Assembly: GCA_040756875.1 (NCBI GenBank)
Contig: JBFLYH010000001.1
Location: forward strand, 896,001-960,000
DNA: 64,000 nucleotides
Reading direction: 5' to 3'
Origin: a candidate division FCPU426 bacterium
Lineage (GTDB): Bacteria > Oederibacteriota > JAAXVQ01 > JAUVAV01
Shown here: positions 1 to 64,000 of the stretch, piece by piece
How positions within the stretch are numbered: position 1 is the first letter of the stretch
How the letters are laid out: the number at the start of each line of letters is the position of its first letter
The notes under the pieces: generated by a model
Seen by the model: the letters and a program-made list of their open reading frames with translations, nothing else
Database searches by the model: none
Told to the model about the DNA's origin: nothing
Program-made: the position numbers and the translations under genes

Positions 1-504
1 CGCGTTTTGCAGCAGCTTGAGGATGATGTTCTCGACGTCCTCGCCCACATATCCCGCTTCCGTCAGTGTCGTGGCGTCCACGATGGCGAAAGGCACCTGC
101 AGAATCCGCGCCAGGGTCTGGGCCAGCAGCGTCTTGCCCGTCCCCGTGGGACCGATCATCAGAATGTTGCTCTTGCCTAATTCGACCCCGTCGGCAGCCT
201 CCAGGTTTTCCGAGCGGATGCGCTTGTAGTGATTATGGACCGCCACGGCCAGGATCCGCTTGGCGCGTTCCTGCCCGATGACATACTGGTCCAGGGCCCG
301 CTTGATGTCCTTGGGTTTGGGCAACGCAGGAGTTCCGGCGGCCGGTGTAGAGGCGTGCTGCCGGGACAGGATGTCGTTGCAGTAGGCCACGCACTCGTCG
401 CAGATATAGACGCCGGGCCCTTTGATCAGGCGGCGCACGTTGGCCGCGGGCTTTTCGCAAAAAGAACAGTTGACGCCGCTCTTGGGAGCGTGGGTTTTCG
501 CCAT
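1..504 (-). CDS. clpX: ATP-dependent Clp protease ATP-binding subunit ClpX (runs off the window edge)
   Basis: Manual translation from ATG at 504: zinc finger CSFC...[31 protein letters not shown] (Walker A), [18 protein letters not shown]; directly follows clpP. Confidence 0.97.
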
Positions 505-511
505 GGCCGGA

Positions 512-1096
512 CTACTTCTTTTCCAGGGTCATGACCTGGTCGATCACGCCGTAAGCCAGGGCCTCGGGCGCCGAGAGAAAAAAATCGCGGTCTGTGTCCG
601 AAACGATTTTTTCCACCGACTGGTGGGTATGGCGCGCCAGAATCTCGTTCATCATAGTGCGCACCCGCATGATCTCCTTGGCCTGGATATCGATATCCGG
701 CATGGAACCGGAAAACCCGGCTGATCCCTGGTGCATCATGATGCGGGCGTTGGGCAGCGCGTACCGCTTGCCGGGCGCGCCCGCGGCCAGAAGCACCGCG
801 GCCATGGAGGCTGCCTGGCCCACGCACAAGGTGGACACCGGCGACTTGATGTACTGCATGGTGTCGTAAATGGCCAGGCCCGAGGACACGATGCCGCCCG
901 GGCTGTTGATGTACATGGAGATCTCTTTCTGTTCCTCGGATTCGAGGAACAGGAGTTGTGCGATGATCAGGTTGCTGATTTCGTCATTGATGGGCGTGCC
1001 CAGGAAGATGATGCGCTCCTTGAGCAACCGGGAATAGATATCATAAGACCTTTCCCCGCGCTGGGTTTGTTCGACGACGATCGGAATCAGTGCCAT
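512..1096 (-). CDS. clpP: ATP-dependent Clp protease proteolytic subunit
   Basis: [31 protein letters not shown] (catalytic Ser), MMHQ. Confidence 0.98.
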
Positions 1097-1107
1097 GGGA
1101 CTGCCTC

Positions 1108-2385
1108 CTATTGCACTTCGTTGATTTTGGCGTTGGCGATGATGACATCCAGCGTCTTTTCGTCCCGCAGACGGTCCCGCAGGTCTTCCCAGCCCTGGTT
1201 GCGGGTCAGATAGGCGCGAATCACGTCCGCGGATTGGCGGGCACCCCGGGCCAGCCGCTCCACTTCAAGGTTGATCTCCTCCTGGGACACGGCGAGATTC
1301 TCGAGCAGCGCGATCTCGCGCAGCGCCAGGCGCGCCCGCAGTTCGAAGTCCACTGACTCGCGGTGTTTGCTCTTGAACGGCTCCTCCGGCTCCTCGGCCC
1401 GTCCGAATTGAGCCGCCCGCTGCCGGTGCTCCTGATACAGGCTCTTCAGGGAACGATCGACCAATACCTGGGGCACCTTGACCTGGGTGGTCTTGCCCAA
1501 TTCCTTCATAATGCCGTCCTGCAGCAAGAGCCGGTTCTGGCGTTCCTTTTCGGCGGTCAGGTCGGCCCGAATCCGCGTTTTCAACTCATCCAGATTCTGG
1601 AACTGGCCCATTTGCTGGGCCAAGGCATCGTCCAGTTCAGGCAGCTTTTTCTGCTGCAATCCCTTGAGGGTCAGGGTGAACTCCAGGGTTTTTCCGGCCA
1701 CGTCCGGCGCATGATAATCCGCGGGAAACGCGACCGGAAACTGTTTGGTTTCCTCGGGACGCATACCCAGGATGGCTTGTTCGAAATCCGGAAGGGTTTG
1801 ACCGCTGCCGAGTTCCACCATCTGGTTGGAGGCCTGGGCTCCGCTGATTACCTGGCCGTCCAAACGGCCGGTATACTCGACCGTGGCCAGGTCCTGGGCT
1901 TGCGCCGGCCGGTCAGCGACGGGTTCCAAAAGCGCTTGCTGCTGACGCAGCTTCTCCAGCACTTCGGCGACGTCCTGGTCCGTAACCTGGATTTTCTTTT
2001 TTTGCAATTTCAAGCCGCGATAGGCGCTGACTTTAACCGCCGGCAGGACATCCACCACCACTTGATACGCCAGGGGTTGCCCCTCGTCCAGCGTCATCTT
2101 CTCCAGGCGCGGCCGGTCGATCGGAACGGACCGGGTCTGCTCCAACGCTTCGGGATAAGAACGGGCAAACAGGTTCTCGAAAACCTCGTCGCGGATTTCC
2201 TGGACGTATTTCTTGCTGATTACGTCCTTCGGGACCTTCCCCTTGCGGAAACCCGGCAGCGACACTTGCTGCTGCAGTTTCTCCACCGCTTGCGTAAAAG
2301 CCTCGGCCACGTCCTCGGAAGGCACGGTCACGTCGAAGACGCGGGTGTTGTCCCCTTTCTGGGTCATTTCAACGGAAATCGGCAT
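1108..2385 (-). CDS. tig: Trigger factor
   Basis: Ribosome-binding motif [13 protein letters not shown]-like middle domain ([13 protein letters not shown]), canonical tig-clpP-clpX order. Confidence 0.96.
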
Positions 2386-2390
2386 ATCCT

Positions 2391-2474
2391 TGGTGCGAGG
2401 GGCGGGAGTTGAACCCGCATGCCAAAGGCACTAGATCCTAAGTCTAGCGTGTCTGCCAGTTCCACCACCCTCGC
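2391..2474 (-). tRNA. tRNA-Leu(TAG)
   Basis: GCGAGGG acceptor stem, CTAGA-CT TAG GA-TCTAG anticodon arm, long variable arm, GTTCAACTC T-loop, encoded CCA. Confidence 0.95.
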
Positions 2475-2557
2475 GTGACTCCTCCCTTCCAATGACTGAA
2501 ATATTTTTTGCTTCACGGCATGAAATGCGGCAACACATGGAACGCAAGCATCGGATT

Positions 2558-2809
2558 CTGCAACGCCACATTTCGGCGTTGATAATCATAATCATGAGCA
2601 GTTGAGCAGTAGACCGCAGGCGATCTTTCTGCCGTTCAACTGTTCACCTGATCGCCTGCTCTGTTTTTTTCCTGCAACGCCGCATTTCGGCGTTGATAAT
2701 CATAATCATGAGCAGTCGAGCAGTAGACCGCAGGCGATCTTTCTACTGCTCAACTGTTCACCTGATCGCCTGCTCTGTTTTTTTCCTGCAACGCCGCATT
2801 TCGGCGTTG
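2558..2809. repeat. 114-bp tandem repeat, about 2.2 copies, with internal palindromes
   Basis: CTGCAACGCC(A/G)CATTTCGGCGTTG recurs at 2558, 2672 and 2786; the intervening 90-bp segments are nearly identical. Confidence 0.92.
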
Positions 2810-2820
2810 CAGGAAAAAAA
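2778..2820. terminator. Bidirectional intrinsic terminator-like hairpin immediately 3' of tRNA-Lys
   Basis: TTTTTTTCCTGCAACGCCG-cattt-CGGCGTTGCAGGAAAAAAA, a perfect stem with T7/A7 flanks. Confidence 0.75.
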
Positions 2821-2821
2821 C

Positions 2822-2897
2822 TGGTGGGTGCTACAGGAATCGAACCTGTGGCCCGCTGATTAAGAGTCAGCTGCTCTACCAGCTGAGCTAAGCACCC
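2822..2897 (-). tRNA. tRNA-Lys(CTT)
   Basis: GGGTGCT acceptor, GCTGA-CT CTT AA-TCAGC anticodon arm, GTTCGATTC, CCA end. Confidence 0.96.
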
Positions 2898-2947
2898 AAG
2901 ATGTTAGCGACCTTTCAATACAACCGCGGGCCGGAAACAGAACAAAG

Positions 2948-3031
2948 GAGCAACTTGAGCAAGTTGACCGCAATCGAGCCGCAGCCTTCCATTTACTCAT
3001 TACTCAAATTGTTCCATTTGCTCAATTGCTC
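2948..3031. repeat. Inverted array of degenerate GAGCAA/TTGCTC 8-9-mers in a tRNA spacer
   Basis: GGAGCAACTTGAGCAAGTTG ... TTGTTCCATTTGCTCAATTGCTCC. Confidence 0.7.
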
Positions 3032-3054
3032 CGTTTCCCGCGGCGCGGGAAACC

Positions 3055-3130
3055 TGGCGCGCCTGAGACGAATCGAACGTCCGACCAACGGCTTCGGAGG
3101 CCGTTGCTCTATCCACTGAGCTACAGGCGC
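3055..3130 (-). tRNA. tRNA-Arg(CCG)
   Basis: GCGCCTG acceptor, ACGGC-CT CCG AA-GCCGT anticodon arm, GTTCGATTC, CCA. Confidence 0.96.
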
Positions 3131-3150
3131 ATAAATTCCAAGATGAAAAT

Positions 3151-3220
3151 GGAGCAACTTGAGCAATTTGAGCAACTCGAACACTCCACTTGCTCAACTT
3201 GCTCTATTGCTCAATTGCTC
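3151..3220. repeat. Inverted array of GAGCAA(N3) 9-mers in a tRNA spacer
   Basis: GAGCAACTT GAGCAATTT GAGCAACTC followed by TTGCTCAAC TTGCTCTA TTGCTCAA TTGCTC. Confidence 0.8.
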
Positions 3221-3242
3221 AGCCCCTCGCGCAGCGAGGGGC

Positions 3243-3320
3243 TGGGGTGGACGACGGGATTCGAACCCGCGGCCTCCAGGACCACAACCTGGCGCTCAAA
3301 CCAGCTGAGCTACGTCCACC
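3243..3320 (-). tRNA. tRNA-His(GTG), with encoded G-1
   Basis: G-GTGGACG acceptor, CCAGG-TT GTG GT-CCTGG anticodon arm, GTTCGAATC, ...CCCCA end. Confidence 0.96.
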
Positions 3321-3362
3321 ACCCAATGCTCCGGGAGGCAAACTTTCCGAAGCAGAATGAAC

Positions 3363-3390
3363 ATTTTACGTAATTGCCTTGACTTGTCAA
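3363..3390 (-). promoter_or_regulatory. Sigma70-type promoter of the tRNA operon
   Basis: TTGACA-N16-TAAAAT on the minus strand, about 40 nt upstream of tRNA-His. Confidence 0.65.
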
Positions 3391-3529
3391 TGCTTTTCGG
3401 CCAGCGCAAAATCTAACAGAGTGCTGAAAAACAGAAATATCTTCCGCTGGCGCCCTATTATCCCTTAAAAAGCTCCTGATTTTCCAAGGAATATTCAACG
3501 CAGCGCGGGCAACGATAGCCATCAGCCTG

Positions 3530-5050
3530 CTAACGGCCGCCCAGTTCCTCCTTGACCCGGACTATCTTCAGGTTTTTTTTATCCGGATCGGACAAAAGGC
3601 CCAGATAGGAAATGGTATTCCCGGAGGTGAAAACCACGTTGCCGTCCACGATGCTGTTGAACGCCTCACCGGGATGACCGTTGACCATGACATAGCGGTT
3701 CAATCCGCGCGTAGCCACGTAAACCACGTATTTGCCGCCCGGGCATTCCACCACCGGCCAGACATCGTGGTAATATGGGTGGGATTTTCCGTTTACAACC
3801 ACGAATAAATTGAACCCGCGGTTGGCCCGATAGGTCAGGGTTTGGTTGTCCGCGCCGTACGTCATGGATTTCACCAGGTCATATTTGCCATAAGAACGGC
3901 CGTCGGCCACCACCGTCACTTTCTTATCCTTTTCTGCGCTGTAGGCAAAGTGTTTGCCATCGCCGCTGAAGACCATTTCCCCGACGGCATCGAAGGCCCC
4001 CCCTTCCTTGCCGTCCAGTACCACGCTTTGATATTTCACACCCTTGACTTTTTCGCTCTCGCGCACGATCACATAAGCCACGCGCGCGCCATCCACGCTC
4101 AGCCGCAGGGACGTGGGTTCGATCTGCGGGAAAGCCGGGCCGGCTTCGTTGTCGCGGACAACGTGCCATTGTTTTTGATCCTGGACCGCATAAGCCAGAT
4201 GCTGGCCATCCTGGCTGAAGACCAGCGAATCCTTTGCCACGATGTCGTGAGGGGCCTGGGGTTGGTTGTCCAGAACAACCATTTCCTGCGCCTCCACCAC
4301 CACAGCATAGGCCAGATGTTCGCCGTCAGGACTCAGGACCGGGTCTCCGGTCAAGGCGTAACTTTTCAACTTTTGCCCGTCGTAAACGATGAAGGACTTG
4401 CCGCCGCTTTCGGCCCGGTAGGCCACGTGGCGGCCGTCCGGGGAAAACACCGGCTCCCCGGCGTCCGTGTACACCGGGCTTTTCCTGCCATCCACCACGA
4501 CCGCCATTTTCTCGTCGCCGATGTGGCCCCGGTAGGCCATCCGCCTGCCGTCCTGGCTAAAAACCGGGGGGTCCACCTTTTCATACCGTTCCTGTTCACG
4601 GCCATTAACCACCAGGATTTCTTTGCCGCCCGCCTCGCCGATATAGATGGCTTTCTGGCTGTCCGGGCTGAACTTCAAGGCCGCGACGCTTTGATAGGCG
4701 TTTCCGGGCTTGCCGTCCACGACTACTTTCCAGCGTTCGCCCTGAAGGGCGCCGTACATAAAACGTTTGCCGTCTGGGCTGAAGGTCAGCCAGCCGACCT
4801 CGTCGTACGGCTGGCTTTCATGTTTGCCGACGGTGATGCGCTGTTTGTCTTCCTCGGCGCGGATATAGGCCAAGGTTTGGTTGTCCGGCGAAGTGCGCAC
4901 GGAATCATATACCACATCCATTAACTCGGCTACCGGCTCCTGGGTCACTTTGCGTTCAACTTTGGGACCGGGCTGCCCGCCCCCGCAACCCGCGAGCACC
5001 AGCATTCCCACCATTGCGATTCGCACGCTTATGTCGTTTGTCATCGTCAT
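3530..5050 (-). CDS. Lipoprotein with TolB/PD40-like beta-propeller repeats
   Basis: Lipobox LAGC; about ten repeats of FSPDGx(H/R)xAY...VVVDG. Confidence 0.8.
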   Translation of the reverse strand: MTMTNDISVRIAMVGMLVLAGCGGGQPGPKVERKVTQEPVAELMDVVYDSVRTSPDNQTLAYIRAEEDKQRITVGKHESQPYDEVGWLTFSPDGKRFMYGALQGERWKVVVDGKPGNAYQSVAALKFSPDSQKAIYIGEAGGKEILVVNGREQERYEKVDPPVFSQDGRRMAYRGHIGDEKMAVVVDGRKSPVYTDAGEPVFSPDGRHVAYRAESGGKSFIVYDGQKLKSYALTGDPVLSPDGEHLAYAVVVEAQEMVVLDNQPQAPHDIVAKDSLVFSQDGQHLAYAVQDQKQWHVVRDNEAGPAFPQIEPTSLRLSVDGARVAYVIVRESEKVKGVKYQSVVLDGKEGGAFDAVGEMVFSGDGKHFAYSAEKDKKVTVVADGRSYGKYDLVKSMTYGADNQTLTYRANRGFNLFVVVNGKSHPYYHDVWPVVECPGGKYVVYVATRGLNRYVMVNGHPGEAFNSIVDGNVVFTSGNTISYLGLLSDPDKKNLKIVRVKEELGGR

Positions 5051-5133
5051 GCCTTGGCCCTCCCCCGTTATGGATGTGCTTGGACTATCCTAATATAGAA
5101 GCCCGCAACTTTCCAGTTTCATCATCGCCATTC

Positions 5134-5949
5134 CTACCCTCTTTTCCTCCGGCGTTTCCCGCGCAATGCCCGCATGGCAAACAGCGCTTTACGCAACTTG
5201 GCGTAATGGGAACCCTTCCAATAAATACGGCCACAGGATCGGCAGTTATAAAAGCAACGATAAGTTCTCGCGGTCATGGGTGGTAGCCGGTTTGCCACTG
5301 CCTGCTTGTTCACCTTCACCAGCCGGCCGTTGCAAACCAGGCAGCGTGAAAATGGCCGCCCGACGCAGGCCCGCGGGTACCGCCGCAAGACCTCGCGCCA
5401 CTGCCGTTCCGTATCCGTGGCACGAACCCAATGACCGTGGCGGAGCGCTTTGTGCTTCAACAGATTGAGGTCCCGGGTCAGGACCGCCCGCCGCTCCCGG
5501 AGGGCAACGGCCACGATTTCCTCATCCGAAAAATCGTTGCGGTACGCTGTATCCAAGCCCCACAGGCGCAGACGGCGGGCCAGCTTGCCCAAATGCACGT
5601 CTGCGACGAATTTAAGGGGCCGCGGCCCGTCCGCAGGCGCTAGCGGTTTCAGGCCGCGCCTGGTCAAACGTGTGAAATGGGGATAAACCGATACTCGTTC
5701 GCCCGGAAAAACCTGATAGGCAAAACCCACGGATCGCCCGGAAACCAGGATATGGGCCACTTCCACGTGCGGCACACCCAGTGCCTCCAAAGTATCCTTG
5801 ACCGCAGGGCGGCCTTTCACTGGATGCCAAAAACAACGATGCCGTCGGGCCGAAGGCAGAAAATCGTTCAGATGGCCGTAGAATCTATAAGAAGCTGTCG
5901 TTTGCAGGATGGGGGGAGGCGGTGGTTGGCTTGGAGTCTTCGGGATCAA
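5134..5949 (-). CDS. Mut7-C RNase domain protein with N-terminal ubiquitin-like domain
   Basis: VKDTLEALGVPHVEV, FVADVHLGKLARRLRLWGLD, LTRD, RCLVCN...CRSCGRIYWKGSHY. Confidence 0.9.
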   Translation of the reverse strand: MIPKTPSQPPPPPILQTTASYRFYGHLNDFLPSARRHRCFWHPVKGRPAVKDTLEALGVPHVEVAHILVSGRSVGFAYQVFPGERVSVYPHFTRLTRRGLKPLAPADGPRPLKFVADVHLGKLARRLRLWGLDTAYRNDFSDEEIVAVALRERRAVLTRDLNLLKHKALRHGHWVRATDTERQWREVLRRYPRACVGRPFSRCLVCNGRLVKVNKQAVANRLPPMTARTYRCFYNCRSCGRIYWKGSHYAKLRKALFAMRALRGKRRRKRG

Positions 5950-5970
5950 AGCCGCCGCACCCTGAGGAGG

Positions 5971-6540
5971 CTACTCTTCCCAGCGGATTTCCCAGACGCA
6001 GGCCGGCGCGCCCTTGAGCACGCACTGAACGTGCGTGGTATGCGTGTTTTTCCCGCCTGATATACGGATGATCTCGTCAATCGAAGGGGTCAGGTTGTAT
6101 TCGTGGTTCGGCGGTGTATTGGAAAAACCCGTCAGTGTGGCCCGGGCATGGCAAGGCTCCGGCACCTCGGTCAGCATTTTTCCGGAATCGAACCATTGCT
6201 GCCAGGCGATGTTCGCCCTTTTAATGATGAACGCCGGCGTGACGAAGGAAACGAGGATTTTATACACGCCTTTGAAATTTTTATCCATGTTGTAGCGGGC
6301 GGCTTCTTCCACGATCTTCATGTCGCCCTTGCCGAGCACCTTGTCGGCCACGACGATCATGCGCATGTAGAAGCCGAAATCCACCCACGTCACAGGCAAA
6401 ATCGGTTTATCGAAGGTTTTTTGGTCTTCCGGACTCAAGGCTGACCGCAGCATTTGCATGCCGGGTTCGCCGAAGCGTTGTTTGAGGAACTCATAAACCG
6501 CCAAAGGGCCGGTTCCCTTGACATTGGCCATTTCCGTCAT
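5971..6540 (-). CDS. Hypothetical protein, DUF2378/V4R-like small-ligand-binding fold
   Basis: N-terminal VKG..L, LPVTWV, WQQWFDSG, C-terminal CVLKGAPACVWEIRW; paralogous to 52386-52931. Confidence 0.55.
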   Translation of the reverse strand: MTEMANVKGTGPLAVYEFLKQRFGEPGMQMLRSALSPEDQKTFDKPILPVTWVDFGFYMRMIVVADKVLGKGDMKIVEEAARYNMDKNFKGVYKILVSFVTPAFIIKRANIAWQQWFDSGKMLTEVPEPCHARATLTGFSNTPPNHEYNLTPSIDEIIRISGGKNTHTTHVQCVLKGAPACVWEIRWEE

Positions 6541-6608
6541 CCTCCCGATAAACTCGGGTTATTTTAGCACAAAGTCAGACTAGTGAAAGGCGAAAATCCG
6601 GTCCCAAT

Positions 6609-6647
6609 AATAAAAACGCCGCGCGGCCCAAATGACCGCGCGGCGTC
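6609..6647 (-). terminator. Intrinsic terminator downstream of hppA
   Basis: GACGCCGCGCGG-tcatttggg-CCGCGCGGCGTT followed by TTTATT on the minus strand. Confidence 0.75.
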
Positions 6648-6660
6648 GGGAAAGCCCGGA

Positions 6661-9105
6661 TTAACGCTTGATGCGCATGGCGTAGAAGGAACGCCAGACG
6701 AAGGTGGCTGAGATCAGGAAAAACAGGGCCGCCACCTCCAGGCTGATGCTCCTGGGCAAGGTGATGGCCAGCTCCACGGCCAGCAGCCCGAAAAGCGTGG
6801 TGAATTTAATGACCGGATTCATGGCCACGGACGACGTGTCCTTGAAGGGATCACCCACCGTGTCGCCCACCACCGTGGCGTCGTGCAGCGGCGTGCCCTT
6901 TTCCTTGAGCTCGGTTTCCACGATTTTCTTGGCGTTGTCCCAGGCGCCGCCCGCGTCAGCCATGAAGATGGCCTGGTACAGGCCGAAGACGGCGATGGAG
7001 ATGAGGTAGCCGATGAAGAAACTGGAGTCCAAACAGGCGAAGGCCAGCGTGGCGGTGAAGACCGCGATGAAGATGTTGAACATACCGCGCTGGGCGTACT
7101 GGGTGCAGATCTCGACCACGCGCTTGCTGTCCTCGATCGAGGCCTTGGTGGCGCCCTTGTCGAGCTTGATGTTGGACTTGATGAATTCCACGGCGCGGAA
7201 GGCACCGGTCGAAACCGCCTGGGTGGAGGCACCGGTGAACCAGTAGATCATAGCGCCGCCGGTGATCAGGCCGAGCAGGAAGAGCGGGTTCAGAACCGAG
7301 AACATGCCAGCCGCCTGATTGAGCTGGTCCTGCGTGATCATCTGGTGCCCGCCGGGATTGGCGAGGAGCACGATGATGGAAAAGATCAGGGTTGTAGCGC
7401 CAACCACGGCCGTGCCGATCAGCACGGGTTTGGCCGTAGCTTTGAAGGTATTGCCGGCGCCGTCGTTTTCCTCCAGGAACCCCTTGGCCTTGGCGAAATC
7501 CGGCTCAAAGCCGAAATCCTTCTGGATCTCCTGTTTGATTTTGGGCAGGGTTTCAATGGTCGAAAGTTCGTAAACTGACTGGGCGTTGTCCGTGACCGGT
7601 CCGTACGAATCCACGGCAATGGTCACCGGGCCCATGCCCAGGAACCCGAAGGCCACCAGGCCGAACGCGAAGACCGAAGGGGCTACCATGTGGTCTCCCA
7701 GCCCGGCCGTGCTCACCAGATAAGCCACGGCCATGAGTGCGATGATCGAGAGGCCCATCCAATATGCCGAAAAATTGCCGGCCACGAAGCCCGAAAGGAT
7801 GTTGAGCGAGGGGCCGCCTTCACGGGACGAGGTCACCACCTCCTGCACGTGCTGGGACTTGGTGGAGGTGAAGATCTTGACCAGCTCGGGGATGATGGCG
7901 CCGGCCAGGGTGCCGCAGGTGATGATGGTGGCCAGCTTCCACCAAATAGTGCCGTCGCCCACGTCGCGGATCAGGTAATACGAGGCCAGGTAGGTCATGG
8001 CGATGGAGATGGCCGAGGTGAGCCAGACCAGATTGGTGAGCGGGGTTTCGAAGTGCATTTTATCCGCCCGGCTGTAGCGGGCCTTGGCCAGGGCTTCGTT
8101 GATCCAGTAAGAGACGCCGCTGGTGACGATCATCAGGATACGCATGACGAAGATCCAGACCAGCAGCTGGATCTGGGTCGTGGAATTGGCCACGGCCAGC
8201 ACGATGAAGGTGATGAGCGCCACACCGGTCACGCCATAGGTTTCGAACCCGTCGGCCGTGGGGCCGACCGAGTCGCCGGCGTTGTCGCCCGTGCAGTCCG
8301 CGATCACGCCCGGGTTGCGCGCGTCGTCCTCCTTGATTTTGAAGACGATCTTCATCAGGTCCGAGCCGATATCCGCGATCTTGGTGAAGATGCCGCCGGC
8401 GATCCGGAGGGCTGCCGCGCCCAGCGATTCGCCGATGGCGAAACCGATGAAACAGAACCCGGCCAGGTGCCCGGGAATGTAGAGCAGGATGGCCAGCATG
8501 ATGATCAGTTCGATGCTGATCAGGAGCATGCCGATGCTGATGCCGGCCTTGAGCGGAATGGCGTAGGTCGGATAGGGTTTACCGCCCAGGCTGGCGAAGG
8601 CCGCGCGCGAGTTGGCGAAGGTGTTGACGCGGATGCCGAACAGGGCCACGAAAAAGCTGCCGGCGATGCCCACCAGGCTGAACAGCAGGATGATCAGCAT
8701 GTTGCCGAAGCCCACGGGTTTGAGCCAGCCGAAATAAACGGTGATGATCACGCCGATGAAGACCCACAGCAGCAGGATGAATTTAAGCTGGGTGAAGAGA
8801 TAGGTTTTGCAGGTGGCGTAGATCAGTTCGGAGATTTCGCGCATGGCTTTGTGCACCGGCATGTTCCGCAACTGCATATACATGCCCAGACCGAACAGCA
8901 TGCCCAGCAGGCAGATGAGAATGCCCCAGTTCAGCAGCGTGCTGCCCGACAGGCCCAGGAAAGCCACGCTGCCCAGGTCCGGCAGCTTCAAATCCGCTTC
9001 GCTGGCCCAGGCCGGAAGCGCGAGCGCCGAGGCAAGCGCAGCCACGGCCGCCACCTGTGCCCCTCGGATCAGGTTGTGTATCCACTTCGAAAACCCTTGC
9101 TTCAT
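6661..9105 (-). CDS. hppA: Membrane-bound ion-translocating pyrophosphatase, K+-independent divergent type
   Basis: GGIFTKIADIGSDL, EDDARNPGVIADCTGDNAGD, DSYGPVTDNA, GNTFKA, GGAWDNAKK, GDTVGDPFKDT; many TM helices. Confidence 0.95.
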   Translation of the reverse strand: MKQGFSKWIHNLIRGAQVAAVAALASALALPAWASEADLKLPDLGSVAFLGLSGSTLLNWGILICLLGMLFGLGMYMQLRNMPVHKAMREISELIYATCKTYLFTQLKFILLLWVFIGVIITVYFGWLKPVGFGNMLIILLFSLVGIAGSFFVALFGIRVNTFANSRAAFASLGGKPYPTYAIPLKAGISIGMLLISIELIIMLAILLYIPGHLAGFCFIGFAIGESLGAAALRIAGGIFTKIADIGSDLMKIVFKIKEDDARNPGVIADCTGDNAGDSVGPTADGFETYGVTGVALITFIVLAVANSTTQIQLLVWIFVMRILMIVTSGVSYWINEALAKARYSRADKMHFETPLTNLVWLTSAISIAMTYLASYYLIRDVGDGTIWWKLATIITCGTLAGAIIPELVKIFTSTKSQHVQEVVTSSREGGPSLNILSGFVAGNFSAYWMGLSIIALMAVAYLVSTAGLGDHMVAPSVFAFGLVAFGFLGMGPVTIAVDSYGPVTDNAQSVYELSTIETLPKIKQEIQKDFGFEPDFAKAKGFLEENDGAGNTFKATAKPVLIGTAVVGATTLIFSIIVLLANPGGHQMITQDQLNQAAGMFSVLNPLFLLGLITGGAMIYWFTGASTQAVSTGAFRAVEFIKSNIKLDKGATKASIEDSKRVVEICTQYAQRGMFNIFIAVFTATLAFACLDSSFFIGYLISIAVFGLYQAIFMADAGGAWDNAKKIVETELKEKGTPLHDATVVGDTVGDPFKDTSSVAMNPVIKFTTLFGLLAVELAITLPRSISLEVAALFFLISATFVWRSFYAMRIKR

Positions 9106-9291
9106 TCTAGCCTCCCTAAATTGGTTTGTGGAGCCCCGCGGGCCGAAAGGCCCGCGGTACTTACTTCCAATCCTGCGTTGAACTGTTTTTAGCAGGCGAC
9201 ATCCCCGACGCAGAGCACTTCATCATTTTTCACCGGGCAAGCCCCGGGTTTCCTGCGGAGGGGAAAGAATCGGACCCCAAATTGAGGCACT

Positions 9292-9319
9292 ATTATGAAC
9301 ACCCGGAGCGAGTTGTCAA
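9292..9319 (-). promoter_or_regulatory. Putative sigma70 promoter of hppA
   Basis: TTGACA-N16-CATAAT on the minus strand, about 185 nt upstream of the start codon. Confidence 0.45.
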
Positions 9320-9367
9320 ATTATTTTTCAGGCGGAACGGCGGGAAGATGCCGAAAGCGTTCCGGAT

Positions 9368-11092
9368 TCACGCAGGTTTTCGTTGCTGCCCTGTCCGCGC
9401 GCTTCCCCGCCTTAACAGCGTCTGCCGTTGCCGCCTGCGTTCCTGATGCGTACGGGGCACGGCCAGTTTTTTCCGGGTCCAGGGGTTTTCGCCTGTGGCA
9501 TACATGACGCCGGCCAGGGTCATGGGCAAGGGGATGAAATCCTGCATCTGTTCTACGCGCAGCCCCAACCGTTTGGCTTGCACAGCCGCCTGTTTCATGC
9601 CGGCGGCGTCGGCGCCGGGAAAAGAAGCGATGAAATAGGCCGTCAGCAGGCCGCGCTGGCCCGAGCGGGTGCAGGCCGCCTGATACGCCCGCACAAAACG
9701 CTCAAACACTTCCCATGGCGGCTTGCGCATCAAGGCCAGCACTTCGGAATCAGCGTGTTCAGGGGCGACTTTCAATGCACCCGAAACATGCCCGCCATGC
9801 ACCAAACCGGAAAGGTATCCGGGATCGCAAAGCGCCAGGTCGTAACGGATGCCCGAGGCCACGAAGACGTGCCTGACCCCGGGGATAGCCGCCGCTTGTT
9901 TCAGCAGTTTCAGCTGGGCCGCGTGGCTGGTCTCCAGGTGGCGGCACACTTCGGGCACCAGGCACGAGGGCCGGCTGCACGGCCCGTGCGGCCGCGAACA
10001 ACGCAACCCGTACATGTTCGCCGTCGGGCCGCCGAGATCCGTGAGGGTGCCGTGGAAATCCGGCCGGGCCGCCAGGCGGCGCGCTTCGGCCAGAACTGAC
10101 TCCGCGCTGCGGGACTGAATCACCTTGCCCTGGTGCAGCCCCAGGGCGCAAAAACTGCAGCCGCCGAAGCAGCCGCGGTGCGTGATGATCGAATGGCGCA
10201 CCGGTTCAAGCGCCGGAACGGGTTCGGCGTATGACGGGTGCGCCTCCCGGGCGAACGGCAAACCGTAGATCTCGTCCAACTCCGCCGCGCCGAGCGGCCG
10301 GGAGGGAGGATAAACGGCCACCCAGCGTTTCCCGTGCGGCTGTGCGATCACTCTCGCCGGATGGCCTTCGCGGGCGCGCTCCTCGTCCGTTGCGGCCCGA
10401 GTCAATAAGCGGCGGTCCTGAACCAAGTCCTCATAGGACGGCAGCATAACCAGGCCCGGATCCCCGGGAAGGCTGGCAACGACCGCCGCAGTGCCCGGAA
10501 TGCCGGCCAGGTCCGACTCTTGATCCAGCCGGCGCGCGATCTCAGCAACCGCCAGTTCGCCCATGCCGTATACGATCAGGTCCGCTTTGGCGTCCAGCAG
10601 CAGGGACCGCCGGACGCGGTCCTCCCAGTAATCGTAGTGCGCCAGCCGCCGCAGGCTGGCTTCGATGCCGCCCAGCACCACGGCCAGGCCGGGAAAAGCG
10701 CGTTGGATGAGATTGGCGTAGATGATGGAAGCCCGGTTGGGCCGCCGCCCGTGCGCGCCGCCGGGCGCGTAGGCGTCGTCGCGACGGAGTTTCTTGTTGG
10801 CTGTGTAATTGGCGACCAGGGAATCCATGGCGCCGGCCGTGATGCCGGCGAACAAGCGGGGGCGTCCCAGGCGGGTTATTTCCTGTGGTTGTTTCCAATC
10901 CGGCTGGGCGATGACGCCCGTGCGGAACCCCCGGCTGACCAGGTACCGGCCGATAACCGCCGTTCCGAAGCTGGGATGGTCCACATAGGCATCGCCGCTT
11001 ACCAGCAGAACATCGAGTTCATTCCATCCCAGGCGGCGCATTTCCTCCCGCGTCATGGGCAGAAAGCCGGGTTGTTTCAAGGAACGGGTCAT
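9368..11092 (-). CDS. YgiQ/UPF0313 family radical SAM protein
   Basis: FLPMTREEM..LGW, GDAYVDHPSFG, GGIEASLRRLAHYDYW, HRGCFGGCSFC (CxxxCxxC), DLGGPTANMY. Confidence 0.93.
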   Translation of the reverse strand: MTRSLKQPGFLPMTREEMRRLGWNELDVLLVSGDAYVDHPSFGTAVIGRYLVSRGFRTGVIAQPDWKQPQEITRLGRPRLFAGITAGAMDSLVANYTANKKLRRDDAYAPGGAHGRRPNRASIIYANLIQRAFPGLAVVLGGIEASLRRLAHYDYWEDRVRRSLLLDAKADLIVYGMGELAVAEIARRLDQESDLAGIPGTAAVVASLPGDPGLVMLPSYEDLVQDRRLLTRAATDEERAREGHPARVIAQPHGKRWVAVYPPSRPLGAAELDEIYGLPFAREAHPSYAEPVPALEPVRHSIITHRGCFGGCSFCALGLHQGKVIQSRSAESVLAEARRLAARPDFHGTLTDLGGPTANMYGLRCSRPHGPCSRPSCLVPEVCRHLETSHAAQLKLLKQAAAIPGVRHVFVASGIRYDLALCDPGYLSGLVHGGHVSGALKVAPEHADSEVLALMRKPPWEVFERFVRAYQAACTRSGQRGLLTAYFIASFPGADAAGMKQAAVQAKRLGLRVEQMQDFIPLPMTLAGVMYATGENPWTRKKLAVPRTHQERRRQRQTLLRRGSARTGQQRKPA

Positions 11093-11107
11093 GGGCAGGC
11101 CGGGCGG

Positions 11108-11815
11108 TCAATAAAAATCGAAGCCGATGTCCAACAGCACCTGCCAGCGCTGGTCCTGGAGATAGGTGTCCGGAATGGCGTCAAAACTCATGGCGTTGAA
11201 AACGCGGTCATAATAGAAATCGTTCACCTTGGCCTGGTAGAACGTGTAGCGGAACTTGAGGCCGTAGGAAAACAGCATGTTGCCGAGAGGCACATAACGG
11301 CTCAACCCGGTTTCCGCGTATCCGCCCCAGCCAAAGGTCCAGCGGGGCGTATACCCGTCGATTTCATCGAGCCCGGCCTCCGCCTCGCCGTAATAGCTGC
11401 CGCCGCCGGCCAGGCTCGCCACCCAATCCGTCCCGGGCAGCTGGTAATACAGCCGCGGCCCGAAAAACCAGGCGTAAAAATTTCCGCCCGTGCTCTCGCG
11501 GTCGCCGTAGTCACCGGTGGAGGGGTAATAGACGTACACCTGGTTTTTCATCCGCTCCGTGATGCCGGTATAACCGTAAATACCGCCCACTTCCAATCCC
11601 AGCCACGGCAGGGGTTTGTATCCGATCACCGCATCCAGAGCCAGCCCGCCTCCCCAGATCTCGGAGATTTCTCCGGCAGGCTGCATATAGCCTGCGCCCA
11701 GGTGCATGGTGATCCCGGGCTGCAGAAGCGCGTCCTCGGCCCCGGCCGGACGGACGGCCAAAAGCGCCAGACTCATTCCCAACGCCAACCGCTTCGCCAG
11801 CAACACCTTTTTCAT
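11108..11815 (-). CDS. Outer-membrane beta-barrel protein
   Basis: Signal peptide MKKVLL...AGA, alternating aromatic/Gly beta-strands, C-terminal IGFDFY; start chosen after the AAGGGGG RBS. Confidence 0.7.
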   Translation of the reverse strand: MKKVLLAKRLALGMSLALLAVRPAGAEDALLQPGITMHLGAGYMQPAGEISEIWGGGLALDAVIGYKPLPWLGLEVGGIYGYTGITERMKNQVYVYYPSTGDYGDRESTGGNFYAWFFGPRLYYQLPGTDWVASLAGGGSYYGEAEAGLDEIDGYTPRWTFGWGGYAETGLSRYVPLGNMLFSYGLKFRYTFYQAKVNDFYYDRVFNAMSFDAIPDTYLQDQRWQVLLDIGFDFY

Positions 11816-11989
11816 CGTTCCCCCTTGGTGGCCTTCCCGCCGTTTCCCCGGAAAAGCGGACATTAGTATATCACAGGGAATGGTCTCCCGGCAGGAATCC
11901 TCGGCGCGCCAAAGAGCCTGCGGACCGGAACGAGGTTTTTTTCAATGCAGCAGTTGGCATTCACGGTTTTTTCATTTACAATACCGGCC

Positions 11990-13297
11990 ATGAACGACCT
12001 TCTGCACCCGCATGCCAAGCGCAATACCGAAAGCCTCATCCAGCACATACAATCCACGCGCAAGGAACGCACCATTCTGTTCACGGACATCGAACATTCG
12101 ACCCGTTTCTGGTCCCACCACGGCGACATCAAAGGCCGCCTGATGGTGGACCGGCACAACTGGCTGCTCTTCCCTATCATCAAGCACTTCGGCGGCTGGG
12201 TCGTCAAAACCATCGGCGATTCCATCATGGCGGCATTTAAAGATCCCGACCAGGCCATGCAGGCCGCCATTGCCTTCCAGCAGATGCTGGAACGCGAACG
12301 CCGGGCCAATCCCGATTTCACCATCCAAATACGCATCGGCCTGCACAGCGGCGCCACCCTGGTCGAGCACAACGATGTATTCGGCGACGTGGTGAACATT
12401 GCGGCCCGCGTGGAAAGCCAGGCCGAGGGCGGGGAGATCCTGCTGTCCGCCGAAACCCGCAAGCACCTCGACCGGAAAAAATACGCCCTGGAAGACCGGG
12501 GCGAATTCATGCCCAAGGGCAAAACCAAAGCCTTGCAAGTGTACCTGTGCCGCTGGCAGGAGGCGCCGGACCTGCTGGCGCCCATCCACGTTTCCACCCG
12601 GCTCCCGCTGGTTCCCCGCCAGCGCTTCGAAATTCTGCTCTATGCCGTCTCCAGCCTGGCCTTGGCCGTCTTCCTGGTTTGGCGCTATTTGCGCTTTCTT
12701 TTGAGCGAAAACGAAACCATCTCCCTGATGTTGCTCAACCCCGGAACTTTTTGGTGGGAATATCCGCTGCTGGTTTTGCTCGGCTTGAGCCTGGCAGCAG
12801 GCGTTTATTATGCGGCCTTTCGTTTGAAAAAATTCCCGCATACCCTGTTGAGAAGCCTGAAAGGCGGTTTCGGTTTTTTGGCGGCGTTTCTGTTGGGACT
12901 GGGACTCTTCAGCCTGATGCCGGGAGCGCCGGGCCACTACCTCCGGACCCCTCTGGCCGCATCCAAGCATTTGTTCGTCAAAGCCCTGCTGCCGGATACG
13001 CCCGTGTATCGCGTCCCGGCCATCGGCGGCGAGATCATCAAGCATTACCAGCCCGGCCAGCTGCTCCTGCTCGCGGACGTGAAAACCAACGGGCCTGTCA
13101 CCTGGAACAAAGTGCTGATCGGCCCCGGCCGCTACGGCTGGACGCCCCGGGTGATGCCGCCGGACATCGGCGTCCCGGCCAAGCGGGTGACCCTCACGGA
13201 TAAATTCACCTTCCGCATCCGCGACATTTATTCCCTGGTCCTGGGCTTGGGCGGTTTTGTTTGGGGTTTCCTCACCTTCCGCCTGCGCCCGGCGTGA
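11990..13297 (+). CDS. Class III adenylate/guanylate cyclase with C-terminal TM helices and SH3-like domain
   Basis: ILFTDIEHST, KTIGDSIMA, RIGLHSG, DVFGDVVNIAARVE; hydrophobic segments downstream. Confidence 0.88.
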   Translation: MNDLLHPHAKRNTESLIQHIQSTRKERTILFTDIEHSTRFWSHHGDIKGRLMVDRHNWLLFPIIKHFGGWVVKTIGDSIMAAFKDPDQAMQAAIAFQQMLERERRANPDFTIQIRIGLHSGATLVEHNDVFGDVVNIAARVESQAEGGEILLSAETRKHLDRKKYALEDRGEFMPKGKTKALQVYLCRWQEAPDLLAPIHVSTRLPLVPRQRFEILLYAVSSLALAVFLVWRYLRFLLSENETISLMLLNPGTFWWEYPLLVLLGLSLAAGVYYAAFRLKKFPHTLLRSLKGGFGFLAAFLLGLGLFSLMPGAPGHYLRTPLAASKHLFVKALLPDTPVYRVPAIGGEIIKHYQPGQLLLLADVKTNGPVTWNKVLIGPGRYGWTPRVMPPDIGVPAKRVTLTDKFTFRIRDIYSLVLGLGGFVWGFLTFRLRPA

Positions 13298-13968
13298 TCT
13301 TCGCAATACAGCCAGCATAAGCTGACCACCCAGTCCGCGCTGCCGAACCACTTGCCCTGAAATCTTCTCCCCCGGGGGAAATCCCGGCCCAGGTCCTCGT
13401 TCAGGACGAACTCAAAATGATCCGCAGTCACGGGCGGGAGCAGGGACAGGGCCGGGAAGGAAAACCGCCTGCCCACGAGCGGAGACAGGAGTTTGAAGGC
13501 GCTTTCCTTCGCGCCGGCGAGGAAGAGCGGGCTCACGCGGCCGGGCGCCGAAAAAAAGTGCAGCCAGGCGAGTTCGTCCTCATTGGCGATCAGGGCCAGG
13601 CTGCCGGGGCTCAGACGCCGGGCGCGGCTTTCCAGGTCAATGCCCAGGGAACGATAACGCCGCGTGCCTGCGGCCACAGCGCACGCCGCTTGGGCGGCAT
13701 GGGCGATGCTTCCGCAAGTGCCCGCGGGCCAGGCCGGCGCGCCGGTCGCCCTGCTGGGCAGGGGCCGGGGCGCGATCCCCAGCGCGGACAAGGCGCGACG
13801 GGCGCACCAACGGCCGGTTGCGTACTCGCGGACCCGGGCCGGAACCGCCGCGGAGACAGCCGCCCGCTCTTCGGGCCGCAGCACCGCCGAAGTCTTAGGA
13901 GCGGGCGTGCCGCAGAAGTGTAGGCCGAGGGGCGCGAGAGTCCGCCTGAGACGCGAGAAGAAGTCCAT
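13228..13968 (-). CDS. 4'-phosphopantetheinyl transferase, EntD/Sfp-like
   Basis: R.REYATGRWCAR.AL, GAPAWPAG..GSIAH, LGIDLE, AKESAFK. Confidence 0.88.
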   Translation of the reverse strand: MDFFSRLRRTLAPLGLHFCGTPAPKTSAVLRPEERAAVSAAVPARVREYATGRWCARRALSALGIAPRPLPSRATGAPAWPAGTCGSIAHAAQAACAVAAGTRRYRSLGIDLESRARRLSPGSLALIANEDELAWLHFFSAPGRVSPLFLAGAKESAFKLLSPLVGRRFSFPALSLLPPVTADHFEFVLNEDLGRDFPRGRRFQGKWFGSADWVVSLCWLYCEDHAGRRRKVRKPQTKPPKPRTRE

Positions 13969-13977
13969 GCCTGCCGC

Positions 13978-14505
13978 CTACTCCAGAAAACACACTTCGC
14001 ACAGGGCGGCCGCGCAGATCCGGCCCGCGTAAATCACCTGCCCCTGCACGCTGGCCAGGTAAGGGTCCTGGGCGAGTTTCTTGACCACGACCATGACTTC
14101 CTGTCCGGGAAGCACGGACTCCAGGAAATGCGCGCCTAAAATTTTGGTGGCCCGGACCTTGAGGGGTCGGGGCTCGGCCGCGATCTCACGGCTTTGCCTC
14201 TCCAGGAAAGAATAGAGGCACAATCCCGCCTGACCGATCATTTCCACCTGCAGGGCGCCGGGATAGACCGGCAAGCCGGGGAAATGGCCCCGCAGGACCG
14301 GATCCCCGGGGTCAATGCGGCGGGAAGCGGCCAACACGGCCTGGTCCAGGTCCAACCCGATCAAGCGGTCGAGCAGAAGAAAGGGTTCGCGGTGCGGCAG
14401 GATGCGGCGGATGGCGGCCTGGTCGCAAGACCAGCCCTGGGTCAGCAGGTCCGGCGGGGCCAGGGGCTTCTTGCGCAGGGACTTGAGGATCGTCTCGGAG
14501 TCCAC
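13978..14505 (-). CDS. 3-hydroxyacyl-ACP dehydratase, FabZ-like
   Basis: ILPHREPFLLLD, GHFPGLPVYPGALQVEMIGQ; GTG start at 14505 just after the upstream stop (the ORF track extension to 15291 is spurious). Confidence 0.88.
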   Translation of the reverse strand: MDSETILKSLRKKPLAPPDLLTQGWSCDQAAIRRILPHREPFLLLDRLIGLDLDQAVLAASRRIDPGDPVLRGHFPGLPVYPGALQVEMIGQAGLCLYSFLERQSREIAAEPRPLKVRATKILGAHFLESVLPGQEVMVVVKKLAQDPYLASVQGQVIYAGRICAAALCEVCFLE

Positions 14506-14507
14506 GT

Positions 14508-15764
14508 TCAGGTCTTCAACCCCTTGGCGATGACGTCTTCGATGATGTTGCACGCCTGGTCCATCTCTTCCCGGGTCAGCTGGGCGGAGACCGAAATGCG
14601 GAAGCGGCGGGCATGGGCGGGCACGGCCGGGAAATCCACGGGCTGCAGGAACAGGCCGCGCTTCTGGATCTCCGTGGCCATCTGGAAAAGTTTTTCGCCC
14701 GAGGACCCGATGATGATCGGGATCACCTGGGATTCGGTCTCCCCCAGGTCCAGCTTCAGGTCCAGCAGGCGGCGCTTGAGATAGGCCGTGTTCTCCCAGA
14801 GCTTCTCCCGCAGGGAGGAATCGCGGGTCGCGACTTCGAGGGCCTTCATCAGGCCGGCCACAATCGCGGGAGCGGGCGCGCAGGAGAAGTGGAAGGGCGA
14901 CGCGTAGCATTTCAGGTAGCGGATGAGCCTGGCGTTGGAGCAGATGAACCCCCCCACCCCGCCGAAGGATTTGCTCAGCGTCCCAAAGCTGACCCCGACC
15001 TTGTGCTCCAAACCGAAATGCTCGCCCACGCCGCGGCCGCTCGGGCCGAACATCAGGGTGGAATGCGCCTCGTCCAGATACAGGCCGGCCTGGTGCCGTT
15101 CGCAGGCCTCCACCACGCCCGGCAGCTTCACCAGGTCCCCGTCCATGGAGTACACACCCTCCACGGCCACCAGCTTGCGCTTGCCCTTGCTCCGCTCCAG
15201 CATCTGTTCCAGGGAGTCCAGGTCGTTGTGCGCGAAGAAGAGCATCTTGGCGCCGGCCAAGGTCCCGCCGTCCACCAGGCTCTTGTGGCATTTTTCATCG
15301 AGGATGAATACGTCGCCCTTGCGCAGGATTCCCTGGATGGCGCCCATGTTCCCGCCCAGGCCGCTGGAAAAGAGGATGCAATCTTCTTTCTGCTTGAACT
15401 CGGCCAGCTGTTTCGCGAATTGGACGTGCAGGTCAAAAGTGCCGGAGAGAAGCGGCGCGCCTGAGGCTCCCAAGCCGTACTGTTCCAGGGCCTCGCGCGC
15501 GGCCTGGATGACCTCCGGATGAGTGGACAGGCCGAGGTAGTTATACGAGGTCAGGTTGATGACCTTGCGTTTTTTATGGTCGAGGTTGCTGATGATCTCG
15601 GTGGTGCTCCGGGGCGCACGCAGCAACTGCTGCTCGAAAAAGCTCAGCCCATACCCCACCTGCGGGTCCGCCATCCAGGCATCAAAGTCCTCGGGCGGAG
15701 CCAGCACGTCCGGATTGTCCGTGTAGTGGAAATCCGCCAGGCTGTATTTTAAGGGATTGTCCAT
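14508..15764 (-). CDS. PLP-dependent alpha-oxoamine synthase (serine palmitoyltransferase/AONS family)
   Basis: NLTSYNYLGL, FAHND, VEGVYSMDGD, DEAHS, GTLSKSFG (PLP Lys), RFRISVS. Confidence 0.92.
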   Translation of the reverse strand: MDNPLKYSLADFHYTDNPDVLAPPEDFDAWMADPQVGYGLSFFEQQLLRAPRSTTEIISNLDHKKRKVINLTSYNYLGLSTHPEVIQAAREALEQYGLGASGAPLLSGTFDLHVQFAKQLAEFKQKEDCILFSSGLGGNMGAIQGILRKGDVFILDEKCHKSLVDGGTLAGAKMLFFAHNDLDSLEQMLERSKGKRKLVAVEGVYSMDGDLVKLPGVVEACERHQAGLYLDEAHSTLMFGPSGRGVGEHFGLEHKVGVSFGTLSKSFGGVGGFICSNARLIRYLKCYASPFHFSCAPAPAIVAGLMKALEVATRDSSLREKLWENTAYLKRRLLDLKLDLGETESQVIPIIIGSSGEKLFQMATEIQKRGLFLQPVDFPAVPAHARRFRISVSAQLTREEMDQACNIIEDVIAKGLKT

Positions 15765-15774
15765 CCGCGGCTTC

Positions 15775-16020
15775 TTACCGGCTCTGGTTTTCCATGAATT
15801 TGTTCACCAGCTCGTCGATGGATTTGATCTCGGCCAGCTCGGACCTGGGTATTTTAATGTTCAGCTCCCGCATCGAACAGGAAACCACCTCGATGATGTC
15901 CAGGCTGTTGGCGCCAAAATCCTTCAGCGACCGCTTCGGGTCGAGGTCCGACTCCTTGAGGTCTTCCACGTTCTCCAAAATGTGCTTCTTGACGACTTCC
16001 AAAATCTGCGACCGATCCAT
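15775..16020 (-). CDS. Acyl carrier protein, AcpK-like (beta-branching donor type)
   Basis: GANSLD phosphopantetheine site and KIPRSEL...SIDEL C-terminus, resembling B. subtilis AcpK. Confidence 0.9.
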   Translation of the reverse strand: MDRSQILEVVKKHILENVEDLKESDLDPKRSLKDFGANSLDIIEVVSCSMRELNIKIPRSELAEIKSIDELVNKFMENQSR

Positions 16021-16073
16021 TCCATGCTCCTTAGTTTTTTTCGTCTCCCGGGTTCCAAAACCCGGGCGGCTTA

Positions 16074-16889
16074 TTATACAGGTTTTCCGGCTTTCCGGCT
16101 TTCATAATACCGCATCATGATGTTGTCCCGCAAGGAGACTCCGTAGTCCGCGGTGATGATTTGTCCGTTGACCGCGTCCAACAGGCCGCTGCACAGCCCC
16201 AAAACCGTCCGGCCGCACGCTTCGGGGGTCAACAGCATGTTTTCCGAAACCCCCTGGGCCCGCAGGTACTTGAAGAACTCCTCCCCGAAAATCATCTCGA
16301 AAGATTCGGTCCTTACCATGCCGAACCGGATGACGTTCACCCGGCTCCCTTCCTCGAACAAATGCGCGGACAGATACTTGGCGAAAAACTCGAGCAGGGC
16401 TTTGGAGGCCGCCACGAAGTCATAGCCCGGGTAGAAATGGTCTGGCCCGTCGCTGGAGATCCCCACCAGGTGCCGGGGATAGGCGCCGAATTTTTCTTTC
16501 AGCTTCCGGGCGTAGGCGACGAGCGGCCAGGTGCTGTATTCCAGGCTCTTGAAGAGGGTCTGCTTCTTGTACTCCTCCAGGGCCATGGTCCGCTGGGCAA
16601 AGCCCACGTTGCTGATGAAATAGTCCACGCGCGCTTCGCGCCCGGCGATCTCCGCCAGCAGGCGGTCCGTGTCCTCATCGCGGGAAACATCCGCCTCGAG
16701 CAGCACAGGTTCGGCCGCGCCCAGGCTCGCAAACTGCGCCAACACCTGTCCGGGGTCCGCAGAACCCCACTTATAGGTCAGGTAGCACTTCGCCCCGGCC
16801 TGGGCGAACTGCAGGCCCGCGGCCAGGCCGATGCCCTTGGTCCCGCCGGTAATGAGCGCCACTTTTCCAGCCAAGTCAATTTTCAGCAT
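16074..16889 (-). CDS. SDR-family enoyl-ACP reductase (FabL/FabI-like)
   Basis: TGGTKGIG, Y-x6-K motif YDFVAASK, VNGQIITADYG. Confidence 0.8.
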   Translation of the reverse strand: MLKIDLAGKVALITGGTKGIGLAAGLQFAQAGAKCYLTYKWGSADPGQVLAQFASLGAAEPVLLEADVSRDEDTDRLLAEIAGREARVDYFISNVGFAQRTMALEEYKKQTLFKSLEYSTWPLVAYARKLKEKFGAYPRHLVGISSDGPDHFYPGYDFVAASKALLEFFAKYLSAHLFEEGSRVNVIRFGMVRTESFEMIFGEEFFKYLRAQGVSENMLLTPEACGRTVLGLCSGLLDAVNGQIITADYGVSLRDNIMMRYYESRKAGKPV

Positions 16890-16896
16890 CACGGCC

Positions 16897-17646
16897 TCAC
16901 GCGGGGTAGGTTTCCTCGATCCGCTTCCGGGTCTCGGGATCGGCAAAGCACAGCCGGTGCATGCGGTCTTCCCCGGCCCGGGCTTCGGCGAGGAGGGCCT
17001 GTTTTTTCGCGCCGAGAGATTGTTTCAGTAAAAGCACAGATTGTAACCTTTTTTCGCTGATTTGCAAGGCCAGATTTTCCGCCTGGGCCATGACTTCCGC
17101 TTTAGGCAGGATGTAATTGATTTGGGTTCCCCGGCCTTCCAGTTCCCGGCCCTTGAAGCTTTTGGCCGTGTACATCATCTCGGCGGCGACATTGGGCCCC
17201 ATCAGTTCGGCCAGCAGGCGCGTGCAGCCCATGCCGGGCGTGAAGCCCAGGGACATGAAGACCGCGCCGTACCGGCTCTCCCTGGCCGCCACGACGAGGT
17301 CCGAACAGGCGGCCAGCACCAGGCCGCCGCCCACGGCGTGGCCTTCCATGGCCGCGATCACCGGGAACGGCATGCCCACCAGGCGTTCGGAGATCGCCAG
17401 GTCCTTCACGTGCACCCGCCCCTCGCACAGCGCGAGCAGGTCCTCTTTCTCCGCGCCCCCGCAGAACACGTCCGGCAGGCCGGACAGAATCAGCACTTTG
17501 GCCTTCCGGCTGCCGGCCAGCTTTTCCAGGGCGTCCAGCATGTCCCGCACGAACGCCTGGCTGAAGCGGTTCTTGGTTTCCGCGTCCAGCATCCTGAGAC
17601 GGGCAATGCCGTTCTCCGCGACTTCCGCCTGAAGCCGTTCGCTCAT
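16897..17646 (-). CDS. Enoyl-CoA hydratase-fold decarboxylase ECH2, PksI-like
   Basis: PVIAAMEGHAVGGG, FMSLGFTPGMG, EMMYTAKSFKGREL, C-terminal MH His; start at 17646 overlaps the ECH1 stop (ATGA). Confidence 0.87.
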   Translation of the reverse strand: MSERLQAEVAENGIARLRMLDAETKNRFSQAFVRDMLDALEKLAGSRKAKVLILSGLPDVFCGGAEKEDLLALCEGRVHVKDLAISERLVGMPFPVIAAMEGHAVGGGLVLAACSDLVVAARESRYGAVFMSLGFTPGMGCTRLLAELMGPNVAAEMMYTAKSFKGRELEGRGTQINYILPKAEVMAQAENLALQISEKRLQSVLLLKQSLGAKKQALLAEARAGEDRMHRLCFADPETRKRIEETYPA

Positions 17647-18467
17647 GATCCCCCCTGGGGCGCCAGCGGGTGCTTGGGCTGGTATTTGGAGAACCAGGAC
17701 GGCGTCAGGCCGTCTTCGAACGCTTGGATCGCGGCCAGGACCTCCGGGTCCTGGATCAGCTCCAGCAGCTTGGCCTGAGCCTTGGCGCTGGCCTCTTCCC
17801 GGGTCTGGCGCGCCAGCTGGCTGAAAAACCGCTTGGCCTCGGCCAGGGCCCGGGGCGAGGCCCGGAGCAGGGTCTTGACCACGGCCTTGGCGCCGGCCGC
17901 CAGCTGGGCCTGGCTGAAAACCTCGTCCACCAGGTTCACGGCCAGCGCTTCGGCGGCGTCGAGCCGCTTCGCGGTCAAGATCAAATACTTGAGGACCTGG
18001 GCCGGCACGCGCGCGCCGGCGAGGAACGGAATCACGTTGGCGGGAATGAGGCCCAGGATGACCTCGGAGAACTCGAAAGTGGCCCCTTCCGAGGCCAGCA
18101 CGATGTCGCACGCGCCTGCCAGGCCGATCCCGCCCGCCTTCACCGCGCCGTGCACCACCGCGACCACGGGTTTGGCCGAGTCCTGGATGGCGGCCAGCAG
18201 AGCCGTGTATTGCCCCACGGTTTCTTTCGCGAGGCCGGGATCAGCGGCGCCGGCCCGCACCAGGCTCAGGTCCATGCCCAGGCAGAAGGAATCGCCCTCG
18301 GCCCGCAGGACGACCACGCGCACGTCCGGGTCGGACGCGGCCCGGTTCAAGGCCGCCTGGAGCGACCCCAGACTCTCGTGGTTGAGCACGTTGCCGGCCG
18401 CGCCGTTGGTCAGCGTGACCACGGCCGCGCCGGAATCAACCTCGTACGCTGTCACGGCCACGTTCAT
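17643..18467 (-). CDS. Enoyl-CoA hydratase ECH1, PksH-like
   Basis: FCLGMD, GAVKAGGIG..ACDIV, FEFSEVILGLIPANV. Confidence 0.87.
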   Translation of the reverse strand: MNVAVTAYEVDSGAAVVTLTNGAAGNVLNHESLGSLQAALNRAASDPDVRVVVLRAEGDSFCLGMDLSLVRAGAADPGLAKETVGQYTALLAAIQDSAKPVVAVVHGAVKAGGIGLAGACDIVLASEGATFEFSEVILGLIPANVIPFLAGARVPAQVLKYLILTAKRLDAAEALAVNLVDEVFSQAQLAAGAKAVVKTLLRASPRALAEAKRFFSQLARQTREEASAKAQAKLLELIQDPEVLAAIQAFEDGLTPSWFSKYQPKHPLAPQGGS

Positions 18468-19707
18468 CGCTCCATTCGTAAGTTCGAACGAAATCCTTCA
18501 CCCCGGCGAGCACCAGATACCGTTGGCCGGCGTAGTGCCGGCCGTACCAATCGCCCAGCAGGCCGAAGTCCGGGGTCACATCCGGCTGCTCGATCATGCT
18601 TTCCCGGATGGTTTCGATTTGTTCGTACTCGGCAAAGCTCACTTCCCTGCGGCTGTCCAGGGCCTGGTCTAAATGCGGTCCGGGCACAGCCGCTTTGGCC
18701 CCGGGGAGAATGCGGGCGCTGTAGAATTCGCCGATCGCTCCGGACCCGTAGGTGAAAAAGCCAATCCGGTCTCCGGGCGCAACCGGCGCGTCGCCGCTGA
18801 GCAGGCCGGCCAGGCCGATGAAATTGCTGGCGCCATAGGTGCTGCCCACCCGCTGGGCAAAACGCAGGGAGGGCCAAACCTTGGCCTGGAAACTTTCCTG
18901 GACCTCGGCTTTTTTCCTGGGCCGCGCCAGGTTGCACAAGGTGCGGTGCGCCTGGAAGGCCATGCCCGGGAACGGCATGTGGTAGATGTTGTATTGGAAG
19001 TGCCGGTCAAAATCCACGGCCTCGGCGAAAGACTCCCGGTAGTGCGCGTACGCCCCTTCCAGGGCGTCCATGTAGCTGTAGAGGCTGACCTCGTTGTTGC
19101 CGGATTCATGCTTCGCGGTCGGCCGGAACGTGTCATAAATGTCCGTGGTCCAGGAGCCTTTGTGCTCCAGCTCGTATTCCACGACCCTGGGGGTGTCGCT
19201 GACCAGCACCGCGGCCGCGGCCCCGCCCAGGACGAATTCGTGGTCTTTCCCGAAATGCGTCCGGCTGAAGTCCGCGGCGATCACCAGGGCTTTTTTCCCC
19301 CGGTTCAGGCCCGCGGCGATCCAATTGACCGCCGTGTCCAAAGCCGCCACGCCGCTGTAGCACGCGTGCTTGGTCTCGTAATTCCTCACGTTCGGCGGCA
19401 GGCGCAGGGCCCGGTGCAGGTTGGTGCTGATGGGCTTGCCGAAATCCACGGAGCCCTCGGTGCCCACGATCAGCAGGCCGATGGACCGGCGATCCTCCTC
19501 GGAAAGCATGGGCTCGGCCGCGTTGGCGGCCATGGTCACCGTGTCCTCATAGGGGGGGTTGAGGGAGCGGGTGCGGATCAGGTAATTGTTCACCACCTGC
19601 TCCGGGTCCTTGCCCCGGGCCCGGGCCAGCTCGGCCTGCTGCAGGCAGAGCGAGCAGCCGTAGAGATTGATCTTTTCGATGCCGACCCTTGTCATCTTAT
19701 ACCCCAT
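18436..19707 (-). CDS. HMG-CoA/ACP synthase, PksG-like (start may be 19695)
   Basis: GTEGSVDFGKP (catalytic Glu), KHACYSG (Cys), YHMPFPGM (His), GDRIGFFTYGSG. Confidence 0.92.
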   Translation of the reverse strand: MGYKMTRVGIEKINLYGCSLCLQQAELARARGKDPEQVVNNYLIRTRSLNPPYEDTVTMAANAAEPMLSEEDRRSIGLLIVGTEGSVDFGKPISTNLHRALRLPPNVRNYETKHACYSGVAALDTAVNWIAAGLNRGKKALVIAADFSRTHFGKDHEFVLGGAAAAVLVSDTPRVVEYELEHKGSWTTDIYDTFRPTAKHESGNNEVSLYSYMDALEGAYAHYRESFAEAVDFDRHFQYNIYHMPFPGMAFQAHRTLCNLARPRKKAEVQESFQAKVWPSLRFAQRVGSTYGASNFIGLAGLLSGDAPVAPGDRIGFFTYGSGAIGEFYSARILPGAKAAVPGPHLDQALDSRREVSFAEYEQIETIRESMIEQPDVTPDFGLLGDWYGRHYAGQRYLVLAGVKDFVRTYEWSDERGRDSVRG

Positions 19708-19733
19708 TCATAATGTATAGATATTCGCGACAT

Positions 19734-19761
19734 GTAGGGGCGTTCAATTGAACGCCCCTAC
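19734..19761. repeat. REP-like perfect palindrome
   Basis: GTAGGGGCGTTCAATTGAACGCCCCTAC, a 28-bp perfect inverted repeat with GTAG/CTAC ends. Confidence 0.8.
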
Positions 19762-19800
19762 GATCATGGCTCATCGAGACATCTTCGCGGCGGATCAACC

Positions 19801-20541
19801 TTACGGCGCGTAGGTCAGGCCGCCGGCCACGCGGATGACCTCGCCGTTGATGAACGCCGCTTCGTCCGAGATCAGGAAGTTCACCAGATTGGCGATGTCC
19901 TCGGGTGCGCCCACTTTTTTCTGCGGGCAATGCTGCAGCCAGAAAGCGCGCAGGCTCTCGGCCAAATTGTCCCGCGTGAGGTCCGTGGGCACATAGCCCA
20001 CGGTGACCACGTTCGCGGTCACGCCTTTGGAACCGTATTCCTTGGCCAGGGTCTGGGTCAGGCCGATCAGCCCCGCCTTGCTGGCCGCGTAATTGGCCTG
20101 CCCGCTGCAGCCGGCCTCGGCCAGGGAGGAAATATTCACGATCCGGCCCTTGCGGTTGGAGAGGAAATGCATGAGCAGGCCGCGGATCACGTAAAAGGGT
20201 CCGGTGAGGTTCGTGGCGATCACCTCGTCCCACTCCTCGTTGCTCATGAGCGCGGCGGCCTGGTTGCGAACCACAGCCGCGTTGTTCACCACCGCCCCCA
20301 CGTCCCCAAAATCCCCGAGCACGGTTTCGACGGTCTTTTCCACCTGATCCGCCTGCTTGACGTCCAGTGGGTAGGCCCGCACCACGGACCCCGGAGCGAG
20401 CGTCCGGGCCTGGGCCAGCGTCTCTTCGGCGGCCTTCGCGTTCTGCGCGTAGGTGAAGGCGCAGCCCAGGCCGGCCTTGGCCAGGCGGAGCACGATGGCC
20501 CTGCCGATTCCCCTGGACCCGCCGGTCACGAGCGCGTTCAT
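19801..20541 (-). CDS. 3-oxoacyl-ACP reductase, FabG-like
   Basis: TGGSRGIG, VNNAA, GRIVNISS, GQANYAASK. Confidence 0.92.
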   Translation of the reverse strand: MNALVTGGSRGIGRAIVLRLAKAGLGCAFTYAQNAKAAEETLAQARTLAPGSVVRAYPLDVKQADQVEKTVETVLGDFGDVGAVVNNAAVVRNQAAALMSNEEWDEVIATNLTGPFYVIRGLLMHFLSNRKGRIVNISSLAEAGCSGQANYAASKAGLIGLTQTLAKEYGSKGVTANVVTVGYVPTDLTRDNLAESLRAFWLQHCPQKKVGAPEDIANLVNFLISDEAAFINGEVIRVAGGLTYAP

Positions 20542-21839
20542 ATTTTCCCCTCCACCTTCGCGAGCAGGGCGCAACAGTTCAGGCCGCCGAAGCCGAAGGA
20601 ATTTTTAAGCAGGTAGCGGACCTCGTGGTCCTGGGCCTGGTTGGCGCAGACGTCGAGGTCGATTTCCGGGTCGAGCTCGTCCACGTTGATGGTGGGATGG
20701 AGCCGGTTGTGGTTCATCTGCAGCACCGCGCCGATGGTTTCCACGACGGGCGCGGACCAGCACACGTGGCCGAGCATGGATTTCGGGGCGTTGAGCTTGA
20801 GCCTGTAGGCGTGCGGCCCGAAAGCCGCCTTGATGGCCCGAATCTCCTCCAGGTCGCCCTGGGGCGTGCCCGTGGCGTGGCAATTGATGTAATCGATCTG
20901 CTCGGGCTTCACGCCGGTCGCAGCCAGGAGGTCCTTGATCAGCCGCTCCTGGCTCTCGGCCGACGGCGCCGGGAGGTGGTTGGCGTTGGCGTTGGCTTTC
21001 ACGGCCAGGACCTCGGCGTAAATGCGCGCGCCCCGCTGCCGGGCAGCCGAGAGCTCTTCCAGAATGAGCGTGCCGGCCCCGTGGGAGGGCACGAAGCCGC
21101 ACCGTTTCCGGTCAAAGGGCCGGGAAGCGGCGGCCGGGTTCTGCTGGTACTCGGGCTTGACCACCACGGAATCCAGGTACGCCATGGCGTGGATGTCCGC
21201 GGCCGTCATGTCGAAAACCGCGCCGGCGACGACCGCGCGTTCGCATTCGCCCGTCGCCACGTCCCGGAACCCCTCGCGCAGGGCGATGTTGCCGCTGGCG
21301 CAGGCCGCGCCCACGGTAAAGGCCGGACCGCGCGCGCCCAGGACCTCGGTAACCGAGGCGGCGATGTTGGGGTCCAGGGCCTCCACGCCGAAGAGCGGAT
21401 CGATGTACAGGGGTTCGGCCTTGAACTGCTCGGAATTTTTCAGGATGTACCGGGAATTGAAATTATGCCCGGCCACCAGCACGCTGGTCGCGAACGGGTC
21501 GGCCTCCAGTCCGAAGAGGCCGGCATCCAGCCAGGCGCCGAGGCTGCAGAGCAGGGTGAGGCGGTTGGAAAAGGTCGCGGTCTTGAACAGCTTGGCGGTT
21601 TTCTTGTGAATCAGGGGTGGAAGGGATCCTCCCAGGCGCTCCAAGGCCGCTTTGGCGTTATAGTCCCCCAGGTCGCCGCCGATCTTGCACTCCACCTGCG
21701 AGAGGTCCAGCGAGGTCCAGACCTTGACGCCCGAGACGCCCCGGAGCAGTTGATCGTAATACCCCGCCAGGGTGTCCCCCAGGGGATTGATGGTCGCCAT
21801 TCCGGTGATCACCACGCGTCTCTTTCCGCTCGCCGCCAC
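20538..21839 (-). CDS. Stand-alone beta-ketoacyl-ACP synthase, PksF-like position but Cys-bearing
   Basis: VGAACASG, SRPFD, CHATGT, KSMLGH, NSFGFGG; GTG start overlapping neighbours. Confidence 0.9.
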   Translation of the reverse strand: MAASGKRRVVITGMATINPLGDTLAGYYDQLLRGVSGVKVWTSLDLSQVECKIGGDLGDYNAKAALERLGGSLPPLIHKKTAKLFKTATFSNRLTLLCSLGAWLDAGLFGLEADPFATSVLVAGHNFNSRYILKNSEQFKAEPLYIDPLFGVEALDPNIAASVTEVLGARGPAFTVGAACASGNIALREGFRDVATGECERAVVAGAVFDMTAADIHAMAYLDSVVVKPEYQQNPAAASRPFDRKRCGFVPSHGAGTLILEELSAARQRGARIYAEVLAVKANANANHLPAPSAESQERLIKDLLAATGVKPEQIDYINCHATGTPQGDLEEIRAIKAAFGPHAYRLKLNAPKSMLGHVCWSAPVVETIGAVLQMNHNRLHPTINVDELDPEIDLDVCANQAQDHEVRYLLKNSFGFGGLNCCALLAKVEGKI

Positions 21840-21842
21840 GGC

Positions 21843-23099
21843 TCACCCTTTGAACTTCGAGATGACGACCGAGGCGTTCTGGCCGCCGAACCCGAAACTG
21901 TTGGAGAGAAAATGGCCGACCTCGGCCTCGCGCGCCTGATTGCGCACCACGTGCAGGTGGATCTCCGGATCCTGTTCGAACTGATTGATGGTCGGGTGGA
22001 TGATGCCCTTGTCCACGGCCAGCAGGCCGGCGATGGCCTCCACGCCGCCGCCGGCGCCAACCAGGTGCCCGATCATGGACTTGGTACTGTGCACCGGAAT
22101 GTCCGGCGTGTGCTCCCGGAACACCTTGCCGATGGCGCGGCTTTCCGACAAATCGCCCAACGGCGTCGAGGTTCCGTGGGCGTTGATGAGATCGATGTCA
22201 CCGGGTTCGAGGCGCGCGCTTTCCAAGGCCAGGTTCATGGCCTCGACGGCGCCCCGCCCTTCGGGATGGGGCGCGACCAGATCGTGCGCGTCGCAGGTGA
22301 AGCCCCAGCCCGACAGTTCGCCGTAGATGCGGGCGCCCCGCCGGCGGGCGTGTTCCAATTCCTCCAGGCACAGAACCCCTGCGCCTTCTCCCAAGACAAA
22401 GCCGTCGCGGTCCTTGTCGAACGGCCGGCTGGCGGTTTCGGGCGAATCATTCCGCTCGGACAAAGCCCGGATGACTCCGAACCCCGCGAAACCCATGGTG
22501 TTCACCACCGCTTCAGCTCCGCCGGCCAGCATCGCGTCCGCCTCGCCCAGCTTGATCATCATGGCCGCGAGGCCCAGGGCGTGGTTGCTGGAAGCGCAGG
22601 CCGAATTGACCGTGAAATTAGGGCCCTGAAGTCCGTATTCCGTGGCCAGATAACCCGCCGCAGTATTGGGGATCGTTCCCACCACGTAAAATGGCGAAAC
22701 CGATTCCATGCCTTTTTGCAGGACCGTGCTCACGTTCGCAAACTGCACGCCCACCCCGGCGTCCCCGGTCCCGATGACCGCGCCAAAGCGGCGGGGGGCC
22801 CGGGCCACCTCGAGCCCCGAGTCCCTGAGCGCCTGCGCGCCCGCGATCTGGCTGAAAACAATGAAGCGGTCCAGGCGCCGGATCATCTTCGGGTGGAGAA
22901 AATAGGGGGCCAGGTCAGGCAGGTCCACTTCCCCGCCGATCCTGACCGGGAACCCGTCCAGGTCCGTGTGCCGGGCCAAGCGGATTCCGGAGCGGCCCGC
23001 AGTCAAATTCTCCCAGAATTCACCGATCGTGTGGCCGAGGGGATTGACCGTTCCCAGGCCGGTAATCACCACTCGCGTGGCATAAGGATCACGCCGCAT
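21843..23099 (-). CDS. fabF: Beta-ketoacyl-ACP synthase II
   Basis: NSACASS, SRPFDKDRDGFVLGEG, AHGTST, KSMIGH, SNSFGFGG. Confidence 0.9.
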   Translation of the reverse strand: MRRDPYATRVVITGLGTVNPLGHTIGEFWENLTAGRSGIRLARHTDLDGFPVRIGGEVDLPDLAPYFLHPKMIRRLDRFIVFSQIAGAQALRDSGLEVARAPRRFGAVIGTGDAGVGVQFANVSTVLQKGMESVSPFYVVGTIPNTAAGYLATEYGLQGPNFTVNSACASSNHALGLAAMMIKLGEADAMLAGGAEAVVNTMGFAGFGVIRALSERNDSPETASRPFDKDRDGFVLGEGAGVLCLEELEHARRRGARIYGELSGWGFTCDAHDLVAPHPEGRGAVEAMNLALESARLEPGDIDLINAHGTSTPLGDLSESRAIGKVFREHTPDIPVHSTKSMIGHLVGAGGGVEAIAGLLAVDKGIIHPTINQFEQDPEIHLHVVRNQAREAEVGHFLSNSFGFGGQNASVVISKFKG

Positions 23100-23138
23100 A
23101 ACGTCCTGCCCTTCTTCATCAGCTTATTGCGCGGAAGT

Positions 23139-23167
23139 ATATTGCCTGCCGTGGGCAAACCTGTCAA
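23139..23167 (-). promoter_or_regulatory. Putative sigma70 promoter of the lipid/beta-branching operon
   Basis: TTGACA-N17-CAATAT on the minus strand, about 40 nt upstream of fabF. Confidence 0.45.
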
Positions 23168-23419
23168 GCTTTAAGCCCGGTTCAGCCCACCATCCCGCAA
23201 ACCTCCGGGAGCCGAAGCCCGGCCGAAGGTCTTGCAGAAGGATTAAGCATGGCGGCTCGCGGGTATTGCCCGCGGTCCCTTCTCTCGGAACCCAATAGCG
23301 GCGATATCCGCCGCTGGTTTCGTTCTGCTGGTGTGGTTTTTTTTAAAAAGCATAGGCGAGGAGTTCTCACCGTCTTTTAACTTTCCACCTGCGGCCCGCC
23401 TGAACCGCCGTTGCCTGGC

Positions 23420-23983
23420 TCAGTTTTTACCGGCTTTGCCGAGCAACGCCGTCCGTTTGGCGATATCCGCCGTGCCGATTGCGGCCAACCCGTTTTCCTT
23501 CGCCCGGCCGAGGGACGCCTCGAATGCCTCCGCCGTCACATGCCCTTTGGGTTCGATAAAAAGCAATCTTCCGCCGGGTTTCAACGCCTGGCCGATCTCC
23601 CTGAAAAATCTCCCGTCGTCCGGCACTTCGTGCACCACGGCGACCGCAAAAGCGAAATCGACCTTTCCCTGCAGATCCCCGATCCGCAAAGAATCCGCGG
23701 CGCACACGCGCAGTTCGATCCTGTCCGAAAGGCCCGCTTGGGCCGCACGCTTCTGCAGGCCGGCGATCATCCCGGCTTGCAGATCAACGCAAATCACCCT
23801 GCCTTGCGGACCAGCCAGGCGGGCGGCAGGCAGGCTGAAAAACCCCATGCCGCACCCAGGCTCCAGCACAGTCATTCCCGGTTTGATGTGCGCGCCCAAC
23901 AACCGCCTCGGATTGAGCGCCAGCTTCCTGAGCGGATTGACCAGCCACCATCCCATGCTTGCCGGAAAAACGCGTTCTGCCAT
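23420..23983 (-). CDS. Class I SAM-dependent methyltransferase
   Basis: VLEPGCGMG, VDLQ, VHEV..., LKPGGRLLFIEP. Confidence 0.9.
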   Translation of the reverse strand: MAERVFPASMGWWLVNPLRKLALNPRRLLGAHIKPGMTVLEPGCGMGFFSLPAARLAGPQGRVICVDLQAGMIAGLQKRAAQAGLSDRIELRVCAADSLRIGDLQGKVDFAFAVAVVHEVPDDGRFFREIGQALKPGGRLLFIEPKGHVTAEAFEASLGRAKENGLAAIGTADIAKRTALLGKAGKN

Positions 23984-24176
23984 CGCATCCCCCTTGGCCT
24001 TTGATAACGCAACCCCTTGCCCTCAATCCCGCGTCCGAGTGTATCCATTTGCTCCACCGCGGTCAAAAACCCATTGGTCTTTATCAAATCCCGACCCTGG
24101 CATCCCTATTATAACCAACCGAAGGCAGTTTGACAGCCGCCAACTCGTCCCAGGCGGTTTTCCAAGCATTTTGGGC

Positions 24177-24203
24177 CTAAAGTATCCGGTAATTTGCCGA
24201 TGC
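24177..24203 (+). promoter_or_regulatory. Possible sigma28 (FliA)-type promoter of the che operon
   Basis: CTAAAG...GCCGATGC; spacing is one nt short of TAAA-N15-GCCGATAA. Confidence 0.35.
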
Positions 24204-24261
24204 TATATCCAGTTGCTCTTTTGCGGATACATATATATTAAAGCAACCGAGGTCTCCCAGC

Positions 24262-26415
24262 ATGCTTCTGGATGAACTGGCGGCCGCTATTGTCGGGTTG
24301 GATTCCAACGACCCCCAGGAATTGAAACGCATTCAATCCCTGATCGCGCAATACCGGGGCGAATCCACGCGCACGGCGGCGGAACTGAAACTCACCGATC
24401 AGGCGCAGGCCGTAGTCAGCCGGTTGCTGGCAGGTTCAGCCAAGGACCTGGACGCCGCCCTCAAGGAATTGGGAGACTGTATATCCGAATTGCAGGAACC
24501 TCCGGCCGCGGCGCCGGCGGCCCCGGCCCCCGCCACCGAAGAAACCGGGCTCGAAAACGACCCCGAAATCCTCGCCGAATTCATATCCGATGCCACGGAC
24601 CATCTGCAAAACGCCGAATCCTCCCTGTTGGCTCTGGAAGCCGATCCCAATGACCAGGAGAATCTCAACAAAGTTTTTCGCGCTTTTCATTCCACCAAAG
24701 GCACGGCCAGCTTTCTGGGATTGAACGCCATCAAAGAACTGGCCCACAACGGGGAAATGCTCCTGGATCGGGCGCGGAAAAAGGAACTGGAACTCAAGGG
24801 GCGCTATGCGGATCTGGCGCTGGAAACCGCCGACACCCTTCAGTCCATGGTTAAAACCCTGGCCCAGACAACCGGCGGCGCGTCCGCGCTTCCTGCCAAT
24901 TACGATGACCTGATGCAGCGTTTGAGCGCTCCAGCCGACGCAGCCAAAACAGCCTCCGCGCCTGCGGCAGCCCCGGCTCCGGCCCCATCTGCAACTCCGA
25001 AACCTGCGGCCGCATCCCCCGCACCCACTCCGGCTCCGGCGACTCCGGCTCCACAACCCCAGCCCGAGCCGGCTGCCCCGGCTTCGGCCGCACCCGTTTT
25101 CGAAACGCGCCCGGCCGCTTCCCCGGTCCGGACCGCAAGTGGATCCGCACCGGCCCCTGCGTCCCCACCCCCGGCGGTTCCGGCCGCCGCGGACAAGGAA
25201 GCCGCCGCGAACAGCCAATCCATGGTTCCGACCGTGCGCGTGGCCACTGACAAGCTCGACGGGCTGATCAACCGGGTGGGCGAGCTGGTGATCATCCACG
25301 CCATGATTGCCCAATACGAGGACAAGCTCGGCGTCCGCAACCAGGGATGGTCCAGCAACATCCTCCAGCTCGAGCGCATCACCCGCGAGCTGCAGGACTT
25401 GAGCATGTCCCTGCGCATGGTGCCGCTCAAGCCCACTTTCCAAAAAATGGAGCGCCTGGTCAGGGACATGGCCCGGAAATCGGGCAAGGTCATCCGTTTC
25501 GTGACCGAAGGCGAGGACACGGAAATCGACCGCAACATGGTGGAAAGCCTGAACGACCCGCTGGTGCATATGATCCGCAATGCCATCGATCACGGCATCG
25601 AACCGCCGGACAAACGCCGGGCCGCCGGCAAGCCCGATGCGGGCACCTTGATCCTGCGCGCGTACCACGGCGCCGGCAGCGTGGTGATCGAAATGCGCGA
25701 CGATGGCCAAGGTTTGAACCGTTCGAGAATCCTCGCCAAGGCCGTGGAACGCAACCTGGTGGAGCCGAACCGCGAATTGACCGACGCCGAGGTCTTCAAG
25801 CTCATCTTCATGCCCGGTTTTTCCACCGCCGAAAAAGTCACGGACATCTCCGGCCGGGGCGTGGGCTTGGACGTGGTGAAGAAAAACATCGAAGCGCTCC
25901 AAGGCCGGGTTGAAATCAACTCGGTCCCGGGCAAAAGCACGGTCTTCACCATGCGCATTCCCCTCACGCTGGCGATCATCGAGGGCATGTTGCTGCAAGT
26001 CGGGGACCGCCAATACATCCTGCCCACCCTGAGCGTCCAGAAAGCCTTCCGTCCCGCGCGCGAGGATTTGCTGACGCTGACCGAGGAAGGCGAAATGGTG
26101 AAGGCGCGGGGGCATTTGCACCCCATTTACCGCCTGCATGAACTGTTCAATGTCAACAACGCCATCCAGGATCCGGCGGAAGCGCTGTTGATTCTGGTCG
26201 AACACGAAGGCGACATCTGCGCGCTCTTGGCGGATACGCTGGTCGGGCAGCAGCAGGTGGTGATCAAATCCATGCCCGACAACCTGGGCAAGGTCGCCGG
26301 AGTTTCCGGCGCCGCCATCTTGGGCGACGGCCGGATTGGGTTGATCCTGGACGTAGGCAGCATTATGCGTTTTGCCAGGGGAAAGACGTCCCTGATTCAA
26401 TTGGCAACGGTATAA
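24262..26415 (+). CDS. cheA: Chemotaxis histidine kinase CheA
   Basis: HPt FRAFHSTKG, HMIRNAIDHGIE, DDGQG, GFSTAEKVTDISGRGVGLDVV, C-terminal CheW domain. Confidence 0.97.
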   Translation: MLLDELAAAIVGLDSNDPQELKRIQSLIAQYRGESTRTAAELKLTDQAQAVVSRLLAGSAKDLDAALKELGDCISELQEPPAAAPAAPAPATEETGLENDPEILAEFISDATDHLQNAESSLLALEADPNDQENLNKVFRAFHSTKGTASFLGLNAIKELAHNGEMLLDRARKKELELKGRYADLALETADTLQSMVKTLAQTTGGASALPANYDDLMQRLSAPADAAKTASAPAAAPAPAPSATPKPAAASPAPTPAPATPAPQPQPEPAAPASAAPVFETRPAASPVRTASGSAPAPASPPPAVPAAADKEAAANSQSMVPTVRVATDKLDGLINRVGELVIIHAMIAQYEDKLGVRNQGWSSNILQLERITRELQDLSMSLRMVPLKPTFQKMERLVRDMARKSGKVIRFVTEGEDTEIDRNMVESLNDPLVHMIRNAIDHGIEPPDKRRAAGKPDAGTLILRAYHGAGSVVIEMRDDGQGLNRSRILAKAVERNLVEPNRELTDAEVFKLIFMPGFSTAEKVTDISGRGVGLDVVKKNIEALQGRVEINSVPGKSTVFTMRIPLTLAIIEGMLLQVGDRQYILPTLSVQKAFRPAREDLLTLTEEGEMVKARGHLHPIYRLHELFNVNNAIQDPAEALLILVEHEGDICALLADTLVGQQQVVIKSMPDNLGKVAGVSGAAILGDGRIGLILDVGSIMRFARGKTSLIQLATV

Positions 26416-26479
26416 GAGCCAGAGCGGCTCCGCCACTTCTTACCGCCTGCGCGTGCAGGCAAGAAAGGATGGAATCATC

Positions 26480-27007
26480 ATGACTTCCGTAGGAACGATC
26501 GCGAACCAAGCTGTTTCTTCCGCCGAATCCAAAACCCACGAGCTCGGAGGCAAATATTTGTCCTTCCGGCTGGCGGGCGAGGAATACGGCCTCGAAATCC
26601 TCAAAGTCAGGGAGATCATCGGCCTGATGGAAATCACCCCGGTCCCCTGCACGCCCTCGTTCGTGCTGGGTGTCATCAATCTCCGCGGCAAAGTGATCCC
26701 GGTCACGGACCTGCGCAGCAAATTCCGCATGGCTCCGGCGGAGCGGACCGGTCAAACCTGCATCATCGTCGTGGATATGGGGCTGCTGGAGATGGGGATC
26801 CTGGTCGACAGCGTATCAGAAGTCCGCAATATATCCAGCGAAGCGATCGAAGCGCCCCCGAATTTCGGGACCGAGGTCAAGACCGACTTCATCCTCGGCA
26901 TGGGCAAACTCGCGGATCGCGTTACCATCCTTTTGGACATCAACAAGATCCTGACATCCGAAGAAATCAACACGCTGCAACCTCTGAGCGCCAAAAAAGC
27001 CGCTTAG
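26480..27007 (+). CDS. cheW: Chemotaxis coupling protein CheW
   Basis: [24 protein letters not shown]. Confidence 0.95.
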
Positions 27008-27069
27008 GCCAGCAGCGCGAAATAAAGCGCCTATTAAAAAGGCGCCCGCGTGCATGGAGGAGGACTCCC

Positions 27070-28800
27070 ATGTTCAAAGATCTGACCTTGAAACAAAAGT
27101 TGGTGTTTTCGAGCATTTCCATGGCCGCCCTGCCGATCATCGCCCTGATGATCATCGTCCAGGTGCAGAATCACGGCGTGCTCCGCAAATCGGCCGACGT
27201 CAGCAACAAGCTCGGGATTGAGGGGCTGGACAATATCCTGCGCGTCACGACCGAAATGATCGAAATGGCCAATGCCAACGGCCTCTCCTCCCAGGTCGGC
27301 GGCGAGAGCCAGCAGGATCTCCTGTTCAACCACTTGAAAATGGTCAAAGTCGGCGAATCCGGATATATCTACATTCTTAAAGGTACAGGCGACGAACGCG
27401 GCACCTACATCCTTTCCAAAGGCCGGGAGCGCGACGGCGAGAACATCTGGAACAGCCACGACGCCGGTGGAAACTACTTCATCCGCAACATTTGCAACCG
27501 CGGCGTCCAACTCAGCCCGGGCGAATATGCGGAAGAACGCTACGCCTGGCAGAACCAGGGCGAAAGCAAAGCCCGCGTCAAAGTCGCCCGGATCGCTTAC
27601 GTGAAAAGTCTGGACTGGGTCATTGGCGTGGGGGCCTACCAGGACGAATTCGAGGAAGGCGTGCGCTTCGTGGAAAGCTATTCCCGCAACGGCATGCGGC
27701 TGATGTTCACCCTGGTCGCCGTGGCCTTGGGCCTGATCATCACGTTCTCGCTGTTCATGGCCTCATCCCTGACTTCCAAAATCACGCGGACCGCGCACGA
27801 TTTGAGCGAAGGCGCCGAGCAGACCGCTTCGGCGGCCGGGCAGGTGTCCGCGGCCAGCCAGTCGCTGGCCAACGGCGCCAACAAGCAGGCCGCCGCCGTG
27901 GAGCAAACCACCAGCAGCCTGGAGGAAATGACCTCCATGACCAAACGCAATTCTTCCAACGCCGAGGAAGCCAAAAAACTCTCCGACAGCGTGAGGGGCA
28001 AAGCCGAGGAAGGCCTCAACGCCGTCGACAAAATGTCGGCCGCGGTCACCGAAATCAAGAAGGCCTCGGACGAAACCACCAAGATCGTCAAGACCATCGA
28101 CGAAATCGCCTTCCAGACCAACCTCCTGGCCCTCAACGCCGCGGTCGAAGCCGCCCGCGCCGGAGAAGCCGGCAAGGGCTTCGCCGTCGTGGCCGAGGAA
28201 GTCCGCAATCTGGCCATGCGCAGCGCCGAGGCGGCCAAGAACACCGCCAACCTGCTGAAGGAGGCCTCGCAGAAAACCGAGGTCGGCGTCTCCATCAGCC
28301 AGAACGTCATGTCGACCTTCAAGGAAATCCACGAGGGCGCACGCAAGGTCAACGACCTGGTCACCAGCATCGCCATGGCCAACAGCGAACAGGCCCAGGG
28401 CATCGAACAGATGAGCATTTCCATGGGCCAGGTGGACAGCACCACGCAGGCCAACGCTTCCACCGCCGAAGAGGCGGCGTCCACGGCGGAAGAGCTCAAC
28501 TCCCAGGTGGAAATGCTGCGCGACATCGTGGTGGCCCTGAACGAGATCGTCGGTTCCAGGAACGGCCACGCCCCGGCCGCGGTTGTCCGCCGTCCGAGCC
28601 AGGCGCTGTCCGTGTCCGGGGCCCCTGCCGCGGCCGCCAGGCCCGCCATGGCGCCGCTGGCAGCCAGTGCAAAGAAAGCGACGGTCAAGGCCGCCGGCCC
28701 GGCCGCGCCCAAGCCGGCCGCCGGCCGCAAAACCGAACCGGCGCTGAAGCCCGAAGAGGTCATTCCCTTCGGCGACGACGAGGTGTTGGCCAAATTCTGA
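27070..28800 (+). CDS. Methyl-accepting chemotaxis protein with Cache sensor
   Basis: Two TM helices, Cache motif (GESGYIY...WVIGVG), [30 protein letters not shown]. Confidence 0.95.
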
Positions 28801-28825
28801 GCGAACCGCCCGCAGAGGGCAGCGC
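27824..28825 (+). repeat. About 1-kb direct repeat (second copy at 30080-31079) covering the MCP signalling domain and tail
   Basis: Offset is 2256 bp; near-identical DNA through the signalling domain and continuing past the stop codon. Confidence 0.93.
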
Positions 28826-28842
28826 GCGGGAGGGATGGATCC

Positions 28843-31056
28843 ATGGCTTTCCAAAATATGACGCTGAGGACCAAGTTGCTGGCCATCGGGGTTTTGCTGA
28901 CTGCCCTGCCCTTGTTCGCAGTCACCTGGGTGGTGTTCGCGCAAAACCACACCATCGCCTCCACCGCGGCAACGCAGAGCATGGATCTGATGATGAAAAG
29001 CATCGATGAGCAGGTTACCAAAGTGCTGGAAATCGTCCTGACCCACCACACCAATTTGAACCAGCGGCTGCTGGCCGCCTCCGACTCCGCGGCCCTTATC
29101 CTGCAACGGGCCGGCCAGGTCCGGTTGGAACCGGAAACCGTATCCTGGACCGCCGTGGACCAGGCCAGCAAACGTTCCCAGTCGCTGGAATTGCCCAAGC
29201 TGGCCATCAACGGCCAGTGGTTGGGACAGGAAAGCGACCCGGCGCGCGAAACGCTGGTGGTCGACGAGATCAAACGGATGACCGGCGCCACGGCCACCCT
29301 CTTCCAGCGCATGAATTCCGGCGGAGACATGCTGCGCGTCGCCACCAACGTAGTCAATCCCCAAGGGCGCCGCGCCATCGGCACCTATATTTCAGCGCGC
29401 AACGCCGACGGAACCGCGAACCCCGTATTGGCGGAAGTCCTGAAAGGGCGCCCGTACGTCGGCCGGGCCATGGTCGTGGACTCCTGGTACCAGACCGCCT
29501 ACCGCCCTTTGTCGGACGAAAGCGGCCAGATCATCGGGATGCTCTACGTCGGCATTAAGCAGGAAAACGACAGCACGCTTAACCAGCAAATCGCCCAAAT
29601 CCGGATCGGCAAAACCGGGTATGTCTACGTTTTGAACGCCCAAGGCGCCAACCGGGGGCATTACGTGATTTCCAAGGATAATCAAAGGAACGGCGAAGAT
29701 CTGTGGAACACCCAGGATCAGAACGGAAAATTTTTCATCCGCGACATCTGCGAGAAAGCCACATTGCTGCCCGAGCGCGGCATCGGTGAAATCAGCTATG
29801 CCTGGAAAAACCCCGAGGACCCCAAAGCCAGGAACAAGATCGTCCATTACGCCTATTTCAAACCCTGGGACTGGGTGATCGCCTGCGGCATCTACGAGGA
29901 GGAGCTGAAGCCGATCGTAAATGAAATCAACCGCATCGCCGCTTCTTCGCGCACCATTCTCTTCTTGGTCATCCTCGCCGCAGTGGCCGGCGCGGTCGTC
30001 ATCTGGTTCCAGATCTCCGGAGGGCTGACCAGCAAGATCATTCAAAGCGCGCACGAAATTTCCCAGGGCACGGACCAGGCCGCTTCGGCGGCCGGGCAGG
30101 TGTCCGCGGCCAGCCAGTCGCTGGCCAACGGCGCCAACAAGCAGGCCGCCGCCGTGGAGCAAACCACCAGCAGCCTGGAGGAAATGACCTCCATGACCAA
30201 GCGCAATTCCTCCAACGCCGAGGAAGCCAAGAAGCTCTCCGACAGCGTGAGGGGCAAAGCCGAGGAAGGCCTCAACGCCGTCGACAAAATGTCGGCCGCG
30301 GTCACCGAAATCAAGAAGGCCTCGGACGAAACCACCAAGATCGTCAAAACCATCGACGAAATCGCCTTCCAGACCAACCTCCTGGCCCTCAACGCCGCGG
30401 TCGAAGCCGCCCGCGCCGGAGAAGCCGGCAAGGGCTTCGCCGTCGTGGCCGAGGAAGTCCGCAATCTGGCCATGCGCAGCGCCGAGGCGGCCAAGAACAC
30501 CGCCAACCTGCTGAAGGAGGCCTCGCAGAAAACCGAGGTCGGCGTCTCCATCAGCCAGAACGTCATGTCGACCTTCAAGGAAATCCACGAGGGCGCACGC
30601 AAGGTCAACGACCTGGTCACCAGCATCGCCATGGCCAACAGCGAACAGGCCCAGGGCATCGAACAGATGAGCATTTCCATGGGCCAGGTGGACAGCACCA
30701 CGCAGGCCAACGCTTCCACCGCCGAAGAGGCGGCGTCCACGGCGGAAGAGCTCAACTCCCAGGTGGAAATGCTGCGCGACATCGTGGTGGCCCTGAACGA
30801 GATCGTCGGTTCCAGCAACGGCCACACCGCGGCCGCGGCTGTCCGCCGGCCGAGCCAGGCGCCGTCCGTGTCCGCGGCCCCGCTTGCGGCCGCCAAGCCC
30901 GTTGCGGCGCCGCTGGCAGCCGGAGCGAAGAAAGCGACGGTCAAGGCGGCCGGTCCGGCCGCACCCATGACGGCCGCCGGCCGCAAAACCGAACCCTCGC
31001 TGAAGCCCGAAGAGGTCATTCCCTTCGGCGACGACGAGGTACTGGCGAAATTCTGA
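28843..31056 (+). CDS. Methyl-accepting chemotaxis protein with Cache3/Cache2-type sensor
   Basis: ATLFQRM...RVATNV...RAIGT, YQTAY.P..GMLYVG, second Cache unit, MCP signalling hairpin. Confidence 0.95.
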
Positions 31057-31121
31057 ACGAACCGCCCGCAGGGCGGCGCGTGCGATCCCAACGGATCGAC
31101 CAAACAACCGAGGTACGAGGG

Positions 31122-32000
31122 ATGATCTCCAGTTGGCTGGGCCGAAAAAAAGAAGATGCCACCGCCATGTTGAGTACGCCCGAGCTGACTGCTTCGGATT
31201 TTAAAGCCATCAGCACCCTGGTCATGGAACGGTGCGGCATTCATTTGCACAGCGGCAAGCAGGAGCTGGTCAAAGCCCGCCTGGGCAAGCGCCTCCGGAC
31301 CCTGGGATTCGAAACCTGGCGGCAATACCTGAATCTGCTCAAAGAAGACGAGAGCGGCGACGAGATCACTTCCATGCTGGACGCCATCTCCACCAACCTG
31401 ACTTATTTTTTCCGGGAAAACAGCCATTTCGATTTTCTCGCCCAAACCATCCTTCCCGCCGTTGTGGCCACGGCCGACAAGCGCGGCCGCAAATTGCGCA
31501 TTTGGAGCGCCGGGTGTTCAACCGGCGAGGAACCCTACACCATCGCCCTGGTCTTGTCGGAATGCATCCCGGATCTCGACCGTTGGGACGCCAAGATCCT
31601 CGCCACGGACCTGTCGACCCGCGTGCTGGCCAAAGCCAAGAACGGCCACTACGAACCGGAACGGCTGCAGGATCTCCCCCACACGCTGCGGTCCAAATAT
31701 TTTTTCGAAACCGCGGTTGACGGCCAGACCCGCTTCCAGGTCAGGCCCGAACTGCGGCGTCTGGTGCATTTCGCCCGTTTGAACTTCATGGAGTCGTGGC
31801 CGCTCCGGGGTCCGTTCGACGTCATTTTCTGCAGAAATGTCATGATTTATTTTACGCACGAAACCCGCAACCAAATGATCAGGCAGTTTTGGTCGCTGCT
31901 GCCGATGGGAGGTTATTTTCTCATCGGCCATTCAGAAAGTTTGACCGGGCTGAATCATGAATTTAAATATTTGAAGCCGTCGACATACCAAAAAACATGA
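31122..32000 (+). CDS. cheR: Chemotaxis methyltransferase CheR (start uncertain)
   Basis: TNLTYFFRE, RIWSAGCSTGEEPY, FDVIFCRNVMIYF, IGHSES. Confidence 0.96.
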   Translation: MISSWLGRKKEDATAMLSTPELTASDFKAISTLVMERCGIHLHSGKQELVKARLGKRLRTLGFETWRQYLNLLKEDESGDEITSMLDAISTNLTYFFRENSHFDFLAQTILPAVVATADKRGRKLRIWSAGCSTGEEPYTIALVLSECIPDLDRWDAKILATDLSTRVLAKAKNGHYEPERLQDLPHTLRSKYFFETAVDGQTRFQVRPELRRLVHFARLNFMESWPLRGPFDVIFCRNVMIYFTHETRNQMIRQFWSLLPMGGYFLIGHSESLTGLNHEFKYLKPSTYQKT

Positions 32001-32500
32001 ACAGCATACTGGGATCACAGCGGGAACATATCGTCATCGGCGTGGCCGACATGAAGCTGTCCAACCAGCGGGGCGACATTCTGGTCACCCACGCCCTGGG
32101 CAGCTGCCTGGGCATCGCCATCCACGATCCCGTGGCCTGCGTGGGCGGGATTTTTCACGTCATGCTGCCCACCAGCAGCGCTTCCCCGGAAAAGGCGGCC
32201 TCCCATCCGCTGATGTTCGTGGACACCGGCACGCCGCTGTTCTTCAAGCAGGCCTACGCCCTGGGCGCCAGCAAACCGCAACTGGTGGTCAAAGTGGCCG
32301 GCGGCTCGGCATTGGCGCTGGGAGACGACTTCTTCGCCATCGGCAAGCGCAACATCCTCATGTTGCGCAAGCTGCTCTGGAAAAACGACATTCTGATCGC
32401 CAAAGAGGACGTCGGCGGAAGCATATCCCGGACTTTGTACCTGGAAGTCGGGACCGGCAAAACGTGGTTGCATTCCAGCGGACAGGAGTGGGAGCTATGA
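31997..32500 (+). CDS. cheD: Chemoreceptor glutamine deamidase CheD
   Basis: LGSCLG, HVMLP, KVAGG, IGKRN, EDVGG. Confidence 0.93.
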   Translation: MNSILGSQREHIVIGVADMKLSNQRGDILVTHALGSCLGIAIHDPVACVGGIFHVMLPTSSASPEKAASHPLMFVDTGTPLFFKQAYALGASKPQLVVKVAGGSALALGDDFFAIGKRNILMLRKLLWKNDILIAKEDVGGSISRTLYLEVGTGKTWLHSSGQEWEL

Positions 32501-33339
32501 TCGGGCCCATCAAACCGGAAGAATTCGGAAAATTGCCGCCTATGTCCTCCTCGGTCAACCGGCTGGCACGTCTGATCAACGAGCCGGAGGTCGACATCCG
32601 TGAAATCACGCGGATCATCGAGTTGGATGTGTCTCTGACCGCCAATCTGCTGCGGTGGGCCAACTCGGCCTGGAGCCAGACCGAGAATCCCATTCTCACG
32701 GTCCGCGAAGCGGTCATCCGTCTGGGGATGGGCAACATCCTTAAAATGTCCATTGGCCAAACCGTGGCCGAACCCATGCGCAAATCCTGTCCCGGATACG
32801 GGCTCGCGGAAAAGGAGTTGTGGCGGCACAGCGTGGCCGCCGCCCTCGCAGCCGAAACCCTCGACCGTCTGACGCCCAGGCGGATTCCAGGCGTGGCGTT
32901 CACTGCGGCGCTGCTGCACGACATCGGCAAATTACTGCTGGGGCAGCATATGACTCCGGAAATGACGCAGCAAATCCGCCAACTCGTGGAAAGCGAAAAC
33001 ATCACTTACAATGCCGCCGAGTTTAAAATATTGGGTACGGATCACGCCAAGGTCGGCGCGGCCATCGGACGGCATTGGGGATTTCCCGAAGTGCTCGTGC
33101 GGGCGATCGAATTCCACCACGACCCCGAAGCCCAGCCCGACATGGTGTCGGACGCGGTTCACATTGCCAACACCGTGGCCAAATTCATCGGCGTGGGCAT
33201 GGGAAGCGAGCAAATGAACCTGCGCGCAAGTCAGGAGGCCGCCGAGCGCCTGGGGTTGAATTCCCTGGTGCTGGAATCCGTATGCGCAACCGTCCAATCC
33301 GACCTGGCCAAGACCGAAGCGCTGTGGGAGGTTCACTGA
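32497..33339 (+). CDS. HDOD domain signal-transduction protein
   Basis: LPPM, LLRWANSA, AVIRLG, LWRHS, LLHDIGK, HWGFP, FHH. Confidence 0.92.
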   Translation: MIGPIKPEEFGKLPPMSSSVNRLARLINEPEVDIREITRIIELDVSLTANLLRWANSAWSQTENPILTVREAVIRLGMGNILKMSIGQTVAEPMRKSCPGYGLAEKELWRHSVAAALAAETLDRLTPRRIPGVAFTAALLHDIGKLLLGQHMTPEMTQQIRQLVESENITYNAAEFKILGTDHAKVGAAIGRHWGFPEVLVRAIEFHHDPEAQPDMVSDAVHIANTVAKFIGVGMGSEQMNLRASQEAAERLGLNSLVLESVCATVQSDLAKTEALWEVH

Positions 33340-33340
33340 T

Positions 33341-33739
33341 ATGGAACCCTTAAAAGTCCTGGTAGTGGACGACAGTTCGTCCATGCGGGCGATATTGAAA
33401 AAAATTCTGCGCCTGACCGGTTTGCCCCTGGCCCAGATCTTTGAGGCCGGCAACGGCTTGCAGGCGCTGGAGCTGCTCGCCCAAAACGCCATTGATCTGG
33501 TGTTCGTGGATCTGAACATGCCTGAAATGGGAGGGATGGAATTCATCGGCCGTGTCCAGTCCGATCCCAAGCTGGCCAACACGATCCCGATCATCGTGGT
33601 TTCGACCGAATCCAGCCAGACGCGCATCGACGAAATCCTGGCCAAAGGCATGGGGTTTATCCACAAGCCCTTCACGCCCGAACAAGTGTGCGAAAAAGTG
33701 CGCACCGTGATGGGAGGCGCTTCACATGGAAGCGAATGA
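33341..33739 (+). CDS. cheY: CheY-like response regulator
   Basis: VVDDS, DLNMP, HKPF. Confidence 0.88.
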   Translation: MEPLKVLVVDDSSSMRAILKKILRLTGLPLAQIFEAGNGLQALELLAQNAIDLVFVDLNMPEMGGMEFIGRVQSDPKLANTIPIIVVSTESSQTRIDEILAKGMGFIHKPFTPEQVCEKVRTVMGGASHGSE

Positions 33740-34202
33740 CGTGCTCTTAAACAAAGTGGCCCAGGAAATCTTCGAGCAAACGGCCTATCTGACCCCCCGT
33801 CCCGAAGGAACGCCCAGCATGCCCAAACGGCCGGACGCCATGGCACGGGCCACCGTGAATTTCACGGGCCCCTTTCCCGGCATCTTGCAGCTCGAAGTCC
33901 CCTCGGACCTGCTGCCCATCCTGGCTTCCAATATGCTGGGGGAGGATGAAACCAGCCCCGAGGCGGCCCGGCAAGGCCAGGATGCGCTGGGCGAGCTGGC
34001 CAACATCATTTGCGGCAATTTGCTGGCGCGCATGGCCGGCCCCGAGCCCATTTTCCACTTGGACGCTCCGACCATCGAAAATCCGGCCCGGCCCGTTCCC
34101 GATGTGCCGGCAAACAAATACCGGGCTTACACGACGTTATCCCTGGAAATCGGCTGGGCCTCTTTGAGCATTGCGTTGAACCCGGTCGAAACGCCGGCCT
34201 AG
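33726..34202 (+). CDS. cheX: CheX-like phosphatase
   Basis: FTGPFPG, NMLG, DALGELANIICGN (ExxN motif). Confidence 0.85.
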   Translation: MEANDVLLNKVAQEIFEQTAYLTPRPEGTPSMPKRPDAMARATVNFTGPFPGILQLEVPSDLLPILASNMLGEDETSPEAARQGQDALGELANIICGNLLARMAGPEPIFHLDAPTIENPARPVPDVPANKYRAYTTLSLEIGWASLSIALNPVETPA

Positions 34203-34239
34203 CCGGCGCGGCAAACAACTTCGAACCGCGAGGCAGCTT

Positions 34240-35289
34240 ATGATCCGCGTACTGGTCGTCGACGACTCGCACATCATACGCAATAAAATTTCGCAGGGCC
34301 TGGATAATTTTAAAGGCATCGAAGTGACGGGCACCGCCGCGGACGCCTACGAGGCGCGAGAAAAAATCGTCGCGCTTCAGCCCGACGTCGTGACCTTGGA
34401 CCTCGAAATGCCGCGCATGGACGGGTTTTCTTTTTTGGAAAAGCTGATGGCCCACTATCCCCTGCCGGTGATCGTGGTCAGTTCGATCTCCCAGGCCGGA
34501 AGCGCCAGCGCCATTCGCGCCCTGGAGCTCGGCGCCGTGGACGTACTCAGCAAACCCAACTCCAAGGAGGAAGTCCCGGCGTTCCTGCAAATGCTGATGG
34601 AAAAAATCAAGATCGCCGCCCAGGCCAAAATCCGCAACCATGCCGCGCCGACGGCCCAAAACCCCGTTGCAGGCGCCCAGACGCTGACCGAAGGCGAGCT
34701 CAAGCACAAAGTGCTGGCCATCGGCGCCTCCACGGGCGGCACCGAAGCCATCGCCAAAGTCCTGCAGGCATTGCCCAAGGAAATTCCGGGCACGGTCATG
34801 GTCCAACACATGCCCGCCTATATCATGCCGGCTTTTGCCAAGCGTCTGAACGACCTCAGCGCCCTCGAAGTCCAGGAAGCCAAAAACGGCATGACCCTCC
34901 GCCCCGGCCTGGCCCTGCTTTCGCCCGGAGACAAGCACATGGTCATCAGCCGCAACGGCGACAACTACATGATCCATCTGAAAGACGGGCCGAAAGTTTT
35001 CCACCAGCGCCCCAGCGTGGAGGTGCTGTTCGATTCAGTGGCCAAATGCGCCGGGCCGAGCGCGGTCGGCGTGATCCTGACCGGCATGGGCGCGGACGGC
35101 GCCCGGGCCCTGCTCAACATGAAAAACCAAGGATCGTACACCATCGCCCAGGACGAAAAAACTTCGGTGGTCTTCGGCATGCCCAAAGCGGCCATTGACC
35201 TGGAGGCAGCCACCGCCGTTCTCGCTTTGGATAAAATCCCCCAGGGCATCATCCGGGGCTTTAAAAAATTATGCGGCGCAGAAGTGTAA
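34240..35289 (+). CDS. cheB: Chemotaxis response regulator/methylesterase CheB
   Basis: Receiver domain plus GASTGG, VQHMP, RPSVEVLF, LTGMGADGA, VVFGMP. Confidence 0.96.
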   Translation: MIRVLVVDDSHIIRNKISQGLDNFKGIEVTGTAADAYEAREKIVALQPDVVTLDLEMPRMDGFSFLEKLMAHYPLPVIVVSSISQAGSASAIRALELGAVDVLSKPNSKEEVPAFLQMLMEKIKIAAQAKIRNHAAPTAQNPVAGAQTLTEGELKHKVLAIGASTGGTEAIAKVLQALPKEIPGTVMVQHMPAYIMPAFAKRLNDLSALEVQEAKNGMTLRPGLALLSPGDKHMVISRNGDNYMIHLKDGPKVFHQRPSVEVLFDSVAKCAGPSAVGVILTGMGADGARALLNMKNQGSYTIAQDEKTSVVFGMPKAAIDLEAATAVLALDKIPQGIIRGFKKLCGAEV

Positions 35290-35356
35290 CCTCGCCGGCC
35301 CGCTACTAAGGCGCCGGCGGTTTCGCGGAACCATTCGCAGAGAGGCGGAAACAGAC

Positions 35357-36475
35357 ATGCACACAGCACCCCGGGAAAACCAGAACCGTTCTTCCTCCCT
35401 TCCGGCGGCTTCGCGACCCCAGGCCGCGGAATCCGGCGCACCCGGCCGGATGAACCTCCCCGACTGGATGGGCGAAGCCCTGGCGGCGGCCTTCGACGTG
35501 TCGTTGACCTCCTTGGGCAAGGATAGTTACCGGGTGATCGGCGTGACCGAAAATTACGACCGAGACAATGTGATCGGCGCCTATTTGCCCATGATCAGCC
35601 AGGACGACGCGGTGATCATCGGCATTTTATCCAACAAACTCGGCTGTCAGGAACTGGCCAAATACTTTCTGCAGATGGAAAGTCAGCCGGAGGAGATTTC
35701 CCAGGAAGACATGGCGGATGCCATCCGGGAAATGTTGAACATCCTGTGCGGAGTCGTCAAACGCCAGATGGCCGAACGCCATCCGATACTTAAAACCGGA
35801 CTGCCGGTATTCGTCGAAGGCGACGTGGCTTTGGCCACCGGCCAGGAAGCGCTCTGCATGAAGGTGACCATCGGGCCGCTGGAGATGTACGTGCGCATCA
35901 TCCTCTCGCCGGCGATGCCCCAGCAGGAGCTGTATGACCAGTTGCGCAAGGCCGGCAAGCGTTTGAGTCTCAGCCAGTGGCTGACCGAGATGACCACCGC
36001 GTTTTTCGTCATGACGCCCAAAACCATCGGCCGGGCCGATCATTTCGCGGTCAGCGATATCGCCGACCAATACCGTCGCGAGGACGTCTGCGGCGCCTAC
36101 ATGCCGTTAATCGGAGAGACCGAAGCCGTGCTGCTGGGGCTCATTTCCAACCACGAAGGGTTTGACGCCATCGCCAGAAGCTTCATGGGCGTCGAAAGAA
36201 CCTTCCAGCTTACCGGCGAAGACACGGCAGACGCCATTAAAGAAATTTTGAACATCATTAGCGGGTTGATCAGGCGGCAACTGGCCGAACAAAAATTACC
36301 CTTCCACATGGGGCTGCCGATCTTTATCAACGGCTACCTCGAAGTGAGCGACGACCAGGAAGCAGCCCGGGTCATGGTCGGCATCCAAAACTCGAAAATG
36401 AATCTGGTCGTCATCAGAAAGAAGACAAGCCGGAAACCGGAACGAAACGCTAGGCACAGCAAGCCTACGGCGTAA
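35357..36475 (+). CDS. Tandem double CheX-like domain protein
   Basis: Two internal repeats: GAYLPMI...DAIREMLNILCG...GLPVFVEG and GAYMPLI...DAIKEILNIISG...GLPIFING. Confidence 0.8.
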   Translation: MHTAPRENQNRSSSLPAASRPQAAESGAPGRMNLPDWMGEALAAAFDVSLTSLGKDSYRVIGVTENYDRDNVIGAYLPMISQDDAVIIGILSNKLGCQELAKYFLQMESQPEEISQEDMADAIREMLNILCGVVKRQMAERHPILKTGLPVFVEGDVALATGQEALCMKVTIGPLEMYVRIILSPAMPQQELYDQLRKAGKRLSLSQWLTEMTTAFFVMTPKTIGRADHFAVSDIADQYRREDVCGAYMPLIGETEAVLLGLISNHEGFDAIARSFMGVERTFQLTGEDTADAIKEILNIISGLIRRQLAEQKLPFHMGLPIFINGYLEVSDDQEAARVMVGIQNSKMNLVVIRKKTSRKPERNARHSKPTA

Positions 36476-36510
36476 CCACACAGCAAAACGCCACTGGGCG
36501 GAGGTGGATC

Positions 36511-36873
36511 ATGAAAATACTCATCGTAGACGACAGCAAGGCCATGCGCATGATCATCAGGCGTATCCTGCGGCAAGCCGGATTCCAGGACGTGGACGCC
36601 GAGGAAGCCGTCAACGGCAAGGATGCCCTGGAGAAGATCAAAACCGTGGCGCCGGATCTGGTTTTCCTGGACTGGAACATGCCGGAAATGAACGGCATCG
36701 AAGTGGCTCAGAACCTCAAGCAAAGCGGCTCCCCGATCAAGTACGGCTTCGTCACCTCCGAAGGCACGCAGGAAATGAAGCAACTGGCCATGGATGCAGG
36801 AGCCAACTTTTTCATCTGCAAGCCGTTCACCGTAGAAACTTTCCAAAGCGAGCTGGCGGGGATTTTATCATGA
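36511..36873 (+). CDS. cheY: CheY-like response regulator
   Basis: IVDDSKAMR, DWNMP, GFVTSE, KPFT. Confidence 0.9.
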   Translation: MKILIVDDSKAMRMIIRRILRQAGFQDVDAEEAVNGKDALEKIKTVAPDLVFLDWNMPEMNGIEVAQNLKQSGSPIKYGFVTSEGTQEMKQLAMDAGANFFICKPFTVETFQSELAGILS

Positions 36874-37373
36874 GCCATGAGTCCGCCCCTTCCATACGGG
36901 AGTGGCTGGGCGCGGCCGAGCGGGCCGCCGAGGAATTGGCCAGCACGATTCTGGGAATCGAGGATTTCCAAATCACCGGCCATGCGCTCGAACCCCCGGA
37001 ATCCCTCGTGGGCGGATACATCAATCTGAACAACGACCTGATCAGACTGAAGCTGGGCGTCCTGACCGATCCCGAAGGCTGTTTGGAGGTAACCCGCCTG
37101 TTTTTGGGCATGGAAACCATTTCCCTGGAGGAACAGGCGGATGCCTGGGGAGAGATCGTAAACATCCTGGCCGGCACCATGAAGCGCAACCTGGACGGCC
37201 ACAGTGCGCCGATCCAGATGGGGTTGCCGAGCGTTGCCAAGGACTTGCCCACGCTTCCGGCCCCGGACGAAATCGCGGCCACCAATCTCACCTTGGGCAA
37301 GGCCAAAGTCACTTTAATGCTGGTCAAGCATCAAAATCACGGAGGTTCCAACGGCAATGAAACTCCCCGCTGA
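36870..37373 (+). CDS. CheX-like protein
   Basis: DAWGEIVNILAG, MGLP; ATG at 36870 overlaps the cheY stop. Confidence 0.78.
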   Translation: MSHESAPSIREWLGAAERAAEELASTILGIEDFQITGHALEPPESLVGGYINLNNDLIRLKLGVLTDPEGCLEVTRLFLGMETISLEEQADAWGEIVNILAGTMKRNLDGHSAPIQMGLPSVAKDLPTLPAPDEIAATNLTLGKAKVTLMLVKHQNHGGSNGNETPR

Positions 37374-37821
37374 CAACGAACTCAAGCAGACGTTCTTCGA
37401 TCTTCTGGCCACGCCCATCACGGTCACTCCGCTGCCCGCTTGCACGATCGATAAAAAAAACGCGGCGATCGGAGATTTCACCGGCCATGGGCATCTCGTC
37501 CTGGCGGTCGCCGACCTGAATTTCGCCAACAAATCCGGCGCGGCCATGACCCTGATTCCCGCCGCGGAAGCCGAGCGGGGCGTGCGCACCAACGATATCC
37601 CCGAGGGGATCATCGAAAACTACTCCGAAGTTCTCAATGTACTCGGTGGATTGCTCAATATGCAGAACCAAATCCACTTGCTCTTCGGAAAAGTATACCG
37701 CCCCGGCAAAGACCCGCTCCCTCCCGAAGCAGCCGCCATTTTGGCGAAACCCGCGGTGCAGGCCAATTTCAACGTTCAGATCGGGAAATACGGCGAAGGC
37801 AAATTCACGCTCATGGCTTAA
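37357..37821 (+). CDS. Divergent CheX/CheC-fold protein
   Basis: GAAMTLIP, ENYSEVLNVLGGLLN (ExxN); last gene of the che cluster. Confidence 0.55.
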   Translation: MKLPADNELKQTFFDLLATPITVTPLPACTIDKKNAAIGDFTGHGHLVLAVADLNFANKSGAAMTLIPAAEAERGVRTNDIPEGIIENYSEVLNVLGGLLNMQNQIHLLFGKVYRPGKDPLPPEAAAILAKPAVQANFNVQIGKYGEGKFTLMA

Positions 37822-37940
37822 GCGCACGGTCATCCTCCGTTTTAAAGCCCCCGCGCCCCCCAAAATAAAATCCCAAAACACTTAATCCGACGCCTTTTTC
37901 TGCCGTTAACTATCTATATGTCATTTTGACGGAGGCTGTC

Positions 37941-40900
37941 ATGAAAAAATCCATTCTCGTCATCCTGCTGGCGCTTACCCTGGCACAAACCGCCGTTGCC
38001 ACGACCTACACCGTAACCAACACCAACGATTCGGGCGCCGGTTCCTTCCGCCAGGCCGTGTTGAGCGCCAATGCCAACGTCGGGCCGGACATCATCACCT
38101 TCAGCTCGAGTTTCATGAGCATTACGCTGGCATCCTATATCAACGTCAGCGATCCGGTGAACATTTCCGGCAGTTATGCGGTCATCAGCGGCGGCGGCGT
38201 GTCCAACGGCGTGTATTTCTCGGCGGGCAGCGACGGTTCCACGATCACGGCCATGGCCTTCGTCCGGATGACCGGTTACGGCCTGTCCCTGGCTTCGAAC
38301 TGCAATCGCGTATACAATTGCGCCCTGGGCACCAACTTCAGCGGCACCTCGGGATTGGGCAACAACATCGGCTTGTCCGTCAGCGGTGACTACAATGACA
38401 TCGGCGGCACACTGTCCTCGAACTACAACATCATCTCCGGCAATGCCACCTGCGGGATTTCCCTCTACGACGCCATCGGCACCCAGGTGCACGGCAATTA
38501 CATCGGCACCAACGGCCTGGGCACTCTGGCCGTGGCCAACGGCACGGGCATTCAAATGTACGGCAACAGCATGGGCAACCTGATCGGCGGCGACCGGTCC
38601 GCCTCCCGGGGAAACCTGATTTCAGGCAACACCAATTACGGCGTTTACCTGAGCGACGCCACGACCTTCGGCAACACTCTGGCCGGCAATACCATCGGCG
38701 TCAATCCCGGCCAGAACGCCGAAATCCCCAACGGCGTAGGCATCATGCTCCATCAGGCCGGCGGCAATGATATAGGCCTGCCTGTCGCGGGGTTCGACAA
38801 CATCATCGCAGGCAATGATTCCTACGGCATCCATCTGTGGTGCGGTTCTTCAACCTCAAACCCCTGGCCGAGCAACAACCGCATTCAAAACAACTCCATC
38901 GGGGTCTGTCCGGACACGGAGAACGCGTTCCCCAATACGTATGGCATTTACCTCAATTACGCGGCCGGCAACCTGATCGGCGGCAACTGCTACAATCTTG
39001 AAGGCAACGTCGTTTCCGGCAACAGCAGCCACGGCATCTGCATGCTGGGCGGCCTGGGAAACACCCTGAGCGGCAACTTCATCGGCACGACCAAATCCGG
39101 CACTGCCAGCCAGCCCAACGCCGGCTGCGGCATCCGCGTGATCGACGGCAACGGCAACTATTTCGGCGGGCAGAACCTGTCCTATGCCCTGCGCAACGGC
39201 AACCTGATTTCCGGCAACGGCCAGCACGGGCTTTCCTTCGAGCGGACCGTGACCGGCGAGCAGCAGCGTTACAATACCATCGTCGGCAACTGGATCGGAA
39301 CCAACATCTATGGCGACGCCGCCGTTCCTAACATTCAAAACGGCATCAATTTTTACATCAACGCCGGCGACAACCAGGTCGGTTCGGCCAACGCCCTGTA
39401 CCGCAACCTCGTCTCGGGCAACGGCGGCTACGGCTTCCGCAGCCAATACGGGTTCAACAACAAGGTGTACGGAAATTTCATCGGCACTAATTACGACGGC
39501 ACGGCGCGCCTGGCCAACACCGGCGACGCGCTCTATTGGACCAATTGCTATCGCAACCGCATCGGTGGCACCAGTGCCGGCGAAGGCAACCTGATCTGCG
39601 GGTCCAGCACGGACGGCGTTTACCTGGCCGACAGCTTCGAAAACACCATTGTCGCCAACACCATCGGCCCGCTGGCCAACCTGACCGTGCCTGCGCCCAA
39701 CTTCACCAATGGCATTTATCTCACCAACTGGAGCTATGACAACTGGATCGGCCTGGAAGGCTCCTCCCAGGGCAATCTGATCGCCGGCACGACCAATGGC
39801 GTCAACATCGCCCATGATAATTCCGACGGCGTCATGCTGAGCACCAACACCATTTGCGCGTTCAGCGGCGCGGGCATCGTGCTGGCCGCAGGCGCCAACA
39901 ACAACCAGGCGGCGCCGGCCATCACCTCGAACGATACCAATTGGCTTTACGGCACCTGCGTCAGCGGCGACGACGTGATCGAGGTCTTCGTTTCCGACCG
40001 CGGAACCGGAGTGGCAGGCGGCAGCCTGACCTTCGTGGGCAGGACCACGACCATCATCGGCACTTCCTGGGGTTTGAACGTCCCTGGCCGTTTCGCCACC
40101 AGCGGCGAAGTCTTCACGGCCATCGCCACCAACGGCCGGAACAGTTCGGCTTTTTCCAGCAATTATATGATTCCTTTCCCGGCCACGGCGACATTCACCG
40201 TCACGCCTACGTCCACCATCTCAGCCACGCCGACCCTTACGCCGACTTTTACCGCCACCCCCACTTACAGCGTAACCGGCACCCCAACGGCCACGGGCAC
40301 AATCACATTCACCTCCACGCCAACGTCCACCGTCACTCCGACGTTCACCGCCACCCCGACGTTCACTGCCACTGCCACGGGCACGGCCACCGGAACCGCC
40401 ACGCCCACGTTCTCGGCCACGATCACGCCGACCGCCACGCCCACTTTTACCGTGACCCGGACCGCCACGGCCACGGGCACTTCAACCTCAACCGCAACGA
40501 TTTCGCCCACGAACACGCCTGGCGACAGCCCCACGTCCACCCCTACTCCCACAGCCACCGCCACTTGCACCCGCACGGCCACGCCCACGATTTCACTCAC
40601 GGCCACGGCCACGGCGACTGTCTCCCGAACCGCCACCGCAACCTTCAGCTCCACTTTCACCCAGACGCGGACCCACACCCCCGTGGTTACGGCCACACCG
40701 ACTCTCACGGCGACCCCGACCTTCACGGTTACGCCGACCTTCACGCCCTCGCCGTTTGTCACGGCCACCGGCACGTTCAGCCCGACCGCCACGGCTACGG
40801 AAGCGGCCGCCACCCCGGGTTCGACTTTCCAGGGCTTCGCGGCCTACCCGCAGCCGGCCCGCGACCAGGTCTTCTTCAATCTTCCGGAATGGACCAGTGG

Positions 40901-41084
40901 GAACTTGGTTCTCTGCGTTTACAATCTTTCAGGGGACTTGGTGGCCAAAGTGGAGGAGTACGGCGGCCAGGGAGCCGTCCGGCCGTCCTTGCGGACGCAG
41001 CATCTGGGCCCAGGCGTGTACTTGGGAGTGGTTTACATCGACGGGAAGAAAACGCGGACGTTCAAATTCGTGGTGGCGAAATAG
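37941..41084 (+). CDS. Large secreted parallel beta-helix protein with Thr/Pro-rich stalk and T9SS-like C-terminal domain
   Basis: Signal peptide, TVTNTNDSGAGSFRQA, repeated GN.ISGN/GN.IGT, about 200 aa of TPT repeats, AYPQPA...YNLSG.LV...GVY. Confidence 0.85.
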   Translation: MKKSILVILLALTLAQTAVATTYTVTNTNDSGAGSFRQAVLSANANVGPDIITFSSSFMSITLASYINVSDPVNISGSYAVISGGGVSNGVYFSAGSDGSTITAMAFVRMTGYGLSLASNCNRVYNCALGTNFSGTSGLGNNIGLSVSGDYNDIGGTLSSNYNIISGNATCGISLYDAIGTQVHGNYIGTNGLGTLAVANGTGIQMYGNSMGNLIGGDRSASRGNLISGNTNYGVYLSDATTFGNTLAGNTIGVNPGQNAEIPNGVGIMLHQAGGNDIGLPVAGFDNIIAGNDSYGIHLWCGSSTSNPWPSNNRIQNNSIGVCPDTENAFPNTYGIYLNYAAGNLIGGNCYNLEGNVVSGNSSHGICMLGGLGNTLSGNFIGTTKSGTASQPNAGCGIRVIDGNGNYFGGQNLSYALRNGNLISGNGQHGLSFERTVTGEQQRYNTIVGNWIGTNIYGDAAVPNIQNGINFYINAGDNQVGSANALYRNLVSGNGGYGFRSQYGFNNKVYGNFIGTNYDGTARLANTGDALYWTNCYRNRIGGTSAGEGNLICGSSTDGVYLADSFENTIVANTIGPLANLTVPAPNFTNGIYLTNWSYDNWIGLEGSSQGNLIAGTTNGVNIAHDNSDGVMLSTNTICAFSGAGIVLAAGANNNQAAPAITSNDTNWLYGTCVSGDDVIEVFVSDRGTGVAGGSLTFVGRTTTIIGTSWGLNVPGRFATSGEVFTAIATNGRNSSAFSSNYMIPFPATATFTVTPTSTISATPTLTPTFTATPTYSVTGTPTATGTITFTSTPTSTVTPTFTATPTFTATATGTATGTATPTFSATITPTATPTFTVTRTATATGTSTSTATISPTNTPGDSPTSTPTPTATATCTRTATPTISLTATATATVSRTATATFSSTFTQTRTHTPVVTATPTLTATPTFTVTPTFTPSPFVTATGTFSPTATATEAAATPGSTFQGFAAYPQPARDQVFFNLPEWTSGNLVLCVYNLSGDLVAKVEEYGGQGAVRPSLRTQHLGPGVYLGVVYIDGKKTRTFKFVVAK

Positions 41085-41108
41085 CCGCCCCGCAGGCCGG
41101 ATCAACCG

Positions 41109-42266
41109 TCAGCAAATCAGCTTGCCGAGCCCGACCTTGTTGGGGTATTCCTCGATATTTTCGGGCTCGGGTTCGAAATACAGGGCTTTGCCCATATCCA
41201 GCACGATGTCGATCTTCCGGCCCTCGCCCAGCTTTTCGTAGGCGTTCACCTTCATGGAGATTTTCTGCTTGCCCACCTGCAGATGTAAAATGGCGTAGTC
41301 GCCCGTGGGCAGCATGACCTTGATTTTCGATCTGAGCGTATTGCCCGCCGTCGCGTTTTTGGAATAGATCTTGTCGTATATGCTTTCCGGCCGGATGCCC
41401 AGGCTTACGGGCTTCCCGTGGTAGGGGGCGAGTTTCTTGGCGTGCGAGGCGTGCGCCTCCAGCTCCAGGTCCGGATTGCCGAAAAACACTTTCTTGCCCT
41501 TCTTCTTGATGCTGCCCTCGATGAAGTTCATGCGCTGGTTGCCGATGAAGCCGGCCACGAACTTGTTTTGCGGACGGTTGTAGAGTTCGAGCGGCTTGGC
41601 GAACTGGTGCACCTCGCCGTCGCGCATGACCGCGATCCGGTCGGCCATGGTCATGGCTTCGACCTGGTCGTGCGTCACGTAGATCATGGTGGCGTCGAGC
41701 AAATGGTGCAGTTGCCTGAGTTCGGCGCGCATGCTTTCCCGCATCTCGGCATCCAGGTTGGAAAGCGGTTCGTCGAAGAGAAAAACCTTGGGATTGCGGA
41801 CAATGGCCCGGCCTACGGCCACGCGCTGACGCTGGCCGCCGGACAGTTCCCTGGGCAGGCGCTGCAGAAACTCCGTGATCATCAGGATCTTGGCGGCTTC
41901 CTCCACGCGTTTCTTGATTTCATCCTTTTTCCTCCCGTGCAGGCGGAGACCGAAGGACATGTTGTCGAACACCGTCATGTGGGGGTACAGGGCGTAATTC
42001 TGAAAAACCATGGCAATATCCCGGTCGCTGGGCGCCACATCGTTGACCAGGCGGCCGCCGATGTGGATTTCCCCGCCGGTCACTTCCTCCAGGCCGGCGA
42101 TCATGCGCAGCGTGGTGGATTTCCCGCAGCCCGAGGGGCCGACCAAGATCACGAACTCCTTGTCTTCGCAGGTGAAACTGACGTTGCGGACCACTTCTTT
42201 CGGGCCCTCTTTGCAAATGAAGCGTTTGGTTACGTTCTTGAGAACAACATTGGACATGCCCTGCAT
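41109..42266 (-). CDS. Carbohydrate ABC transporter ATP-binding protein (MsmX/UgpC family)
   Basis: [41 protein letters not shown]. Confidence 0.95.
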
Positions 42267-42374
42267 CCTCCCGGGAGGTAAAGCTCCCCCACGGCAAGCC
42301 GCGGGGCTTTAACGAAGGGGTGTAAATTATAGAACCAACAGAATACCCGACTTGCCGCAACTAGGCCAGAAGAA

Positions 42375-43079
42375 TTAATTGTTTTTTATCGAGGCCGCCG
42401 CCTCTTGGTCTTCAAGGTCTGATGCAAACCCGGAAAAGTACGCCAGATGGACAAGCAGCCAAACTGCCAGCAGCAAATACCAGCAAAGGGCAAAAATGAC
42501 ATCCGGCTCCGACAGGCCGGGGAAATAACCAAAAACCGCTATTTCCAGCGCCATCAGCCAGCACAAGCCTGCTACGGCAAGCACGTAGGGCCACCAGGGA
42601 GCGATCAGCTTGCGCAAACCCGGAGGCAGGATTTTTCGCCACCCTGTTAAAGGGCGGCGAATCCGGGTAGCATAAGCCCAGATCACAGTAAAGAACACGA
42701 TGTGTCCAATGCCCCCGCCTACCAGCGTCACCAAAATAAACAGCAGTAAAAAAACCGTGGCACCGCGAGGCTGGCGGATGGAGCGTATCGACCAAAAAGC
42801 CGCCACCAGGCTGATGGCCATGGCGCACAACCCGGTCAGCCAAAAAACCGGAAGGATGGTCAGCGCCTCCTCGGTTCCATATAGCCACCACCGCTGCGCT
42901 TCACCGATAGCTTGGATGATTAATTTGCCCGTGGGGCGTCCACCCTGCAAGGTTTCAAACAGCCCATGTTCAAAGCTGGCCAGGGACAATAACACTCCCA
43001 AAACCGATGTGATCACGGCTGTCGCCTTGTTAATGGCCACGGGCGCGGTTTCGGCAGAAGGTTTTTTAAAACCCATCAT
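42375..43079 (-). CDS. Hypothetical membrane protein
   Basis: About six hydrophobic segments; EHGLFE.LQG motif. Confidence 0.7.
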   Translation of the reverse strand: MMGFKKPSAETAPVAINKATAVITSVLGVLLSLASFEHGLFETLQGGRPTGKLIIQAIGEAQRWWLYGTEEALTILPVFWLTGLCAMAISLVAAFWSIRSIRQPRGATVFLLLFILVTLVGGGIGHIVFFTVIWAYATRIRRPLTGWRKILPPGLRKLIAPWWPYVLAVAGLCWLMALEIAVFGYFPGLSEPDVIFALCWYLLLAVWLLVHLAYFSGFASDLEDQEAAASIKNN

Positions 43080-43122
43080 TTCACCTCCTGAAAAGAAGTT
43101 TTCGAAGCCCAGTAATCCGGAA

Positions 43123-43392
43123 TTATTGAAACCGATAATGTTTGCGGACCTGTTTTAGCACCTGCCAGGTACAGCTCAGTCCCGTGGGGAATATGACATA
43201 ATCGCCGGCATGGATTTTGACCTGCCGGCCATCCGGCGCATGCACGATAACTTCGCCCTCTAAAAAGAGGCATTCTTCCTGACTGTCGTAGGTCCATTCA
43301 AAACGGCTGGGTTCTTTTTCCCAGATCGGCCACTGCCGGATCCCCATTTTTGCGATCTCTTCTTCGGACAAGCGCTTGACGATAATTTCCAT
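43123..43392 (-). CDS. Cupin domain protein (DUF861)
   Basis: WPIWEKEPSRFEWTYD..E.C..LEG, GDYVIFP.G..C.W. Confidence 0.9.
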   Translation of the reverse strand: MEIIVKRLSEEEIAKMGIRQWPIWEKEPSRFEWTYDSQEECLFLEGEVIVHAPDGRQVKIHAGDYVIFPTGLSCTWQVLKQVRKHYRFQ

Positions 43393-43590
43393 AACCCCAC
43401 CCCTTTCCGCCTTTTCAGATTAGACGTTTCATATTTGCTCTTATATCACTTTTAGCTATAAGCGCCCAGGTTAAAACCGCCAGCCAGAACGTCAAACCGG
43501 AAAGAAAATGTTTAATTTAACTCTTTTAATTACATGGTATTTTTCCGTGGCTTCAGAAGAAGTTCGAGCGTCTACCTGGGCAGATGGTTT

Positions 43591-44211
43591 TTAAGCCAAG
43601 ACTTTGACAATGGAATCCAGCGGCCGTTTGACCGGGCCTTTGGTCGGACGCACCGGATACCCGAGGGGCACAATGGCCATGAATTCCCCCTGGGGCTCGC
43701 CCAGCAAGGTCAAAACCTCGTCTTTAATCAGATAAAGAATGCCGAGCCACACCGTCGCCAGTCCCAACGAGGTGGCGGCCAGCAACAGGTTTTGCACCGC
43801 CGCAGCCGAGCTTTGTATTTCCATGGTCCGGAAAAAATCATGGCCCAGGTCAGGGTCGATTTGGAAAAGCCGGGTGCCGTGTTCGATCAATTCGCCGGTG
43901 TTCGCCACCGCGACCACCTCCGGCGCGCTGGCAATGGTACGCGCGGCCAGGCGCAGCAACACCGAAGCGGCGCGGGGAAAGGCACCCAGCCGCTGGTTGA
44001 TCAATTCTACCAGTTCGCGTTTTTTTTCGCCCCGGACGATGATGAACCGCCAGGCTTGCTGGTTGTGGGCCGACGGGGCGTAATTCGCAGCCTCCAGCAC
44101 TGCGGTGAGATCGGCCTCGGAGACAGGCTGTTCGGAAAATTGGCGCACGCTATGCCGGTTTTTAATGGCCTCCAGGGCGCCGTTGAAAGCCGGAGAATCA
44201 TGAGTGGGCAT
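43591..44211 (-). CDS. Nitroreductase family protein
   Basis: RHSVRQF, APSAHNQQAW, QNLLLAATSLGL. Confidence 0.9.
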   Translation of the reverse strand: MPTHDSPAFNGALEAIKNRHSVRQFSEQPVSEADLTAVLEAANYAPSAHNQQAWRFIIVRGEKKRELVELINQRLGAFPRAASVLLRLAARTIASAPEVVAVANTGELIEHGTRLFQIDPDLGHDFFRTMEIQSSAAAVQNLLLAATSLGLATVWLGILYLIKDEVLTLLGEPQGEFMAIVPLGYPVRPTKGPVKRPLDSIVKVLA

Positions 44212-44282
44212 TTGCAACCCCCAAGGATCAGGATGAACCGCAACATAAAGGCGCTTTTTCCGCCTTCCCCGCGCCGCGCCAT

Positions 44283-45020
44283 TCACTCCTTTGGCGGATC
44301 GTAAAGCTTCGGAAAATACGAAGCCGGAGCCAGGCCTTTTTGCGTTTCCGGGTCCAGGGGGCCGTAATAAAGGTCCATCAGCCCGCGGGGCTGGTAGGTA
44401 CCGTTGACCACCTGCGCAATCCTCCGCGTCCTTTCGGCATTGGCTTCGGGATGGTCTTTAACGTGGAAGTTGCCCGGCGCAATGATCATGGCCACCAGCG
44501 AGAGATATTGCGTCTCGGTAAGTTCGGCCATGGTTCGCCCGTAATACACACGGGCCGCCTCGCCTAGGCCGATCACCGGCCGCCCGTCGGATTTCCCCAG
44601 GTAGATCAAATTGACGAACAGTTCCTGCTGCTCTTCCTTGCTCACCAAGGGGTCCAGCACCCAGCGGGCCAGCAACATCAGTTGCAACTTGCGGATCCCG
44701 GGTTTAAAGGGATGGAAATACAATTTTTTGGCCAGGCCCTGGGTCAGGGTGGTCAGACCCGCGCCGGGCGTATGCAGATCAATGCCGTGATGGCGGTAAA
44801 ACCCCGGGTCCTGTACGGCCAGCAAGGCCTGGATCTGCCAACCGCTGAATTCGGACAAGGGGTGCCACGCCCGGGCGTCCTGACGCGCTGTCCGGATGAT
44901 TTCCGGCGTTCGGGCGCGGTAATACCCCACCGTACCCAGAACGTAAATCAGGCCGGCCAAAGCCAAGCCTCCACCTCCCCAGCTGACGAAACGGTTCATG
45001 GTGAATTTCAATGCTTTCAC
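44283..45020 (-). CDS. Monofunctional transglycosylase (GT51)-like protein with degenerate motifs
   Basis: QDPGFYRHHGID, TTLTQGLAK, NLIYLG, GLGEAARVYYG; N-terminal TM helix. Confidence 0.82.
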   Translation of the reverse strand: MKALKFTMNRFVSWGGGGLALAGLIYVLGTVGYYRARTPEIIRTARQDARAWHPLSEFSGWQIQALLAVQDPGFYRHHGIDLHTPGAGLTTLTQGLAKKLYFHPFKPGIRKLQLMLLARWVLDPLVSKEEQQELFVNLIYLGKSDGRPVIGLGEAARVYYGRTMAELTETQYLSLVAMIIAPGNFHVKDHPEANAERTRRIAQVVNGTYQPRGLMDLYYGPLDPETQKGLAPASYFPKLYDPPKE

Positions 45021-45199
45021 CCCTCTCTTCCGAGCATTCCGCCGAAACCGCCATCAAATCGATCCAAAGGCGGCATTCTCTTGTGATATACTTCCAGCAT
45101 TAGCCTTTTGGCTCGCCGGAAGGCGGCCACGTCCCGAGATCCGCCATCGCGGACATCGGCGCGGATCATTATACCATTTCAGCGAACGGGAGCAACGAG

Positions 45200-45577
45200 A
45201 TGCGGCTGACCGAGATATTCCAACAACTTAAAGGTCTGGAGATATTCGAGGAACGCTCGGCAACCGACGAACTGATTGACGTGGTTTTCGAAAACCGGAT
45301 CTCAGCGGCCTGGCAGGAAAGATTGGAATCCATCCTGGGGCCCGCGCTCAAACCCCAGGGCCAAAAAGCCGACGGTCAAGCCAGCAAACTGACCAAGGCT
45401 TTCGGCGGCATCCGGCCCGAGCAAACCCTTTTCTATAAAAACTTCGGCGAGTATGCGGTCATGGCCATGCTGTGGCCCTGGGGCAACGGCCGCTGCACAA
45501 GCTGTAAAATGTTCCGCGTGGCCCCGCTTGAATCCGACCAGAACAGTTCGTTGTTTTCACGCTGGTTCAAAAAGTAA
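45200..45577 (+). CDS. Hypothetical protein
   Basis: 125-aa ORF with RBS, filling the gap between opposite-strand genes; GGIR..QTL...MLWPW motif. Confidence 0.65.
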   Translation: MRLTEIFQQLKGLEIFEERSATDELIDVVFENRISAAWQERLESILGPALKPQGQKADGQASKLTKAFGGIRPEQTLFYKNFGEYAVMAMLWPWGNGRCTSCKMFRVAPLESDQNSSLFSRWFKK

Positions 45578-45725
45578 CCCGGGCTTGCACACCATCGCCA
45601 AAACGGAGTGGAGTGCCCCCCCGGACCAAAGTCCGGGGCTCCCTCCCTACGCAAACGAATCCCGCAATCCTCTCCCCGGGCCAAAGCCCGGGGATTCTTG
45701 CGTAGGGATCGAAAATCCCATCCCC

Positions 45726-46568
45726 TCACCCCGCCGAACCGCCGGCCAGGAATTTCCCCATCTGCTCCCTGAACCGGGCGGCATCGTCCGTCACGCTGGC
45801 CAGAATGGGCCTGACCTTGTGAAAATCCAGAATCTGAATGTTCAGCAGCTTGGGGCTGAGGTAGATGTCCGGCCGGGAGCGTTCGAGCTTGCGCGCCAGG
45901 CCGGCGATTTCCATGATCTGAAAGGTGTTGAGAATCGCTTCGGGCAAGGTGGGTTTGGCCACCCGGCCGGTCCCGGGAGCGATCTCGCCCAGGACATTGA
46001 TGGCGATCAGCAGGTCGCAGTCCCCGCGCAGGATTTCATACGGCAAGGAGTTGACGACGCCGCCGTCAATCAATACCCGGCCGCCGGTAACAACCGCCTC
46101 GAATATGCCCGGGATGGAAATGCTGGCCCTGACCGCCTCGGTCAAGCTGCCGTGGTCGAGGATGACCTCCTCCCGGCTCCAGAAATCAGTGGCAATGACC
46201 TTGAGCGGGATTTTTAAATCCTCGAAACTTTTCTTTTGGACCAGCTTTTCCAGGGTCTTGATGATCTTGTCGCCGCGGATCAGGCCGTATTTGGCGCCGA
46301 GTGTGAGGTCCGTGAGGTTGATAAAATCCACCAGCTTCAAATCGGTGAATATGCGTTCGATCTCTTTGCCACTGTGCCCGAATGCATACAAGGCTCCGAT
46401 AAGCGCACCCATGCTGGTTCCGGCAATAATACCTGGCCTGAGGCCCAGCTCATCCAGGATCTTCAGGAAGGCGATATGGGCGATCCCTTTCGCGCCGCCG
46501 CCGCCCAAGGCCAAGCCGATGCGCGGGTTCGGTTTATCGTTTACGGATTCTCCTGACGGGGTTGCCAA
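45726..46568 (-). CDS. Patatin-like phospholipase
   Basis: GGGGAKG, GTSMG, ASISIPG, DGG. Confidence 0.92.
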   Translation of the reverse strand: MATPSGESVNDKPNPRIGLALGGGGAKGIAHIAFLKILDELGLRPGIIAGTSMGALIGALYAFGHSGKEIERIFTDLKLVDFINLTDLTLGAKYGLIRGDKIIKTLEKLVQKKSFEDLKIPLKVIATDFWSREEVILDHGSLTEAVRASISIPGIFEAVVTGGRVLIDGGVVNSLPYEILRGDCDLLIAINVLGEIAPGTGRVAKPTLPEAILNTFQIMEIAGLARKLERSRPDIYLSPKLLNIQILDFHKVRPILASVTDDAARFREQMGKFLAGGSAG

Positions 46569-46685
46569 GGTTCGCCTCTCATGGTCAAGGTCGCGCCGGG
46601 TCGCTGCTGCTGCCGGTCATAATGCAGGCGCACATTATATCCGGGTCAAAGGCAAAAAGCCATCAGGATGGCGGGACGTTCGATT

Positions 46686-48038
46686 TCAGGCGGTCAGGAT
46701 GTAGCGCAGGACAAACAAGGCGGCAAAAACGTAAATCAGCGGGTGAACGTCCCGGCTTTTGCCGGCCACGGTTTTCAGCAGCGCATAACTGATGAAGCCA
46801 AAAGCAATGCCTTCGGTAATGGAAAATCCGCAAAACGGCATGACCACGATGGTCAGAAAGGCCGGAATGGCCTCGCTGTAATCGTCCCAGGGAATTTTCC
46901 GAACGCAACTCATCATCATGCAGCCCACCACGATCAGGGCCGGCGCCACTACCGGGTAGAGGTATGCGCCGCCCGCGGTTTGGTAGCCAGACCCGATCAT
47001 GGCCACCAGGGGCTTGAAAAAAAGCGCAGCCAGCATCAACAACCCGGTCACCACGTTGGTCAGGCCCGTGCGGCCGCCTTGGGAAACGCCGGCCGCACTT
47101 TCCACATAGCTGGTTACCGTGGAGGTGCCCAACACGGCTCCCACGACCGTGGCTGTGGCGTCGGAGAGCAGAGCCTGCTGCGCGCGGGGCAGGTGGTCGT
47201 CCTTGATGAACCCGGCCTTTTCGCCCACGCCGATCAGAGTGCCGATGGTGTCGAACAGGTCCAGGAAGAAAAACACGAATATCAACTCCACAAATCCCAG
47301 GCTCAAGGCGCCCTTGAAACTCAGCTTTAAAAACGTCGGCCCCAGCGAAGGCACCGGGCTGGCAATCCCCTGGTATTTGACCAACCCGAAAATCAGGCCA
47401 GCCACCGTGCTGGCCGCGATCCCGATCAGAATCGCGCCCTGGATTCTCAGAACCAGCAGCACGGAGATCACCGCCAGGCCGAACAGGGACAGGAGGACCG
47501 GCGCTGAATTCAGTTTGCCCATGCTGATGTAAATGGACGGGTTGGCCGTGGTGATGCCCGACCATTCGAAGCCCACCAGGGCGATCATGAGGCCGATGCC
47601 CACGGCAATGGCGTAGCGCAGGGAGGGCGGCACGGCTTTGATGACTTTTTCCCGGAACCCCAAAAACGAAAAGCCGATGAAAACCATGCCGGAAAGGAAG
47701 ATCGCACCCAGGGCCACTTGCCAGGGCTTGACCGCCGCGTTTTCACCCAGCAGAGCGGCGATCATGGGACAGGCCACGAAAGCAAAATAGACGTTGTGCC
47801 CCATGGCCGGGGCCAGGGCGATGGGATAATTGGCCAGCAGGGCCATGACAAAGCAGGCCAGGGCGCTGGAGACGCAGGTGGCCACCATGACCGCGTTGAA
47901 GTCCATGCCGCACTGCGACAAAATGGCCGGCTGCACGAAGATGATGTAGGCCATGGTCATGAAGGTGGTAATGCCCGCCACCACCTCGGTCTTTACCGTG
48001 GTCCCGTGTTCCCTGAGCTTAAAAAGTTTTTCCAGCAT
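46686..48038 (-). CDS. NCS2/AzgA family purine permease
   Basis: EVVAGITTFMTMAYI, APAMG, DLFDTIGT, TSYVES..G...GGRTG. Confidence 0.93.
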   Translation of the reverse strand: MLEKLFKLREHGTTVKTEVVAGITTFMTMAYIIFVQPAILSQCGMDFNAVMVATCVSSALACFVMALLANYPIALAPAMGHNVYFAFVACPMIAALLGENAAVKPWQVALGAIFLSGMVFIGFSFLGFREKVIKAVPPSLRYAIAVGIGLMIALVGFEWSGITTANPSIYISMGKLNSAPVLLSLFGLAVISVLLVLRIQGAILIGIAASTVAGLIFGLVKYQGIASPVPSLGPTFLKLSFKGALSLGFVELIFVFFFLDLFDTIGTLIGVGEKAGFIKDDHLPRAQQALLSDATATVVGAVLGTSTVTSYVESAAGVSQGGRTGLTNVVTGLLMLAALFFKPLVAMIGSGYQTAGGAYLYPVVAPALIVVGCMMMSCVRKIPWDDYSEAIPAFLTIVVMPFCGFSITEGIAFGFISYALLKTVAGKSRDVHPLIYVFAALFVLRYILTA

Positions 48039-48120
48039 GACCCCTCCGGTCTGAGCGAATGCCAACGCAACCCTCGCTATTCAAGCCAAAGGAGGCCGGC
48101 GGCCATCTCCGGCCCCCGCT

Positions 48121-48519
48121 CTATTCCCTTTTGCCCGCGGCCCGCTTGAGGGCTTGAAAAGCCGCTTCCACGGCCGTCCATTTTTGGTCAAGCTCCTCGC
48201 GGTATTGAAGCCAGGTCGCCTGGGTCTGGCCTTCGGCTCTTTCCAAGGCGCTTTGAAAATCGACCCGGGCCTGGGCGAACGTGTCGCTGCTTTCGAGCCA
48301 CAGTTCCCTGGCCTCCTCGGAGAGCCTCAACCCGGGACCCTGCAGCATTTCCAGGCGCGTTTCCAGGTCCTGCATCTGCGCCCGCATGTCCGCTTCGAAG
48401 AGCCTGACTTTCTCCTGAAACCCCGCCTGGCCGGCGGACGTGTTTTGCGGTTTTGAGCCGCACCCGGCCGCAAGGCCGACACAGAGGATGCTGACCATGA
48501 TTAAACGTGTTTTGTTCAC
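48121..48519 (-). CDS. Hypothetical lipoprotein, helical/coiled-coil
   Basis: Lipobox AAGC; helical body. Confidence 0.6.
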   Translation of the reverse strand: MNKTRLIMVSILCVGLAAGCGSKPQNTSAGQAGFQEKVRLFEADMRAQMQDLETRLEMLQGPGLRLSEEARELWLESSDTFAQARVDFQSALERAEGQTQATWLQYREELDQKWTAVEAAFQALKRAAGKRE

Positions 48520-48600
48520 GAGCGGTTCAACCTCATTTCCTTTGTTTGGCCGGCTGCTTGACCGGCGCCTTCGCGGTTCTCCGCGCTTCCCTGCAACAGC

Positions 48601-49386
48601 CTACATGAATGTCCGGCCGTAGAAATAGAGCGCCCCGAGGCCCAGCCATATCCCGTAGGAATTGATCGCGTACAGGACCGCAGGTCTTCCCTGCAATTTC
48701 AGATAACGGAAAACGGTTTTGCCCGCTTCCAAATTCATGTCCAAAAATTTGTCGCACCGTTCGGCGCGAATGCCGGAATAGGCGTTGACCATGAAATACC
48801 CGCCGAAAACCATGTACACCACCACCCCCGCCAGGGGCGCGTTACGGAAATGCCATATGAAGGTGTCCATGATAACCACGTTGACGGCCAAAAGGATGAA
48901 GGCCGCGCTTCCGACCAGCCCCAGGTGCATGAATCCCCGCCGGCGGTCGTATCGTTCGGCTGCCGGAGTCTTGAACCATTCGATCCCATAGACCACGGCC
49001 ACGGTTTTCCAAATGCTCGCGCACATTGTCGTCACCTGCTTCCATGCCGCGAGGTTCAGCGGAGCGTGAAACCGCAGGGCCAGTTCAGCGGCGACAAAGG
49101 CCAACACCCATATCAGCGGTTCGGTGGGCCCCAGCCAGCGCCGGCACCCCCACCAGTAAGCCGCATAGCCCGCGGCGTTTATCGCCAGAATTACGATCAG
49201 CAAAAAGCCCGGCGGCGCAGGCAGGCGGCGCAATAGAAACGACAACAGCAGCATCAAGCCCACGGTTGTCAGGCTCAGCAGGATATGCCGGATAATGAGT
49301 TGCTCACGGGATTCAGTCATGGCTGGCAGGCTCCCCTCCCATTTGATCATCGGCCATTCCGACTTATCGGCCGCTTCCTTGGTCAT
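48601..49386 (-). CDS. Hypothetical membrane protein
   Basis: Multiple TM segments; co-oriented with neighbours. Confidence 0.6.
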   Translation of the reverse strand: MTKEAADKSEWPMIKWEGSLPAMTESREQLIIRHILLSLTTVGLMLLLSFLLRRLPAPPGFLLIVILAINAAGYAAYWWGCRRWLGPTEPLIWVLAFVAAELALRFHAPLNLAAWKQVTTMCASIWKTVAVVYGIEWFKTPAAERYDRRRGFMHLGLVGSAAFILLAVNVVIMDTFIWHFRNAPLAGVVVYMVFGGYFMVNAYSGIRAERCDKFLDMNLEAGKTVFRYLKLQGRPAVLYAINSYGIWLGLGALYFYGRTFM

Positions 49387-49449
49387 CGGCTTTTCCGGCC
49401 AGTCATTTTAGCAGGAAAAGCAGCAGCCGCAAAGCCATAGGGCCGCGCG

Positions 49450-50727
49450 TCAGTGCGGAACGAAACTGGCGAGCAAAAAAAGATTCAACAGCGTCACCAA
49501 ACCGCCCAAGGCATAGAGCATAAGCATGGTGCCCCGCGTGTTGGCGTATTTGCCCATGACCCGGGCCGAGGAGGTCAGCCGGATTTGCGCGAAAATAGTA
49601 AACGGCAGTTGCATGCTCAGGATCATTTGGGAAAAGATCAGCCCGGCGAAAGGGTTTGTGATGACGAAGATGATCAGCAGGGCCAGCAGGAACGACAGCA
49701 GTACCCCCCGGCGGGTGTGCCGGTCCTGGATGTCATAACTTTCGCCGGACATGCCGGCCATAATGGTGCCCGCCGCCATGCCTGATGTGATGGTTGAGGA
49801 CAAACCGGAAAACAGCAGGGCCAGGGCAAACACCAAACCCGCTCCGCTGCCCAGCAGAGGTTCGAGCAGGGATTTAGCCTGCTCCAACTCGGCCACAGGC
49901 TGGCGGCGGGCGAAAAAAGTCGCGGCCGCGAGCAAAATCATCGCGCTGTTGATGGCCCAGCCTACGATCATGGAAAAAAGCGTTTCCAGAAACTCAAAAC
50001 GCAGTTGCTTGCGAATCACGGCTTCGTCCTGAAGGTTCCATTGCCGGCTCTGGATGATTTCGGAATGCAAGAAGAGGTTGTGGGGCATAACCACTGCACC
50101 CAGCACGCTCATCACCACCACCATACTGCCGGCCGGGAGTTCCGGCTTTACCCAGGCCACCAGAGCGGCCGGCCAATCCACCTGCACCAGAAACAGTTCA
50201 TACAGGAAAGAGAATCCAACGACCGCGAGAAAGGCGATGATCCAGCGTTCCAGGCGCCGATAGGAATTGGTGTATAACATGAGGACTGAAACCAGCACCA
50301 CCAGCACCGCGCCGATCTTCAGCGGCAAATGGAAAAGCATGCGCAGGGCGATGGCGCCGCCCAGGATTTCCGCCAGGCTGGTGGAGACCGAAGCAGCCAT
50401 GGCCGTGAGCAGCAGGAGCCGGCTGGAACGGGCCGGAAAGTGCTCGTGCACCGCCTCGGCCAGACAAAGGCCTGTCGCAATGCCGAGGTGGGCGACATTG
50501 TGCTGCAGTACGATCAGCATGACCGTGGCCAGCGTCACCATCCACAGCAAGGCATAGCCATAGGTTGAGCCGGCGGCGAAGTTGGAAGCCCAATTGCCGG
50601 GGTCGGTGAAGCCGATGGTGACCAGCAGGCCGGGTCCGACATACTTCAGGAATTCAAAAGCCAGGCCGGAAGGCCGTTCCGTTCCCCGTCGAAAGTACGT
50701 GGTCAGGTTCCCGAATAATCTAGGCAT
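49450..50727 (-). CDS. NRAMP family divalent metal transporter (MntH-like)
   Basis: GPGLLVTIGFTDPGNW, GAVVMPHNLFLHS, SQMILS.QLPF. Confidence 0.92.
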   Translation of the reverse strand: MPRLFGNLTTYFRRGTERPSGLAFEFLKYVGPGLLVTIGFTDPGNWASNFAAGSTYGYALLWMVTLATVMLIVLQHNVAHLGIATGLCLAEAVHEHFPARSSRLLLLTAMAASVSTSLAEILGGAIALRMLFHLPLKIGAVLVVLVSVLMLYTNSYRRLERWIIAFLAVVGFSFLYELFLVQVDWPAALVAWVKPELPAGSMVVVMSVLGAVVMPHNLFLHSEIIQSRQWNLQDEAVIRKQLRFEFLETLFSMIVGWAINSAMILLAAATFFARRQPVAELEQAKSLLEPLLGSGAGLVFALALLFSGLSSTITSGMAAGTIMAGMSGESYDIQDRHTRRGVLLSFLLALLIIFVITNPFAGLIFSQMILSMQLPFTIFAQIRLTSSARVMGKYANTRGTMLMLYALGGLVTLLNLFLLASFVPH

Positions 50728-50757
50728 TAACCCCGTTAACTCTCCTTCCCGGGCTGG

Positions 50758-51993
50758 TCAGGTCCACCGTGCGGAAACCAGCGCAGCCGTGGACCAGGCG
50801 GCCTGAAGATCATACCCTCCGCTGTCGCCGTCGATATCCAGTACTTCGCCCGCGAAATACAGGCCCGGCACCAGCCGCGATTCCATGGTTTTCGGGTTGA
50901 CCTCATCCAAACACACGCCGCCGCAGGTCACCATGGCCACGTCGAACCCGCCCAGGCCGGCGATGGTCAGCGGGAATTCCAGAAGCAGCCGCAGCAGGGT
51001 TTGGCGCTTCGCACGGTGCAATTGCCCCACCGCCTCTTCGGGGCGTATCCCGGCCAGGTTCAGCAATTTCCGGTTCAGGGCCTGAGTCAGGCGGAACGGT
51101 TTCAGCCAGGCGCCGGCTTTGACCTGGCCGGCGCGTTCCATTCCGGCCCACGCTTCCTGTTTGAACGCCTCAGGCTGACGGGCCGAGACCAGGGCCAGGG
51201 TCACCCGGTCTCCGGCAACGGCATAACGCGACAAATTGTGCACCACCGGCCCGGAGATCCCGTGATGGGTCACCACCAGGTCCCCGGCCAGGGTTTTTAT
51301 TTTCCGATCACGGCGCCATAAGCTGACTTCCATGCGTTTGAAGGAAGTGCCGGCCAGATCGGCCAGGGAAAAGTCGCGGATGAAAAAAGGCGTCAACCCC
51401 GGCCGCGGCGGCACGATGGCATGCCCCAGGGAACGGGCCAGGGCATAGCCGTCTCCGGTGGAACCGGTGGCCGGGTAGGACTTCCCTCCCGTGGCGATGA
51501 CCACGCTTCCGGCCGCATAACTCTCTCCGTTGGAAGCAACCCGGAACCCCGTTCCTTCACTCCGGCGGATTTGGCTCACCCCCTGCCGCAATTTGATCTC
51601 AACCCCTTCGTCGCGGCAGGCGCCCAGGAGCGCGTCCAGAATATCGCGGGCTTTGCGGGATTCGGGAAAAATTTTGCCGGTTTCTTTCACGGTTGCGGAT
51701 TCCACTCCGTGGCGCCGGAAAAAAGCCACGGCATCCCGGTTGGTGAAATGAAACAAAGCGGGCTTCAACCAGCGGCCGTGATCACCGTAGGCATCAATGA
51801 AATCCAGGATGGGACCGTCATGGGTGAAATTGCATTGGCCTGAACCGGTCAGAAGGAGCTTGCGCCCGGCCTGGGGTTGCTTCTCAAGCGCCAATACCGA
51901 GCGGCCTTTTTTGGCGGCTTGCAGCGCCGCAAACAAGCCGGCCGGCCCGGCACCAGCCACAATCACGTCCCACTCCGGCTGCGTCGCTTTCAC
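50758..51993 (-). CDS. HI0933/YhiN family flavoprotein
   Basis: GAGPAG, GRKLLLTGSGQCN, ATGGKSYP.TGSTGDG, GLYFAGEVLDIDG. Confidence 0.93.
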   Translation of the reverse strand: MKATQPEWDVIVAGAGPAGLFAALQAAKKGRSVLALEKQPQAGRKLLLTGSGQCNFTHDGPILDFIDAYGDHGRWLKPALFHFTNRDAVAFFRRHGVESATVKETGKIFPESRKARDILDALLGACRDEGVEIKLRQGVSQIRRSEGTGFRVASNGESYAAGSVVIATGGKSYPATGSTGDGYALARSLGHAIVPPRPGLTPFFIRDFSLADLAGTSFKRMEVSLWRRDRKIKTLAGDLVVTHHGISGPVVHNLSRYAVAGDRVTLALVSARQPEAFKQEAWAGMERAGQVKAGAWLKPFRLTQALNRKLLNLAGIRPEEAVGQLHRAKRQTLLRLLLEFPLTIAGLGGFDVAMVTCGGVCLDEVNPKTMESRLVPGLYFAGEVLDIDGDSGGYDLQAAWSTAALVSARWT

Positions 51994-52002
51994 CGGCCGG
52001 GG

Positions 52003-52347
52003 TCAGCTTCCCAGCCAGGCCACTGCGTCCGCCTCGGATGTGGCGAAACGCAATTGCCGGCCTTGGTTGCACTCATACATGAATTCCCTGAAGCGGGAGC
52101 TGGCGACCGCCTTAAAGTCGCCCAGAATGGCGGCTTGGATGGAATAGTTCGAAAATTTCTGGAGTATTTCGCCGGCCAATTTAGTCTTCAAATCATAAAA
52201 CTCCGGCGCAAAGTTGGTCTCATGGAATAAAAATCGGCTAATGTCATACTCATAGACCTGCCCCAGCAGATCCAGGGCATCTTGGGGGGTGCGCATGACG
52301 GTATCCTGAGTGGTGCACCGCAGATAGGGTTTTTTCTCCGATGTCAT
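52003..52347 (-). CDS. DUF4180 family protein
   Basis: FYDLKTKLAGEILQKFSNY, AILGDF, EFMYECNQG. Confidence 0.88.
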   Translation of the reverse strand: MTSEKKPYLRCTTQDTVMRTPQDALDLLGQVYEYDISRFLFHETNFAPEFYDLKTKLAGEILQKFSNYSIQAAILGDFKAVASSRFREFMYECNQGRQLRFATSEADAVAWLGS

Positions 52348-52385
52348 CAGGGCAAACAAGGCAGGTTCTCCTCAACGTTCCCGGT

Positions 52386-52931
52386 CTAGTCCCAACTGAC
52401 GAGGCATTTCAAGGCCTCGCGGTCCTGGGCGTCGATCTCGGTGCGCACATTTTTCAAACCGATCATCTCGAACAACCTTTGCAGGTAACCGCTTAAAAGT
52501 TCCAGGTAGGGTTGGGCCATATCCGGATACTGCGTTACGGTCAATACGGCTTGCTTGGTGCCTGGCACCATCCTGCCTGAACCCAGGCCTTTGCGGTTGA
52601 AAGTCCCCCAGAATTTTTCCATGCTTGCAACCACGTATTCAACGCTGACAATGCGGATCAGGATTTTATAAATTCCCCCAAAATCCTCGCCGGCCAGTTC
52701 GTAGCCGAAATGGCCGAAATCGGCCCGATGACTGGGGTACAGAATCGGCAGGGCCTTGCGGACAATGGCGAAATTCATGTCGCTGTCGACCCAGCTGACA
52801 GGGAGTGCGTGCTGATAGACTTCCGCCTCCTCAGCCGTCAGCACATCCAGAAATTCGCGTTCCCTGGCTCCCCCGGCTTTAATAAACAATTTCTTCAAGA
52901 AGGTTATGTCCGTCGCTTTGTAATCCAGCAT
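52386..52931 (-). CDS. Hypothetical protein, paralog of 5971-6540
   Basis: YKATD, LPVSWV, GGIYKILI, FWGTF..G, C-terminal W. Confidence 0.55.
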   Translation of the reverse strand: MLDYKATDITFLKKLFIKAGGAREREFLDVLTAEEAEVYQHALPVSWVDSDMNFAIVRKALPILYPSHRADFGHFGYELAGEDFGGIYKILIRIVSVEYVVASMEKFWGTFNRKGLGSGRMVPGTKQAVLTVTQYPDMAQPYLELLSGYLQRLFEMIGLKNVRTEIDAQDREALKCLVSWD

Positions 52932-53042
52932 GCTTCCTCTTCGAGGTTTTCGAATCTGCGGTTTCCGAAAAGTCCGAAACGTTTTTTCTTCGGGCAGATG
53001 CTCGCGCCCCGATCAGCGCCAGGCGCCGGAGAATGCCGGCGT

Positions 53043-53219
53043 CTACTTTTTTCCCATGACCCGTCCGCAGCAGATCATACTGCTTTCGGCAGCCCCCCAG
53101 TCGTTAATGGTTACGATTCGGCCGCATTCGTAGCAGATCAGCCTGGGCTTGCGGCTGGAGGCTTTTTTGGCAGCCTTCTTCACCGGGTGTTTTTTAGCAG
53201 CTTTTTTTCTCGTCGCCAT
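53043..53219 (-). CDS. 58-aa protein: Lys/Ala-rich tail plus desulforedoxin-like CxxC...CC domain
   Basis: GGAGGG RBS; MATRKKAAKKHPVKKAAKK...CYECGRIV...MICCGRVM. Confidence 0.7.
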   Translation of the reverse strand: MATRKKAAKKHPVKKAAKKASSRKPRLICYECGRIVTINDWGAAESSMICCGRVMGKK

Positions 53220-53399
53220 TTTCCCTCCGTGCCTGTCAAGGCGGCTAGGTTGGTAGGCGAATTTTAAACCCAAGTCGCCTGCTTGAAAAGCAAATTCAAC
53301 CGCGTTTGTAATGCGGGCAAACTGAAAATACAAACCTTTAGCCTGGGCTGGTATAATAGCGGCGGTTCCGGATCGTAAATCCGCCCAGGACGTACGAAC

Positions 53400-54689
53400 A
53401 TGCGCGCGCTTTCATGCAGTCTCATCGGCAGTTGGGTGCTGTTAACGGTAGTCTGCCCGCCGGCTGCCGCGGTATGGCAGGTGGAAACCGTGGACAGTGC
53501 AGGCAAGGTGGGTTGGTATTCCTCCCTGGCTTGCGACAGCCAGGACCAGCTGCACGTCAGTTATTTCGACGAATCCAACGGCGCCTTGAAATACGCCCGC
53601 TGGAACGGTTCGGACTGGGCCGTGCAGACCGTGGACGCGGATGATTGCGGCCGATACACCTCCCTGGCCCTCGACGCGCAGGACCGGCCGCACATCACGT
53701 ATGCCGGTTCAGGGCTGCGCTATGCCCGCTGGACCGGTAAAAAGTGGGAAATCACCCAGGTAACGCGCGACTACGTGCAATTCTCCACTTCCCTGGCCCT
53801 GGGGCCCGACGGCACCTGCCAGATCGCCTACAATGCCGGCCAGCGTCTGGCTTATGCCCGCCAGGACGGCCGAGCCTGGCAAATTCAGATGCTGGATGTG
53901 CGCGGCGGACCCATGGATTGCGACCTGGCCCTGGACCGCAGGGGTTGGGCGCGCATTGTAACCGTGATCAACCGCTCAGACGACCTCAAACTGCTGGCTT
54001 GGAACGGAAAGGCCTGGCTCCCGAACGATCCACCGGCCACGCCGGCTAATGACGGTTACTGGCCTTCCCTGGCCGTGGATGCCGCAGGCGGCCTGCACGT
54101 CAGTTCCTGGGAGTCGAACCACGGCCGACATTCCTCGGGCAACCTGCAGTACCGTTATTTCGACGGCAAACGATGGTTCCTGGAACTGCCGGACACTGAA
54201 GGCGACACGGGCTGGTACAGCTCGCTGGCGTTGGATAGCGAAGGCAATGTACACGTGGGATACCACAACCATACTGACTGGGACCTGAAATACGCCGTCA
54301 AACGCAACGGCACCTGGCACAACCAGGTCGTGGACGCGTCCGGGCAGGTGGGTTATTCGGCTTCCCTGGCCTTGGATACCCGCGGCCGGCCGCGTATCAG
54401 CTATTATGACGTCGGCCAGCACGACCTGAAAGTGGCGCGCTGGCGCGAAGGCACCAACACGGTCTCCGGAGCGGTGGTAAACAGCGGGCCCGTGGTGGTG
54501 TTTTTGCGCAGCCAAACGCTCCTGGCCAGCACCCGCACGGACCGCCAGGGCCGTTTCCGTTTCGACCAGGTGCCGACCGGCGAATACGCGGTTGCTCCGG
54601 CCGGACGAGGCCGGGCGTTCCAGCCGCAACAAGCCTTCATCCTTCTCGACCACGACACCCGCAAGGAAATAAGCTTCACCGGACGTTAA
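53400..54689 (+). CDS. Secreted beta-propeller protein with C-terminal carboxypeptidase-regulatory-like domain
   Basis: Repeats of VD..G.VG.YSSLA.D...HISY...LKYA; TDRQGRFRF..VP.G.Y. Confidence 0.8.
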   Translation: MRALSCSLIGSWVLLTVVCPPAAAVWQVETVDSAGKVGWYSSLACDSQDQLHVSYFDESNGALKYARWNGSDWAVQTVDADDCGRYTSLALDAQDRPHITYAGSGLRYARWTGKKWEITQVTRDYVQFSTSLALGPDGTCQIAYNAGQRLAYARQDGRAWQIQMLDVRGGPMDCDLALDRRGWARIVTVINRSDDLKLLAWNGKAWLPNDPPATPANDGYWPSLAVDAAGGLHVSSWESNHGRHSSGNLQYRYFDGKRWFLELPDTEGDTGWYSSLALDSEGNVHVGYHNHTDWDLKYAVKRNGTWHNQVVDASGQVGYSASLALDTRGRPRISYYDVGQHDLKVARWREGTNTVSGAVVNSGPVVVFLRSQTLLASTRTDRQGRFRFDQVPTGEYAVAPAGRGRAFQPQQAFILLDHDTRKEISFTGR

Positions 54690-54802
54690 GCCGCTTCTTT
54701 CCGCCCTTTTATTCCTCTTCATTTTCCGCCCCATTCTGCCGATGCTTTAACATAGCTCCACTTCGGAAGACACGCGCCTTGACCTCATGGGAGGAAACGA
54801 AC

Positions 54803-55990
54803 ATGCGCCTTGCGACTGCTTCAAAATTTGGGGGAGCCCTGCTGCTGATTCTGATCACAGCCAGCCAAAGCCAGGCTGCTGGCTACCAGCACATCCGGCA
54901 GAAGATGAATTACCAAGGCATGCTGACCAATACCAGCGGAACCCCGTATACCGGGACACGCAGCCTGACCTTCCGCCTCTACGACCAATCGTCCGGCGGC
55001 AGCGCCTTGTGGACCGAAACCCAGAGCACGGTGGCTGTTGCCAACGGCATCTTCAATGTCGTCCTGGGCAGCGTCAATTCAATCAACGTCCCTTTCCGCA
55101 AGGAATACTGGCTGGAAATCCAGGTGGAAGCCGAGACCATGACCCCGCGCCACCTCCTTTCCAACGCCTCGTACGCCATGGCCAGCCGCAAGGTCGTGTA
55201 CCAGCAGGTGATCACCGTGGCCCATGACGGCGGAGACACCTGCACGGTCTACAGCGCCCTGCAAATGATCGCAGCGGAAAGCCCGACCCCGGCCGCGAGC
55301 GACCAATGGGTGATCGAGGTGCAGGCCGGAACCTTCACCGAAAGCAACGACCTCACACTGCCGGACGGCGTCAGCCTGCGCGGCCAGGGATGGAACACCA
55401 CCACGCTCAATCTGGCCGGCCTGGCCCTGACCATCGGCAGTAGTTGCGGTGTGGAATCCCTGACTTTGAACATGAGCGGCAGCGCGGGCAAGATTAGCAT
55501 GGCGAGCACGGTCAACAGCCATATCCGGGAATGCAACATCATCACCAACCAAGCCACGCCGTATGTGTTGAACATGCAGGGCACGGTCAATTGCGATTTC
55601 AGCGACAACCAGGTGCTGGCCCAGACCAGCGGTCTGTATATCCTGTACATCCAGACCGCCCAGGATGCGCGGGTGACCAACAACTTCATCGACCTGACCC
55701 AAATCACGGGTGGCACGGGGATTTTCGCCAATAACATCACGCGGACCATGGTCTTGAACAACATTATCCGCTTTGAAGGCACCACGGACAGTTCCTGGGG
55801 CATCCAGATCAACAACAACACGTCGAATAGCCGCGTCAGTTACAACGTTTTTCATGGCGAAGCGACCACTCCGAACGCGCGGGACATTTACAATACGACC
55901 ACTGCCGCTTATCCGGTCCGGCCCACGCACACCGGGCCTTACGGCATTTGCAACCATGGCAGCGACGGGTCGGAACTTCCGGCTTTCTAA
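54803..55990 (+). CDS. Secreted fibre/tailspike-like protein with beta-helix body
   Basis: Signal peptide; N-domain YQGMLT..G.P..G...FRLYD...GG..LW.ETQ...NG.FNVVLG...WLEI.V...PR..L....YA; Asn-rich beta-helix rungs. Confidence 0.7.
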   Translation: MRLATASKFGGALLLILITASQSQAAGYQHIRQKMNYQGMLTNTSGTPYTGTRSLTFRLYDQSSGGSALWTETQSTVAVANGIFNVVLGSVNSINVPFRKEYWLEIQVEAETMTPRHLLSNASYAMASRKVVYQQVITVAHDGGDTCTVYSALQMIAAESPTPAASDQWVIEVQAGTFTESNDLTLPDGVSLRGQGWNTTTLNLAGLALTIGSSCGVESLTLNMSGSAGKISMASTVNSHIRECNIITNQATPYVLNMQGTVNCDFSDNQVLAQTSGLYILYIQTAQDARVTNNFIDLTQITGGTGIFANNITRTMVLNNIIRFEGTTDSSWGIQINNNTSNSRVSYNVFHGEATTPNARDIYNTTTAAYPVRPTHTGPYGICNHGSDGSELPAF

Positions 55991-56002
55991 AAGGACATCT
56001 CC

Positions 56003-57310
56003 ATGCCAAACCGGTTGTGGCGGATAGGATTGGTTTTCATCGCTGCGCTTTGCCTGGGTTCCCGGCCATCGGTTTGGGCGCACAGCAACTTCACCTCAGC
56101 CAGCTACATTGGAGCGGATGATGTCCAGGCGTCGGGCGGCAATACAGTCGCTTCAACCTCCTACCAGGCATTAAACACGATCGCCCAGACCGGCATCGAA
56201 ACTTTATCTTCGACCAGCTACGTCCTTTTCGCCGGATTTGTCCACCCGCTGGCCGCGACGCCCACGCCGACGCCCACATGCAGCAGCACGATAACTCCGA
56301 CAGTCACGCCGACACCCACGCGTACCGTTACGCCGACAGTCACCCCTACCTCAACCGCCACTCCGACAGCGAGCAGCACTTCCACGGGCACGATCACGGT
56401 CACTGCCAGTCTCACAGCCACGGTTACCGTCACTTCTACCGGAACGCCAACCGCCACTTTCACTGGAACTCCGACCGTCACTTCCACTGGCACAGCCACC
56501 GCCTCCGCCACTTCCACCTGCACGATCAGCACCACCATCACTCCGGGCAGCAGCCCCACTTTTACACCCACGCCTTCGGGCACTGCGAGCCGCACGCATA
56601 CGCCGACCGCCACGTCCACGGGAACCGCCACCTCAACGGTCACGGCCAGCGCCACCCATACGCCCGGCGACAGCCCGACAGCCACCGCCACGGGCTCACT
56701 CACGGCAACCCGCACTTGCACGCCGACCGTCACGGTCACCCGCACGGCCACAATCACCCCTACGGCCATCGCCACGTTTACTGCCAGTCTGACTGCCAGC
56801 GCCAGTGCGACCGCCACTCCTTTCCCCACTTCCACTGCGACGCCCACACCCAGCCCGACTTCAAACCCGGCCGGCACCGCTTCCCCGACCGCTTCCTATT
56901 CCGCTACCGCCATCCCCGCCGCAACGTTCACGTCCACAGCCGCGCCGGTTGTTCCGGCGGCGACGTCAACCCCGACTGCCACCGCCACGCTTGCTGCGCC
57001 GGCGGTTCCGGCCGAAAACGTCCCAGCCCGATTCTTCCCCAACCCGGCCTCCAAACGCTCGGGAGGAGCTTTCCGGTGCGTACTCAACGAGCGGACAGTG
57101 CCGGGCTCGAATCCATCAGAACCTTACCGGGTGCTGATCGAATGGTTTAACGCGGCGGGCGAACGCGTGGTTGCAGTCTCAGCGGTTTATCCCGCGGGGA
57201 CCCAGGTCATCCGTCTGGAAACAGCGGGGCTGAGCAGCGGAATTTACCTCTACCGGATAACAGCCAACAACCAGAAACTGGCTTCGGGCAAGGTGGCGCT
57301 GCTGGAATAA
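56003..57310 (+). CDS. Secreted Thr/Pro-rich protein with T9SS-like C-terminal domain
   Basis: Signal peptide, small SGG..STSY...AGF domain, about 250 aa of TPT repeats, FPNP...FNAAGE.V...SSGIYLYRI...GKV. Confidence 0.8.
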   Translation: MPNRLWRIGLVFIAALCLGSRPSVWAHSNFTSASYIGADDVQASGGNTVASTSYQALNTIAQTGIETLSSTSYVLFAGFVHPLAATPTPTPTCSSTITPTVTPTPTRTVTPTVTPTSTATPTASSTSTGTITVTASLTATVTVTSTGTPTATFTGTPTVTSTGTATASATSTCTISTTITPGSSPTFTPTPSGTASRTHTPTATSTGTATSTVTASATHTPGDSPTATATGSLTATRTCTPTVTVTRTATITPTAIATFTASLTASASATATPFPTSTATPTPSPTSNPAGTASPTASYSATAIPAATFTSTAAPVVPAATSTPTATATLAAPAVPAENVPARFFPNPASKRSGGAFRCVLNERTVPGSNPSEPYRVLIEWFNAAGERVVAVSAVYPAGTQVIRLETAGLSSGIYLYRITANNQKLASGKVALLE

Positions 57311-57460
57311 TACGGCCGAGGCTGGTGTTATTGAAAATCCCGAACCCCTTCCGTGCCATTTTCGCCGCGTCCTCTTCACACAGCAGGCCTAACAACGATC
57401 TTACTGTTCATTTCAAGCCATGATAAAATTCGTTTCATTCAAAAAGCTCAAGCGGATACC

Positions 57461-57868
57461 ATGGATGAACGCATAACCTATTGCGGCGGGCGCTGCGATT
57501 TGTGCCTCCGCTATATCGCCACCCAAAGCAAAGATCCCGCGCAACTGGCTGCCGTGGCCGAGTTATGGCACCGGCTGGGATGGCGGGACCGTATCCTCTC
57601 GGCCGATGAGATTTCCTGCCAGGGCTGCACGCCGTCTTCCTGGTGCCGCTATGGCATTGCCGCCTGCGCAGCCGGGCGGAACGTGGCCAACTGCGGCGAA
57701 TGCGCCGATTACCCGGATTGCACCCGGCTGCAGGACATGTTCCAACGCAATGCCGTGTACCATGAAATTTGCAAGCAGCGTTGCACACCCGAGGAATACG
57801 CCCGCCTGCGGGAATCCAGTTTCAGCAAACGTCGGTATTTGGATAAAGCGCAGAAGAATAAACCGTAA
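57461..57868 (+). CDS. DUF3795 family Cys-rich protein
   Basis: YCG..C..C..Y.AT, C.GC, C.I..CA, NCGEC.DYP.C. Confidence 0.85.
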   Translation: MDERITYCGGRCDLCLRYIATQSKDPAQLAAVAELWHRLGWRDRILSADEISCQGCTPSSWCRYGIAACAAGRNVANCGECADYPDCTRLQDMFQRNAVYHEICKQRCTPEEYARLRESSFSKRRYLDKAQKNKP

Positions 57869-57992
57869 ATGTTTATACAATGCGTTTCTTAAACGGGAGT
57901 TAAAAAACGCCGACTCGAGACTGGCAATTGTATATATCAGATTCAAACGGGCGGGCGTAAAACCAGCGAACAAATCCCACTCTTGACTAGTC

Positions 57993-59177
57993 CTATTGTC
58001 CTAAAGCGGCTCTCAGCGGCATGGATATGATCACGAATTCCGCGGGTTTGAGCGGGGCGAATCCCACCTGAAGATTGACCCGCCCCTGGGCCCGGTCCGC
58101 GGCCGTGGTGGTGGTCGTATCGCACCGGACAAAATACGCGTGCCCGGGCGCGGAACCTTGAAACGCGCCTTGTTGAAACAAAGTGTGCATGAAAGCCTGG
58201 ACGCTCGCGCGAATCCGGGCCCACAAGGGCTCGTCATTCGGCTCAAAGACCGTCCACTGCAAGCCACGGCGCAGGCTTTCCTCCAGAAACAGCGCAGTCC
58301 GCTTGACGGACAAATACTTATACTCACCACCGTACTGATCATCTCCGGCCAGCGTTCGCGCACCCCAGCTGACCAGCTTCCCGCCAACCGTCCGCAAGGC
58401 ATTGACGCCCATGGCATTCAACCGGGTATGTTCTTCCTCAGACACCTCCAGCGCCAGGCCCGCGAGGCCGCGCAGGTCAGCCTCGGTTCCGGCCGGCGCT
58501 TTCCAAACCCCGCGGCTGCTGTCCATGCGGCCCAGCAGGCCCGCCAGAACGCCGCTTGCTCCCAGGGCCACTTCTCCCCCGTTCTCCGCGACCCTGACCC
58601 GCGGGTAATGCAGCACGCAGTGTTCCCGCGCCAAACCAGCGCGCACCGCAGGCAGGCCCTGGGCCGGATCCAAAATTTTTTCCACTGAGGTCCATTCAGG
58701 AAGAGGGTCCAAGAGCAGCAGGGCCCGGCGCTTGCGGCAAAATTCGCTGGCCGGTCCCCACAAACTCGTCTGGGTGGCTGTGTTCTGGGTTGCATCCTGG
58801 GGCAGAATGAGCAGGTTGAACAGTTCTACTTCGCGGTCAACGAGTTCAAAAGCGTCCAGGTAATCCGAAAGCTGCGGCGTTTGGCTTCCATCCGCCTCTG
58901 TTCCCCCGGTATTTCGCCCGATCCGAAAGACGTAACAACCGGTGCCGCCATTGGCGAAAAAGAAACGTATTGCCCGGGCTAATTCGCTGTTCTTAGCGCC
59001 ATCGGCAAATTCGTCTTCAAAGTCTTGAGCCGTTTGGCAAAAAACCGGCTTCTGCAGGGGCCCGGCCTGGAGTTGGCCGATAAAGAGCGCCGTGGAGGTG
59101 GAAACCCCGGCAATAGGCCGTACTCCGGACGGGACGTCTTCGATCTCTACGCCTGGCAACGGTTCGTCGGTTGGCAT
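57993..59177 (-). CDS. Contractile tail sheath protein (eCIS/Afp-like), orphan
   Basis: PGVEIEDVPSG..PI.GVSTS, FFANGG, RGVWKAPAG, WGARTL, VFEPN..LW, GFAPLKPAEFVII. Confidence 0.92.
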   Translation of the reverse strand: MPTDEPLPGVEIEDVPSGVRPIAGVSTSTALFIGQLQAGPLQKPVFCQTAQDFEDEFADGAKNSELARAIRFFFANGGTGCYVFRIGRNTGGTEADGSQTPQLSDYLDAFELVDREVELFNLLILPQDATQNTATQTSLWGPASEFCRKRRALLLLDPLPEWTSVEKILDPAQGLPAVRAGLAREHCVLHYPRVRVAENGGEVALGASGVLAGLLGRMDSSRGVWKAPAGTEADLRGLAGLALEVSEEEHTRLNAMGVNALRTVGGKLVSWGARTLAGDDQYGGEYKYLSVKRTALFLEESLRRGLQWTVFEPNDEPLWARIRASVQAFMHTLFQQGAFQGSAPGHAYFVRCDTTTTTAADRAQGRVNLQVGFAPLKPAEFVIISMPLRAALGQ

Positions 59178-59241
59178 ACGGGGTCCCTTTCCCGCGAGTT
59201 TCATCAAGCACCCAGGGTTCCGACCGTTCCTTCATTCCAGC

Positions 59242-59320
59242 CAGGAGTCGAATCCCGGCTTTCACCGCGTTCGTCGGCCCCCGCACACTTTGATTATCGT
59301 TTATCCGGCGTTTAATCCGG
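59242..59320 (-). repeat. Left arm of an imperfect inverted repeat (partner at 63777-63873)
   Basis: CAGGAGTCGAATCCCGGCT (19/19), TCGTCGGC (8/8) and GTTTATCCGGCGTTTAA (16/17) match the reverse complement of the right arm in the same order. Confidence 0.85.
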
Positions 59321-59627
59321 ATTGCATCTTTGGCGTGGCACCAGCACCTACGATAGAACTATATCTCTGTTTACATCCCAGTCCAACCAGGGCCACATAT
59401 TAGTATATATGCCCTTTATAGGTCAACCGAGAGGTCAATTTTGGATCTATTTTCGGGTCCGCAAGCGGGTGTCGAAACGGCCATTTAACGCTTATTTTGT
59501 CCTTTTTGTCCGGCTTTTTTAAAGCCAATTTCGTATAACTCTTTTATTTCCAATTTGTTTTTAATGTCCATATCTCGAAAGCGGACATTTAATAAATTTG
59601 TGCTTGGATTAATATAATAAGTTAGCG

Positions 59628-61382
59628 CTAGATGGTTTTAAATCCCCACTTCACCCAGGAAGACAAATGTTTGTCGTAATGCGAAGCAGGGAGTCCCACT
59701 AGTAGCAAGTGTCGTGCTCGTGTCATTGCGACATAGGCCAAACGTCGTTCTTCGTTATTGGTATTTGATTCGATCGCTTTTAAAACCGCATTAAAGAATT
59801 GTGCAGATCCTAATACCAGAACTCCGTCGATACTTTCGCCTTTCACTTTGTGGATGGTTTCTTGCCTGATTCGAGGGAATAAAGTTTGTGGCTGGAAAAG
59901 GGGTAATGTTAATTTATGTGCATCAATTCCAGTCCGTTTGATTTTTAATCCTAATTTGGGCAGATTTGTAATGCCTATATCTGTAAATAGACTACTAAGA
60001 TTTGTCTTCAACTTCTCAATCCACTCTTCGCAATTCTCGCTTACCAGCGGAAGCCCTTCCGGAGATTTCGTGAATTTCCAAAGTGCCAATTTTATTCGAT
60101 GTGATTCATTCGAATCAGGATTTTCATCATATTCTTCCCACAAATTAGGTTCATCAATCATTTGTCGAATTGAATTTTCTACAATATGTTGTGCTTTCCG
60201 ATAGTCTTTATGGGTATCTCTATAAAAAGCTGCCTGAGCCATGTCTTTGGTAAGTCCCTGCAGGCTTATATAGTTCACATCACCTCGTATAGTTTCAAGC
60301 TGTTGATGAGCGCGACAAAGAATTGCGCTTCTCGTCAGAGGAATATTCGCTAAGTTTAAAAGTCGCTCAAATTCCGCGATACTTTTTCCAAACCCAGAAC
60401 TAGGTTCTCTCACAATAAAGGGGTGATGATATTCATTTTCAATTCCGCCACATCCAACGAAGGAAATATTTCCGCTAATATTTTTAACCGATTCCGCTAT
60501 TCTATTATTGCAGCGAAATGATTTACTTAATGGCTTCTCTGGAATATTCCACTTTTTCTTTAAAGCAGGCAGTGATGTTGCATCGGCCATACTAAATTCA
60601 TAAATACATTGATCAGGGTCGCCAACTAAAGTAATCTTAGTACCCTTATCGCGAATAAAATTTAAAAGTATTAGAAGCCACGCGTTTGTGTCTTGAGCTT
60701 CATCAACAACTATTTCCGGAAACCTTCGTGCGATACATTCGGCTATATGAGGGCGTTCAAATAGAATACGGCAAGCGAGGTAAACCCGTTGGGCATGGGT
60801 GTAATATCCATATTTAAAGAACTCTTCAACAGGATGGTTTTCTCTAAATTCAAGGGTTTGTCCCCCAAATTTATCGGATGCTCGGAATGCGACTTTTAAA
60901 TTATCTGGAAAAGGAATGATTTCCCAGGCTGGGACAGGTATTGTACCTCTTTTTGTTTTAGTCCATGCTTGTAGTTTTGTGTTAGCCCAATCTCCAGGAC
61001 GAGGAGCAATGAATAATTTGGGCCTTTTTACAGATCCGCAAATAAGATGGCCAAAAGGAGTAATTATAAATCGCTCGACAAAAGAATCGAAAGTTCCAAC
61101 ATAATTCGGATCAGATAGTAGACCTCTTTGGCCAACTTTTATTGTTGCTTCATGGAATTCCCTAATTGCAGCATTCGTAAACGAAAGTAAAGCAAGGCCT
61201 CCAACATTATAAGACCAGTTTGCTCCCCGCCAGATGAATCGTCGGCAGGATGTCCAGGTTTTTCCACTTCCAGGGGCTGCTCGAAGGAGGAACTCCAAAT
61301 CATCGGCAAAGATCGCATCGCATTGTTCGGTAGTAGGTCCCTGATTAAGGATTTGTACTCGTAGCTTCTCTGTACCGTCCAT
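59628..61382 (-). CDS. UvrD-like SF1 helicase (GajB-like)
   Basis: AAPGSGKT, VVDEAQD, VGDPDQCIY, TIHKVKGE, EERRLAYVAMTRA. Confidence 0.9.
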   Translation of the reverse strand: MDGTEKLRVQILNQGPTTEQCDAIFADDLEFLLRAAPGSGKTWTSCRRFIWRGANWSYNVGGLALLSFTNAAIREFHEATIKVGQRGLLSDPNYVGTFDSFVERFIITPFGHLICGSVKRPKLFIAPRPGDWANTKLQAWTKTKRGTIPVPAWEIIPFPDNLKVAFRASDKFGGQTLEFRENHPVEEFFKYGYYTHAQRVYLACRILFERPHIAECIARRFPEIVVDEAQDTNAWLLILLNFIRDKGTKITLVGDPDQCIYEFSMADATSLPALKKKWNIPEKPLSKSFRCNNRIAESVKNISGNISFVGCGGIENEYHHPFIVREPSSGFGKSIAEFERLLNLANIPLTRSAILCRAHQQLETIRGDVNYISLQGLTKDMAQAAFYRDTHKDYRKAQHIVENSIRQMIDEPNLWEEYDENPDSNESHRIKLALWKFTKSPEGLPLVSENCEEWIEKLKTNLSSLFTDIGITNLPKLGLKIKRTGIDAHKLTLPLFQPQTLFPRIRQETIHKVKGESIDGVLVLGSAQFFNAVLKAIESNTNNEERRLAYVAMTRARHLLLVGLPASHYDKHLSSWVKWGFKTI

Positions 61383-63072
61383 TTAACTCCTCGTTTTTAG
61401 TAACACCTAGATACAGAAAGGCATTTCTAATATATTGTGGAATTACATTGGCCGTTAAATCATTTGCCATTTCTAAAAGTCCTGCCAATTCTTGCGCGAA
61501 TTGACCCTTGGATGTATTATTTCGAAGAAACTCAGTAAGGAATGTATCAGCCTTCTGTTCATCAGAACCTATCGATGCAATCGTATTTCTGAGCATTTTT
61601 CCGTTTCTTGGATATAGTGATTCAAAGGCATCAAGCATAAACGGCAACAATTTCGGTGAACACGCCAATTCATGTTCGAAAGTTATTCGACTTAGTTCAA
61701 CTCGAAGATTAGGAATTTCACTCTCCTTCCTTTTTAGTTCAGAAGCGGTTATTGAAGGAGCACCAGTTTTTTCAACATCATCACCATCAGTAAGAACTAC
61801 AACCGGCAAATTGAGACAATCAGTTCCGAATAGAGGAAGAAAGGCGTTAAAATTGATACCATCAGTATTTAGCACGGTGATAGCGGATTCCTTAAGACAG
61901 CCTCCGCATATTCGAGCGAGAGCAGGAAGCAAGAGCGCTTCAGCGATCCCCTCTACCATTAATATTTTTCGTGCGAAAAATAATTCAGCTCGAGTTGCAT
62001 CAAGAAATCGTTGAAGTTTCATTTTAAGCACTTGATCAAAATTAATCAAACAAATGGATACCGCACTAACCCTACCATGAATTTCATGGACGGAAATTAT
62101 CGAATCGATTGGAGCCTGGCTTGCTAAAATAGGTGAATGACTACTCACAATAACCTGCACACCATCTTCACTAGAAACTTTCACAAAATGTCTAAGTAGA
62201 AGGACTTGAAGCTGTGGGTGCAGATGGGCTTCTGGCTCCTCCACTAATATGGACCGATAAAAATATCGATCGCTTCGTTTGAGTGTTCCGAGAGTCGCGG
62301 CGGTAAATACAAGATTATTATATCCAAGGCCATTAAGTGAAAATGGCAATCCTTCAATCTCGGGCTGAAGACCGGCAATAATTTTGTGAAAAGTCGGGTC
62401 GCTGAATATCAATTCCGTTTTCTGCGTCAATTCCCCGCCAGCTATTGAAGTCATTTGATTATCAATATCCGCTTTAGCGTCCTTAACAGATTTTAGATCT
62501 CGAATTTTGTTGTTAGCTTCTTTGGCAATCGTTTCAAATTCCACATGTTTGTTTTCTTCGGTGAGACTATCAATAAGGCGGGATATTTGAGAATATCTAC
62601 CAGGCTTCAATCCACTTTCCGGATCTCTTAGAGGTTGAAGATAAATTGAGGTTAGTCTATCATAGAAATTTGCAGAAAGGCTTCCGCCCTCGGTTTCACC
62701 GCCCCACATCTTCACATTTGCACGTCGTGTAATGGAATTGAATTCAGCACGGGCATTTAATTTCACTTCAAACTTGCCATTACCAATATCCACGAGACAT
62801 TCGTGGAAGCAAACTTCCTCATCGTCATTGAGATCGCAAAAAGTGCATGATATTTCAATAGGAACGTTCCCTGTTCCTTGACGAAAATCATCTTCATTAA
62901 TTCTGAGCGCATCAAAATCGCGGCTTGAAAACAGCATCAATCGAAGCGCGTCAATGATAGTCGTCTTCCCAGCATTGTTTTCGCCAATAATCACACTTAA
63001 ACCCCGAGGAAAAGTTACCGTGAGGTTTTCAATTTTACGGAAATTTTTAATATGCAAGTTATATAATCTCAT
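61345..63072 (-). CDS. OLD-family ABC-ATPase/TOPRIM nuclease (GajA-like)
   Basis: GENNAGKT, GLGYNN, VEEPEAHLHPQ, SHSP, TOPRIM VEGIAE and LTDGD. Confidence 0.92.
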   Translation of the reverse strand: MRLYNLHIKNFRKIENLTVTFPRGLSVIIGENNAGKTTIIDALRLMLFSSRDFDALRINEDDFRQGTGNVPIEISCTFCDLNDDEEVCFHECLVDIGNGKFEVKLNARAEFNSITRRANVKMWGGETEGGSLSANFYDRLTSIYLQPLRDPESGLKPGRYSQISRLIDSLTEENKHVEFETIAKEANNKIRDLKSVKDAKADIDNQMTSIAGGELTQKTELIFSDPTFHKIIAGLQPEIEGLPFSLNGLGYNNLVFTAATLGTLKRSDRYFYRSILVEEPEAHLHPQLQVLLLRHFVKVSSEDGVQVIVSSHSPILASQAPIDSIISVHEIHGRVSAVSICLINFDQVLKMKLQRFLDATRAELFFARKILMVEGIAEALLLPALARICGGCLKESAITVLNTDGINFNAFLPLFGTDCLNLPVVVLTDGDDVEKTGAPSITASELKRKESEIPNLRVELSRITFEHELACSPKLLPFMLDAFESLYPRNGKMLRNTIASIGSDEQKADTFLTEFLRNNTSKGQFAQELAGLLEMANDLTANVIPQYIRNAFLYLGVTKNEELNGRYREATSTNP

Positions 63073-63560
63073 CGCCTTAAACCCAAAATTATATTTTAAA
63101 TACCCAACATCTTTTATATTTTTAATCGTGTGTTAACTATATAGTAATTTTGGATAAATTCATATTTTTTATTAATAGCCAATCCTTGGGTAAGGTTTAA
63201 TCTTCCCTCATCCAGGAAAAAATCTCGCATCCAGCTTGCTACTTATTGACCACCGTCACATACACAATAAACTCCGGTGGAACGGTATAGCCTGATGGCA
63301 GGTTACGCTGGCTCCAAGACAATATGACCTTTCCGGCTGCCACACTATAAGAAAGGTCTGTAACCGTGCTATGCATATCATCCGGGATAGATTTGGGGCC
63401 GGAGTCTACTTATTAACTTTAATGGCGAGTCGTTAAAATGACCGTTAAACTCCGGTCCTGCCCATTAAGCATAGGTTTACATCAAGCCCTTTAAGATGGC
63501 AACCTGAATTTGCTTGAAAATTAAGGGTGGAAAGGATAAAAACTATATCGCTCGGTATGT

Positions 63561-63637
63561 CGGGGTGTAGCGCAGTTGGCTAGCGCACCTGCTTTGGGAG
63601 CAGGGGGTCGGCGGTTCAAATCCGCCCACCCCGACCA
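63561..63637 (+). tRNA. tRNA-Pro(TGG)
   Basis: CGGGGTG acceptor, CCTGC-TT TGG GA-GCAGG anticodon arm, GTTCAAATC, CCA. Confidence 0.96.
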
Positions 63638-63688
63638 GATTTCCCGCACAGCGGAAAATCGGAGTGTAGAGCCGTTCGCTTCGTGAAC

Positions 63689-63765
63689 GTCCCAGTAGCT
63701 CAGCTGGATAGAGCAACGGATTTCTAATCCGTCGGTCGCGGGTTCGACTCCTGCCTGGGACGCCA
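63689..63765 (+). tRNA. tRNA-Arg(TCT)
   Basis: GTCCCAG acceptor, ACGGA-TT TCT AA-TCCGT anticodon arm, GTTCGACTC, CCA. Confidence 0.96.
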
Positions 63766-63776
63766 GAATACGTACC

Positions 63777-63885
63777 CCGGTTAAACACCGGATAAACTCA
63801 AACCATTTGATGTGTACGAGCCGACGAGCAAAGCGAGGAGGTCCCGGCGGTTTCAGCCGGGATTCGACTCCTGCCTAGGTCACTA
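63777..63885 (+). repeat. Right arm of the inverted repeat, ending in a degenerate copy of the tRNA-Arg 3' end
   Basis: TTCGACTCCTGCCTaGGtCaCtA compared with tRNA TTCGACTCCTGCCTGGGACGCCA. Confidence 0.8.
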
Positions 63886-63903
63886 GCATAATCTTATCGT
63901 GCA

Positions 63904-64000
63904 TCACCGCTTTTTCCGCTTCTTTTTCGCCAACAACTCTTCCCTTACAACCGCCACCATCTTGCGGGCAGCCAAAGCCCGGTGACTGGCCCGGTTCTTC
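63904..64000 (-). CDS. C-terminal end of a probable RdgB/Ham1 non-canonical purine NTP pyrophosphatase (partial)
   Basis: KNRASHRALA matches the KN..SHR..A terminal motif; only 31 residues are visible. Confidence 0.5.
   Translation of the reverse strand, partial: KNRASHRALAARKMVAVVREELLAKKKRKKR

Follow-up and report, generated by a model that had tools for sequence, protein, structure and literature searches.

The window analyzed here is a 64,000-nucleotide stretch of DNA from a candidate division FCPU426 bacterium. Between positions 13228 and 23099 it contains 11 abutting genes on the minus strand. A first-pass annotation had listed these co-oriented genes, and ORF listing together with Pfam and NCBIfam matches confirmed both their order and their coordinates: FabF, a second beta-ketoacyl-ACP synthase (KS2), FabG, an HMG synthase (HMGS), two crotonases (ECH1 and ECH2), a FabI-like SDR, an acyl carrier protein (ACP), an alpha-oxoamine synthase (AOS), FabZ and an Sfp-type PPTase. 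Intergenic spacing within the block ranges from small overlaps up to 93 nt. A cyclase and a methyltransferase had been described as bounding the cluster. Both indeed flank the block and neither is part of its conserved portion: among the related loci the methyltransferase has no counterpart in any, and the cyclase has one in the closest locus only.

Table 1. Genes of the block and its two flanking genes, with positions in the window.
Feature	Position	Strand	Basis or remark
FabF-type beta-ketoacyl-ACP synthase II, extra paralogue	21843-23099	-	TIGR03150 510.8 bits, above cut-off 493.75
KS2, second KS, in PksF position	20538-21839	-	NF005490 best NCBIfam match, 324 bits, below cut-off 445
FabG-type 3-oxoacyl-ACP reductase	19801-20574, likely start ATG 20541	-	adh_short_C2 and KR domains
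HMGS, ACP-dependent polyketide (HCS) kind	18436-19707	-	Pfam HMG_CoA_synt_N and HMG_CoA_synt_C
ECH1, crotonase in dehydratase position of cassette	17643-18467	-	ECH_1 141.7 bits
ECH2, decarboxylating crotonase, PksI/CurF kind	16897-17646	-	NF005496 261.7 bits, above cut-off 215
FabI/FabL-like SDR, presumed enoyl-ACP reductase	16074-16946, likely start Met 16889	-	FabI alignment
Stand-alone ACP, donor (CurB/AcpK) kind	15775-16020	-	PP-binding domain; NF005502 best NCBIfam match
PLP-dependent AOS, SPT-like subfamily with own pocket signature	14508-15764	-	Aminotran_1_2
FabZ-type 3-hydroxyacyl-ACP dehydratase paralogue	13978-14508	-	FabA domain
Sfp-type 4'-phosphopantetheinyl transferase	13228-13968	-	4PPT_N and ACPS domains
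Guanylate_cyc protein, flanks block	11945-13297	+	outside conserved block
SAM methyltransferase, flanks block	23420-23983	-	outside conserved block

Related loci were gathered by an HMGS-seeded search (n = 44), and KS2, FabG, HMGS, ECH1, ECH2, SDR, ACP, AOS and FabZ were considered the nine core genes. The complete core is found in 27 of the 44 loci and is whole in all 25 loci having at least 3.6 kb of upstream and at least 5.6 kb of downstream sequence. Contig ends cut 16 of the 17 incomplete loci; locus L042 lacks SDR and FabZ although 7.4 kb downstream are available. The AOS is present in 29/29 loci with 5 kb downstream, and sequence identity between pairs of loci varies in parallel for HMGS and AOS (Spearman 0.78 for 31 loci, with non-independent pairs). 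The gene block is a conserved unit, far beyond chance. The cluster includes a PPTase, whether of this family or another, in 6 + 13 loci, and three Myxococcales loci show no second KS (FabF) within their flanks.

We compared the proteins of the putative beta-branching cassette with PDB entries and NCBIfam models. The HMGS aligns full-length to HCS structures only, and its bit scores decrease from CurD (257) over VirC (227) and PksG (219) to MvaS (215-180). Its sequence displays Cys- and His-containing motifs, which we take to be the HCS active-site motifs (Glu/Cys/His). The first-pass annotation had called for a comparison of PksG with MvaS, and by these PDB scores the HMGS sides with CurD/PksG and not with MvaS. 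ECH2 matches PksI with 146 bits and CurF with 139.5 bits, the next entry reaching 79. Top matches of ECH1 are generic crotonases (104.8 bits), PksH scoring just 73 bits, and on NF005498 it stays under the cut-off of 250 with 139.5 bits. By these scores ECH1 does not stand out as PksH-like, which counts against the branched-lipid pathway that we propose below.

The cluster ACP is closest to CurB in the PDB (48 bits, E 1e-11; next 30.5), reaches 63.2 bits on NF005502, under the cut-off of 79, and shares just 34% identity with AcpP across 41 residues. A Trp following the Ser is a flag of acceptor ACPs; in the cluster ACP it is absent in 31/31 orthologues. CurB is a donor ACP and was co-crystallised with CurD, as reported in PMC11522927. 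That the sole ACP in the cluster is of the donor kind and has no acceptor Trp counts against the proposed pathway; the acceptor carrier could be the housekeeping AcpP. As to KS2, the first-pass annotation had paired it with PksF. In a KS0, Ser replaces Cys. Canonical cassettes are defined by a non-elongating, decarboxylating KS0 (PMC11522927, PMC12560621). In the alignment the Cys-His-His triad of KS2 is intact here and in 40/40 orthologues. We therefore rejected its assignment as a KS0 or PksF-type decarboxylase, and the pairing with PksF was abandoned. Because KS2 is not a KS0, the source of acetyl-ACP has to be assumed, which counts against the proposed pathway.

As HMGS, ECH2 and ACP are homologous to parts of PKS cassettes, the operon might encode an ordinary trans-acting beta-branching cassette for a modular PKS located elsewhere. 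The source genome is 100%-complete and contains 9 KS matches, every one in a frame of at most 811 aa, and one AT, which is FabD. In five cluster-bearing relatives 30/30 KS matches lie in frames of at most 512 aa. KS and AT profile matches thus revealed no modular PKS in the source genome or the five relatives, and consequently no acceptor ACP domain within one. No type I PKS was found in the 10-kb flanks of the 44 related loci either. The operon is PKS-free, as the PKS part of the first-pass statement on missing modular PKS/NRPS genes had it, and the PKS elsewhere in the genome that would have refuted that annotation did not turn up. Service to a PKS is already contradicted by these counts and has next to no probability.

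A role in primary metabolism, either in biotin synthesis from pimeloyl-ACP by BioF or in a mevalonate/isoprenoid route, would be consistent with 328 bits of the AOS on the bioF model TIGR00858 and 254 bits of the HMGS on the bacterial HMG-CoA synthase model. Both scores are under the cut-offs (426 for TIGR00858). A separate and better BioF (403 bits) is encoded on contig 3 (C3:127-131k), 1.6 kb away from bioB, and since bioB with its own BioF sits elsewhere, a biotin role is excluded. The HMGS is present as a single copy, and no PF00368 match indicating HMG-CoA reductase was obtained in the source genome; as a positive control the profile matched in 5 mevalonate organisms. A single HMGS without HMG-CoA reductase excludes the mevalonate role. 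Moreover, just 8 of the phylum's 99 genomes carry the cluster. We consider an explanation by primary metabolism, likewise already contradicted, as good as dismissed.

The cassette is embedded in a set of discrete fatty acid synthesis proteins. The cluster FabF is 48% identical to the housekeeping FabF, and Cys-His-His is kept in 27/27 cluster FabFs. FabG scores 241.7 bits on TIGR01830 (under the cut-off of 297.75) and is 41% identical to the housekeeping FabG; FabZ scores 71.8 bits on NF000582 (under the cut-off of 113) and shares 28% identity with the genome's other FabZ. The SDR reaches 91 bits on the FabL model against a cut-off of 328, and its best PDB match is T. thermophilus FabI (83.7 bits) with Tyr-x6-Lys aligned. 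FabG, FabZ and SDR are extras beside a housekeeping plsX-fabH-fabD-fabG-acpP-fabF operon. The SDR is the best FabI-like match in the whole genome, no other FabI-like enzyme having been found, and might also serve bulk fatty acid synthesis, which counts against the proposed pathway. Retention of FabG and FabZ in all 25 adequately flanked loci argues for full reductive elongation, and so for a lipid as the product instead of a C5 compound.

We also assessed the relationship of the AOS to known members of its family, as the first-pass annotation had called for a comparison with SPT on the one hand and BioF/Kbl on the other. PDB bit scores are highest for S. multivorum SPT (272), followed by ThAOS (238), Kbl (207) and BioF (164-177). 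None of the NCBIfam cut-offs is passed, those of the SPT models included, which counts against the proposed pathway: the AOS scores 321.7 bits on NF047600 (cut-off 640), 277 bits on NF047599 (cut-off 500) and 240 bits on NF047603 (cut-off 670). Roles of SPT residues have been described (PMC10196870). Aligned to S. multivorum SPT, the AOS shows itself as a fold-type-I PLP enzyme in which the PLP and catalytic residues are all kept: His138, Ser185, Asp210, His213, Thr241, Ser243, Lys244 and Ser273. At the pocket positions, around the side chain and carboxylate of serine, Asn52 of S. multivorum SPT is replaced by Tyr in 31/32 cluster AOSs, Ser81 by Ala in 28/32, Arg82 by Pro in 32/32 and Met271 by Asn or His in 28/32. 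Cluster AOSs also share a Cys-His-Lys/Arg motif around the catalytic His. On these alignments the AOS is nearest to bacterial SPT, not to BioF or Kbl, and has a conserved pocket of its own. Serine as the substrate is not assured, because the amino acid pocket differs from that of canonical SPT; this, too, counts against the proposed pathway. The other AOS of the genome is a canonical SPT fused to a GNAT domain; it scores 410 bits on the SPT structure, where the cluster AOS has 272 bits, and the two are 41% identical. That a canonical SPT-GNAT fusion is already present in the genome counts against the proposed pathway.

Genes for a GNAT N-acyltransferase and a ceramide-type reductase are absent from the operon of the window. 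In related loci the gene set is extended by an AT, a GNAT N-acyltransferase, reductases and a glycosyltransferase. The GNAT, about 380 aa long and of the same family as the one fused to the canonical SPT in the source genome, is found in 17 of the 44 loci. In Enhygromyxa salina an epimerase-family reductase and a GNAT lie beside the AOS and divergent from it, and a GT4 follows the ACP. As far as gene families can tell, the neighboring genes in relatives fit a sphingolipid fate.

Alternatively, the AOS might act like the autoinducer synthases CqsA/LqsA and use a short branched acyl-ACP to make a small diffusible signal, either an amino-ketone or a pyrazine or hydroxyketone formed from one. Autoinducer synthases belong to the AOS family, the pocket is unlike that of SPT, and a cyclase gene adjoins the operon in this genus. 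However, the AOS scores 194 bits on the autoinducer synthase model NF005526, far under the cut-off of 428 and much weaker than on the SPT, Kbl and BioF models. The KR/DH/ER elongation set is kept in 25/25 loci, and the GNAT, reductase and glycosyltransferase neighbors in relatives fit a membrane lipid. We regard such a signal as quite improbable.

Taken together, we favor, with somewhat better than even confidence, that the operon encodes a self-contained set of discrete (type II) enzymes that assemble a methyl-branched amino-ketone lipid of sphingoid-like type. All steps of the following scheme are inferred from family membership. The Sfp-type PPTase would activate the CurB-like ACP, and malonate would be loaded by FabD or, in 20 related loci, by a dedicated AT. 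KS2 with its full triad would decarboxylate and condense malonyl-ACP, giving acetyl- and acetoacetyl-ACP. The CurD-type HMGS would then add acetyl-ACP onto a beta-ketoacyl-ACP, whereupon dehydration by ECH1 and decarboxylation by the PksI/CurF-type ECH2 would yield a beta-methyl-enoyl-ACP. Its saturation by the FabI-like reductase would lead to isovaleryl-ACP if acetoacetyl-ACP is the acceptor. Ordinary elongation cycles by FabF, FabG, FabZ and the reductase would follow, until the SPT-like AOS would condense the acyl-ACP with an amino acid and release a free 2-amino-3-keto (3-ketosphingoid-type) lipid. A GNAT N-acyltransferase and a reductase, encoded elsewhere in the genome and in-cluster in relatives, may convert it to a ceramide-like lipid.

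The same machinery might introduce the branch at a position other than the chain start, either late on a long beta-ketoacyl-ACP, placing the methyl group near the head group, or repeatedly, which would lead to a chain with several methyl groups. The sequence itself specifies neither the acceptor nor the position and number of branches, and the two conserved, catalytically intact KSs could serve two types of cycle. In contrast, HMGS and ACP are nearest to the curacin pair CurD/CurB, whose acceptor is acetoacetyl-ACP, the starter route assigns every gene exactly one role, and FabF is missing from the flanks of the three Myxococcales loci. Canonical cassettes are described as working on long chains (PMC12560621, PMC7501309), which speaks for late or repeated branching. 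We consider it unlikely, if still worth reckoning with. In a far more speculative version, to which we assign very little probability, a KS2 cycle closed by HMGS, ECH1, ECH2 and enoyl reductase would alternate with a FabF cycle closed by ordinary reduction and set a methyl group at every fourth carbon, and a non-serine AOS would join the isoprenoid-like (phytanyl-type) chain to an amino acid. If true, an isoprenoid-like chain would be built by polyketide logic without mevalonate or MEP pathway. Such products would constitute a lipid class not seen before, and they might be an unknown source of the 'isoprenoid' or multi-methyl biomarkers that occur in groundwater and anoxic sediments.

In agreement with the first-pass annotation, we found no characterized cluster of this architecture in the literature searched. 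The operon resembles the curacin (CurB/CurD/CurE/CurF) and bacillaene (AcpK/PksF/G/H/I) cassettes in combining a donor-type ACP, an ACP-dependent HMGS, a decarboxylating ECH2 and a crotonase in the place of ECH1 in one neighborhood. Unlike them it has neither a modular PKS nor an acceptor ACP domain, its KS keeps Cys-His-His where the canonical KS is a non-elongating KS0, and the cassette is embedded in a discrete KS/KR/DH/ER set that ends in an AOS. In the alternative isovaleryl-CoA route of myxobacteria (MvaS, LiuC, AibA/B), acetoacetyl is converted via HMG, 3-methylglutaconyl and 3-methylcrotonyl to isovaleryl, providing starters for iso-branched lipids. In that route the intermediates are carried on CoA, and the decarboxylase resembles glutaconate CoA-transferase; the chemistry is shared, whereas the operon's version would be ACP-bound with a PksI/CurF-type ECH2. 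The fogacin pathway of Actinoplanes missouriensis is said to be a type II PKS with beta-alkylation machinery, hence an HMGS cassette without type I PKS. In addition, seven orphan HCSs encoded beside type II PKS clusters have been reported (bioRxiv 10.1101/509463). As far as described, these are aromatic KS-CLF systems, whereas the operon comprises a fully reducing FAS-like set with off-loading by an AOS.

On the sphingolipid side, the Caulobacter Spt/AcpR/AasR system is described as an SPT using a dedicated acyl-ACP (PMC9386255), and the bacterial ceramide pathway as comprising Spt, the N-acyltransferase CerS and the reductase CerR (PMC11324152). The operon similarly places an SPT-like AOS beside a dedicated ACP, joined in relatives by a GNAT N-acyltransferase and a reductase. 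In Caulobacter an acyl-ACP synthetase is reported to load the chain, whereas here the in-cluster synthase would build and branch it de novo on the ACP; the AOS also forms a separate subfamily with changed pocket residues. In Pseudomonas fluorescens MYb115, an iterative type I PKS and an AOS (PfSgaAB) are reported to produce sphingolipids (PMC12134224). There, as we propose for the operon, a dedicated polyketide or fatty-acid-type synthase feeds an AOS, the SPT activity being that of PfSgaAB. PfSgaAB is, however, a type I megasynthase whose abstract mentions no HMGS cassette, whereas the operon consists of discrete proteins with beta-branching.

In summary, every part of the earlier reading open to a test in silico was supported by our comparisons; the isovaleryl starter and the branched sphingoid product are inferred. 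Enzymes for building fatty acids are combined in the operon with a methyl-branching cassette that is otherwise familiar from pathways to polyketide antibiotics, and with a sphingolipid-type enzyme that condenses amino acids. Its probable product, in many uncultured anaerobic bacteria, is a methyl-branched lipid of sphingoid-like type for which we found no published description.

Eleven genes on the minus strand fill a 9.9-kb stretch of the window (13228-23099), with spacing ranging from small overlaps to gaps of up to 93 nt. Gene identities were determined using Pfam and NCBIfam models, the starts of ECH2 and FabZ being set from the translations, and they bear out the gene set and order proposed in the first-pass annotation. 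A cyclase and a methyltransferase were described there as bounding the cluster. Both are present beside the operon, but their membership did not hold: tblastn matched the methyltransferase in none of 44 related loci and the cyclase in only one, the closest (L001), so neither belongs to the conserved unit. Scans of 12800-24300 were uninformative, with 3 promoter-like sites versus 1.5 expected and 13 terminator-like sites versus 12.3 expected. The operon is flanked on the left by genes for an H+-pyrophosphatase and a YgiQ-type radical SAM protein and on the right by a chemotaxis set; ORFs tested within 11108-11945 gave no Pfam match. In the final 4 kb of the window (60001-64000) G+C content drops from about 0.60 to 0.40-0.44, and this end may be foreign DNA.

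Genes of the operon and its flanks, with window positions and model matches
Feature	Position	Strand	Model match
FabF	21843-23099	-	TIGR03150, 510.8 bits, above cut-off
KS2 (second ketosynthase)	20538-21839	-	closest model PksF-type NF005490, 324 bits, under cut-off 445
FabG	19801-20574	-	
HMG synthase (HMGS)	18436-19707	-	
ECH1, crotonase	17643-18467	-	
ECH2, second crotonase	16897-17646	-	NF005496, 261.7 bits, above cut-off 215
SDR	16074-16946	-	
ACP	15775-16020	-	
PLP alpha-oxoamine synthase (AOS)	14508-15764	-	
FabZ	13978-14508	-	
Sfp-type PPTase	13228-13968	-	
Left flank: H+-pyrophosphatase	6661-9105	-	
Left flank: YgiQ-type radical SAM protein	9368-11092	-	
Left flank: cyclase	11945-13297	+	
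Right flank: methyltransferase	23420-23983	-	
Right flank: CheA	24262-26415	+	
Right flank: CheW	26453-27007	+	
Right flank: Cache-domain MCP	27070-28800	+	

The 44 related loci were obtained by an HMGS-seeded search of contigs from one genome per species, and gene presence was scored by tblastn with the window proteins. A core of nine genes (KS2, FabG, HMGS, ECH1, ECH2, SDR, ACP, AOS and FabZ) is complete in 27 of the 44 loci and in all 25 that extend at least 3.6 kb upstream and at least 5.6 kb downstream of HMGS, which shows that the gene set is conserved as a unit. A contig edge truncates 16 of the 17 loci with an incomplete core; L042, labelled Chloroflexota, is without SDR and FabZ although 7.4 kb of downstream sequence is present. 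Where at least 5 kb of downstream sequence is available, AOS is always present (29/29 loci). Of the 25 well-flanked loci, 22 include FabF, frequently in convergent orientation downstream of FabZ; all three Myxococcales loci lack it. As labelled, the 44 loci derive mostly from Spirochaetota-type MAGs, with four from Aminicenantes, three from Myxococcales and one each from Firestonebacteria and Chloroflexota; two of the Myxococcales loci (L040 and L043) belong to cultured strains of Enhygromyxa salina, which carry a variant of the cluster. The operon is widespread among uncultured anaerobes. AOS is its most conserved protein (mean identity 0.69), with orthologues in at least 120 clusters above 71% identity, and across 31 loci the pairwise identity of AOS varies together with that of HMGS (Spearman 0.78, the pairs being non-independent). 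Within the small phylum of the window HMGS occurs in 8/99 genomes: the window's own genome, 6 of the 10 others in that genome's family and 1 of the 4 in the sister family, whereas the remaining 84 have none. This patchy distribution fits a transfer of the block between phyla.

Comparison with solved structures placed HMGS closest to CurD (257 bits), followed by VirC (227 bits), PksG (219 bits) and the MvaS enzymes (215-180 bits), so that the expected PksG-type rather than MvaS-type affiliation was recovered. The nearest structure to the ACP is CurB (48 bits, runner-up 30.5 bits), and its identity to AcpP of the same genome is 34% over 41 residues only. CurB is described as the donor ACP co-crystallised with CurD (PMC11522927). 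ECH2, judged by its structural matches, is clearly of the PksI/CurF kind (PksI 146 bits, CurF 139.5 bits, runner-up 79 bits), and ECH1 matches as a generic crotonase (PksH 73 bits). Two features set the operon apart from the canonical beta-branching cassette described in PMC11522927, PMC12560621 and PMC7501309: KS2 retains Cys-His-His, and an acceptor ACP is lacking. The triad is retained by KS2 of the window and 40/40 orthologues as well as by cluster FabF in 27/27 sequences, 3 of 70 family members shorter than 380 aa having been left out of the count. A Trp after the Ser, which we take to be a flag of acceptor ACPs, is found in none of 31 orthologues of the operon ACP.

The SDR has T. thermophilus FabI as its nearest solved structure, and the Tyr-x6-Lys motif aligns. 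It is also the best match to FabI models in its genome, at 56.5 bits. A housekeeping enoyl-ACP reductase was not recognised in this genome, either by FabI models (none over cut-off) or by an NMO search, where the sole NMO (FabK) match is IMPDH.

AOS passes no NCBIfam cut-off, and the names found for its relatives are generic only. Among solved structures its nearest is serine palmitoyltransferase (SPT) of S. multivorum with 272 bits, ahead of ThAOS (238), ALAS (209), Kbl (207) and BioF (164-177), so that by these scores the proposed comparison of SPT with BioF and Kbl comes out on the SPT side. In an alignment AOS retains all PLP and catalytic residues of S. multivorum SPT, whose residue roles are described in PMC10196870, whereas the residues of the pocket are changed. 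The conserved signature of AOS itself sits at positions lining the amino-acid pocket: Asn52 of S. multivorum SPT is replaced by Tyr in 31/32 sequences, Ser81 by Ala in 28/32 and Arg82 by Pro in 32/32, and the catalytic His is preceded by Cys in 29/32 and followed by Lys or Arg in 29/32. Since SPT is nearest and the pocket signature is changed, we regard AOS as an SPT-like paralogue and candidate amino-acid condenser, with serine not presumed as the substrate. The genome also encodes a canonical SPT (410 bits to the S. multivorum structure), to which AOS is 41% identical. It carries a fused GNAT domain in a single 795-aa protein (G000:C3:188917-191196; L047:2885-5272, minus strand) that looks like a fusion of SPT with an N-acyltransferase of ceramide synthase type.

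Beta-branching enzymes could also serve a modular PKS encoded elsewhere, a co-occurrence that would have spoken against the PKS-free reading of the first-pass annotation. No such PKS is present in the genome of the window (3.22 Mb, 100% complete) or in five cluster-bearing relatives. All nine KS matches of the genome lie in open frames of at most 811 aa, those of the relatives (30/30) in frames of at most 512 aa, and the sole AT domain of the genome is FabD, in a plsX-fabH-fabD-fabG-acpP-fabF operon; a hidden PKS served by the cassette is thereby ruled out. The remaining KSs of the genome form discrete pairs in two lipid-type clusters, L045 (G000:C2:733997-743819) and L046 (C3:11676-13516). 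One of these encodes an 807-aa protein that ends in a KS, together with an acyltransferase, an SDR and two CN_hydrolase proteins; in the other, genes for an acyl-CoA dehydrogenase and a lipid-A-type acyltransferase are present. HMGS, ECH1, ECH2 and ACP are each single-copy. A role of this single HMGS in the mevalonate pathway is ruled out because HMG-CoA reductase was not found in the genome by a search whose positive control did match. Biotin synthesis, to which a BioF-like synthase might belong, is likewise ruled out, since bioB and a better BioF sit together on contig 3.

Frequent additional members of the cluster were found by clustering all ORFs of the related loci. In 20 loci the gene immediately upstream of KS2 encodes a FabD-like AT, which in 17 loci is preceded by a 380-aa protein; the window operon has neither. 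A PPTase of the window's family occurs in 6 loci and one of a second family in 13. The 380-aa protein gave no Pfam match. Its assignment to the GNAT superfamily rests on a score of 0.98 against GNAT clusters in the Atlas, on relatives that carry the name GNAT N-acetyltransferase (generic names only), and on its paralogue in the genome of the window, which weakly passes PF13480 and PF00583. The GNAT domain of the SPT fusion protein described above belongs to the same family. AT and GNAT lie upstream of KS2 in most Spirochaete-type and Myxococcales versions (for example L013:5746-7843 and L009:110-1243), and some Spirochaete-type loci have an additional SDR ahead of GNAT. A stand-alone GNAT paralogue of the window's genome (C3:235398-236546) adjoins a metallophosphatase with Por_Secre_tail, a type IX secretion sorting domain (C3 about 233.9-235.2k; L050:32-1300, minus strand).

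The cluster of Enhygromyxa salina SWB007 (L040, 1670-16508) is rearranged. The Enhygromyxa salina genes for GNAT and an epimerase-family reductase are divergent from AOS-AT-FabZ-KS2-FabG-HMGS-ECH1-ECH2-SDR-SDR-ACP, which is followed by a GT4 glycosyltransferase; in L040 the tandem SDR domains are fused within one 576-aa ORF. The bacterial CerS (bCerS) is reportedly a GNAT. Since bacterial ceramide synthesis is stated to require a dehydrogenase and an N-acyltransferase in addition to an SPT (PMC11324152), the context in the relatives is consistent with an end product that resembles ceramide and is sometimes glycosylated.

In the most economical assignment, all steps of which we infer from gene content, each conserved gene has a single job. 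The PPTase would activate the ACP, malonate would be loaded by FabD or an AT, and KS2 would supply acetyl-ACP and acetoacetyl-ACP. HMGS, ECH1 and ECH2 would then produce 3-methylcrotonyl-ACP, which the FabI-like reductase would convert to isovaleryl-ACP. After elongation by FabF, FabG, FabZ and the FabI-like reductase, release by AOS would yield an iso-branched 2-amino-3-keto lipid. This use of the branch as a starter draws weak support from the likeness of HMGS and ACP to the curacin CurD/CurB pair, whose acceptor is acetoacetyl-ACP. Although the HMGS steps do not require FabG or FabZ, both are kept in 25/25 loci, suggesting real elongation and arguing for a lipid as product and not a C5 amino-ketone. 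The operon is confirmed, and within the limits of sequence evidence the branched amino-lipid reading is supported.

Precedents exist for each half, branching and the feeding of SPT. Beta-alkylation with a type II PKS is reportedly known from fogacin. Seven orphan HCSs are described as adjoining type II PKSs (bioRxiv 10.1101/509463), and these clusters might include the present architecture. SPT fed by a dedicated ACP (PMC9386255) and SPT or AOS fed by an iterative type I PKS (PMC12134224) have been described. In the open-access literature we found no paper joining beta-branching with SPT or AOS, and the main text of a Black Sea sphingolipid paper (PMC11334938) mentions neither Spirochaetes, Aminicenantes nor HMGS. 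The discrete, fully reducing, HMGS-branched and AOS-released combination is, as far as we searched, undescribed. If the reading is true, the beta-branching cassette extends beyond polyketide megasynthases and also functions in primary-like lipid metabolism, within a fatty-acid-type system that stands on its own. Branched chains would be made from acetate alone, without need for branched amino acids, and a second, de novo means of supplying a sphingolipid-type condensing enzyme would be defined. Given how widely the operon occurs among uncultured anaerobes, its product could be a common, unassigned environmental lipid.
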